DNA of 59,933 bases, the filler included, from Jimgerdemannia flammicorona (lineage: Eukaryota): NCBI GenBank assembly GCA_003990765.1. It is 3 parts of 3 records of this genome, joined end to end, with 100 filler letters (N's around TTAATTAATTAA, not from the genome) between each part and the next. Parts side by side here need not be neighbours in the genome. Positions count along the whole stretch, not along the records: positions 1 to 19,912 come from RBNJ01001807.1; 2 more parts are not named here. One strand, given 5' to 3'. Positions 1 through 59,933 of this stretch are shown in pieces. Made by a program: the position numbers and the translations under genes. How positions within the stretch are numbered: position 1 is the stretch's first letter; each line of letters opens with the position of its first letter. The notes under the pieces were generated by a model that saw nothing but the letters and a program-made list of their open reading frames with translations, was not told where the DNA came from and did no database searches.

Positions 1-39
1 CCCCCTAGGGGGGCCCCCCCCACCCACCTCTACTCTATG

Positions 40-3000
40 AAAGACCACTTTATCTAATATCATCTCCACCCGCCCACCACTCTGTTTACAGATCCCTTCT
101 ACCAGGCGACAACATTTACTACCCTGAGGACCCCAACCCACCCACCACCCAGTCATCAGATCCCCATCAACTCTTTCCATCTTGACAACTTCTCCTATAA
201 ATCCATCTGCTACCCCTCCTCGAAAACAAAGAGCCAATGTCCAGCCAGCCCTACCCATACTATCAAAACCCATCCTACAGTGAGCCAGCCATTGCCCACA
301 TCACTCACTTGTCTAGATTTCAAATCCTCCCAGTGACCTTGCTCTCCATCTGGTCTCTATGCCACATCTAGCCGATTCCCTACTACTATCCAAAAGTTCC
401 CCAGAACCTCACACTCCCCCAGCCAATGTTTAGGCATTTGCACAAATCCCTCTACTTGCTCTACATTATAACACTCCTCACAATCTAAATGGCCACCCTC
501 CACAAGATGCCTAGCATAGAAATTCAACATGACATTCCTCCTCAATATCTACCACCAAATCACCCAGAACTTAGGAGGAAGCCACCACCACACCTCAGCA
601 CTCCATGACCAGACTCCTGCCTAGTCCCACTCCTCTCCAATCCCTACCTACTTGGCCACAGATTCTGGCCAAGACCCCGCTGACACTCTACTCCATCACC
701 AATATCAAACTCAGCAAGCAGAATACCCCCCAGAAGGAGTCTGTCCCATCGCCACATAGTGGGACCCCACAGCACCTCTCCCTCATTGCCTCACCAGCAC
801 AGGCCTATTTGGTGTACTCTATCCACCACCCCCCACTGGAAGCCCTTATACCATAGCTGTTGGCTTCCAGCCAGGCCCATCAGAGATAGCAAATCTCCTG
901 AGGACCCCCGAGGAGAGAACCTCATCTCCCACACCTTCTGCAGCAGTAGCACCCAACCTCCTCCCTGCAGTTCAATAGCTCTTTTCAACCACCAAGCTCG
1001 CAGACAGTGCAGCTGTCTAGAGAAGTCCACAAGGCCTAGTCCTCCTCTAACTACTGGTGTTGCAAGAGTATCCCAACTGATCTGGGACCTCCTCTCTGCC
1101 CAGATCCAATCTCTAGCCAGTTTCATCAGTCGCTTCACTACCCAAGCTAGGAAGTCTAAATGGTAGGCTACATACCATAGCTTGGGGAACCAGTAGACAT
1201 TCAAGATTGACATCTGCCCTGTCAGAGAGATGTGGCAACCCCTCCAACCTCTAAGAGCCTCTCCCCAAATGGCCACTCTTCTCTCCCACCACACTCGTGG
1301 TAGAACAGATCCATATACAGAAAGGAAAATACCCAAATACTGCACTATCTCTCCTGTGGGGACAATTGTTCCAATGACATCCCCTTCCACCAGCCCATTC
1401 CCTAACACCATCATCTCACACTTATACCAGTTGAGTTTTGCTCCAGAGTACACCTCATACCATTCCACTGTCTCTTTGAGCACCTCAATGTCCACTATAG
1501 ATCTAAGGCCAATAACTATGTTATCTGCAAAGGCCCCCACCTTCCATGTCATACCATACATAGAGAGTTCTACCACTCTCTGACATATTCTATCCATCAA
1601 AGGTTCTAATGAAAGGGCATAAAGGATAGGAGATAGCAGGTCTCCCTGAGGAACTCCTCTTCCCAAGGGAAATACTAAACTCCAGTGACCATTATACATC
1701 AGTGCTGCCCTACTACCCTCCAACAAATTCAGCATAGAAGCCCGAAACCTTGGAGGAACACTAATTCTATCTAGTACCTTGCCTAGCCATACCTGCCAAA
1801 CACAGTCATAGGCCTTCTCCTGATCCAAAAAGACCAGTCTACCATCTAGTCCGCAGGCCCAGGCCCCCTCAATGATGCCATGCACCCAGGCAGTCCCATC
1901 CCTGATAAGCCTGCCTCCTACAAAACCTTGCTGCTCCTCACCCAGAACCTGTTGGGCAACCTTCTGTAGCCTCGCAACAATCACCTTAGTCACCAACTTC
2001 CTGTCCATATCCAGAAGCATAATCGGCCTCCAGTTCTTCCAGTCCTCCCTTCTCTCCTTATCTTTGTACAATAGGGCCACTAGTCTCAAGTCCTGCTTGC
2101 CTACCCACATGCCATTCAAAAGAACATGGTCACAGAGCTCTAACACTCTAGGAACCTTCACCATCTTCTTCCAGAAGTCCCAAGGTAACCCATCCTCTAC
2201 TGGTACTGTCCCCAGCTTAGTTGCTGCAAGGACTCTCTGGATCTCCTTCTCTTGGACTGGTAAGATCAAATCACCTAGTCTATCTACTTATGGTGGCTCC
2301 TACTCCTCCAGTGTGTCTTCAATTGCCCTCTCATCCACTCCCCCTTCCCTCTCACTCCATAAACCCCTCCATTTCTCCTTCAATACACCCAAGATCTGCT
2401 GCATGCTATGCACCAAATCTCCCTTAGCATCCAAGACCCCATCTCATTAGTGGCGCACCCTCTTAGCCCGGAGGAGCCTTGACAGGTACCTAGTGGGCTG
2501 CTCTCCCTCCTCAAGCCCCTGCCACTGCAGTCTGGCAGTCATTCCTTTCATACAGATCTCCTCCTCTGTTTGCAATATTTGTTGCAGCTCCATCACCTCC
2601 AATTTCACTTGCTCCAACCTCCAATCCTCCACCCCTTCAGAATTAAGCAACTCAGCCCACTCCATCTGCAATCTAATCAGCCTATTAGAAGCACACCATA
2701 CTCACTTCCTTCTCTGCCTCTCAGCCTCCCTATCAGCTCCTCCCCAATAAATCCTTGCATCCTCCTTCAACCTTATCCACTGGATATCCACAGAAAACCC
2801 CTTATGTATCCAGGTGGCCATCCTCACTTGGACATCCTCCACTTATGGATCCCACAACCCCTTCTCGGCCAGCAGGGAGGAGTTATGGCACCAATGTCTA
2901 GGTCCATCTTCACTCTCCCCAAACTGGCCCTGCCCCAATAGCCCCCAGTGATCAGACTAAGGGCACCACTCCACCTCTAGAGTTCTCCAAACAACAGTAC

Positions 3001-3628
3001 CCCAACATTCAGCCATCAGAATCCAGTCAATCCTGGTACTCAGTCTATTTATCTAGTGTGTATAGACCCTTCTGTCACCCCACTGTGTTCTGCCCATATC
3101 CCCTAAGGAGCTAAGGTTCTCCACCTCCTCCCACTTATCCAGTCCACCACTCCTCCCACCCGCACTCCTTCCTCCATCAGTCCTATCCAGCTGTAGATTC
3201 CATACCATATTAAAGTCACCTCCCAGAATATTGACACCTTCCACCAAGAAGACACCCTCCTCCAACAGATCCCTAATCTACTCAATCTGCTCACCCCTAA
3301 CTGCAGGGCAGTAGCAGGAGCCAACCCTCACCAATTCTCACCCAGGTCAGTACCATTCTCCCCAGACCAAATAGTTCCCCCAGCTCTGAATTCTGCCCAA
3401 GTCCCCTCTATCCTTCCTCACCAGAATCACCACTTTGCCATTCCAAGTAGTAGTCCCTCCCCATTCTCTAGTCCACTCCATCTGATCTTTCTCATCCTCA
3501 TACCATACATCCTGTAGTAAGAAGAGATCAGCCTCCAATCTCTTAAGCCAAGTAAAAATGTTCCTATGCTGCTCCAATCCCCATAACCCATTTATATTTA
3601 GAGAGAAAATATTAGTTATACTGTTCAT
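40..3628 (-). pseudogene. LINE ORF2 (APE-RT-zinc finger) with in-frame stops; RT core open at 791-2269
   Basis: ORF fragments 3347-3628, 3053-3265, 2447-2671, 791-2269 and 357-545 follow canonical ORF2 order. Catalytic FADD reads FADN (G>A). The 3' limit is approximate. Confidence 0.88.
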
Positions 3629-3649
3629 AAGGAATAATGTTATTTGTCA

Positions 3650-5127
3650 GTTACCTTCTCTACAACTCTGCATTCAGCTCCTCCTATGCCAAGTCTAAGA
3701 CATATTCCACAGCCAGTTCCTTCTCTTCAGTCACCCATGTCTCCAACCCAGTCAGAAATTCCACCATTGCCCCATCCTCCTTTTCCTCAAAGTCCTCCCA
3801 GTATTCCAGACATGCCTCCTGTCAGAGTTGTAACCCATGATGCTCTGCCCAACAATAGGCAGCCTGCTCACCCACAACAGTCACCAACTCAGCCTCCCTC
3901 CCCTCATCCACCACATATTCCTCCTCCTCCTTCAAAATCACAAGGATCTCTGCCCTCAATACCTCCACTACTCCATCCCCATGCAAAATCCATGCCCAAT
4001 GCTCCTCCAGCATCATACACAGGTCAACTTCTCCCAATGCCTCAGCTGCAAGATTATCCATCATCTTGCTCATCCACAGCAGGTTCTCCACCTCCTTTCC
4101 TCCAGGTGTCCCTGGCTGCCCAGTATCCAGTATCATGGTCACTGACAGCCTCATCCCACTCCTCCTCTGGGACATCCACCAGCTCGTCCTCACCAACTGC
4201 CACCATCTGTCCCCCTTTCACCACATCTGGGACCCCAAAGTGAACTCATTGGGCCCCCTACATCAGCACATTCTCTGCTTCTCCTCTCTTTCTAACAGGG
4301 CCCCTCCTGATAAGTAGAGAAGAGGTACTATCCAAATCCTCCTCCCAAACTTCAAATGTACTATCAGCATAGAGATCCTTGCCCAGTGCCTTCCCAGCTC
4401 TTTCTCCATTTACCACCACCTCCTCTCCTCTCTTGCTAGCCCAGATGCTGGCTTCGATGCCTCCAGACTCCTCAGCCCCATCCACCTTCTTCTTTGCCCC
4501 TCCTTTCATACTCACCAAAAGCTCCCTCTGCCTCCTGCACCTCTGGGCCTGCTCCCACTGTCTCTTGTCAATGCAAATATGCTTCCCATCTACAATCTCC
4601 AGATGCATCAATTTCTCAAACATTCTCCAGGCCTTCACTCTCCTCTCAACTGTACCACTCAACTCCTCTAGAGCCTCCAACAAGTCCTCCTCCTCCTCTT
4701 CACTCCCTTTCATCCTCAACACCTTACAGACAAAAGCCCCCCACATTAGCACCAAGGGCCAGTCACTCATCTTTTCTGTAGCCTCCTTCCCTGCCAGCCA
4801 AATCCTGACATCGACATCACCCATCCTAAATGTGGTCCCCTCCCACATCTGGAAGCCAATGTCCACTACATCACTATACTCCCCCATCACCTCCTCTACC
4901 CTTCTCCTAGTCTCCACTTTCATCACTGTCAGCACCCCCCTCACCAGAAGCTGTACCACCCTGGGGTCCCACCTCAAGCACCACACCATGGGAACCACCA
5001 CTTCCCCAACCACTACTCTAGTCTTCAGAGCCTCATCCAGTGGACCTGCCTTCTCAAAGCCTACCTCAACCCCCTCCAGTCCCTTTAGGAACTTCACTGA
5101 AGCTGCCCCAGCCACCTGTTTCGAAAT
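3650..5127 (-). pseudogene. LINE ORF1, partial
   Basis: ORFs 4258-5202 and 3822-4196 match ORF1 of copy 2 (KQVAGAASVKFLK...; VVDIGFQxWEG..RMxDxDVRIWL). The N-terminal MSSGTSS part of the called ORF is antisense gypsy sequence. Confidence 0.8.
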
Positions 5128-6030
5128 CGAGGAAGAAGAAACTTCTGACCAAGAAGTTCCTGAACAAGAAGCACCTGATAAAGAAGAGGTCCCTGAACTC
5201 ATTCCCTAGGATGACCCTCGCTAGACACCACCTGAAGACAATGACCCATGGAATACAGAAGAAGGACCCAGTATAATCACCATTATCACCAAGAAAGAAA
5301 CCTACCAAGAGAAAGCTTTTCAGCTAGGAAGATGTCTGCACCAAATGGTCTTCCATTCTCCCCGAGACTACTGCTATCAGTGTCATCTATTGGACCAATA
5401 AGAAAGACAGAGATCCCAGAGACCAGAATCCCCAACTACTCTTGCACAGTCTACTATCTTTCAAGAAGTCACCACAAGGTTACAAAGTCAATTTAGGGGA
5501 CAAGGCTTCTTCACCCAAACAGAAATATACCCCTTGTCTACTCTTCCCCCAACCTATGATCAAGATGGGTACTGATTCCCAAGACAACAAGAGATAAATA
5601 GCCAGGAACATCATTCTTGAGCAATGGGATATTGCAACTATGGGAGACACCCTGATTGCTGAGACTGCAGACATCAGAAAATTCACCTCAGTCATGATGT
5701 TGCAGTGCATACCTTGAAGAAAGGAGATAACTGAAGCCAGATCCAAAAAAGCCAGATTCAAAAAAGTCAGACCAAGAAGCCCAGAAAAAGAATTCTCAAG
5801 ATCTACGATTTGGGAGAAGACATCCTAGCTCTTATCAGACATGCAACTCACCAAGGATGGGAGAAGATGCCACCAACTTTATAGAAGCCCTTGACCCTAC
5901 AGGAAGGAGGGGAATCAATTACCTCCAAGACCCCTCTACTGGAGCCAGATGGCCACACCTCAACCTTAGAGCTTGGAGGCTTTCCACTAGTAGAGCTTCA
6001 GCCTTAGGAAAACCCGAACTCAGCAAGGAT

Positions 6031-6444
6031 ATTGCCCAGTATACCCTGCTGCACCCCAAGGCCAAACCCCCAATCAAAGCCCACTCAGAGGATATAGGAT
6101 ATGACCTTTACAGCCTGAAGAATGAATCTATCAAGCCTGGAAAAACCTTTATGGTCAGAACTGGATTAGCCATACAGCTATCCTAAGGAGTATATATTCA
6201 ACTGACCTCAAGGTCCAGACTTGCCAGATAAGGGATAACTATAGAAGGAGGAACCATTGACCCTGGATATATAGGTAAAATCAAGGTTATCCTACACAAC
6301 AGCAGTGCAGAATGGTACTGAATTATTAGAGGACAGAAGATTACCCAAGCAGTCTTCATGAAGGTCAAGACCCCATAGTTACAGGATGTCTCTGAACTAA
6401 CTGAAGGAACAAGACAAGCCAAGGGATTTGGAAGTTTAGATAAG
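6031..6444 (+). pseudogene. dUTPase domain within gypsy pol
   Basis: All five trimeric dUTPase motifs lie in one frame: GYDL, SRSRLA, GTIDPGYIGKI, GQKITQ, RQAKGFGS. Several in-frame stops. Confidence 0.9.
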
Positions 6445-6959
6445 AAGGAGATACATCTCCTTCAAGTCAACTATCTCAAGAGGAATATTCCCCAGCAAGT
6501 ATACCAGTAATCAGTCAGACTGCACAAGAATCTCATCCTGGAGCCTAGAGAACAAACTATCTTCAAAATCTTTGCACTACCTGACCCCAGGAATCTTTTC
6601 TTTGAACCCAAGGAAGATATCCCACACCTGGACATAGAGGGATACACATTCTCTGACAAGATGAACCCAGTACACTCCCAAGCAACCAACCAAAGTTGGG
6701 AGACCATCATCTTGCTGAAAGGAACCATCATAGGACATCTGGTGTCTTTTCTCAACCGAACTCATAGGGAAGTTTACAAACTAACCTTATCGGGAAACAG
6801 CAAAAGGTCCCAGAAGAAAGGAAAGGCCCCTCTGCGACCCAGGAGACAGTGAAGTCTTCCACCAACATTGGAGAAGAATTGACACCTCAATAACAGCAAC
6901 AACTAGTAGAACTTCTCAACAAATATCAAGATATCTTTACTACCAATTATGGCAACCTG

Positions 6960-7886
6960 CCATACAATCTATCATATCACCACAGCATAAATATAGGAAA
7001 TGTAACACCCATCTAGCAGAAACCTTATAGAATACCCCATCACTTGAAAACATTCAAAAAAGAGCACATCCAAGAACTCTTAGACAATGGAGTCATCCAA
7101 CCCTCTACTAGCCCCTGGGCCAGCCCTATACTTATTGTACCAAAGAAAGGAGGATGGAGACTCTGTGTGGATTACAGAAAACTCAACTCAGTCACTGAAA
7201 AGGATGCTTATCCTTTGCCCAGAATTGATGACCTTTTGGACCAGTTACAAGATGCCAGATACTTCAGTAGTATGGATCTATTTGCAGGATTCCATGAGAT
7301 CCCCATGGACCTGAAGGACATCCAGAAGATAGCCTTTCTTACTTTAGGAAAACTATTTGAATACCTCTGAATGTCTTTTGGACTTTGCAATGTACCCCCC
7401 ACCTTCCAGAGGATGATGAATTCAGTCTATGCCCTCTTGATCCACCCTTGTCTGATTGTATACATGGATAATTCCAACATCTATTCAGCAAATTTCGAAG
7501 AACACTTGCACTACCTAGAGGAATTCTTCAAGCTCACCTGCAAGAATCACTTGAGATTGAATGTAAAGAAATGCTACTTTGAGAAACAGAAACTTGAATT
7601 CCTGGAATTTATGGTCTCAAAAGAAGGAACTCATGCAGACCTAAAGAAAACCAAGAAGATCAACAATTGGCCAGTACTCAAGACTCCAAAAGAAATACTA
7701 TCATTCCTGATGCTAGTATCCTACTACAGAAGGTTTATCAAGGATTTTGCCCAAATTACTGCCTCAATCCGAATCCTTCTCAAGAAAGGAATGACATTCA
7801 AATGGACAGAATCACAGGAAAAAGCCTTCAGAGAACTCAAGAACCACATGACTACAGCATCAATCCTTATGTGCCCCAATCTATAG
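6960..7886 (+). pseudogene. Gypsy reverse transcriptase
   Basis: ORFs 7044-7370 and 7371-7886; SMDLFAGFHEI, MSFGLCNVPPTFQRMM, YMDN (from YMDD). Confidence 0.93.
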
Positions 7887-8255
7887 AAGCCATTCATCTT
7901 GTATACAGATGCTTCCAAAGATGGCCTAGGAGCAGTTCTAGCCCAAGAAGGACCTGACCAACAGCATCACATGATAGCTTATGCAAGCAGAGCTACCAAT
8001 CAGCAGCAGATGAACTATGGTAGCACCAAACTAGAATATCTTGCAGTCATATGGGCAGTCACCCTGTTCAAACATTACCTCATCGGAAAAAGGTTCACCC
8101 TGATCACAGACTATGCAGCTCTCAAATGGCTATTCAACCACAAGAAACCCACCAGAATTCTAGCCCACTGGATCCTTATCCTTCAGGATTACAAAATCAT
8201 CATTATTTACAAAGCAGGGAAAGCCCACAATAATGTTGATATACTTTCCCGATAG
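7887..8255 (+). pseudogene. Gypsy RNase H
   Basis: YTDASKDGLGAVLAQ, KLEYLAVIWAV, ITDYAALKWL, NVDILSR. Confidence 0.92.
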
Positions 8256-8260
8256 CCCCA

Positions 8261-9290
8261 ATGAACCAGAAGAAGGGTGTCCCAAGGAACCACACCCTAA
8301 AGGAAGCTCCTCAGACCATCAAGGAACAAGAAAATCTCATCCAACAAGAACATCAGAAAGCCCACCAAGGACAGACATGCATAGAAGACAAGATTCGAAA
8401 ACAATATCAACATTGGCCCTATCTCAGAACCCAAGTCCAAGACATCATTCAGAAATGTGACATCTGCCAGAAGTATCAAGGAAAGAAGAACTATCAAGCC
8501 CCTCTGCAACTGATTCCCCCACCCACTCACATCTTTCAAAGATGGGGAGTAGATGTAATTGAACCTCTACCAGTTACACCAAGAAGAAACAAATATATCC
8601 TTGTATTTGTGGAATATCTGACCAAGTGGCCTGAGGCTTTTTCAATAGAAATTGCAAATACCTTAACCATTGTAGGCCTCCTCCATAGACTCACACTCAG
8701 ATATGGACCCCCAGAAGAACTCATCTCTGACCGAGGCACAGAATTCATCAACAACATAATTACAAGTTATGCCTGAATTCACAAGATCCACCTCAAAAGG
8801 ACTATATCATACCACCCCCAGACCAATGGCATGACAGAAAGAATGAACCAGACCATTAAGAAAGGATTTGCCTGAGTCAATCCTACTAATTGAGACCTCT
8901 GCTTATCTGAGATCCTATGGGAAATTTGGAACACCCCTGCTGCATCCACCAAATAAAAGCCATTCGAAATGATGCTGACTATGAGAATCTTGGAGACCTC
9001 CTCAAGAAGGCAGAACAGTTATGTAATCAAGCCCAAGGATAGATTATCAAAGCCCAGGAAAGACAAAAGAAGTACTATAATCAAAAACAGAAGGATCAGG
9101 AGATCAAGATTGGAGATCAAGTTCTAGTTTGGAGAAACATGATTGAGACAAACTTTGCTGCCAAACTAGAACTGAAATGGGAAGGACCTTATCTTGTACA
9201 CAACATCAGAGAAACTAGTATCTATTTAAGAAGTATGGATAGATGAACCCTGAGAACACCAGTACACATCAATTACCTCAAACTATATTT
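8261..9290 (+). pseudogene. Gypsy integrase (HHCC, DDE, GPY/F)
   Basis: HQKAH...CDIC, WGVDVIEP, LISDRGTEF, YHPQTNGMTERMNQT, KLELKWEGPY; stops after 8776. Confidence 0.92.
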
Positions 9291-9302
9291 CCCCTCTACA
9301 CC

Positions 9303-9818
9303 ATGAGCCAAAGGATTGATCAGTACCTTCAGACATTGGTCCTCAGCTCTTTCCAAGTCCTACCAGTCCCTCTACTCCAATTCGGCCAAGCCAATGGAAG
9401 CCCCCTTCAAAGGATTCAAGCTCATCAAGAAAATCTCACCCTGGCCAGATGCCTACTACAAGTCCACCAACTGCAGGCCTATTATGCAATCAGTGAACAA
9501 TTGCAGAACCTCCCAGCCCCAGAACAGACCTATATCAGGAACACCATGGGTCTGACCAGAAGAGACACTACTGCCGCAGACAGACTATACACCATTTATA
9601 AACAAAATGTCACAGCCCTGGCACAGGCACAATTCTCCCTGAATGATATTCAAGGAATGAACCCTGTTACCTATTTGAGCATCACCAACTCTGTCAAAAT
9701 CCTATTCTCTGAAGAAGAAGAAGAGCTCATAGAATGGAGTGACCCCAGTATAGACAATAAAGATGATGGAACAGATATAGATGCAGAAGCAGCCTATGCT
9801 TATTGGGATGATGACTGA
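9303..9818 (+). CDS. Accessory ORF of unknown function (~171 aa) between integrase and PPT
   Basis: Open frame MSQRIDQYLQ...AYAYWDDD ends ~30 bp before the PPT. A homologous decayed ORF occupies the same position in gypsy copy 2 (~58240-58745). Confidence 0.7.
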   Translation: MSQRIDQYLQTLVLSSFQVLPVPLLQFGQANGSPLQRIQAHQENLTLARCLLQVHQLQAYYAISEQLQNLPAPEQTYIRNTMGLTRRDTTAADRLYTIYKQNVTALAQAQFSLNDIQGMNPVTYLSITNSVKILFSEEEEELIEWSDPSIDNKDDGTDIDAEAAYAYWDDD

Positions 9819-9857
9819 AGAATAGTCTGGGACAGACTACCCTTCAGTAGGGGCTGA

Positions 9858-10252
9858 TGTACCAAACCAAAACATACCACCAGAACTATATCTTAACCAA
9901 ATGACACAGACAATTAGGCAAGATGACATAAACACACAGCATAGTAACCAGCAACCATTGCTGTGGAAAACTATATAAATAGCCAGATATACCAGAAAGG
10001 GTCTGTTTACCTGTACAGACTCTGTATATCTGCCATAAGTAGCAGATCTATAATTAGCCACATAGTAACCAGATAGCAACCACAATGTATAAATTACCCC
10101 AGAGACAAGAGTGAATAAACCTCAGTCCAAAAAGTCCAAAATTCAAAGCAAAAGACAAGTCTGCCTACCACACTTCAAGAGGAACTCTACAGCTACTGCT
10201 AGGGGATTGTGAGCTTATTTCCCCTTTCCACTCTAGTCCACTTTCCAATACA
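9858..10252 (+). repeat. Gypsy 3' LTR (TGTA...TACA) preceded by PPT AGTAGGGG
   Basis: Purine tract at ~9846-9853, then TGTACC; ends CCAATACA. Internal blocks align with 58784-59250. Confidence 0.75.
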
Positions 10253-11984
10253 AAGAATGAGTTTGTTTTTGGTTCACTTGCCAGATAAGCCTGAAGATTT
10301 GCTGCCTAAGTTCAAGGAGAACTTTGCCGCCTTTTGAGTAACCCGCCACTTAAGGAATAAGCTACCATTTCCAAGTTATTCTCCACCTTCCCAAGAAAGC
10401 CACCTTGCTCAAGCCAGTTTCTGACACAACTTCGCAGTGGAGCCAGTCTATGACATAACCCCATACAAATGAAGCCAGTCTTTGATGTAACTTTGCCAAG
10501 AGACCCTTTCCCAAAGAACACTACCAGTTGTTTGTATTTCCAGAAGAGTCTGATCTGGAAGAACTCACACCATCCAAGTTATTCTCAGTTGAAGCCACCA
10601 TTTTCAGGTTATCCACATTCCCAGAAGAATCTAATCTGCACTGTCCAAGTTATTATTCTCAGAAGCCTACCAATTCAGAAAGAATCCATGACCTCCGAAT
10701 TATTCGTTGTTCCCAGTGAGCCCAAGTTATCAAGTTCTCTGCTGCTAGTACAATTCCCAGTAAACCCACATCCAAATTAAGTTATCTACCATCATCTAGA
10801 AATTGCATACTTTTGAGATCATCATCACTAAAGAAGGAAACTGTTAAATTGCCAGACCATCATGCACAAGGAGATTGTCACACTACACAAGAGATCATCA
10901 TGCCAGAAATCGTATACTTTTGGAGATTACCTCCCTCTAAGTCACTAATTTATGACTTATTTTTTTCTTCTTCATATACTTTGATGTTATCACACATATG
11001 GCAAACTAGTTCACTTCCTTTAGCACTTCAGGGACAAATATAACTGAGAGTGTTATCTGGTTTTTAAGAAAAGTATTCATTTTGTTTATCTCTTTCAATT
11101 TATTTGTAATAATTATGATATTGGAAACATTTATGTCTAACTGTCTTCATAAGTAGTAATATCTCAATCTAATATAATTTTATATTATAGACAATAGATA
11201 GTAATCTGATCTCATCTCTCACTCTCTTTTTGATTAATAGTTCTATATCAAAAAGATCAATCAAAATTTTCTTTATTTTTAGCCTTAGTTAAAGCTTGAT
11301 TAAAAATCTTTATTTTGTTTTTTTCTCAATCTTTGTTAGTATTTTCATCTAATTCTTTTTGCAGGAGAGTTTCAGTATATCCTCAGCAACAAAACTCAAT
11401 TCTTTCTCTTTCTTCTTGGTCTTATCAGTTGATAGTTAATTCTTCTTTATTTTGATTATAATTAAAACATTCTTTTTTGATCATAATACTTTTTTTTATG
11501 AAGCAAGAGATAATAATAAAGAAAGAATTATGAGTTATATTTTAGCTTACTTATTGTGATTATCATGTATGATGAGTATTGAATAATTGAAAGGTTGTAG
11601 AAAGGGGTGAGTGAAAGAAAAATCTTTAAGCCTAGTATCCAAGTAATGTCAAAAGTTCACTTTATCTGGTTTTGTTGCAACATATTCTATATAAGAGTCA
11701 ATGCAATAATGAAAAACAAACCAGTATATATTTTTTTAATAAAGTTGATAACTAAGTTACCCATTGGGAATATTTTTATAAAACTAAAATAAAACATTAG
11801 GGTCAAAACACTTTATTTCTTATCAACCTCTCTATACTATTCAATTATATTTAAAAGTTAGATATTCTAAACTTCTACTCTAAAAGTAGGTAGTGTAGAT
11901 AATGTCTCAAGATATAATGCCAGATTATGATATATATTGTATGAGGTTTATAATATATATAGGGGATGAACATCTGATATCTGA

Positions 11985-12442
11985 GAATAACAAACAGGAT
12001 AATAGAGGCTGAGCAATGGATGCCGAGTAATAAATGCTGAGCAACAGATACCAAGTTGAGTAATAGAGACTGAGATGGACTGAGTTAAGTGACAAAGGCT
12101 GAATGACAGAGACCAAGTGACAAAGGCCAAATGATGGAGACTGAGTGACAAAGGCCAAATGACAGAGACTGAGTAACAAAGGCTAAATAACAGAGACTGA
12201 GTGACAAAGGCTGAATGATAGAGACTGAGTGACAAAGGCTGAATGATGGAGACTAAGTGATAAAGGCTGAATGATGAAGACTGAGTGACAAAGGCTGAAT
12301 GACAGAGACTGAGTAACAAAGGCCAAATGACAGAGACCAAGTAATAAAGGCTAAATAATGAAGACTGAGTAATAAAGGCTGAATGACAGAGACTGAGTGA
12401 CAAAGGCCAAATGATGGAAACTGAGTAATAAAGGCTGAGTGA
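11985..12442. repeat. Minisatellite, 14-bp subunit with 28-bp higher-order unit (GACAAAGGCTGAAT GACAGAGACTGAGT)
   Basis: About 12 clear 28-mers from 12091 and more degenerate units upstream; variants are mostly transitions. Confidence 0.9.
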
Positions 12443-13169
12443 TGACCTATTATTAAAATAAAAGTGAAGTAAGGATATATATAAAATATAAAAATATAAT
12501 AAAAGTATAGTATTCCCTTACCTATAACTATCTTATAATGGTATACTCACATATGTCTCAATATGATCACACACATATCACTCCAAAATATTTAATTTTA
12601 ACTTATAAAAAGAAAACATATCTTAACTATCCATTGACTAAAGTCTGTTGGCCTTAAGTTAAGATGTGGGAAAATATTATAGTAGAGTGGATGTGGATGC
12701 TACATTCTTACTAGTAATATACTATTGGTCTGGTATAGTTACTCAGAGACTAAATTTGCACAATCATGATTATATCTCAATTGTCAAGTATGAGTCTCAT
12801 CATAGTTCATCAGAGTAGTATCCTTACTAATGGAAAGAGAATTTAACACAAAGAGAGTATATGATATAAATAAACTACTAAGGATAATAATATTATAGTA
12901 TAATATTGAAGTATGAAGATAGTATAGAGTAGAATAATATAGCATAGAATGAAGAGAAAATGTGAAGTGAAAAAGAAAGGTATTTATAAGACATTCATGA
13001 GTAGTATGCATATGTGAGTGATATGTATATAGGAGTAGTATGAGAGAGAGGATATAAAAGAATACTATGCATACAAATGAATAGTTGATATATTTGTGAT
13101 ATTTTATAACTCATCCAAACAAGAGCTTGAAATAAGGACTTGAAACAAGGGCTTAAGGTCAAAAGCTCT

Positions 13170-13290
13170 TTATTGCTCTAAGTTCTTTGCTGCTCACTGC
13201 CTAAGTTCTTTGCTACTTGCTGCTCTAAGTTTTTTACTGTTTGCTGCTCTAAGTCCTTTGCTACTTACTGCTCTAAGTTCTTTACTATGA
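13170..13290. repeat. Short tandem repeat, ~24-bp unit (CTCTAAGTTCTTTGCTGCTTGCTG)
   Basis: About 5 imperfect copies; reads ELRAASSK repeats on the minus strand. Confidence 0.8.
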
Positions 13291-13705
13291 CAGAGTTTGT
13301 AGGACATAGGAAAAACTATAAAGGATGTGACCATCATAGAAACAGTGAGACATACATGGATAGGGTAATACCCTTTCTCCACTACAATTCACATTATACA
13401 CACTTTATAACATACTTTTAAGTTGTTTATTGGAGAAAGATATTAAGGCAATGTTGACTAGCAAGCAAGCCGACACACATACTAGATTAGGTAGACCTGG
13501 GGCCTTCAACTGGCAGCATGTCAGGAGAGGGTATGGACTGGGAATAGGGTCTTTTGGTGGCCCAGGTGGGTAGGACAGCTTGAGTAGTGGAAGTGGTGCT
13601 GGTGAGGGGGCTGGAGAGCAGTAGGGGAGGAGCTTTGCAGACACACTGAGGTCAGGAGGTTGGCCAGTTGGAGATCGCAGTGGACAGATAGGAGGGAAGG
13701 GGAAG

Positions 13706-15490
13706 ATGAAGGTTGGGAGTACTGGGGGAGCTGGGACTTTAGTAGTGGGAAGTGGCAGAGGTGGAGTAGCTACTGGGGCTAGTGGTGGGACTGCTGATGG
13801 CAGTATAACAGTGAATCAGAAGGAAAAAAAAAGAGATGTGATGGCTGATGGTCAGGGGGGACAGGGGTTCCCGATGAGGAAGGGGGATCTGGTAGATGGT
13901 ATAACAGGACTGGCTGTAGCCCCATTGCTCAAGAAGTCAATTTTGGAGTTTGTGGTGACCTTGTACTTCTGGGGCTTGGTGGTGATGGCAAGGATGGTTC
14001 TGGGGCTTATTTTGAAGCAGGTGGCTGGGGCAGCCTCAGTGAAGTTCTTGAAGGATCTGGAGGGGGTCGAGGTGGGCTTTGAGGAGGCAGGCCCACTGGA
14101 TGAGACACTGAAGACTGGAGTTATGGTTGGGGAGGTAGTGGTCTCTATGGTGCAGTGTTTGCGATGGGACTCTAGAGTGGTGCAGCTTCTGGTGAAGGTG
14201 GTGCCCATGGTGACTAAGGAGGAGACTAGGAAGAGGGTGGAGGAGGTGATAATTGAGTATGGTGATGTGGTGGACATTGGCTTTCAGGTGTGGGAGGGGA
14301 TAATGATCAGGATGGATGACATTGATGTCAGGATTTGGCTGATGGGCAAGGAGGCTACAGAGAAGGCAAGTGACTGGCCTTCTGTACTGATGTGGGGGGC
14401 ATTCATCTGTAAGGTATCAAGGGTGAAGGGGAGTGAGGAGGAGGAGGAGGACTTGTTGGAGGTGTTGGAGGAGATGAGTGGAGCTGTGGAGAGAAGAGCA
14501 AGGACCTGGAAGATGTATGAGGAGTTGACATATCTGGAGGTTGTAGATGGGAAATATATCTGTACTGACAGGAAGCAGTGGGAGCAGGCACAGGAGTGTA
14601 GGAGGCAGATAGAGCTACTTGTAAGTATGAAAGTAGAGGTAAAGCAGAAGACAGTTGGAGCTGAAGGGTCTGGGGGTGTCAAAGCCAGTGTTTGGGTGAG
14701 TAAAGGGGTTGGGGAGGTAGAGGTAGGTAAGGAAGGAGCTGAAAAGATGCTGAGCAAGGACCCCTATACTGATGGCACTTTTGAGGTCTGGGAGCAGGAG
14801 CTGGATACAATCTCCCCCCCTCTTATCAGGAGGGGCCCGGCTGGAAAGAGACAGACAACAGAGGATATACTGATGAAGGGGGCCCAGTGAGTATACTTTG
14901 GGGTCCCTAATGTGAAAAAAGGAGGTCAGGTGGTGGCAGTTGGTAAGGATGAGCTAGTGGATGTCCCTGAGGAGGAGTGGGATGAGGCTGCCAGTGTAGG
15001 GACTGACACTATGATGTTGGATGTAGGATGGCTGGGAACTCCAGGAGGGAAGGAGGTGGGGAACTTGCTGTGGATGAGCAAGGTGATGGATAACCTTGCG
15101 GCTGAGACTTTGGGGGAAGTAGACCTGTGGGTAATGCCTGAGGAGCATTGGGTACAGATTTTGCATAGTAAGGGAGTGGTGGAGGCACTGAAGGGGGAGA
15201 TTCTTTCGATTTTCCTGGAGGAGAAGAGATATGAGGTTGATGAGGTGAGGAGGGCTGAGCTGGCAGTGGTTGCTGGTGAGCAGGCGGCATACTGTTGGGT
15301 GGAGTGGCATGGTTTGCAGCTCTGGCAGGAGGCCTGTCTGGAATATCATGAGGACTTTGAGGAGTGAGAAGATGGGGTGATGGTAGAACTTCTGGGAGGG
15401 TTGAAGGCACAGGAAGCTGGTGAAAGGGAACTAGCTGCTGATCATGACTTAGATTTGTTGCAGGAGGAGCAGGATGCAGAATTGTAGAGG
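13706..15490 (+). pseudogene. LINE ORF1
   Basis: 394-aa ORF 13706-14890 plus 14912-15367; homologous to ORF1 of the other copies. Confidence 0.8.
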
Positions 15491-15519
15491 GTGGGTTCAC
15501 AATACAACATTTTTTTCTT

Positions 15520-18500
15520 ATGAACAGTACAACCAACATTTTCTCTTTGAATGTAAATGGGCTAAGGGGATCTGGGTGATATAAGAACATTTTTAATTGG
15601 CTCAAGGAATTGGAGGCCAATCTCTTTTTACTATAGGATATTTGGTGTGAGAATGAGGATAATTGGGTTGAGTGGACTAGAGAATGGGGGGGGGGCTACT
15701 GCTTGGTTTGGAAAGTGGCAATTCTGGTGAGGAAGGGTAGAGGAGACTTGGGGGGTATTGGGAACTGGGGTGATCACTTGATCTGGGGAGATTGGCATCA
15801 GCCAGGGTGGGAGTCAGTGAGGGTTGGCTCTTGCTACTACCCTGTGGTTAGGGGTGAGAGGATTGCATGGATTAAGGAGCTGCTGGAGGAGGGTATTCTC
15901 TTGGCAGAAGGGGTTGATGTGCTTGGGGGGGACTTTAATATGATTCAGGATCAGCATCTGGACAGAACTGATGGTGGGAGGAGTACAGGAGAGAGAAGTG
16001 GAGGCCTGGATGCATGGGAGGAGGTGGAGTGGCTGAGCTCCTTAGGGGATATGGGCAGAATATGATGGGGCAACTCCAGGGTCTACATGTATTGGGTAAA
16101 TAGCTTAGGTATAAGGATTGACTGGATTCTGATGGCAGAATGCTGGGGGTCTGATGTCTGGAAGGTATTGGAGGTGGAATGGTGTCCATGGTCTGATCAC
16201 TGGGGACTGTTGGGACAGGGGCAGTTTGGGGAGAATGGAGATGGACCTGGACATTGATGCCTTAACTCCTCCCTGCTGACTGAGAAGGGGTTGTGGGATT
16301 CATGGAAAGAGAACATTCAGGTGAAAGTTTCTTACTGGAGGTGTGAGGGTTTGTCAGTGGGTGTCCACTGGATGAGATTGAAAGAGGCTGCAAGGGTCTA
16401 TTAGAGAGGGGCTGGGAGAGAAGCTGGGAGACAGAGAAGGAAGTGCACAAGGTGTGCTTCCAACAGACTGAGGAGATTGCAAATGAATTGGGCAGGTTTG
16501 CTTACTTCTGATGAGGTGGAGGATTGGAGGTTAGCACAGATTAAATTGGAGATAATGGAACTGCAACAGGTGTTAAGAGAAGAGGAGAAGGTGCATATGT
16601 GAGGTATGGTTGCTAGGCTAAGGTGGCAGGGGCTTGAGGAGGATGAGTGGCCTACTAGATATTTATCCCATCTGCTCAAAGCTAAGAGGGTGAGACATCA
16701 GTGGAATGGAGTCCTAGATGCCAATGGGGTCATGGTACATGGTATACAATAAATCTTAGGGGTTTTGAAAGAGAGATGGCAGGGTTTGTGGAGTGAGGAA
16801 GAAGGGGGTGCTGATGAGGTGGCTATTGAAGATACATTAGGGGAATGGAGGCTGCCATAAGTGGCTGAACTGAATGACTTGGCCTTACCAGTGTGAGGTG
16901 AGGAGGTCCAGAGTGTCCTTGTGGCAACTAAAACTGGAACAGCACCAGGGGAGGATGGATTACCATGGGACTTCTGGAAGAAGATGGTGAAGGTCCCCGG
17001 CATTTTGGGTGAGATAACTGCTCTCTGTGACTATGTTCTTCAACAAGGTGAGTGGGTTGGAGAGCAGGACCTTGGGCTGGTGGCTTTATTGTACAAAGAC
17101 AAGAGAAGGAGGGAAGATTGGAAGAACTGGTGACTGATCATACTTTTGGATATGGACAGAAAGATGGTGACTAAGGTGGTTGTTGCAAGGCTGCAGAAGG
17201 TTGCCCAACAGGTGCTGGGAGAGGAGCAGCAGGGCTTTGTTAGAGGCAGACTCATAAGAGATGAGACTGCTTGGGTACATGGTGTCATTGAAGGGGCCTA
17301 GACTTGTGGACTGGATGGAAGGTTGATCTTCTTAGACCAAGAGAAGGCATATGACCGGGTCCAGTGAGTTTGGCTGGATAAGGTGTTGGATCATATTGGT
17401 GTTCCCCCAGGATTTCGGGCTTCTATATTGAATCTGCTCAAAGGTAGTCAGGTGGCGCTGATGTATAATGGTCACCATGGTCTGGTATTTACCTTGAGAA
17501 GAGGAGTTCCTCAGGGGGACCCCCTGTCCCCTATTCTTTATACCCTTTTGTTGGAACCATTGATGGATAGGATTCATCAGAAGGTGGTAGGGCTCTCTAT
17601 TTATAGAATAGTGTAAAAGGTGGGAGCCTTTGCAGATGATATAATAGTTGGCCTTAGGTCTGTGGCAGATGTTGAGGTACTTCAGGAGACAGTGGAATGG
17701 TATGAGGATCACTCTGGGGTGAAGCTCAACTAGCATAAGTGTGAGACTATGGTGCTAGGAAATGGGCTGGTGGGTGGGGACATCATTGGAAAAATTGTCC
17801 CTACTGGTGAGGTAGTATGGTATCTAGGCATCTTCCTCTCTATGTATGGCTCTGTCTTGCCACAAGTGTGGTGGGAGAGCAGAGTGACTGTTTGGGGGGA
17901 GGCCCTTCGAGATTGGGGAGGCCACCATATCTCTCTAGCAGAGCAGATGTCAATTCTGAATATATACTGATTTCCCAAGCTGTGGTATGTGGCCTACCAC
18001 CTAGACTTCCTAGCTTGGGTGGTGAAGAGGCTGACAAAGGTGGCTAGGGATTGGATTTGGGGAGGAAGGAGGTCCCAGATCAGTTGGGATACTCTTGTGA
18101 TACCGGTAGTCAGAGAAGGTCTTGGCCTTGTTGGATTTCCCTAAGAGGTTGCACTGCTTGCGAGCCTGGTGGTTGAAGAGAGCAGCTGAACTGCAAGGAG
18201 GGGGTTGGGTGCCTCTGCTGCAGAAGGTGTGGGAGATGAGAACCTCTCCCCAAGAGTCCTCAGGAGATCTACTCTCTTTAGTAGGGCTCAATGGAAATTG
18301 GAGGCTGCAGTTTAAGGGCTTTTGGTAGGGAGTGGTTGATGGAGCACACAGAATTGGTCTGCGCTGGTGAGGCAATGAGGAGGAGGTATTGTGGGGACCT
18401 AGTATGTAGTGATGGGATAGACTACTACTAGGGGGTGCTCTACTTGCTACTTTTGATATTGGGGATGGAGTGGAGTGTCAGCAGGGTCTTGGCCAGGATC

Positions 18501-18747
18501 TTTGGCTGAGCAGTTGGCAGGCAGTAGGGATAGGTGAGGAGTGGGACTGGACAGGTATCTGGTCTTAGAGTGCTAAGGTATGGCGGTGGTTTCCCCCCAA
18601 GTTCTGGATGATATGGTGGTGAATGCTGCAGAGGAATATCATGCTAAATTTCTGCACTGAGCATCTGATGGATGGTGGCTGTTTCGATTGTGAGGAGTGT
18701 TACAATATAGGATAAGCTGAGGGTTTAGTGCAGATGCCAGAACATTG
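15520..18747 (+). pseudogene. LINE ORF2 (APE-RT), many stops
   Basis: GGDFN, RIDW and SDH endonuclease motifs; RT motifs; stops are largely TGG>TAG/TGA and CAR/CGA>TRR type. Confidence 0.88.
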
Positions 18748-19912
18748 TGCTCCTTTCTCCACTATCTTACCGGTCACAAGGTTTGGTAGGTGACCTTCCA
18801 AGTCCCCTTTCTCCTAATATTACCCCCTCTATCTTGGGTTGGTTTGCTGTACCTGCAGGGGCATAGTAGGAGGAGGGCAATAGTGATGAGTTGCCCCTTT
18901 ATCAGTGTCAGATCAGTGCTTTCTCCACTTTTTCACAGATTCTGGTGCTTTCAGCTGCATCTGGGGTGTACCCATTTTGGTGCGACACCTTCTTCCTTTT
19001 GCTGTTGCCAACAAGGTGCTGTCTCAGTGAGTCTTGGGCTACATAGGACCTTGGGCATCAAGTGCTCAGTGTAGGTTACCTGCAGGTCCTCGGTGCCTAT
19101 GGTGGGGCTCTCTGGCTTTGGCGAGCTTCTCAGTGAGCGCAGTTCTGGCCTAGGTAACTGTTTTTTGGATGTTGTCAGGATGGAAGGGGAGATGGCTATC
19201 ACAGATAGGAGGAAGGGCAATTATGGTGAACCAGTAGGGTGCCAGGCTGGGGGCAGTCATCGGGGCTGAGGCAGGTGCTGCTTTGGTGGGGCCTTTTGAT
19301 TGGTGCGGCACAGTTAGGTGGTAGGTGTCACTCTTGGCTTCTTTTGGTGATTCATGGGATTGGGCCCCGGTCATTGGGGGGGGTCGGGGGGCCCGAGGCT
19401 ATTTATTTCAGATATCTTGGCTGTACTCAACTGGAACCAGAAGTTGACATGGCAATATGATCGAGGCCTGCAGGCTTGAGTAGTGGGGTATTGGGGGTCT
19501 CCTCCCACCTCATGTGTATGTCCTCTACTTACCTTGACTGGGAGAACTAGGCCCTACCCACCATGTTGTGCTTTGATGAGGGTTTTTTCTTTACCTGTCA
19601 TTCTCTTTGGAGTGACAGGGGTTATTCTATTCAGCTCAGACATGGTCTTGTACATATATTGAGTTCTTGGGCATATGCTTTCGGTCTTTGGCATATGGCT
19701 GGGTTTTCCTCTGGTGGTAGGGAGAGCATGGTGCACAGAATGAGGTATGGGCTACTTTGCCCTGCTGTACCTGGCATGGTTGAGCTACTGGACAATAGCT
19801 AGCCTAAGTTAATGGGGGGGCAGTACTTGATAGATGGTGGGGGAGGGTTTTGGCCTATATAGTCTAGGTTCCCTTCCAATAAAAATCTGCGGGACATAGA
19901 GTCCGTTAAAAA
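18748..19912 (+). mobile_element. Probable 3' fragment of a different, 5'-truncated non-LTR retroposon inserted in LINE copy 2
   Basis: Abrupt loss of homology at 18747; CpG-poor. Ends with AATAAA (19878), a GGAC-ATAGA-GTCC hairpin and an A-run at the contig end. No clear protein motif. Confidence 0.45.
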
Positions 19913-20012
19913 NNNNNNNNNNNNNNNNNNNNNNNNNNNNNNNNNNNNNNNNNNNNTTAATTAATTAANNNNNNNNNNNNNNNNNNNNNNNNNNNNNNNN
20001 NNNNNNNNNNNN
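19913..20012. other. Artificial contig linker N44-TTAATTAATTAA-N44
   Basis: Exactly 100 bp; the 12-mer gives stops in all six frames; identical to 39924-40023. Confidence 0.97.
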
Positions 20013-20048
<36 letters not shown>

Positions 20049-20049
20049 A

Positions 20050-20915
20050 ACGTGGTTGGCCTAAATTGGGGCCCGCATTTCTTAAATCACAATTACAATT
20101 ATTATAATTATTTAGCGAACGTCGCCCAAAACGAGCATCCATTATCGCCCCATCCTTGTTTCATAATTTTTTTAACGTCGGACTGCAAGCCGGAGATTTT
20201 CGACCATTCGCCGGAAATCGCATTCCGTTGATAGCTTTGGGAAAGGAGAGCCCAAAATAACGATGGTATCGACATGGCCTTTAACGAAGTTTGGATTGGC
20301 AGGCATGCATTGACGCGACCAAAGTTTCTCTGGACTCGGAAACCCAATCACCAATCGGTCCCTTGCCACTGCCATAGTTTGCATGGGTGTCGTCGGAGTA
20401 GTCAAGGAAGGCATTGAAGCCGTGGCATTGCACATACCTGCTTGGGTGTTGCGTGAACGTTTTTCCACAAGGAGCGTCTCGATAGGACGATTTTTATTGG
20501 TCGGATTGCATCCATCCTCGACATTTTTAATTGCTCGTAATAATCTGCTCCGAATCGCGATCATGACGTAATCCAAGGGAAAAAAAAAACTATCTACAAC
20601 ACTGCTATCAAATGAGGCTATATCCGTTAATTTATGACCAGTATTTGATGCTATACCAATATACCAAATTCAAACATATCGGCTCGAGGGCATGGTTTGT
20701 TTGTGTGCATAGCCATTCGATGGGGGTGCTGGACCTTCGTTGTGAACAAGCGAGACATGATTCACTTTCATATTCTGTCGGCAGCTTCTGACACCAAATG
20801 TGAATTATGAGCTAGATAAATTTGACTCCTGCACGCGCAAACAACCGTAGGAAGAGATATGATCAATAGATAACTTCAAGTGATGAAGACAAAAAAAAAA
20901 AAAAAAAAAACAAAA

Positions 20916-20952
<37 letters not shown>

Positions 20953-22730
20953 TTATATAGATTCAAATACGATGGAAAGCAGAAATTCCGTAAAATGGAC
21001 GACCTAGATGCTTGCCAATATTTTTGAGAAGGAAACCGATAAGAAAATCGACCTCACCATTTCCCATACGCCAGACTAAACACGCGTCAAATACAATCGT
21101 TATAAAAATCCATGGAAATATTACAGCAGAAATTTAAATAATACGATAATGCCTTTCTCAATTTCCATGTTCTTCTAGATCCCCTCCACCCTCCCCATTG
21201 ATGTCCATAATATTTTTACTGGCATTGTAGAAATCCACCGTATTGTTTCATTCTACGCGTGAATAATCCGCGCCATTTCATCCAAATCGGCACCATCTCA
21301 TGCCTTCTGAGTTGTTCGAGCAATGATATCTCTTCCAACTTGTGTATGTACGCAACACCATAATGCCGGCTTCTGACTCGAGTTTCAGATATAACTGTTT
21401 GTTGAACGTCTTGAGGTTCTTCAGGTGGATCGGGATTTACTTGAAGCAATAATCGGCATAACAATTCTGCCGCCTTCTGTTCATGGAGCAATTGGCGACT
21501 GTTGACACTCTTAAACCTGCATACAATATTCTGAAAGTTGCGGGTTCTCCTCTTGCAATTAAGAGACTCAGATTCAGTGTAAGCCAGGATTAGTGAGCTA
21601 AGACTAACCCTTCAGCTGAAACTCCAAAATGAGTGTGCGGCATTGATAGGAGAAGAACATCCTGCTAGTAAACTTGTACATATTTATTCTACTGCAAATA
21701 TCCTTATTTCGGGATTTTGCTGAAGCAACCATCGAGGCGCAGACGGATCAGATTTCCGGAGCAGTGAAAGACATTGTCGAAGAGTTATTTATCAGAGGTA
21801 TGACATGGATCATAGCAAAGCGTTGTCAAAGCTGTTGGCGCTACTGCACGTCATGCCGATGATATTGCTTATATACACCGTTCAACGGACACGCATTGTC
21901 TAGAGGTTGTGCGCTTGCCCTAGCACTTGCTTACACTGGCGGTTCAATTTGATTGTACCTGAAGTTCATGTTGCATACGCTAGGGGGATCAACCAAATGT
22001 TCGAAAAGAATGGTGAGGTGGGAATCACGTGCGCAGGTGGCCGAAGATTACGTCTCAGCCTACGTTCGAACTTGACGGCCTCGAGGTTATCAGAGGAGGT
22101 ACCGTTGGAGGTAATCCTTTTGAGAAAGAATGAAGGTTTCTAATGTTCGTGTCAACAAAAAAGCTTGGGCTGAAAACGGCTGAAAGATTTATAAAGTAGA
22201 GAATACTGCTAGAACGGATCAACACAAGATCAATCATATTTCGGCACAGTCAAGTTTGACCAGAGTTTCGGACCCGGGCAAGGAAACCCCATTAAAGAGC
22301 AACCCCCGTTTACAATTGCTTTTGGAATGGGGTACGGGATGGCGTGTTCGCATTGACTTGGGCAGCACACCCATTCCATTCGAACTCGCTATCACATCTA
22401 CGACCGCGGAACATCGATTGGCTAGGCCGACGAGGTTAGGCACTCCTCGTTCAGAATACTTCGAATATTTTCCTAGGAGCCCCAGAAGATTTCCTTATAG
22501 AAGTCTCCAGCACGTTCGACCTCACGAAAAAAAAAATTCGATTTACTTCTGTGTATTTGGGTTGGGGACCGCACCGAGGTCCTACTTTCTCCAACTCACG
22601 GTTACTCCTTGCGGCGATTCATCATTTATCCATCCCTTGTGCATTTTAAGGGAATGGAATCGGCTCTGAGAGAGGACGCGCACTGGTCGTGTCTCTGAAG
22701 CAGAACACGATACTGACCACGCTTAATCTC
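20050..22730 (-). pseudogene. CpG-intact, probably low-copy segment; possible decayed intron-containing host gene (product not recognised)
   Basis: Normal CpG content, unlike the rest of the window. Minus-strand splice-like sites (CAG|GTATGT at 20437, AG|GTACAA...CTAG ~21958-21900, GG|GTTAGT ~21608) flank coding-like stretches (e.g. 21216-21530), but frames contain stops and shifts. Confidence 0.35.
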
Positions 22731-25333
22731 GGATATAAGTTAGCTAATTATAAGATAGCTAAGTTATGAGTCATTATTGCAGAAATATAAAGTTTGTAAA
22801 TATGAAGTTTGTAAACCAAGAACTGTTGATAGTGAGTAGTCCTTGTCAGATAAGATCTTGGTGATTTTGTTCTATAGTTTCATCTTAAAGTCTATAGCTA
22901 ATTTTATATTTATACTAAAGGATAGATAGTTGGAAGTATTCTTAAGTTGTTGCATCATAACTTGATGATAGTTGATAAAGTATCTCTGATCTTCAGTGTA
23001 AAAGTTCAAGAGCTCAGAAGTATCTGGACAGAAGCAGGTCTTTTGTAGCAGTTTGTATAACAAATAGAGTATATTATATAAAGTATTATGAGATTACTGC
23101 TTAGTGATCCTAGGTGTTTAAATAATGTGATCAATATATAATAGTTTGTTATATAACAACAAGCTACTGGAAATTACAATAGAATTTCTAATAGAGTAGC
23201 TATAGATTATATATATATATATATATATAACTATATATAAATATATCTAGCATACTATATTTATCTATAGTCCCAAATCTATATATATAAATATTCTATA
23301 TACTGAGTATATTATAACCTTAGCTCTGCTTTCCCCTCTTAAGAATAAAGAAGTATTCTTATCAAGAACCCTCAGACCTAACTTGTTAATGATTCTAAGT
23401 CTGATCAACTTAGAATATAAGTATAGTATCTCTTATCCAGTACAAGAACCTGAAAGCAATACTTGGACTATATCTCTATAATAGATGGAAGAAACTTAGC
23501 ACTTCTTTACAGAACTCAGAACTTAGGATTAATAGTTATCTCTGATTATCTATAACATATTAATTTTATTAGTATATAGTTTTATTATAATTTGATAGCA
23601 GTAGAAGTTACTCTCACCTATGAGTAATCTCCTCTCAAGAAGTTTACTACAAATATAGACAATCTTATAGAGAATTAAGTCAATATTATCAACATTGTCA
23701 GTAATAATCAAAGAATAGCTTTACTCTAGCTATTTTCTAGAATTAAACTAAAAAAACTAATAGAATTATTACCAAGTAGATCAAAACTCATACCAACTAA
23801 GAAAAATTCAATAAACTCAACAATAAAACTATCTAAAAAAATTTGATATATTTATTATACTTAACAAAGAAGTTATCTATACTTAAAGTATTAGAGAGAA
23901 ATTTAAAAGATTAGTCAGCAGTCACTTTTATAAGAATTATATAAGAGAATCTATGAAAGCTATAAGTAAATTTTCTCTCTAATAAAGCTAAGACTTTTTT
24001 AAATTATAAAGAATATTATACTAACTAAAGAAAATCTCACCTCTATTACTAAGTCCTCTATACATAAGTAAAGATAATTTAATAATAAGAATTATAAACT
24101 ATCAGACTTAGTAAAGTCTTTATTATATTATTCTGATCTAGAAAAATAGTTAAAGAAATATCTGAGTCTAATATTAGTGGTCTTAGTACAGTTATAAACT
24201 CATTACTAAGAATATTAAGTCTATTAAGAATTACTATAGAAGATCTAGTAATAACTCTATCAAAACTACTAATCTATAAACTAGTTATCAAAATTATCTA
24301 TATTAGTAATATTATAGAAGAAACAACTATAAATCATACTATTTCTAAGATAATAGCATCTGAACAAACTACTACTACTAATTATATAGATAATAAGAGT
24401 AGTAGAATAATATCAGCAGATAAAAAAATAATAGCTCTGGCTGACTAAGTAGTCATACTTACTCAAGCTTTTCACTTTAACATTAAGACAAATAAGCCTA
24501 TAAAAGATCTTTAACTTATACTATTTAAAGATAAAGCAGACTAAGTAATAATATTTATTAGGTAAATGAATACTAATTATTATACTAATACATAAATAGA
24601 ACAACAATTAGAATCCAGACAGTACTCTTATTAATAATGAGTACTATAAGATTGAAGATCTCTATACAACTGTAGGCTTATAAGTAGAAGAGTCACTACC
24701 CATTTTATAGGCATAGCTGCTCAGTAGTAGTACAATCTTCCAGTATATTCTCTTATCTAGAAAACTTATGCAGAAATTGATATAAATGAGAGAGATAATA
24801 ATTGCCCTAACTATAAAGCCTATCCTACTACTGTAGATCTAAAAGAGCTGATCATTCAGTAGTTCTATAGCTCTGCTCATATTGTCAAAGCCAGAATTAA
24901 GATTAAGAACTTCTAATTCTATAATAATAGAAAAGAATATCTGGAGATATTTGCAATAAGATTAGAAACTCTTGAATATTATAGAAGTAGAATATAGTTA
25001 ATAAGAAATAGAACCAGAGTATTATACTTCTTCAATACTATCTTTAAATTATTATTAGAAAATATCTGTAAATAAGAATAATCCTACAACTATCTATATG
25101 AGTAATAGTATCTAAGATAAGCTGTTACTAGAGTATATATCATTCTAGTAGTCTAAAGACTAAGAGATAACTGAAATAAAAAAGGAGATAAGTAATGATA
25201 ATTCAGGAAGAGATATGAACTCTAGAGTGACTCTCAGAAATTATAAGTAAAATACAAGAGACTATCTGATAAGAAAGTTGAAGAACTCAAGAGAAAAGAA
25301 GTATATTTTTACTATAAGAAGACTAGATATATG

Positions 25334-25499
25334 TATTAAAATATTAAAATATCTTAGTTATAGCAAATCAATATATAGTGGTGCAGTCTGACTATATTAT
25401 CATATAAATATTATTAATATACATAAAAGTACATAAGTTAGTATCAATAAATAATACTTCCTCCTTTCTCCTCTTCACTTTTTCAAGTATTTTATAATA
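25334..25499 (+). repeat. Copia 5' LTR
   Basis: Ungapped match to 30173-30338; termini TATT..AATA correspond to TGTT..AACA after transitions. Confidence 0.9.
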
Positions 25500-28400
25500 A
25501 AGATTTAAGTCTCACTAGTAAAGTAGATAACAAATACACCTCTAATACATATACTATACTATGCTATAATATGTCAGTTAATACTAGCAGTACAAGCAGC
25601 ATATAAAGTTCAAGTAGTATAAGCAGAACAGGACTCAGAACAGGTACTAGTAGTATAAGTATCTCTAATATATGTACATAACAATCTTAACTATAACTAT
25701 TTCTACAGTAGTATCAATAATGATAAAGAGGATAATTCCTATCTTTTATAGTAAAGATTATATCATATAGACATACTATATGAAGAACTTCTTGAAAGAA
25801 TATAGTTTAGAGGACTACTGGAAGCTACAAGTATAAGTAATAATATATAAAGTTGTAAAGAATTACAGAGTACTAAGGGAGATTATATTTATCCTTTCAA
25901 ATATATAAATAAAACTTATCATTAATGCTATAACAGCAAATAAAGCTTGGGAGATCTTATATAATTACTATCAACAGGCATTTATGTCAAACAGATTCTA
26001 CCTAAAAGTATAACTATTTAATCTTCAAATGAAGTCTAAGAAGAGTATTCAAGATTATATTAACTATGTCAATAATCTGATAAATCAAGTAAATTCTCTT
26101 TCTATACTAGTGGACCTTATTAAGAATAAAGATAAGATTCTGATCCTTATATGTAACTTTTCTAAGACATATAATATGATTATCACTACTATGAGAGAAT
26201 CTGAAAAACTATTGGACTATAAGTATATTATTATAAGCCTTTTAAATAAGAAATCAAGACTGGATGGCAATAACAATAATGATAGTGATGAAAAAGTCTT
26301 CTATAGAATACATGGATGGGATAAAGGCAAACTGAGTAAAGAATGAGACTAAGGTCAGCAATATAAGAAATTTGACAGTAAATACTTCTACTATAATAAG
26401 TATGAACACTATGAGCAAGACTATAACTATAAGAAAAAGAAAAAGAGTGATCAAGATAAGCAATATAAGTAATGATAGAAAATATCATAAATACTAATAA
26501 TAATAATAAAAGTAGTAGAAGTAGTAGAGATCTGTTTTTCACAGAAGTAGTGATCTATTTATATATAAAAAGAGTTATAGAAATGAAAAATATTAACATA
26601 AGCATTAGTGTAAATATAAGTTATATATATATTGAGTAATTATATATATAGTGAAGAAGTCTGACTTATAGATTCTAGTATAATATAGTATATAATAGCT
26701 CATCATGAGTAGTTCTCTATATACAAGAAGTTTGAGCATTCTGTACCTATCAAACTAGGTAACAATAATGACATTTATACTCAAGACAAGAGAAATATCA
26801 ATATATGTCTATATAGAAAAGTTGACAAACTCTCAGGTACCTTCATAGATATACTATATACTCTAGATATTAGTAAGAACTTCTTCTCAATAGGCTAGAT
26901 AATAGCTTGAGGAGATAAAAGAGTAAATATATGATTAAATAGTATAATAGTAATCAATTTAAAGAATAATAAGAAGTTAATATATGTATTAAAAAAGAAG
27001 ACCCTATTACAATTGATAGTATGCTAAGTAATATATTATCTGTATATTCTACTATAACCAAAGAAGATCTCTGATATACATATGTATATAGTATAAATAC
27101 TTAAGATATATCAGTAATATGAACTTGAAATAGATGATAAGGAGTAAATCTATATATAGATTACTAAACTATATGCTACCAGACTTTAGCTTTTATAATA
27201 GATATATAACAAATAAGACTTCTTAGTGATCTTTTCAGAAATAGATAAAGCAAGTAGCCAACATTCTCAACATAATACATATGGATATCTACAGCTCTAT
27301 GTAAATAGTAATACACTTTAGAAAGAAGTATTTTATTACTTTCATTGATGATTATACTTATAAAGTCTATATACTTCCTTATAGTAAAGAATAAGATATT
27401 TGAAAAATTCTGAGAATTTAAGATAACTGTAGAGAATGAAACAGAATATAAGATATAGACTCTATATTCAGATAATAGTAAGAAATATATCAATAAAGCC
27501 TTCAGATACTTCATGAAGAAGTATAGTATCTAATACTCTATGATAGCTCTCTATATATCTGAGCAGAAGAGTATGGTAGAGTGCTTCAATCAAATAGTAG
27601 TAGAGATAGCTTGAATAATAATAAATATAGCTAGCTTACTATACTCCTTCTGGGCTAAAGTAGTAAATATAGTAGTATATATCCAAAATCATTGCATTTC
27701 TTAAACTCTAAGCAAAGACTCTAGCAGATCTAGCAGATCTGATAATAATCAATAATCTAGGAATAACAGTGATCTTATCTCTGAAGAATTATTAAGTAGA
27801 TCTAAGTCAGATATTTCACACCTATAGATATTCAGAAGCAAGGCTTATATCTTGGATAAGGGTAACAATAGAGGCAAATTTGAGTCTAAAGTAGATAAAT
27901 ATATATTTCTTGAATATAATAGAGTAGTATATAGATTGTGGAACTTGTAGAAATATTATATCATCATCTTATATAATATTTAATTCAAAAAAACTAAGCA
28001 GAAAATTTATATAGAAATTTCTATCTCAACTAATCTGATGATATAGCTAGCAACAACCATACTAACTTTAAAGATGAGTAGAATAATATTTATGCTAGTA
28101 TCAGTATAACTCATATCCATGTCAATGAGACTATTAGAGCTGAGAATTATGGAAATTATAGATGAGAATAATGATGAGGATATCTCTCCAAAAGGTAAGA
28201 AAAAAAATACAAATCTAGATTATATAATAAGATAGAAGCAGATTTAGAAAGTTATTGAGATCAGTCTAAGGAATCTTATCACAACAATAAATATTATATA
28301 AACTATACTTGTGAATATGCTTATATTGAAATAACTGAGGTATTGTAAACTATATATCTAGATAATAAGAAAGAATAGAAAAAGGCTATAAATGAGAAAT

Positions 28401-30172
28401 ATAATTTACTCATTGAGAATAATATCTGGAATCTAGTCTCTCTTCTAGTAAATCAACAAGCAATAGGATTCTGATGAATATATAAGATTAAGTATAATAG
28501 TAATAGTAATGTAGAATAGTATAAGGTCTAATTTATAGCAAAGAAATATTTATAAGAATATAACATAGACTATGATGAGACCTTTTTCTCAGTATTTAAG
28601 CTTACTTCACTTAGAATACTTCTTGTAATCAGAGCCAAATATGACTATGAAATCCATCAAAGAGATATTAAAACAGCCTTCTTGAACAGTGATATAGATA
28701 TAGAACTATATATCTATTAATTATAAGGATATAAACTATATAATAATGAGTAAAAGAAGTTTATATATAAGTTATATATATAAAGATCTTTATGATATGT
28801 ATCAAATAAGTAGCAAAGCTATAGAACTAAAAAATCAACAAATATCTCTTGAGTAATAGATTTAAGTATTGTGAGGCTGATATATATATATAACTAATAT
28901 ATATTCTCAGAAATAGTATACCTAGGAATTTGGATTAATGATATTATTCTGATCAGAATGATAAATATAATTAATAATATAAAGATGATACTATACCAAA
29001 GTTCAAGATAATAAATATGGGTAATATGTCCTATCTTCTTGAAATATCAATTATATATAATAGGCATAAGTGTGCTATACACCTATCATAAGTCATATAT
29101 ATTCAGACTATACTTGAATGATTTAGTATAAGTGAATGTAAATCTATTAGAACACTTATAGAAATATCTGTAAGGCTAAAGAAGTCCAATACCATATCTA
29201 AAGACAATAATATCTCCTATCAATAAGCTATGAGATTTTTCATATATCTTATACTTAGGACAAGATCTGATATATCATATATAGTCAATAAAGTAATACA
29301 GTACTTATTCTACTATAACAATTTTCATTAGATGGCAATCAAGTATATCTTCAGATATATCAAAGATATAGTATACTATATACTATGTTTAAGCAATGAT
29401 AATAAATCAAGTAGAAGTGTTATAAGGTTATCTAGTATATGTAATGTAGACTAGGCCAGAGATCTTGATATGTAATTGATATTCTACAATTAGATACCTT
29501 TTTAGAATTAGTAAAAAAGAAGCTATTTCATAGTAAATATATAAGTAATCTTCACCCATACAAGCAGAGTATCAAGTATTATCTATAGCAAAAAAAGAAG
29601 CTATATGGCTCTAGGAATTACTAAAGAAGTTAAGATATAATCAACAGTACTCTATACTACTCTAATAAGATAATTAGTCTATAATTACTATAGCAAAGAA
29701 CTCTATATATCATGCTAAAATGAAGCATATTGATATACAGTATCATTTATATGAGAATGTATAGAAAACAGTACTATATACCTAGAATATATCTCAATGA
29801 AGTATATAACAGTAGATTTATTAACTAAAGCTCTTCTAAAAGTAAAGTTTAACTTATACATATAAGAAATAAAACCTATAATGAGAACTATATATCAATA
29901 ATCAATATTTAAGTATTTTAATAGAGATCACAAGACTTTTTCTAACTTCTAAAAGTCTTCCACCATATCTTATATATATATATTTCTCTAATATTGCTTA
30001 TATTCCTTTATTCTGGATCTATATTATCAGTCTTTCACTACATTCTTGATCTATTTTCATACTTATAAGTAGAGAATTTCAACCTTTTCTAGTCATCTAG
30101 ATAGCATTCAGTTAGTTATGTTTAGTTAGTCTTTTATCTGTATATTCCGGAATATATCTTATTGAGTAGAAG

Positions 30173-30338
30173 TATTGAAATATTGAAATATCTTAGTTAT
30201 AGTAACTTAATATGTAATTATATAGCCTGACTACATTATCATATAATTGTCATTAATATATATAAAAGTATATAAGTTAGTATCAATAAACAATATTCTC
30301 TCCTTTCTTCTCTTTACTCTTCTAAGTATTCTATAATA
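30173..30338 (+). repeat. Copia 3' LTR
   Basis: Ungapped match to 25334-25499; follows the PPT. Confidence 0.9.
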
Positions 30339-30429
30339 ATATATCCTACAACTACTCTGAAAAGAAGACCAATATAAGTAAAGAATCACCTTTATATATA
30401 CTATTACCTTGATAGAAGATGACTACATC

Positions 30430-33400
30430 TTTTTCTAGTAATATTCAGATTATATGAATTTTAGACAACACTTCAAGCAATATTTTCAGTGAAAAGGTAC
30501 TAACAATATAGTGAGCAATGAGCATTCTGGAGAGTGTATAGAGTAGGGCAGCCCTAGTACCTTTGACTGGTAACATATAGAGTAGAGTCAAGGTGCAGGT
30601 TTGGAGATGTCAAGTATCTCTCTGAGGAGATAGAGGGCTGACAATAGTGGAAGAGATGGAATGAGATAGCAGAGGAGTAGACAGCTGACCTTTACTAATA
30701 AGGTCAAAATAGATATATAAGTGATGGGACTAAATGGATGGCTGGGACAGGGGAAGGGGAGAGCAGCTACAGGGAATATGGAGGGAGCTCCTATGGGTGG
30801 TAAGAGTAGTAAAACTAGTAGTATAGAGACTGATGGAGTGACTACTGATGGGAATATAACAGGTAATCTAAAAAAAAATCTAGATGAGACTACTAATAGT
30901 GGACTAAGTTATGAAAAGAGCACAAGACCTAGAGACCTTACTAATGATGTGATAGAGCTGGTGGCAATACTGTTACTCAAGAAGTCAAGATCTAAATTTG
31001 CAGTCATAATGTACTTCTGAGGCCTAGTAGTGATAGTGAAGATAGTACTGAGGCTCTTGGCCAAAGAGGTGAAGGGTGTGGTCTTGGTGAAGTTTTTAAA
31101 AAAGCTCAAGTTAGTGGAGATTGTTTTTGAGGAGAAGAAATTGCTATTGGGGGCTTTAGAGAAGGGGCTAATATTTGTAGTGGTGGTAGTTCTAATAGTA
31201 AGGTATATGTGCTGAGACCCCTAAGTGGTGCAACTGGTGGTGGCTGATTTGTTAACTATCAAGAAGGAGATAGCTAGACAACTGGTTGTCAATGTGATCA
31301 AGAAGTATAGAGATATATATTGTGAATATTGGATTCTGAGTCTGGGAGGGGACAGAGATGTAGATATCAGAGTGAGGCTGGCAGAGAAGAATACTGAAAA
31401 AGGAAGAGACCAGTGGAATATAAGGTATTGAGGGTAGTAGAGATACCAGAGGAGGAGGAGGATTTACTGGAGATGCTAAAGGATATAGTGGGGGTAGTTG
31501 AGAGGAGGCAGAGGGCTTGGAAGGAGTATGAGGCTAGAATGGTGATTGAGGTAGTTAATAACAAGAAGGTGCAGATGGACTGAGCTCTCTGAGAAAAGAC
31601 ACAGAGGAGACAGATTCAGAAGAAGCTGTTGGTAAAGCTAGGAGAGGGGATGGTGAGAGGGTCTGCTACTAGAGATACTGGTCTACATACAAGTGCCTGG
31701 GCAGGAGAGGAAGGGGGGCCCCAGGAATATCCCAGGGAGCAGGAGGAGGTTCAGGAGTGAGTGTGGTTATAGAGGATATGGAAATGATTGAGGAGAAGTA
31801 CCCTCAGTATAGAGTGTCTGGAGAGGCTACAGGTGAAGAGAAACTGCAGAATGTATTGGAGGAGAATTGAAACAAGTCAGCAAGGAGGGGTACTGAGAGA
31901 GGGTGGGTGGAGGGGGCAGAGAGAGTGGCCAAGAGAGTTGAGAAAGCTGTGGATGAAGAAAAGTAGCTGTGGAAGATACTGGAGTATATTGTGGCAGATG
32001 AGCTAGGGAGAGATGACTTTTGGGTACTAAGTGAGAGATACTGGGGAGAAATCCTATAGAGGGAGAAGGTGCTGAGGAAAGTCTGAGATAAAATCATAGT
32101 AATACTGCTAGAGACTGAGGCCTATCAAGTGGATGATGTTAGGGAGGAGCAATTGCAGATAATTACACAATCTATATATAGGGACAGCTGAAGAAAAAGT
32201 AGCAGATAGTGTGTGAGGAGTACTGGTTAGAGATGAAGGCTGTGGATGGGGTGGACTGTCAGGAGATCTTGGTAGCACTAGAGGTACAGCAGGAGGAGGC
32301 AGATGAGATTGATGCAGAAAGAAACTTGGATTTGGTGGGTGAGAGGATGAGTATAGAATTGTAAGAGAGCACTCTTTTTTGAAAAACATTATTAACTATA
32401 AACAGTATAACAAAAATCTTCTTTTTGAATATCAATAGACTGAGAGATATAATGAGATGATGGAATCTCTTTAGCTGGTTAAAAGAGCTAGATGTAGACC
32501 TTTTCTTATTACAGAATGTGGGTTATGAGATAGACTTAAACTTACTGGACTGGACAAGGAAATGGGGCAGAACAGTAGTATGGAAGGGTTGGGTGGGAAT
32601 TCTGATTAGGAAGAGAGTGGGGGACATTGGGGATATTGGACATTAGGGGAGCTAATTGGTGTAGGGGTAGGGAGTATAGAGGAGGCTGAGTTGGAGTCCT
32701 CTGATAGTGGGTTCATGCTATTGTCTAGCAGAAAGGAGAGAGTGAGTAGATTGGGTCTGGAGTCTGCAAGAGGTCAGAGTTCTGGTAGATGTAGAGATCA
32801 ACTGTCTAGGGGGTGACTTTAATATGATATGAGATAGCAGATTAGACAGGACTAATAGAGAGAGGGGTATAGTAGGCAGGAGTGGAGGGTTGGAGGACTG
32901 GGAGGAAATTGAGAGACTGAGTTCTTCAGTAGATGCCAGACAACTTGGGTGGGTGGATAGAAGGGTTTACACTCACTGGGTAGCAGGATTGAGATCCTAG
33001 ATAGACTGGGTATTGATGGCTGAGTGCTGAAGTATAGATGTCTGGAGTAGAATTGAGACAGTTTAGTGCTCTTGGTCTGACTACTGGGGGTTTCTGGGCA
33101 GAGAGAAGTTTGGAGGCAGTGGTAATGGGCCTAGATATTTGCACCTAAATACTATATTTCTGGGGAATAGTACCTTGTGGAGAGAATAGGTAGAAGAGGT
33201 CAGCACTAAGATGGTTGGCTAGAGGGCACAGGGGTTAGAGATTGGGGATCATTGGAGGTAGTTGAAATCTAATACTCAGAAGTATTGGGATGAGGCAGAG
33301 AGAGGGAGGGGGGCTCAGCAGAGGAGGCATATTTAGTAGACCTCATAGAGACTGGTGAATTTACTGAAGAGATGGGCTGGATCATTAGAAGATGGTGGGA

Positions 33401-36120
33401 GAGGAGATTAGAGGATTCAGAGGATCCAGAGAGAAGTGAAAGAACTGAAGAGACTGCTGAGGCAGGAGGAGGAATTGCAGGTGAAAGGGCTGGTAGCTTG
33501 GCTGAGGTGGTAGAGTGTAGAGGAGGAAGAACAGTCTACTAGATTCCTGTCAAGACTGCTACAGGTGAGGAGGATGAGACAATGGTGAGAAGGAGTATTG
33601 GATGAGACAGGGGAGATGATGACTAGGATATCAGGGATTTTGGACCTATTGTGGTCTTACTGGAGGCAGCTATAGAGTGAGAAAGAGAGGGGTGAAGATG
33701 TCCTAGGCATTGAAAGACAGCTGGAGGACTGGTACTTGGCCCCAGCTACAGGCTTGAATAGACTTAGAGGCTGAGTGAGTAGAGAGAAGGTGTATCAGAT
33801 CTTGGTGATGATGAGTATGGAGATGGCTCCTGGAGAGGATGGGCTGCTATGAGATTTTTGAAAGAAGATGGCCAACATTGAGATTGTGTTGGAGGAGATA
33901 GTATAGATATGTGACAAGATCATAAGCTCAAGGTCCTGGATTGAGGGACAGAGCCTGGAGCTTGTGGTACTGTTGTATAAGAACAAGGAGTGAAGAGGGA
34001 ATTGGAAGAACTGGAGGCCAATTATACTACTAGATATGGATCACAAATTGGTGATGAAGATTTTGGTGACTAGGCTGTAAGGGGTGGCTTAGCAGGTACT
34101 AAGAGCTGAGTAAAGGGGATTTGTCAGAGGTCTATTGATACAAGATGGAATAGTATGGGTCTATAGTATTATTGAGAGTACTTGTATAGCTAGATAAATG
34201 GCTGACTTGTCTTTCTGGATCAAGAGAAAACATATGATAGAGTTTAGCATATATGGCTAGAGGAGATATTGATGAGAATGAGAGTCCAATAAGAGTTCAG
34301 AAGATTATTGATTTTTCTACTAGAGGAGAGTTAGGTGACTGTTATAGTGAATGGGTATAGGAGAGAGTCCTTTTCCCTAGGCAGAGGTGTGCTATAAGGA
34401 GATCTACTGTCACCAATTCTCTATGCCCTCTCATTGGAGCCTTTGTTAGATAGAATTAAATACAAAGTTAGAGGTTTGGACATTTTGGGAGTGAACTGAA
34501 AGGTGGGGGTCTTTGTTGATAATATGATAGTTAGGCTGGGCTCTGGAGGATATAGTAGTACTGAGGAGTATGGTGGAATAGTATAAAGAGTATTCAGGTA
34601 CTAGGCTCAATTGGTATAAGTGCAAGACTCTGGTTCTAAGAGGAGGCAATGTGATTGGAATAGTAGTTTCAGCTAGTGAGGCAGTCTATTACTTAGAGAT
34701 TTATTTTTCAATATATGGTTTCCTACTATCTCAGAGATGGTGGGAGCAGTAACTATTAGCTTGGAGGAATGTTCTCATAGGGTGGAGAGGCTAATATATC
34801 TCTCTGGTAGAGAGAGTAATAGTACTGAATGTGTACTGGCTGCTGAAACTATAGTATATTAGGTATCACTTAGACTTTCTGATGTGAGTGGTCAAGAGGC
34901 TGTTGAAAATGACCAGGTCATAGATCTGAGCAGAATAGAGGAGCCAGATCAGCTAGAAGGTGTTGACACTACCAGTAGACAGAGGTGAGCTTGGTCCGGT
35001 AGACTTCACCAAGTGTCTACACTGTCTGAGAGCATAGTGGCTGCAGCAGGCAAGTGAATTGCAGGGTCAAGAGTGGGTACTCCTTATGCAGAGAGTGTGG
35101 GAAGTCCAGTACTCTCCCCAGAACATGACTGGTAATATACTCTCTCTGGTGGCTCTTGAAGGGAGTAAGAAGATATGCTATAAGGAATTCTGGTGGGGAG
35201 TGGTGGATGGTGTCCACTGTATTGATCTCTGGTAGCAGAGTGATGAGAAAGAGAAGAAATAGGGACTGCAGATGTAGAGATGGGATAGAAGGTATGCTGG
35301 TAGGGAATTTTCAGCTAGAAGATAGCATAAAATATCTACAGAAGTATGGCAGGGATTTGTGACCAGAAGTATAGCAGGGGGTGGGAATTGACAAAGAGTA
35401 GAACTAGAATAGAGTCTGGTCTTGGAGCAAGCAGGTGGCAAGATGGCTTCTTCCTAATTCTGAATAGTATGGTAGAGGATTTTGAGATAAAATATTATAC
35501 TGAACTACTAGTCAGGATACTTGGTAGAAGGGGGCATAGTGGAGTATAAGGAGTGTCTAGATATTGGATAGGTGGGAGGCATAGTGCAGATCTCTGAACA
35601 TTGGCTTGAGAAGTGTGAGGTTTTGGAAGATTACTGGTAAGTCATTGAGAACTACCTGGGGTTATAATCTTTAGAGGGTGGGAAGGGAGAGAGGTAGGGT
35701 AATCTTTGGCATAGATTAGTAAGAGAAGTAGAAGATGAGTGGCTGACTTTGGGGTAGGCTCTGGCTATTTGGATTGGGCTTGCCAGACATTAGCTCTATG
35801 TATTTGAGGAGAGTCAGCAATTAGTAGTTGGGGTAAAGATTGTGAGATAAGAGTGGTTATTGATGGAGATCTTGAATAGATGGTAGTAGAGATGGAGATC
35901 TGGAGAGAGAGGCTACAAGAGACTTGTGGAATATACATATGTATTTACAAGAGGAGCAAAGAGAGGGTTGGGGTTGCAGGAGTGGGGAGAGAGGGGAGGA
36001 GGATCCTCTAGAGAGATTGGATAGGAGTGGGAATAGTATATTATATAGAGGATAGATGGGTGTATTAATAAAGAAAGAAGTCCAAGTGACTATAAAAAAA
36101 AATAAAAATAAAAAAAAAAA
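30430..36120 (+). mobile_element. L1/Tx1-like LINE subfamily B, full length with poly(A) tail, degenerate
   Basis: 5' end aligns with 51483. ORF1 remnants; ORF2 start ATA(ATG)AACAGT at 32398; GGDFN, NWRPI and DQEKTYD motifs; poly(A) 36094-36120. Confidence 0.92.
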
Positions 36121-38135
36121 TATGCATGCATTTCTTAGAATTAATGCACATTAGATCTATAAGAATTAGCAACTCAATTCTATATTGATTGATTTTATTG
36201 AGCTGTCAGAATCTCACTTAGGTGAAAATCTTGCTGATGCCTTCTGGAAGTGTATTAAAGACTTTGGTATACAGAAAAGGTATATATTTTTCAAAAAGAG
36301 TATTTTCATACTTTTGGATTATTGTTTAATATTTAAAAATTGTCTTATATTTCGAATTATTTACTCTAGATATTAGCTATAAAAACAGACAATGTAACCA
36401 ACAATAATGTTTTATTTTGAAAAATTCATGAGAAGTTCAATTATATTAGCCTAAACTATCTATCAATATAACATGTACAATATATGGCTCATATCATTAA
36501 TCTGGCTGTTCAGGATTTTTTAATCTATCTGAAGGCTGATCAAGATACTGTTGATATAACTGAGAGCAGAGAAATTTCAAAACTTTGAATGATTGTTATG
36601 AAGATTCAATCATCTTTACTATGTCAAGAGGAATTTATTAAGAAGTGCAAAATATTTGGACTCAAACCAAAAGAACTTATTTTAGATATCAAAACTCGAT
36701 GAAATTCAACATATTTTATGATTGAGCAGGCCTTAAAATTTTCAGATGTAAGTCTTTTATTTATTTTTAAATTCAATTCAAAATTCAATTCAAAATTTAA
36801 TTCAAATAATCTAATAAATTTATTTTCTATAATATAGCCTTTAACTGCAACTGTTATCATAGACAAAGACTTAAGAAAATATGCTATTGGGAGTCATACT
36901 TAGGAAATATTGAAAGACACTGTGTAAATTCTAAAGAGCTTCAAAATAGCAACAGATCTTACTACTTGAAAAAAATATCCAATAATCTATTCTACTGTTC
37001 TGATTTACAATTTCTTACTAGATATATTGGAAGAGCATGATGAGAAGATTTGAAAAACTACCAATGAGTAATCAAATACTATAGGAGAGTAATTGAATAC
37101 TACTGAAGAGCAATTGAATACTATTTATCTAATACTAATGGTAGCTATTGATAAGTTGAAAATATATTATTCAATAATAGATATTTCAACTTATTATATT
37201 AGTACTAATAAGTAAAATTTTGAAACTTGAGAACTATATGATTTTATATTTCAAATTTTACTATTTTAATTTATTTTTCTTCAAATATACTAGTACTTGA
37301 CCCCAGACTTAAACTATCATATTACACATCTCACAAATGGGAGTCTGAATGGGTTGAGGCTGCCAAGAGAGCTGTTTATACAACTTATGATGAAACCTAT
37401 ACCCCTCTCACTGGATCAGTTTATCAAGAATGGTCTAATATTGTAGATACTGAAATTGATGATATTGATGCTACATTATAATAACATATATTCAACAAAA
37501 GACAAAAACTGATAACAAACCCTGAGCACAAGGTGGATATTTATTTGAAAAGTGAAATTGTTGAATATCTGATAAGAATTGATATATTATCTTAGTGGCA
37601 AGTAAGTTGAGACTTTAATTTGAATTATATTTAAATTAAATCATATTTAATTTAAATCAAAATATATAGGGCTATATTGGAGATTTCTCAAATCTAGTAA
37701 AAATAGCATGAAACTATTTAGCTATCCCAGTAAGTGCTCTAATTGAGAGAATCTTTTCTAATGGTAGGAATCTTGTATCACTTAAAAGAGGTGCTTTAAA
37801 ACTGGAAACAATTCAGGAATATATATGTTTAAAGGCATGACAATTAGCCTAGTACTAGCCAACCTCAAAATCTCAAAATATAACTATTTTTATATAATTA
37901 AATTGAAATACTTATCATAAAATCCCTCTGATATGGCACTTTGAAAGCAGGCATTTGAAAGATTAAGATATGGCAGATACTTTAAAAGCAAGTATTTTGA
38001 AAGCTTAAGATATGGCTAGCACTTTGAAAGTAGGCAATTCAAAAGCTTAAGATATAATGGATGTGGGTGCTTTGAAAGCACAAATGCTTTGTAAAAGTGG
38101 GCACTTCAAAAGTTTAAGATATGGTGGATACTCTA
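36121..38135 (+). mobile_element. hAT-superfamily DNA transposon, 3' part: spliced transposase pseudogene, subterminal repeats, right TIR
   Basis: Motifs AFL(G)INAH(W)I, LIDF..L.ESH.GENLA, TDNVTNN, AHIINLAVQ, TR(W)NST, LDPRLK and dimerisation region (W)W...YLAIP..ERIFS. Imperfect ~40-bp repeats at 37930-38125; terminus GGATACTCTA. Confidence 0.9.
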
Positions 38136-39264
38136 ATATAAAATATATAAATAAGTACTTCTGATATAAAAATTTCTATAAAAAAAAAAAAAAAAAAAAA
38201 AAGTCCTCTTTCTCTCCCTATATCAATCTTCATATACTTATTAAAGATCTTACCAGAGCATTGCAGAAAATGAATTAGAGAATCTATAAAGTCTCTAGCC
38301 AGCTCAATGAAGGAAATAAGTCTAGAGTTGAATGTAAGAAAATAAGAATGAAGATTACTGAGGTGATTCAAGAATTCAATCTAAATATAGATGAAGCATT
38401 CAAGGCTGAACCCACTGCTACCACTATTGATCTAGACATAGATGAAGTATTTGAGGCCAAACTCATTACTACTGCTACTACTGCTCCAAATACTGCTACT
38501 ACTATCACTACTACTACTATAGCCCCCAATGCTACTATAGTCCCCAATGCTGCTATAGCCCCTAATGCTGCCATAGTCAATACTGTCACTGCTGTAGCCC
38601 CCAATACTGCTGCTGCTATAGCCCTAACACTACTACCCCCAATACTACTGTCATTGACATTTCAGACTCAGACATTGAAGTGAAGGACAATATGCTTGTC
38701 AATGCTACCACCATTGAGATTTCAGATTCAGACATTAAAGTGGAGGTCAATAATATATTTGAAATTTCTGACAATGATACTCCAGATATTGTAATTTCAA
38801 GTGATGAGGAGGTTCTAGTTCCAAAAAGAGGTTATCCACATACTAGTTGCTACAATTATAGGCAATATGGAAAGAAATGTGGTATGATACCTCAAATATG
38901 TCAGAAGATCAACCCCTTGACTCCAAATCTATCTCTCCAAAAAAGAGTATACAATAATACTCATCAGGCAGCAGTAGCTAGATATAAGAGAAATTGTTGA
39001 TAGTTTGTATCATTAATAGCCTAGCCTGTGTTGTAATTAATAAAATTTTTATAACATCATTATTCAAATAAAGCCTCCATTTGATTCAACTCTAATCAAA
39101 TCAAAGCTCTATTCAATTCGACCCTAATCGAATCAAGACTCTATTCAATTCAACTTCCATTTAATTCGACTTCCATTTAACTTGAAAAAATTCCAATTTG
39201 ATTCAACTTTTCAGATCTCCCATTTGATTCGACTTGATTTCATTTGATTTGTTTGCAAGTACTA
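38136..39264 (+). mobile_element. Right end of another DNA transposon-like element with ORF remnant and ATTCG/ATTCA subterminal pentamers
   Basis: Pentamer array 39060-39255 ends in GCAAGTACTA, a TAGT-type terminus like the MITE at 56894. ORF remnant 38348-39000 has 18-bp APNAAI repeats. Confidence 0.5.
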
Positions 39265-39639
39265 CTTGGAAGCATTGCCAAACCAATTTCCTAGATATCC
39301 CAAACCTTATAGAGAAAAGGTCTTACAAATCAGATATTAGGTATACTTTCACTATAGCCAATAAATGTATTAAGAAAGTACATAATGACCAACTGAGGTA
39401 AGAAGTCATAAGAGCAATAGAAAACTGTGTGAAAATTATAGAACATTCATCATACTACACCAGCTTCAAGATAAATGCCAAAGTGTGGAATAAGTAAGAT
39501 TATTTAGATAGAATTACTATAATAGATGAATATGAAAAACTGCTGGTCATATTTGAACAAGTATTGGTGAAGAATAACAAAACACTTTATATGCAACTGA
39601 TGGATGGCAGACTTGTGTATTTTGTTGAGGAGGGTAGTG

Positions 39640-39923
39640 GTGGAGGAGATGGAGAGGTGGGAGAGGTCAGTACTGGTGGAGGGATTGGTGCTAGTGGAGA
39701 GATTGGTGGAGAGGTTGGTGTGGGGGAGGTCAGTGTGGGAGAGGTCAGTATGGGGGAGATCAGTGTGGAGGAAAATGGGGAGATTGGTGTGGGGGAGGTT
39801 GACATGGAGAAACATGGGAGGTTGGCACAAGAGAGGTTGGCACAGAGGAATATAAGGAGGTCAGTGTTAGGGAGATTGGTATGGAGGAACATGGAGAGGT
39901 TGGCATGGAGGAGGTTGGTATAG
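39640..39923. repeat. 15-bp minisatellite (GGAGAGGTTGGTGTG-like; GEVGV peptide)
   Basis: Imperfect tandem copies up to the contig end. Confidence 0.85.
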
Positions 39924-40023
39924 NNNNNNNNNNNNNNNNNNNNNNNNNNNNNNNNNNNNNNNNNNNNTTAATTAATTAANNNNNNNNNNNNNNNNNNNNN
40001 NNNNNNNNNNNNNNNNNNNNNNN
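39924..40023. other. Artificial contig linker N44-TTAATTAATTAA-N44
   Basis: Same 100-bp structure as 19913-20012. Confidence 0.97.
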
Positions 40024-43000
40024 CTCTCCTCTTCTCCAGAGAGTTACCAATCCCCCAGTGACCCCAATCCTCCCCCTACTCTTCTTGAAAATATATTCCA
40101 TAAGTCTCCTACAGATTCCCCCTCTAGGTCTCCACCTCTACCACCAACCATTCAGAATGTCCAGTAACAACCACTCTTATTATTCAACCTGTACCCCAAG
40201 TACCAAGTACTGACCATCCTCAAATACAAAAAGCCAATATCTGGCTAGTCTAACCCAAATGGCCAGAGCCTATCCAAAAGTCAACCACTCATCCCCAACT
40301 CCTTCCACCAGCCTATACCATAGATCATCCCACCTCCTACCCTCCACTCTCTCCAAAGGTTGCAATCCTATTTAGTCCTCAATAGCTCTCTAGAAATCTC
40401 TCAAAACCTTGTACTCCCCCAGCCAATGCTCAGGGGTCTGTACTATATCCTTCTTCTGTCCAATATTAAGACACTTCTTATACTCCAGAATACCTCTTTC
40501 TATCAAATATCCTGACCAGTAGTTCAGCATCACATTGTACTGTAGTAGCCTCTACCATACTATCCAAAACTTGGGAGAGAGCCATCTCACCACCTCCTTG
40601 CACCAAGGCCAGACACTATTTCATTCCCACTCCTCACTGATCTCTATCTCCTACCATACCTCTGACCACAAATCTCTCCCATGCTTCTGCAGATACTCTA
40701 TGCCATCTTTTAGCTAAAATTTATCTACTGAGGTATCTCTCAACAGTAGACAGTCCCATCTCTACATTCAGGTCCCCATTTCTCCTTCACCTCATCACCT
40801 CTCTACTAGAGACCAATACAGTGAGCACCATTTACCACTTCCTATCAGAATCCTCTATAGCACATCTTCCTACTCTCTTCAAGAGCCACCAGATCTAGCA
40901 AGTCACCAGTTATATCCCAGGGGGAGTACCAAGTCTCCCACATCTACTGCATAAGAGGTACTAACTCTTATTTCTGTAATTCACTTGCTCACTTCAGCCA
41001 CCATGCCCTCAAGCACTATAGGTACTTGGTGAAGTCCACCAGATCCAGCCCTCCTCTATTTACTGGCATTATCAACACCTCCCAGCCAATCTGGCTATGC
41101 CACCCTGCCCAGATCTATGACCTGGCTATCTTCAACAGTCTCTTGATCACCTATACCAGAAAGTCCAAGTGATACCCTAAATACCAAAGCTTAGGCAGCT
41201 AGTACATATTCTGCACTATCACTCTCCCTGCCAGGGAGATATAACAGTCTTCTCACCTCAAGAGAATATCTCCCTATATGAGTAGCTACTGCTCCCACTA
41301 ACTACAAGATAGCAGAGAGCTATATATCAAAAAATAAATTCCCAGATAGTAGACTGCTTCTCCAGCTAAGATCACCATTCTGATCACATCACTGCCAACT
41401 ATTCCTCTACCTAGGATGAGAGTCTTGCACTTATGTCAATTCAGTCTAGAATCTAAGCACTCCTCATACTATTCTACTGTATTCTTCAATACTGCCACAT
41501 CTTCCATAGAGTCCAGTCCAACCACCATATTATCAGCAAAGGCCCCAATCTTCCAGTTTACTCTCAAAATGTCCAAACCCCCAACTCTATATCTTATCTT
41601 GTCTAACAGGGGCTCCATGAGAGAGTTTAGTGAATTGGTGACAGAGGATCTTCTTGTAGCACTCCTCTGCCTAGGGAGAAGGACTCTTCCCTATGCTTGT
41701 TCACCATAATAGCTGTCTGAATCCTCTTTAACAGACCTATCAATGATCTTCTGAACCCTGGGGGGGCCCTCATTTGCTTCAATACCCCCTCTAACCATAT
41801 ATACCAAACTCTTTTTTTTTTTTTTTTTTATAGTCGCTTGGACTCCTTTATTCTACTAGTCTATATGAATTAAACCACAAAGTTATTCCACCAACTACCT
41901 ATCCCATACTATCTGGGCAAAATAAACCTAACAGGTCCTATCAACCCACCCTAATTTTTCACTACACCCCACCCTCACCTAGTATCAAATGACCCTAACT
42001 CTCTATTACAATGTCTTATACCTTCTTTACTGCCCCCAACTCCTGCTGCCTCCCCTGGTACCACCAACACTGTACTACTTCTTGCACCAGCCAATGCCAT
42101 TACTCCACCAGGTCCCCAATTCCCATCCAACATTTGCCTTCAAAGACCCATTGCCAGTATATTGCCAATAAGACCCACACTCCCAAAATCCGCCCAACAC
42201 CTCCTCAAATGTCCCCAACATCCCCCACCAGTCTCCTCTAGGTGACAATACTGACAGACTCTCCTGGCCTCCTTTGATCAGAACCCAATGTTTCTCCAGC
42301 ATCTGCCAATAACCCTCCACCCTTGGACAGGCCTCTATGACATGCTCTAGGGTCTGAACCACTTCTCCAGAGATCTCAACACACCATTCACAATCCCTGC
42401 ATCCATTGACCACCATCTATCCTGTCCAATAGTTCAACATGACATTCCTCCTCAGGAACCTCCACCAAACTACCCAATATTGAGGAGGCACTACCTTATT
42501 CAAAGCAGCCACCCATCTCCAAATTCTACCCCATTCCCACATCTCACCAATACCAGCTGTCTGCCATCCTACTGGCCACCACTCAAGAGGGCCTAATCAG
42601 GCCCATTCCATCACCTCAACCAGAGAATAGTTCTTCAGCTCCTTCCCTCCTACCCTTAGTAGTCGAAGTTATCACCACCACTGCTCAGAGTCTGCCCTCT
42701 CCTCTATTGCCTCCACCTCTGACCCCATTAGGCCCATTGTAAGCCAGGCCTCAATGATGCCCCACCAGAACCCTTTGAACCTCATCCTCCCCACGGATCC
42801 AACCTGAAGTAGCCCTCACAAATCCTTCCTCTCTGCACTCTGGGGGCAGAATCTGATCTCCCAATTGTCCATCACTAATCTGCCCCAGCTTTCTTCCCCT
42901 AACTCTACTAGTTGTCAACCCCACCAGCCCCTAAGTGCCTTCAACCTTTGCTGAAAGTCCACCAACCCCAAACCACTATCAATAATTGGCAGCACCAATG

Positions 43001-46000
43001 CTTCCCATCCAATCTGTGGCTGTCTACCCCTCCAGAGCCACCCTTCAATAGCCTTTTTGAGACACCATACCACCCAGCCAGAGAAATCAAGGTGATAACT
43101 CAGATACCACAGCTTCAGCAGCCAGTACACATTCAGGACCACCACCCTTCCCACCAGAGAAAAGTTTTGACCAGCCCAGCCTGTCAGCACACCTTCTCAT
43201 TTTTGTACCATGGAACTCCACCACTCTCTTGACAAAATGGTCCCAAATGCTGAGAACCATATCCCTAAGTACCATACTGCCTCTCCCTTAGGCACTACTC
43301 ATCCAAACCCTGCTACCCCTAAGCCTGTACCAAGCTCTAAGGTTTCACACTTTCCCCAATTCAACTTTGTACCTGCCAACCCCTCATATTGTTCTATTCC
43401 ATCTCTTAAAACATCTACATCCACTATGCTGCCAAGCCCCACCACCATGTCATCTGCAAAGGCCCCCAGCTTCCATACCACCTCATCTATACACAATCCA
43501 TTCAGCCATCCTCTTAGCCAGGCCAGCACCAGTTCTAGCAAGAGGATATAAAGGAGTGGAGAAAGAGAGTCTCCTTGTGGAACCCCTCTTCCTAAGGCAA
43601 ACTCCGGACTGCTCTAGCCATTCATCAGCACTGCCCCTTGACAGCCTTGCACCAGCCCCATCAATCTTCCAACCTCTCTAAGATCAAATCCTACTTTCTG
43701 GAGTATCACCTCTAGGTACTGCCACCATACCCTATCATAAGCCTTCTCTTGATTCAAGAAGACCATCCTCCCATTGATCTGCCGACTCCTACAGTCTTCC
43801 AAAACATTTTGCACCCAGACAGTTCTGTCCCTAATCTGCCAACCCTTCACAAAGCCCCTCTGCTCCTCCCCTACTAGTCTTCCAATCCACTGCTGCAATC
43901 TCCCTGCCAAGATTTTGAAGACTAGCTTCCTGTCCACATTCAACAGCATGATCAGCTATCAGTTATGCCACTCACTCCTGTCACCATTCTCCTTATACAG
44001 CAAAGACACCAGACCTAAGCTTTCATTCCCAATCCACCATCCTTCTTCCAGCACAAAATTAACCATTTTAACAAGTTAAGCCCCAAATTCCACCTGAAAC
44101 TCCTTCCAAAACTCCCAAGGGAGTCCATCCTTCCCTGGTGATGAACCACTTGGCACCTTCTGCAGAACCTTCAACACCTCCTCTAAAGACACTCTGCCTA
44201 ATACTAAAGCTCCTATCTCAGGTAGTAGCACCACTGGTCAGTTATGTACAAGAGGCACCTCTACAATATCCCCTACTCCAGCACCCCCTCCCATATCATC
44301 ATCACTCCAGAGGGTCTGCCATTGTCCCAAAATCTCCTCTAACATATCTGCCACACTGGTAACCTCAACACCATCTTCTCACAAAACTGAAGATCCCAGC
44401 TATGTCGAACATTTCTTGTCTTCAAGACACCAGATAAGTACTTAGTCAGCCATTCACTCTCTTTCAGTTGTCTAGCCCTTAGGTGTGCCAGGAGTCCATC
44501 CACAACTCTATCCTTGGCCTTTCTCAAAGTTGCCTGTAAGTTGACTACCTCTCTAGTGAGTTGACACTTCTTCTCTTCTGCTAGTGAACTATCCTCCAAT
44601 AACTTCAGTCACCACCACAAACCCCTTTCAACTCTCCTTTTCTTTTCCTTTTGCTCCTTTCCTGCCACCTCCCCAGTGTCTCTCCAATATGCGCCAGCAA
44701 GGTGTTTGAATCTGCCCCACCAATCAGCAATAGATAGACCACCAGCCACCCATTGCTCTACTTCCTGTTAGGCCAAGTATACGAATTGCTCTTATTCCAC
44801 CAGATGCCAGAGCAGAGCTACATTAAGATGCCAGCATCCACCTCCCCCATTAATAGCCTAGAATCTTCCACTCACCTCAACTCCCCAATGGTCTGACCAT
44901 GGGCACCACCATATCCTGACTGTGTTGAAAACATTACTCTAATGTTCAGCTACCAGTATCCAATCAATCCTCATACCAACCATCCCATTGTCTATAGAAT
45001 ACCACCTGGTAAAGGGGCCTGGCTCATCTCCCACCCTCGATCATATACTATCCATCAATCTCATGCCCTTTTCCACCTGAAACCACTGAGACAGCCCTGG
45101 AGAAACCACTACACCAGTCCCACCATCAGACTGATCTAGCGCACAGTCCCTAACCATATTAAAATCACCCCTCAAAATGTCCAACCCTAGAGCCGCCCAA
45201 TCCTCCCAAGCTAGCCACTCCTCCACCCATTGCTTTTGCTCTCTACCAACTGCCAGCAGATACACAGTGCCCACCAAGAGTCCATCTCCTTTTCTGCCCT
45301 TCAGCCTTCCCCATACCAGTCGATCACCAAAACTTTCCACATCAACTAACTCCCCCTTTCCAACCTCAACCAAAATACCAACATGCTTACTCCAACCAGT
45401 ATCTCCAAACCATTCCTTACTCTATGACTCATAGTCCTCCTCACCATAGGCCCGAATATCTTAAAGAAACACCACATCATACCTCCAGACTTTCAACCAT
45501 TGAAAGAGATGCTGCTGCTTCACACCATCTCACAAACCATTGACATTGATAGACAGAATTCATAGGTTGTACTTCATCATGGAAAATTTGGAGTTTAGAT
45601 ATCAGCTGCCACTGCCACCACCTTCTCAGCTCGGCCCTTAATGATATTGCAACACTCTTTACAGATTGTTCACCAAATTCTCTCACCATTGATACTGCCA
45701 CATGAGAAGTCTACTCACTTGGATGCCACCTTACAGATATCTGCCATTCAGTCATCATCCATCTCATACCCTTCATCCTCCAGAAGGGCTGTCACCATTG
45801 CTGTCACCAGCTTTGGTCCCTGCAATTCTACCTTGAGAAATCCTTCCCATGCCTCTGGAGAACCCTGAAAAACATCCACTTCCTTAATGTCATCCTCTGC
45901 CAGTTCCTCCAGAACCACCTGGAACCAGCCATCTGCCACCATCACTAATAGCCCTGGAGTTGCAGGCCTGGGAGTCCTGTACAGCTTCTGAAGCAATTTT

Positions 46001-49000
46001 CTGTCCGCAGATACATCTGAAGTGACATCCACCAGCTCATCCTCTTTAGAGACCTTATCCAACCTCACCACCTCCCCTGCTTCTGGACATTCCCAGTGCA
46101 CATTCACTGACCTAGCCATTACCATGTCTTCCATCTGAGTTTCTGGAACCACCTCAACATTTTCTTCAAAGCCCGCTCCTCACTCTTTCTCACCATCTGC
46201 CCACCTCCCTGTCACAGGTGCATGTACAGATTCTTCCACTCCCCCCAGCTGTGAGAAGGACACCTCAGCCACCTCTACCCCTTTCATTTAATTCCTGTCA
46301 GTGCTACCCTTTCAACCTCCTCCTCTGCAGATGCTTGCAGTACTGCCTGCAGCTGCTCCCAGTTTGTCTTATGCCAATGCTTCCTCTTGCCATCCATCTC
46401 AATCCAGATTCAATCTTTAGCAAATTCCTCCCATTTTCTTTTCCACAAAGCCTTTACCTCATCATGCTCCTCAAGGGCTATCAGCAGCTCCTCCTCTTCC
46501 TGCTCAGAGCCTTTCCTCCTCCAGACCCAACAATCCTGCTCCCCAACATGAATGACCTCTGACCAGTCTTGCCCCAGGCCTGTTGCCTCCTTGCCCTCCA
46601 ACCACACCATTACCTCACAATTGCCATTCCTCAACTTCATGCTATCCCAAAACATAAACCTGAAATCCACCATCTCACCAAAGCCTTCCAGAGCCTTGGT
46701 GATCACCATCTTAGTCTCCTGCCTGCTCAGCATCAGCAGTCCCTCCACCACCAACCTCACTGCATGTGGGTCTCATCTCAGACACCTCGCTATCTCCACC
46801 TTAACATTCTTGACTATCAACCCCTTCTCCAAGGCCTTCACCATAGTCTCCTCCTCAACAAATCCGACCTCTACTGCCTCTGCTGAGGGGATAAACCTCA
46901 GTAACTCAGCCCCTGCAACCTCCTCACCCACTAGTCATATAACTTCCTTGGCCAACAGACCAAGGTCCAAGAAGTTGGCAAAGACTGCCCATGACAATAC
47001 CAACTTATAGAAGAATGGTCATACCACCAGCTCTCCAGTTCCTGCTACCAGAGTTGCCTTATTCTTGCTACCAGATATACCAGCTACTATCTCACTAGGA
47101 GCTACTGTGCCACCAGCAGTCCCACCCCCAGCCACCAGCCCAGCCCCAGGAAAGCCAGTCCCAGCCATCACACCCCCAGACCCCTGACCCCTGCTAGGTC
47201 CCTGGTCAGTCAGCTGATCAGTCACCTGACATCCACCCCTATCAACACTATGCCCCTGCTGCCCCCTAACTGTAGGCCTAGTGGCTGCCCACTTACTCCC
47301 CACCACCATGCACCAACCATTCAATCTTACCACTGGTCCATGACCTCCAGCCTGCCCTCAAGCTCCACTTTGACCAGCTGCTGCTGCAAAACTCTTAGGG
47401 AGGCCCAGGCCAGGCCTCCTCCTCTCTAGGCACTCTAAGTTTGATGAGCCTTGGGTCACCATATCACAAAAACTTGACAGATTTGACGAAACTTGTTGGG
47501 AATTGTTGTCAGACTTCTGCCGCATCTTACACACCAGTATAAACGAAGTGTAAACTTGAAAACATATTGCTTTTCACAAAAAGATATCCGTGTGGCTTAG
47601 CTCACTCCAAATGGTTTGAGCAAAAGAAGTCTATATATACTAAACTCTGTCATAAGCCTTCTCTTGGTCCAGAAAGACTAGTTAACCATTGACTCCAGTT
47701 GTACAAGTATTCTCAATCATACCATAAACCTATACTGTTCTATCACAGATCAAATGACTTTTAACAAAACTCCTCTATTCATCTCCTAATATCTGCTGAG
47801 TCACTCCTTACGGCCTGACCACTAAAATCTTTGTCACCAACTTGCGATCCATATTCAAAAGCATAATTGGCCTCTAGTTCTCTAGTCCTCCCTTCTTCTC
47901 TTATTCTTATATAACAGAGCTACAAGCCCTAGATACTGTCCCCCAATCCAGGACCCTGAGCCAATGATATCATCATACATCAATACCATCTCTATTAGCA
48001 CAACCTCAACTCCAGTCATCTTCTTCCAAAAATCTCTAAACAATCTATTCTCCTATGGAGCTGTTCCTATACTCATCATTACCAAAACCTGACACACTTT
48101 CTTGTCTTACACAGAGGCTCTAAGTTCATCTAGGCTCATAGCTAAATTAGGGGCCAATCTTCCAACTGCCTTTCAATGTCAATAGTATCATCACCACTCT
48201 CTTCCTCACTTCACAGTTGCCTCCAGTAATATTTCAGTAGGTCCAAGATCTCTGTCATCCTAGTTACCATATCCTCTGCCTTGTCCAATACTTCTTCCCA
48301 CTGCTGTCTCATTCTCCTAGCCTCTATCAATCTTGATAAAAACTTTGTTGACTTCTCCCCTTCCTCTAGACCCAGTTACTATAGCCTTGCTACCAATCTC
48401 TTCATCTACAGTTCCTCCTTCTGTCTAAGCTGCCCCTTCAGGTCTTCCACCTCTCTCTGGATCCTTTGTATCCTCCAATCCCCTTCCTTGTAGTCTGCCA
48501 AAGACCCAGCCCACCTCTCCAGTAATTGTTCCAACCTCCTTAAAGCCCACCTAATATGACCTCTCTGCTGAGCTCTCCTCTCTCTCTCAGTCTTACCCCA
48601 GTATCACTAAGTATCAGATTTCAACTACTGCTAATAATTCCTGATCTCTAACCCCTGTGCCCTCTAGGCAATAATCCTAGTGCTAATATCTACCACCCAT
48701 TCTTCCTATAAGGTGGGGTCCCCCAGCAGTGAGGCATTCAGGTGCTAATATCTAGGCCCCTCTCTCCTACCCCCAAACCTCCCTCTGCCCAACAATCCCC
48801 AGTGGTCAGACCAAGGACACCAGACCATCTCCATCTTGCTCCAGACATCTGCACCAAAGCACTCAGCCATCAATACCCAGTCAATCCTCAATCTCAACTC
48901 TACCACTCAGTGAGTATAGACCTAATGATCTCTCTATCCAAGTCATCCTGTGTCTATCAAAGAGTTCAGTCTCTCAAACTCCTTCCAATCTTCCATCTCT

Positions 49001-51483
49001 CTACTCCTACCTGTCAACCCCCTCTCTCTATTAGTCCTGTTCAACCTTCTATCTCATATCATTCTAGACAGTCAATTCCTGTAGCTGCCAAAACACCCAC
49101 CTCTTGTAGACCCCATATCCAATCCACATGTTCCCCCCATTCTGCTGAGCAGTAGTATGATCTAACAGTCAGGAGACTCCAGCCTAGCCTCCTCCAAACT
49201 CCCCACACCAATCTGCTCCCCCAATGTTCAATATCCCCAATATCCCCCACTCTCTTCCTAATCAGAATGCATACTTGACCCTGCTATACTGACACATCTC
49301 CTCATTCTCTTGTCCAATCCAGCAAGTCCAAGTCTATATCATAACTCACATCCTGTAGTAAGAAGAGATCTACTTCCAGTACCTTCAACTAACTAAAGAT
49401 ATTCTGACACCTTATTGCACCCTGTAGACTATTAATATTCAGAGAGAAGATTCTTGTTATACTGTTCATGTTAAATAATAATTAGAGAAAAAGTGTCTAT
49501 TCTATAATTCTATACTCATCTCTTTGCCAGAAAGATCCAGGTTTCTCTCTGTCTCAAGCTCATCTGTCTCTCTCTGCTGAGCATCTAGGGCTATCAAGAT
49601 CTTCTGACAATCTGTGCCATCCACACTTCCATCCCTATCTGATATTCCTTACACACTATCTGCCACTTTATCAGCCCTTTCCTTGAACCCCACATATAAG
49701 TAGCCTAATCATTTGCAATTGTCAGAAGTACTACCTTACTGTCATCATCTACTTGATATGCTTCTACTTCCAGCAATATCACTATAATCTTATCTCAGAG
49801 TTTTCTTGGCACCTCCTCACTATGTAGGATTTCAGCCTAGTACCTCTCACTCAGTACCTGAAAGTCTTCTCTCCCAGCTTCTCAACCACCACATTCTCAA
49901 GCATTTTCCATAATTATTTCTCCTCATCTACTGCCTCCTCAACTCTCTGGGCCACTCCCTTCCCCCCCTCTAGCTGCCCACTCTTTGCATTCCTTCCTGC
50001 TGACTCATTCTAATCCTCCTTCAGCACATCTTACAATTCATCCTCACCAGTAGCCCCACCCAGCATGCCATACTGAGAGTACTCTCTCTTGACCATCTCT
50101 GTATTCTCTATGATAACACTCAACCCAGAGCCTCCTCTCTCTCCCTGAGTCACCCCTGGAGCTACTCCCTTCTCTTCAGCCCAGATACTCATCCTTGATC
50201 CAGTATTCTCAGCAGTGGTCCTCCTGGCTCCCCCCCCTCCCAACTTCACCAACAGGTCCTTCTGAATATGCCTCTCCTGTGCCCTCCTCTCAGGCTGCCT
50301 GATCCAGCCTCACCCTCTTGCCATTCACAGTCTCAACTATTATCTTAGTCTCAAACTTCTTCCAGACTAATCACCTCCTTTCAATGGTCCCAGCCAGATC
50401 TTTCAATACCTCTAACAAGTTCTCTTTCTCTTTCTGCATCTCTTACACTCTAGAGACTTTGTACTCCACTGGTCTCTATTTGAGTACTGCCAGCCAGTCC
50501 CATGTCTTCTCTGTATTCTCCTTGCTCACCAGCCATACTTTGATATCTACATCTCCTATCCTGAACTCTATGCCTTCTCAGTCCCAAAACCCAATATCCA
50601 TAATATCTCTATACTTCTTGATAGCCTCCACAATCAGCCCCCTGGCCATCTCCTTCAACACTATAAGAATATCTATCACCATCAACTGCACCACTCATAG
50701 GTCTCAATATAAATATCTAACTATGGAGATTATGACCCCCCCACCATCACCCTCTTCTCTATTACCTCCAATAGTACATCCTTCTTCTTAAATCCAACCT
50801 CCACCCCTTCTAGTCCCTTCAAAACCTTCACCAAAGTAGCTCCCTTCACCTCCAGGGCCAGAAGCCCCAGAATCATCCTTGCTATTACTGCTAAGCCCCA
50901 GAAATACTATGTGGTTGTGAATTCTAACCTCAATTTCTTAAGTAATAGTACCACCACCAGATCTGTTACACCATCTGTCAGATCTCTGGGCCTCATGCCC
51001 ACTCCTTGTCCAAATCTATTATCAATCATCATATCTGGATTTTTTTTCCAGATTGGCAGTCTCCTTATCAAATACAGTTCTGCTCCCTCCAACCACTCCT
51101 CCCTCAGCCATACTGTTCTTGCTGCCCTGAGCTACTCTCCCAGACCCAGCAGCCCTCACTGTCTCCTTGCTCTTTCTCAGCCAGCCCCCCAGTCTAGTTG
51201 TCAGATAATCCTCCTTTACCTTGTCTGTAAAGCTCATCCTTCTAGTCCCCTGTCCCCCAATACTGCCTTCTTCCCTTCTATATCCTACTGTCAGCAAACC
51301 ATACATACTTCCCCTGAGGCCATGACTCCTCCCCACATGCTGTCAGTCAAACACACTAGGGTCACCCTGCTCAGCACACATCTCAGAATGCTCATCAGTT
51401 ACTATGTTGCTAGTATCTTTTCTCCAAAAATGGTGTCTTGAGAGTTGCTAGAAGTTTGTATAACCTGAATATTACCAGAGAAA
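40024..51483 (-). mobile_element. LINE subfamily B copy, split by an internal LINE-C insertion (pieces 40024-41811 and 47631-51483)
   Basis: Joining the pieces restores LDQEKAYDRVWYIWLEGVLK. ORF2 ATG at 49469; 5' end matches 30430. Confidence 0.9.
41812..47630 (-). mobile_element. Full-length LINE subfamily C with poly(A) and 17-bp TSD
   Basis: Poly(T) 41812-41829; TSD CCATATATACCAAACTC (41795-41811) / CTATATATACTAAACTC (47631-47647). Motifs NQEKAYD, GAFADD, RGDFN, CRDCEWC..EHVIEAC; ORF1 remnants ~45600-47333. Confidence 0.93.
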
Positions 51484-54400
51484 GGTGGCCACCAGTATCT
51501 ATATTATATTAATACAAAGGTATAAATGTACCCTTCATCCAATCCTACATATAATCTCCTCCCTCTCCCCCTCTCTCTCTCTATCTCTCTGAAGAGTCAC
51601 TGATCCCCCAGCAACTCCAATCCTCTCCCTACTCTTTCTGCAAATATATTCTACAAGTCTCCTATAGATTCACCCTCTATGTCCCCACCCCTACTACCAA
51701 CCATTCAGAATGTCCTGCAATAACAACTCTTATCTTACAACTTATACCCCAAGTACCAAATACTACTCATCCTTAAATACATAAAGCCAATATCTAGCAA
51801 GCCTAACTCAAATAGCCAGAGCCCACCCAAAAGTCACCCACTCATTCCCAATTCCTTCCACCAGCCTTTGCCAGAGAACACCCCACCTCCTACTCTCCAT
51901 CCTCCCATTAGATTACAACCCCAGCCAATCCTTGATTGTCCTCCAAAATTCTTTCAACACTCCACACTCTCCTAGTCAATACTCAGGGGTCTGCACTAAT
52001 CTATCCTCTTATCCACATCCCCTTCTACCAAATGTCCTGATTGGTAATTCAGTATCATATTGCACCATAAGAGTCTTCACCATACTACCCAGAACTTGGA
52101 GGGAAGCCACTTACCATCTGCTTGCTCTAAGACCAAATGCCATTCCAGCCCCACTTCTTTCCAATTCCTACCCCCTGCCTGATCTCAGGCAACAAGTCTC
52201 TCCCATGCTCCTATAGATATTCCACACTATCCTCTAAACAAAATTCATCCACCAGTATACTCCCTAACAACAGACAATCCCACCTCTATATCTGGGGGCC
52301 CCATTCTTTTACTCTCTCATCACTCTATCACCTGAGTCAAATTCAAAGAGCACTTTCAACTACTTTCTACCAGAACTTCCTATAGTATATCTTCCTACTC
52401 TCCTCTAGTACTATCAGAGAAAGTAGATTACCAGTCATGCCCCTGAGAGAGAAATGAACCTCCCACACTCTCTACATAAGGGGTGTCTCCTCTTAACTGC
52501 TCAATTCACTTACTTGCTTCAGCCACTATACTCTCAAGTAGTATAGGTGCTTGGTAAAGTCTGCCAGGCCCAGCCCTCCTCTGTCTACTGATAATGTCAG
52601 CACCTCTCAGCTGATTTGACTCTGCTGCCCTATCCATATCAACCTGACTATCTTCAATAGCCTCCTAACCACCTATGCTGAGAAGTCTAAGTAATACTTC
52701 AAATATCACAGCTTAGATAGCCAATATACATTTAACATCATAACCCTCTCTACCAGAGAGATATATTAGCTGCCTCACCTCAAAAGAGTATCTCTCTACT
52801 TGAACAGTCACTGTTTCTACCAACTCTGAGACTATAAGGAACTATATGTATATTGAAAAGTAAATCTCCAGATAATAGACTACTTCTCCTGCTGAGACAA
52901 CTGATCTAATCATATCTCCTCCTACTATTCCTCTATCTAAGATCAGAGTCTTGCACTTATACCAGTTGAGCTTAGTACCCAAGCACCCCTCATACCATTT
53001 CACTGCACTCTTCAGTACTGCCACATCCTCCACAGAGCCCAGTCTGACCACCATATCATCAGTAAAGGGCCCCACCTTCCAGTTCACTCCTAGAATATTC
53101 AATTCCCCCACCTTGTACTATATCTTATCTAGTAATGGCTCCAGTGAGAGGGCATAAAGAATTAGTAATAGTGGATCTCCCTGTGACACTTCTCTGCCCA
53201 GGGGAAATGACTCCCCTCTATGTCTATTTACCATAATAACTGCCTGACTTCCCTCCAGCAAACTAATTAGCAATTCCCTAAACCCTGGTGAGACCCCCAT
53301 TTACTTCAATACTCCCTTCAGCTATATATGTCTGACTCTGTCATTAGCTTTCTCTTCGTCCAGAATGACTAGTTGACTATCAACCCCAGTAGCATGAGCT
53401 CTCTCAATGATACTATGGACCTAAGCTATCTCATTCTGAATCAGATGACCTCTGACAAAGCCCCACTGCTTGGTCTCCGACATCTGCTGAGCTACTCCTT
53501 ACAACCTAGTCACCAAAATCTTCATCACCAACTTGTGATCTACATTTAGAAATATAATTGGCCTCCAGTTCTTCCAATCCTCTCTCCTTACTTTATTCTT
53601 ATATAATAGAGCTACAAGCCCTCAATGTTGTCTCCCAATCTAGGTCTCTGAGCCAATAACTTCATCACACATCTATGTCATCTCCTCCAGTATAACCTCT
53701 GCACCAGTCATCCACTTTCAAAAATCCCAAGGCAATCCATCTTCCCCTGGGGCTGTCTTCAGACTTATCATCACCAAAACTCAACAGACCTCTTCCCCTC
53801 ATACAGGGACTCCAAGTTTATCTAGGCCCACTGCTGGGTCTGGGTGCCAATCCTCCAGCTGCCATTCAATATCTAGTACATCTTTACCACTCTCCACCTT
53901 ACTCTATAACTGCTCCCAGCAAGACTGCAGTAGGTCCAAGATCTCTAGCATCCTAATCACTATATTATCTACCTCATCCAATACTCCATCTCACTGCTTT
54001 CTTGTCCTTCTTGCCTGAAGTAGTTTGATAGAAACTTTGTAGGCTACTCTCCTTCCTCTGGACCCTACCACTGTAACTATACCACTATTTCTTTCACCTG
54101 TAATTTCTCCTCCTGTCTAAGCAACCTCTTCAATTCTTCCACCTTCTACCAGATCCATTGAGCCCTCTAATTCCCTTCCTTGCTGCCATCCAAAGATCCA
54201 GCCCATGTAGCCTCTCCAATCTCTGTGAGGCCCACCTTATACAACTCCTCCTCTAGGCCCCCCTCCTTCTCTCAGTCTTGCCCCAGGACTGCTGAGCATC
54301 AGATTTCAAATGTTACCAATAATCCCCAATCTCCAACCTCTGTGTCCTCCAGCTAATAATCCTAGCACTAATATCCATCTCTCATTCATCTCATAAGAAG

Positions 54401-57400
54401 TAATCTTTCTGTAATAAAGTATTCAGATACTAATGTCCAGGACCCTCTTCACTTTCTCCAAATCTCCTGCAGTCTAGCAAACCCCAGTTGTCAGACCAAG
54501 GGCACCAGACTGTCATAATCATACTCCAGACATCTGCTCTCCAGCACTCAGTAGTCAATACTCAGTCAATCCTTGATCTCAGCCCTGCCACCCAGTGAGT
54601 ATAGATCTAATGATCTCTCTACCCAAGTTGCCCTGTATCTACCAGTAAGCTCAATCTCTCAATCTCCTCCCAGTCTTCCATCCCTCTACTCCTACTTGTT
54701 ATCCCCCTCTCTTCATCCATTCTGTTCAACCATCTATCCCATATCATATTAAAATTACCCCCCAGAAAATCAATCCTCTCAGTTCCTATATCCTCTATAT
54801 CTCTTAGTCACCTTATCTACTCCATATATCTGTCAGGTAATAATATAACCCAATAGTCAAGGGACTCCAGCCTGACCTCCTCCACACTACCCACACCACT
54901 TTATCCCCCCAATGTCCAATGTCTCTAATGTCCCACTTGCCCTTTCTAACCAAAATACCCACCTGACTCTACTACACTACTATATCTCCTCATTCTCTTA
55001 TCCAATCCTGCATATCTAAGCCAGTATCATAGTCTATATCCTATAATAAGAATAGATCCACATTCAGTCCCTTCAACTAGCTGAAGATATTCTAATACCT
55101 TATTATACCCCTCAAACCATCGATATTCAAAGAGAATATTCTAGTTGTACTATTTATTTTGAATAATGTTTAGAGAATAATCACTCACCCTACAATTCAA
55201 TACTCATTATATCACTAGTAATATCTAGGTTCTGCTCTGCCTCAAGCTCATCTGCTTCTCTCTACTAAGCATCCAGTACTTCTAAGATCTTCTGACAGTC
55301 TGAACTATCTACTATCTCTATATCAGACTAGTAGTCATTACATACTACTTGCTACTTCTTCAACCCCTTCCTAGATCCCTGCAGATATACTGTCTACTTA
55401 TTCATAATGGTTAGAAGCACTGCCTCTCTGACATCATCTATCTTATATTTCTCTACCTCTAACAGACCTACCAATAGTTCATCATGAAGCTTCTGAACCA
55501 CCTCATCACCTTGCAGAATCTCATCTCAGAATTGCTTGCTAATCACTCTAAAATCCACCTTACTCAATCCATCTACTGCAACATTCATCAATATCTTCTA
55601 CAGCAACTTCTCCTCCCCTATGGCCTCACCAATACTTAGGGCCATCTCCTGCCCTCTTATCTCTGGACCCCCCTCTACATTCATCCTCACTGACTCATCC
55701 CATCCTTCTCTGGTATATCCTACAGTTCATTAGTCCAATGAGCACCCTATACTGAACTTGGATCTCCTCTGCTATTATTATATCCTCAGCCACTACATCC
55801 AGCTTAGAGCTTCTCCTCTCTTCCAGAGTTACTATAGAAGCTTCCCCCTTTTCCTCTGCTCAAGTACTTATCCTTAATCCACCATCAGCTATAGTAGCAT
55901 TACTCTCTGCCCTCTCTCCCAGCTTCATCAATAGGTCCTTCTGATATTACCTCTCTTGTATCCTCTCCCAACAGCCTTATCCAGTTCCACTCTCTTGCTA
56001 TTCATAATTTCAACCACCATCCTAGCCTTGAACTTCCTCTAGGCCAGCCTTCTCTTCTCTATAACTTCAGTCAGATCCTCCAATATCTCCAGTAAGTCCT
56101 CCTTCTCTCCCAGTATCCTCTTCACCCTTGAGATCTTACACTCTACTAGTCCCTACTTCAGTGCTACCAGCCAGTCTCATCCTTTCTCAGTATACTCCTT
56201 GTCCACTAGTATAATCTGGATATCTTCATTGTTAGTTCAGAACTCAGTCCATTTTTAGACTCAGAAACCAACATCCACCACATCACTCTACTCCTTAATG
56301 GCATCTACAATCAGTCCCCTGACTACTTTTTTCTTCACTATAGGTACATTTACTACTACCAGTTACACTACTCTGGGGTCCTAGTATAGACACTAAGCTA
56401 TAGGAATCACTATCCCTTTTACTACTACTTCTTTCTCCAATGCTCTCAATATCAACTCCTCCTCCCCAAAGCCCACCTCTACTCCTTTCAGTCTCTTTAA
56501 GAACTTCACCAAGATAGCTCTTGTTACTTCTTAAGCCAGAAGACCTAGAACCATTTTTGCTATAACTGCTAAGTCTTAGAAGTACAAAGTAACAGCAAAT
56601 TCAGATACTGACTTCTTGGGTAATAGTGCCATCACTTGATATATTATACTATTGGCCAGATCCCCAGGCCTTGTGTCTCTCTCCAGTCCAGTAACACCAT
56701 CAGTCTTCATATTGGGATTTTTTTTTCCAGATTAGCAGTTCCCTCTCTATCAGCAGTTTCACTCTCCCCAGTCTCTACTCTCCCAGCCCTAATGCCACTA
56801 CCACCATGGGTCCCTCTGCCAGACCCTACAGCCCCCTCCTTCTCTTTTCCCTTCTGTAATCTGTCCTCCAGTCCAGTTACTGGATACTCTGCCTAGTGCT
56901 CCCAAATGAATTGAATCAATTTGAATTGAATCTAATTGAGAGTGATTTGAATCAAATTGAATTAGGGATTTTTCAATTCAAATTGAGGTCTGATTTAATT
57001 TGAAATTGAAAGTCAAACTTTGAAATGCAATAACTTGATGAAAATATATCCAAATTTGGTGAATTTTAGTATGTTGGATTCGTCTTGATAATGTGAATCC
57101 AGTATAACAACAAATATTAAATTTGGACATTCTTCTGTCAAGTTATAGAATTTTAAATATTTAGGTTCAAATTGAAATTTGAATCATATTGGACCTTGAT
57201 TCAATTCAAATTGAATCAAATTGGGCCTCAATTCAATTCGAAGTTTTTGAATTAAATTGAATTTGGGTCTAATGCAATTCAATTCCATTTATTAAGAGCA
57301 CTAACTCTGCCTTAACCTTATCAGCAAAGCTCATTCTCCCAGACCCCTGCCTACTGTTCCCCCCTTGTCCACCTTCTTGTCTACCAGCAAGAATATCCAG

Positions 57401-57575
57401 CAGACTCCACCCCAATCTATGATTCCTTCTTACATACTGCTAGTCAAATATACTAGGGCCACCCTACCCTGTATGCTCCTCAGAACACTCATTAGTTGTT
57501 ATATTGTTATTATCTTTTTATTTATAAAATATCTAATCAATGGCCCAAAGTATTTTCAATGGAAATTACTGATAA
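51484..57575 (-). mobile_element. LINE subfamily B copy, near full length (no poly(A) seen); 5' region interrupted by a MITE
   Basis: RT remnants (GPFTDDMV, VSQGDPLL), APE start ~55157; 5' UTR 57312-57575 aligns with the other copies. Confidence 0.9.
56894..57303. mobile_element. hAT-type MITE, 410 bp
   Basis: TIRs TAGTGCTC...GAGCACTA; perfect 8-bp TSD ACTCTGCC (56886-56893 and 57304-57311); TGAAT/ATTCA subterminal pentamers. Confidence 0.93.
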
Positions 57576-59250
57576 CTTGACCATTGTTGATCTCCTCTAT
57601 GATCTTATCCTCAGATATAGACCTCCAGAAGATCTTATCTCTGACTAAGATACAGAATTCATCAATAATATAATTACAAGTTATACTTAAATTTACAAGA
57701 TCTACCTGAAATAGACCACATTATATTACCCTCAAACCAATGATAGAACAGAATGAATAAATCAGACCATTAAGTAAGAACTTGTCTAAGTCAATTCTAC
57801 TAATTGGAATCTTTACTTATCTGAGATCTTATGGAAAATTCAGAACATCTTTTTATATCTACTAAATAAAAGTCATTTAAAATAATGTTTACTAAGAAAA
57901 TCAGATCTGCTAATTATGAGAACCTTAAAGAACTTCTTAAAAAGACAGAATAATTATATAATTAAGCCTAAGTTAAGATAATCAAGGCCCAGGAAAGATA
58001 AAAGAAATACTTAACCAGAAGTTAAAAGATTAGAAGATCAAAATTAGAGATCAAGTACTAGTCTGAAGAAGTATAATCAAAATAAACTTTATTACCAAAT
58101 TGGAGCCCAAATGAGAAGGATTTTATCTTGTATAAAATATTAGTAGAATAAGTTTCTATATAAGAAGTATGGATGAATATACTCTGAGGACTCTAGTATA
58201 CATTAATTGCTCAAGATATACTTGCTCTCATATAATAATTCATAGAATTGATCAGTACTCCAGACCCTTGTTCTCAGTTCTCTTTAACCTCTACTAATTT
58301 CACTATCTCAATATAGAGAAATAGTTAGCAACTACTGTCAATTGATCCAGATTTATCAAGAGAATCTCACTATAGTCTAGCAACTTCTAGAGATCCACTA
58401 GCTATAGATATACTATACTATTGGAGAACAACTACAGGACCTCTCAATCTCTGAGTATATATATACTAGATATCTCACAGATCTCATCTAAAGAAATACT
58501 ATTATAGCAGATAAACTCTATACTATCTATAAGTAAAATAGAAGAGTATTAACTCAGGTCCAATTTCATCTTAGAGATATTTAGAAAATGACCCCTGCCA
58601 CTTACCTGTGCTTTATCTATTATATTGTGATACTATTTTTAAAAGTAGAAGAGAAGTACTTAAATAGAGTAGTTCTGAAACTAAAGAAGATAATAAAACA
58701 GGAGCTGATGCAGAATATGCTTACTCATATTGAAATAATAGATAAAAGCTAGCTAGAACAGACCATCTTTTATTGGTGGCTGATATGATAAGTCAGCAGA
58801 GTAATATACTAAGTTACTATTAAAATTGGTTATAATACTCTACTATACCAACTAATATAAATAACCCAGATAGGTAAATAAGAATATAAAGTATTTCTAG
58901 CTAAAATATCATATTAGAATTTGAGATTAGTAATCCTAGCTAGTATATTATACTAGATTTTGAAATTTATATTTTTAATAAAAATAGCTAAATATTAACA
59001 GAAATAGTAATCTATAGTTAGCTATATAGTAACTAAATAGCATCACAACTGTATAAAATATCCCAGGGATAAGAGTGACCCAAAAGTTCAAAAGCAAAAG
59101 CTAATTATCTGATATACTTAGGAGAAATATCTGCCAAAAGCTACTTTATCTAGAAAGGATTGCAATACTTAGGAGATATATCTGCTAACAATTCACTATA
59201 AGAAGTTATGAGCTTTGTCTTATTCTTACTCTAGTTTACTTTCTGATATA
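57576..59250 (+). mobile_element. Gypsy copy 2, same family as 5128-10252: integrase C-half, extra ORF, 3' LTR (58784-59250), heavily mutated
   Basis: Colinear with ~8660-10252 (ctcagatatagacctccagaag, accctcaaaccaatg, ttgatcagtac, ctctagtttactttctgatata). Confidence 0.88.
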
Positions 59251-59907
59251 AAGAAAAGAAGTTTACTAATTTAAAAAGAATCTATATTATCTGAGTTTTC
59301 TACTAACTTAAAGAGATCTATTTTACTCAAGAAATCTACCAAGATTATCTGTTTTATATCAAATTACTACCAAATAAGAAAATTACTATAATTATCTATT
59401 ATACAAATAAGAGAACTCACTCAAGAATTCAGTATTGTCTTTATACTACTAAATACTAATAAAGATATTAGAAACTATTGAATATTTTATTACTTTATAA
59501 CAAAGTAACTAAGGTCTTAAGCTAATTTATATAGTAGTCTCAACCTTGTAATATATATTTATTAATCTGATATATTACACTATAAATAAATATAGTATAT
59601 TAGATATAATCATAGTTATACTCTATAAGATATATGCCTATTATGTAAAAATTTCTATTAAATCCTTTATTAGCTTATGTAATAAACTATTATATTAATA
59701 TTCTAATAGTTAATTTTTATATAACTTAAGTTATAATTCAAATTTTATATATATTTTAGACTCAGACTTTTATAAGTCAAGTTAAATTATAAGTTATATT
59801 TTTAAAACTTAAGTTTTACTATATAATTTTAATATATTATAATATGCTAGCTTAATGAAGGTAAATTATATAATTGGAACTATAATGTAAATTGGCTTAA
59901 ACCCCTA
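59251..59907. repeat. Very AT-rich decayed repeat, possibly a DNA-transposon end (terminus ...AAACCCCTA)
   Basis: TpA-saturated sequence with short AAGTTA/ATAATT repeats ending in a TAGGGG-type terminus; no partner TIR seen. Confidence 0.3.
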
Positions 59908-59933
59908 GCTATTTTGTGAAAAAGTAAAAAAAA

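What the first reader, a model, noticed from the sequence alone, without database searches (positions are those of the whole stretch)
9303..9818. Conserved accessory ORF in the env position of a gypsy family
Seen: a stop-free ~171-aa ORF sits between integrase and PPT, while the neighbouring pol domains carry stops. A diverged, decayed homologue occupies the same slot in copy 2 (~58240-58745; RIDQY, QENLT, LYTIYK, AEYAY recognisable), so it belongs to the element. It has no signal peptide or hydrophobic TM stretch, looks helical, and has a very acidic tail (EEEEELIEWSD...AYWDDD), so it is not env-like. Inference: an uncharacterised retrotransposon accessory protein, possibly a chromatin or anti-silencing factor in a genome with strong repeat silencing.
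Basis: partly seen in the sequence, partly recalled or inferred. Interest (0 to 1): 0.72.

Follow-up and report, generated by a model that had tools for sequence, protein, structure and literature searches.

The report
Conserved extra gene in gypsy retrotransposon
A family of gypsy-type jumping genes, probably fungal, carries a small third gene right after its integrase that has been kept as a working protein-coding gene but resembles no known protein.

Summary
Window 9303-9818 (+) is a stop-free 171-codon frame lying between the integrase stop and the putative polypurine tract and 3' LTR of a 5'-truncated, decayed Ty3/gypsy element that carries a dUTPase. A heavily C>T/G>A-mutated second copy has the same slot at 58235-58745.

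That the frame is open in this one copy is only marginal evidence (P about 0.04-0.06). The family gives the real evidence:
- 13 related proteins turned up among 5.8 billion. Four of them (55-74% identical), like the window, run from the same start to the same C-terminal motif.
- Three metagenome DNA loci place the ORF directly after integrase.
- Substitutions pile up at third codon positions (59/38/86, 27/18/63, 22/15/49). dN is 0.14-0.34 and dS is 0.7 to saturated, giving omega of about 0.1-0.2, like integrase.

The integrase stop and the ORF start overlap as AT[G/A]A in 4 of 4 DNAs. Nucleotide identity drops sharply at the integrase/ORF border (98% to 57-78% in one pair), so the ORF seems to be exchanged as a module.

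The protein has no membrane segment, a helical core and a tail of net charge -15 to -18. It has no Pfam, PDB or fold match. It is a real non-env accessory gene (ORF3). Its function is untested; I favour a host-interaction or regulatory adaptor role.

The parts
5731..6186 (+). dUTPase remnant of the gypsy pol (decayed)
   Evidence: Pfam dUTPase is weak here (E 3.7e-4). The same domain in the intact relative L003 scores E 1.6e-15.
7017..8255 (+). Reverse transcriptase and RNase H, one frame interrupted by stops
   Evidence: Pfam RVT_1 and RT_RNaseH (E 2.5e-35). There are 5 in-register stops in 494 codons relative to L003.
8240..9306 (+). Integrase (zinc finger, core, GPY/F-type C-terminal module), decayed; ends with TGA 9304-9306
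   Evidence: Pfam Integrase_H2C2, rve and zf-H2C2. There are 6 stops and 8 gapped codons in 361 codons relative to L003. A 22-nt piece is missing at 8974 relative to metagenome contigs. No chromodomain.
9177..9302 (+). ORF3 reading frame upstream of its ATG, overlapping the integrase tail; possible alternative start at ATG 9177
   Evidence: This frame is open for 42 codons in L003, and P0005 reads 41 residues upstream of M1. The window has two TAG codons, and L001 and L002 have one stop each, all where other copies have CAG/CAA/TGG. Whether it codes is undecided.
9303..9306 (+). Stop-start overlap ATGA (integrase TGA, ORF3 ATG)
   Evidence: ATGA in the window, L001 and L002; ATAA in L003. Residue 2 is S, N, T or I in every family protein that shows the start, and I recall that N, T and I codons all begin with A.
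9303..9818 (+). ORF3: 171-aa soluble protein with a helical core (about residues 1-135) and an acidic/aromatic tail (about 136-171)
9846..9853 (+). Putative polypurine tract
   Evidence: A purine-rich run just before a TG, conserved with copy 2. This is inference; no 5' LTR is present to confirm it.
9855..10348 (+). Putative 3' LTR (TG...CA), with a TATAAA-containing block near 10090
   Evidence: The copy 1/copy 2 alignment runs to 10348 and ends in CA in both copies. Contig depth peaks at 10050-10123 and falls after 10346. No matching 5' LTR is in the window.
57511..58234 (+). Copy 2: integrase remnant, AT-rich
   Evidence: blastn gives 73% identity to 8596-9350. Differences from copy 1 are C>T 181 and G>A 140.
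58235..58745 (+). Copy 2: ORF3 remnant, 10 stops and 5 deleted bases
   Evidence: tblastn with P0002 gives E 1.5e-28.

Best explanation
ORF3 is a genuine third gene of a narrow family of dUTPase-bearing, chromodomain-less Ty3/gypsy retrotransposons. The host is probably a soil or root fungus. ORF3 encodes a soluble protein of about 170 aa, free of membrane segments. It has a helical core with net charge +2 to +4 and a disordered tail (net charge -15 to -18) with conserved Trp and Tyr residues. Shown: the gene is kept open and under purifying selection across lineages whose synonymous sites are saturated. It sits directly behind integrase in every DNA copy seen. Its start codon overlaps the integrase stop codon. 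It is far more diverged than the adjacent integrase, with an abrupt drop in identity at the border and at least one mosaic copy. Inferred: (a) It is translated as a separate protein from its own ATG, either by termination-reinitiation at the AUGA overlap on the genomic RNA or from a spliced or subgenomic RNA (I put about 45% and 35% on these). (b) It is exchanged between element lineages by recombination, as a module. (c) It acts in trans as an adaptor or regulator, with the helical core binding an element component or nucleic acid and the acidic/aromatic tail recruiting a basic or hydrophobic host surface such as a transcription co-activator or histones. It would then promote the element's transcription or chromatin access rather than particle entry. 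The confidence given is for 'real, selected, separately encoded non-env accessory protein of the element'. The adaptor/regulator mechanism alone I put at about 0.3.
For: Family: 5 hits at 71-77% identity. A profile search found 13 proteins among 5.77 billion. Only 5 representatives were found among 1.84 billion. The window plus 4 database proteins (P0002, P0003, P0011, P0012; 55-74% identical to the window) run from the same start to the same C-terminal motif and end there. Context: in 3 of 3 metagenome loci the ORF follows integrase directly. Selection, as differences at codon positions 1/2/3: W-L001 59/38/86 in 163 codons (chi-square P 7.5e-5), W-L002 27/18/63 (1.4e-7), L001-L003 22/15/49 (1.3e-5). 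With transversions only, W-L001 is 27/18/42 (P 0.006). dN is 0.21-0.34 and dS is 1.1 to saturated. In the least saturated segments omega is about 0.20 (L001-L002, 67 codons) and 0.12 (W-L002, 48 codons). The integrase control in the same pairs gives omega 0.12-0.16. Overlap: AT[G/A]A in 4 of 4 DNAs, with a purine at -3. Modularity: in 60-nt windows, L001 and L002 are 90-100% identical through integrase and 57-78% after the ORF3 start; the other 3 pairs also drop at the border. L002 has a B-type first part and an A-type second part. Protein: no hydrophobic segment and an acidic tail. The best AlphaFold model is all-helical for residues 1-134 with pLDDT 74.6 and pTM 0.63.
Against: No RNA or protein evidence exists: no listed holder is on record as RNA, and all four runs laid are Logan contigs of soil and root metagenomes of type 'DNA?'. 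dS in ORF3 is saturated, so whole-gene omega values are rough. The C-terminal third shows no codon periodicity (20/14/20, P 0.51). In two decayed copies ORF3 carries more stops than integrase (5 in 287 codons against 3 in 722, Fisher P 0.046), so copies with a broken ORF3 may still spread and the gene may be dispensable in cis. Protein databases hold only called ORFs, which favours open copies. Only 1 of 5 AlphaFold models reached pLDDT 74.6; the others scored 45-55. No conserved RNA structure was found upstream of the AUGA (consensus -8.9 kcal/mol; z -1.0 for L003). The start is ATA in L003 and isoleucine in P0013.
Confidence: 0.8

Rival explanations
1. ORF3 is not a separate protein but a C-terminal transframe extension of Pol, reached by a -1 ribosomal frameshift near the end of integrase. 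It would be a trans-frame substitute for the chromodomain.
For: ORF3 lies in the -1 frame relative to integrase. That frame is open upstream of the ATG for 42 codons in L003 and, in the other copies, is closed only by C>T/G>A-type stops. The window has a phased T TTC CCC heptamer just before the stop.
Against: The heptamer is absent from L003, and L001 and L002 read differently there. I recall that this type of heptamer slips poorly in eukaryotes. The ATG is kept exactly at the pol stop, with a purine at -3, in 3 of 4 DNAs. Protein conservation begins at M1, and the ORF3-frame peptide just upstream varies and carries an indel. No longer fused protein was found (0 hits among 852 candidates of 301-2000 aa; weak evidence).
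Confidence: 0.07
2. The gene is longer. It starts at the ATG 126 nt upstream (window 9177), inside the integrase tail, giving a protein of about 213 aa that overlaps integrase in another frame.
For: That ATG is present in 4 of 4 DNAs, and the frame from it is open in L003 and in protein P0005. Synonymous change in integrase is lower in its last 64 codons in L001-L003 and L002-L003 (5 of 55 against 71 of 258, P 0.003; 6 of 58 against 71 of 254, P 0.004).
Against: The ATG sits in the codons of a conserved integrase motif, so it may be conserved for that reason alone. The two pairs are not independent and the cut-off was chosen after seeing the data. The window-L003 pair shows no such reduction (15 of 51 against 65 of 235, P 0.86). 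Shared recent ancestry of that segment explains the reduction as well. A 42-codon open alternative frame is not rare by chance.
Confidence: 0.08
3. The frame is a non-functional leftover or chance ORF, for example a degraded env or spacer, and looks conserved only because copies are young.
For: The open frame in the window copy alone is only marginally unlikely (P 0.04-0.06). There is no known domain or fold. The tail is of low complexity.
Against: The copies compared are not young: third positions differ at 53-69% while amino-acid identity stays at about 50-60%. The substitution pattern is strongly periodic, also for transversions alone. Length and end point are the same in the window and 4 database proteins that reach the C-terminus. 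There is no membrane segment that would mark an env remnant.
Confidence: 0.03
4. ORF3 is a host gene fragment picked up by one element lineage, with no role for the element.
For: Capture of cellular genes by LTR elements is known (recalled). The origin of ORF3 is unknown.
Against: Whole-database searches returned only short proteins of this family, and every one for which DNA or upstream sequence was seen is joined to the integrase tail. No free-standing or longer homologue was found. Selection persists across two deep subfamilies.
Confidence: 0.02

Closest known systems
Additional ORFs (ORF3, 'aORFs') of LTR retrotransposons, e.g. the family-specific ORF3s of bdelloid rotifer Vesta/Juno elements
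   Same: A sense ORF between pol and the 3' LTR. It is lineage-specific, not env, and modular. The rotifer lineages also carry a dUTPase and a GPY/F integrase without a chromodomain (PMC5408684, abstract and section 3.1-3.4 read).
   Different: The rotifer ORF3s with assigned origins are esterases, exonucleases or membrane proteins. This one has no enzymatic or membrane signature and no sequence or fold relative. The host here is probably fungal.
'add. ORF' of unknown function drawn in fungal gypsy elements (Novikova et al. 2010), and the dUTPase-bearing gypsy elements named there
   Same: Fungal Ty3/gypsy elements with a dUTPase and, in some, an extra ORF of unknown function (PMC2864245, passages and the Figure 3 legend read).
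   Different: I saw only the legend and passages, not the figure or supplement, so I cannot tell whether any of those ORFs is this family. Those elements are mostly chromoviruses; this one has no chromodomain.
brtn, the extra gene of Boty-like (BcGypsy1) elements in Botrytis cinerea
   Same: An extra gene in a fungal gypsy element (PMC8365987, passages read).
   Different: The cited paper's title calls brtn an antisense gene. ORF3 is on the sense strand, and no antisense ORF of 50 aa or more overlaps 9303-9818. The sequences could not be compared because brtn was not available to me.
Chromodomain at the C-terminus of chromoviral integrases
   Same: It occupies the same place, immediately after the GPY/F module of integrase. 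In chromoviruses that place holds a chromatin-targeting module (recalled).
   Different: ORF3 is in another frame behind a stop codon, has no Pfam chromo match and is all-helical.
Env of errantiviruses and retroviruses
   Same: The position 3' of pol, and divergence much faster than pol with exchange between lineages.
   Different: No signal peptide or membrane anchor (maximum 19-residue hydropathy 1.36), 171 aa, 0-1 cysteines, no env family match.
Stop-start coupled cistrons of fungal viruses (hypovirus CHV1 UAAUG; victorivirus AUGA)
   Same: The stop codon of the upstream ORF overlaps the start codon of the downstream ORF. Coupled termination/reinitiation is stated for CHV1 (PMC2699510, start of the abstract in the search listing only). 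The victorivirus AUGA is recalled; only titles and the starts of abstracts were seen.
   Different: Those are RNA viruses with mapped stimulatory elements. Here no conserved upstream structure was found and there is no expression data. I found no paper reporting this for an LTR retrotransposon (search; 12 of 47 listed).

Membership tests
Ty3/gypsy (Metaviridae) LTR retrotransposon (the element that carries ORF3) | pol domain order RT - RNase H - integrase | tested here: met
   Pfam RVT_1, RT_RNaseH, Integrase_H2C2 and rve in that order in the window and in L003.
Ty3/gypsy (Metaviridae) LTR retrotransposon (the element that carries ORF3) | Two flanking LTRs with primer-binding site and polypurine tract | tested here: inconclusive
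   Only a putative 3' LTR (9855-10348, TG...CA) and polypurine tract were found. Both window copies are 5'-truncated and no LTR pair was found.
LTR-retrotransposon additional ORF (ORF3 / aORF) | ORF on the sense strand between the end of pol and the polypurine tract/3' LTR, shared by copies of the family | tested here: met
   Found in the window copy, window copy 2 and 3 of 3 metagenome loci.
LTR-retrotransposon additional ORF (ORF3 / aORF) | Maintained by selection rather than open by chance | tested here: met
   Third-position excess in all 6 pairs. Omega is about 0.1-0.2 in the less saturated segments. The window and 4 database proteins share length and end point.
Retroviral/errantiviral env | Signal peptide and/or transmembrane anchor | tested here: not met
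   Maximum 19-residue Kyte-Doolittle mean is 0.94-1.36 in 5 of 5 full-length members.
Retroviral/errantiviral env | Similarity to a known fusion glycoprotein family | tested here: inconclusive
   No Pfam family at E <= 0.01 for the window protein and none below 0.06 for 14 members. No Foldseek match at E <= 0.001 in PDB or BFVD. Best VIA Z is 4.1.
Chromoviral integrase chromodomain | Chromo domain fused in frame to the integrase C-terminus | tested here: not met
   Integrase ends at TGA 9304-9306 a few residues after the GPY/F-type module. ORF3 is in the -1 frame. No chromo hit in Pfam.
Termination-reinitiation (stop-start coupled) downstream cistron | Overlapping or adjacent stop and start codons, conserved | tested here: met
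   AT[G/A]A in 4 of 4 DNAs.
Termination-reinitiation (stop-start coupled) downstream cistron | Stimulatory RNA element upstream of the restart site | tested here: inconclusive
   The consensus fold of 4 sequences is weak (-8.9 kcal/mol; 2 pairs with compensatory change). The L003 fold has z -1.0. Reduced synonymous change is seen in only 2 non-independent pairs. The host 18S rRNA was not available.
Termination-reinitiation (stop-start coupled) downstream cistron | Downstream translation depends on upstream termination | not testable with these tools
   Needs reporter assays or ribosome profiling.
Retroviral transactivators with an acidic activation domain (foamy-virus Tas type; recalled) | C-terminal acidic/aromatic activation region | tested here: inconclusive
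   The composition fits: net charge -15 to -18 with conserved W and Y. Composition alone does not show activity.
Retroviral transactivators with an acidic activation domain (foamy-virus Tas type; recalled) | Sequence-specific binding to the element's own promoter | not testable with these tools
   No DNA-binding fold was recognised. Weak helical matches (Z up to 4.1) are at noise level.

The most novel reading that the evidence does not exclude
ORF3 is a retrotransposon-encoded trans-acting regulator, made by ribosomes that terminate on pol and restart at the conserved AUGA. Its helical core docks on the element's DNA, RNA or integrase. Its acidic/aromatic tail recruits host transcription or chromatin machinery, as a transactivator, an anti-silencing factor or a trans-acting stand-in for the missing integrase chromodomain. 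Its deep allelic lineages and exchange between elements reflect an arms race with the host's repeat-silencing system. This would be the first regulatory accessory protein, and the first stop-start coupled gene, described in a fungal LTR retrotransposon.
Probability: 0.15. Interest if true: 0.8.

Novelty: new variant of a known kind. Interest (0 to 1): 0.5.

Why it matters
Extra ORFs behind pol are often dismissed as env remnants or noise. Here one is shown by substitution pattern to be a selected gene of an orphan protein family. It has an unusual 4-nt stop-start junction with pol, and its history is decoupled from pol's. If it modulates transcription, silencing or integration, it would give fungi a counterpart to the accessory genes of complex retroviruses. 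It would also offer a handle on how retrotransposons persist in genomes that mutate and methylate repeats heavily. At the least it is a family that annotation pipelines should stop missing: only 2 of the 13 database proteins carry any name, and that name is 'hypothetical protein'.

Tried and rejected
Own genome: none is held for this window, so no copy census could be made.

Cluster look-up of the hits: the database is switched off.

First metagenome scan, using subfamily-A peptide patterns: 439 pattern matches, 0 relatives. The second scan, with subfamily-B patterns, gave L001-L003.

Sequencing runs: 7 runs listed; 5 hold small shares (0.05-0.17) of the stretch's words, all from soil or root metagenomes. 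No RNA holder is listed.

Reads laid: all four runs laid are contigs. They gave family variants but no information on transcripts.

Fused or longer forms: 0 hits among 852 candidates.

Pfam: nothing at E <= 0.01 for the window protein. The best among 14 members is E 0.062 (LST1), which I take as chance.

PDB sequences: best E is 0.52.

ESM Atlas: no usable hit.

First AlphaFold model (8 sequences): pLDDT 53, and Foldseek against PDB found nothing.

Second AlphaFold model (14 sequences, pLDDT 74.6): Foldseek against PDB best E 0.51, BFVD best E 0.14, and the VIA-align wide search best Z 4.1 with none at 5 or above. This does not show a new fold.

RNA structure upstream of the AUGA: nothing convincing.

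-1 frameshift site: a phased heptamer in the window is not conserved.

Overlap-region constraint: mixed result. The window rows of the 300-nt block are misaligned by the window's 22-nt deletion and should be ignored.

Earlier findings of this scan: nothing by place, sequence or words.

Literature: 5 full-text searches and passages of 6 papers turned up no description of this protein family. bioRxiv supplements and the figures and supplements of PMC2864245 were not seen and could bear on that.

Host identity: Tmt1 of Tuber was considered because it has a dUTPase, but passages of PMC12581995 say Tmt1 has a chromodomain, which this element lacks. The host is left unnamed.
Full report
**What is in the window.** Positions 9303-9818 (+) hold an ATG-to-TGA frame of 171 codons. 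Upstream lie, in order, a weak dUTPase match (5731-6186), reverse transcriptase, RNase H and integrase (Pfam). This is a Ty3/gypsy element. There is no chromodomain. The integrase ends a few residues after its GPY/F-type module, at TGA 9304-9306. That stop overlaps the ORF's ATG (9303-9305) as ATGA, and the ORF is in the -1 frame.

About 30 nt after the ORF's stop comes a short purine run and a TG. From there a block conserved with the second copy runs to 10348 and ends in CA. I read this as the polypurine tract and a 3' LTR of about 494 nt. Contig depth peaks inside it. No 5' LTR is present; both window copies are 5'-truncated. No antisense ORF of 50 aa or more overlaps the ORF.

**The observation.** It is confirmed.
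- Pol is broken. Read in register with an intact relative (L003), the window has 5 stops in 494 RT-RNaseH codons, and 6 stops plus 8 gapped codons in 361 integrase codons. Metagenome contigs show a 22-nt piece missing at 8974.
- Copy 2 aligns through the whole ORF at 58235-58745.
- Going from copy 1 to copy 2, C>T (181) and G>A (140) dominate the differences in all dinucleotide contexts.
- CpG is almost gone: observed/expected is 0.07 in the element and 0.0 in the 25%-GC blocks.

**Chance.** The open frame in this one copy is weak evidence. With 6 stops among 42 C>T/G>A-susceptible integrase codons, and 21 such codons still intact in the ORF, P(no stop) is 0.039. Per codon it is 0.058. The window copy is itself decayed: of the 40 best-supported differences from soil-metagenome contigs, 29 are window T/A where the contigs have C/G, and 11 of the 40 fall in the ORF (434 further differences were not shown).

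**Relatives.**
- A word-seeded search of 5.77 billion proteins gave 5 hits at 71-77% identity.
- An exhaustive HMMER pass over 1.84 billion representatives gave 5.
- A profile search gave 13 in all. Only 2 of the 13 carry a source name, 'hypothetical protein', and none has a Pfam domain.
- They form two subfamilies that differ by a 5-residue indel.
- Four database proteins (P0002, P0003, P0011, P0012), 55-74% identical to the window, span the whole length and end at the same motif and stop as the window. P0010 is a C-terminal fragment with the same end.
- P0009 diverges after about residue 72, as a frameshifted copy would. The others stop earlier, and for most of these I cannot tell a truncated contig from a mutation.
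- No longer, fused form was found (weak evidence).

**DNA of relatives.** A second metagenome scan returned three loci. In all three the ORF follows integrase directly.
- L003 has an intact 361-codon integrase, a 494-codon RT-RNase H frame and a clear dUTPase (E 1.6e-15). Its contig ends 83 codons into ORF3, and its start reads ATA.
- L001 has one stop in integrase and two in the ORF3 tail.
- L002 has two stops in integrase and three in 118 ORF3 codons.
- All stops I inspected sit where other copies have CAA, CAG, CGA or TGG.

**Selection.** On a codon alignment (ungapped over the first 68 codons), differences at codon positions 1/2/3 are:

| Pair | Positions 1/2/3 | Codons |
|---|---|---|
| W-L001 | 59/38/86 | 163 |
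| W-L002 | 27/18/63 | 115 |
| W-L003 | 30/15/57 | 83 |
| L001-L002 | 25/21/47 | 110 |
| L001-L003 | 22/15/49 | 83 |
| L002-L003 | 21/14/49 | 81 |

. Chi-square P ranges from 7.5e-5 to 1.4e-7 for the three pairs tested. The pairs are not independent.

The excess remains: 27/18/42, P 0.006.

dN is 0.21-0.34, and dS is 1.1 to beyond what the Nei-Gojobori method can estimate. In the two least saturated segments omega is about 0.20 (L001-L002, first 67 codons) and 0.12 (W-L002, 48 codons). Integrase in the same pairs gives omega 0.12-0.16, and 0.39 for the nearly identical pair.

The last third of ORF3, which is the final helix plus the acidic tail, shows no periodicity (20/14/20, P 0.51). Its conserved Trp and Tyr positions and its end point are nevertheless kept.

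Against a strictly essential role, L001 and L002 together have 5 stops in 287 ORF3 codons but 3 in 722 integrase codons (P 0.046).

**A decoupled history.**
- ORF3 changes about three times faster than integrase at non-synonymous sites (0.34 against 0.10 for W-L001). It is also far more diverged at synonymous sites.
- In 60-nt windows, L001 and L002 are 90-100% identical through integrase and 57-78% after the ORF3 start. The other three pairs also drop at the border.
- L002 joins a B-type first part to an A-type second part.
- Faster protein evolution cannot raise synonymous divergence. The simplest reading is therefore that old ORF3 lineages are reshuffled among elements by recombination. This is inference.

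**Start of translation.**
- The 4-nt overlap is ATGA in the window, L001 and L002, and ATAA in L003, where the pol stop is kept as TAA.
- In every family protein that shows the start, residue 2 is S, N, T or I. I recall that N, T and I codons all begin with A, and the window's serine is AGC. This fits a fixed A that doubles as the last base of the pol stop.
- The ATG has a purine at -3 in all four DNAs.
- This layout is that of stop-start coupled cistrons. Coupled termination/reinitiation is stated for hypovirus CHV1 (PMC2699510, start of the abstract in the listing). The victorivirus AUGA and the SART1 and LINE-1 cases are recalled, not read.
- I found no conserved RNA structure upstream.
- The ORF3 frame is also open for 42 codons upstream, to an ATG embedded in a conserved integrase motif. 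Synonymous change in integrase is reduced there in two non-independent pairs but not in the window pair. A longer overlapping gene or an RNA signal is therefore possible but unproven.
- A phased heptamer in the window is not conserved, which argues against a -1 frameshift fusion.
- A spliced or subgenomic RNA could not be tested.

**The protein.**
- It has no hydrophobic stretch (maximum 19-residue hydropathy 1.36) and 0-1 cysteines.
- The core has net charge +2 to +4, and the last 36 residues -15 to -18.
- The better AlphaFold model (14 sequences) has mean pLDDT 74.6 and pTM 0.63. It shows helices at 3-16, 34-69, 72-82, 86-100, 103-107, 113-118 and 121-134, and a tail with pLDDT below 50. Only one of the five models reached this score.
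- Pfam, PDB sequences, the ESM Atlas, Foldseek (PDB and BFVD) and an exhaustive structural scan (best Z 4.1) give nothing above noise. That does not prove a new fold.

**Most likely mechanism.** Shown: a selected, element-borne, non-env protein gene that evolves fast and is exchanged as a module. Inferred: a trans-acting adaptor or regulator. The reasons are as follows.
- It has no enzymatic or membrane signature.
- It pairs a compact helical domain with a long acidic tail studded with conserved aromatic residues. I recall that this composition is typical of activation domains and histone-binding tails.
- It sits exactly where chromoviruses carry a chromatin-targeting domain.
- Its evolutionary tempo resembles that of host-interaction genes rather than replication enzymes.

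I put about 0.3 on this class of mechanism and cannot choose between transcriptional activation, anti-silencing and integration tethering. A predicted-complex test of binding to integrase was not run by the tool.

**Host.** The host is not identified. The family is abundant in contigs of soil metagenomes from two studies and is present in a root metagenome: 799, 117, 48 and 3 contigs were laid at 80% identity or more. dUTPase-bearing gypsy elements have been reported from basidiomycetes and Tuber (passages of PMC2864245 and PMC5408684). The window shows RIP-like C>T decay and extreme CpG loss. A fungus is therefore likely, by inference.

**Known versus new.** Extra ORFs behind pol are a known, heterogeneous category:
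- Rotifer ORF3s (PMC5408684, sections read).
- An 'add. ORF' of unknown function drawn for fungal elements (PMC2864245, legend only).
- The antisense brtn of Botrytis (PMC8365987, passages).

Five full-text searches found no description of this protein family, or of a stop-start overlap between pol and a third gene in an LTR retrotransposon. I rate it a new variant of a known kind, of moderate interest. It is solid as a gene and open as to function.

Noticed in passing
window 1-5000, 13000-20000, 31000-36000, 40000-57000: Blocks of extreme strand asymmetry, with GC skew about -0.5 or +0.5 over 5-17 kb. They coincide with non-LTR (LINE-like) elements. One has an intact 498-aa RT frame (791-2287, minus strand; Pfam RVT_1 E 5.7e-25) and an endonuclease-like frame at 3347-3646 (minus strand). 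The coding strand is G-rich and C-poor, and CpG observed/expected is 0.09-0.10. The cause of the skew is unexplained.
   Followed up: partly
window 11000-12000, 23000-30000, 36000-38000, 57000-59933: Blocks at 25% GC with CpG observed/expected 0.0 and TpA 1.27. Where a less mutated copy exists (copy 2 against copy 1), the difference is C>T/G>A in all contexts (rates: CpG 0.83, CpA 0.50, CpC 0.43, CpT 0.32). This is RIP-like hypermutation of repeats.
   Followed up: partly
window 12030-12505: A tandem array of a 14-nt unit (alternating, effectively 28 nt), about 20 or more copies, next to the element's 3' flank.
   Followed up: no
L003 3-1382; window 5731-6186: The element family carries a dUTPase upstream of RT (E 1.6e-15 in L003). 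No aspartic protease family was found apart from a sub-threshold Spuma_A9PTase match (E 0.006) at the start of the RT frame. Where the protease lies is unclear.
   Followed up: partly
L002 1216-1569 compared with L001 and window: L002 is a mosaic. Its integrase is nearly identical to L001's (36 differences in 357 codons). The first 67 ORF3 codons are B-type, and the rest is A-type like the window, including the 5-residue insert.
   Followed up: yes
window 4258-5205 (-) and 13625-14890 (+): Two long open frames (315 and 421 aa) share long identical peptide stretches and an acidic run. They are probably ORF1 of the LINE-like family. No Pfam family passes threshold. The border of the truncated gypsy copy (about 5130-5210) abuts one of them, and 5000-5127 matches 14009-14136 in reverse at 87%.
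   Followed up: no
L001/L002 versus L003, last ~80 integrase codons: Synonymous differences fall to 7 of 68 identical-residue codons in the last four 20-codon windows for L001-L003, against about 26% elsewhere. The window-L003 pair shows no such fall. It could be a cis-acting RNA signal, an overlapping coding stretch, or just a recently shared segment.
   Followed up: partly
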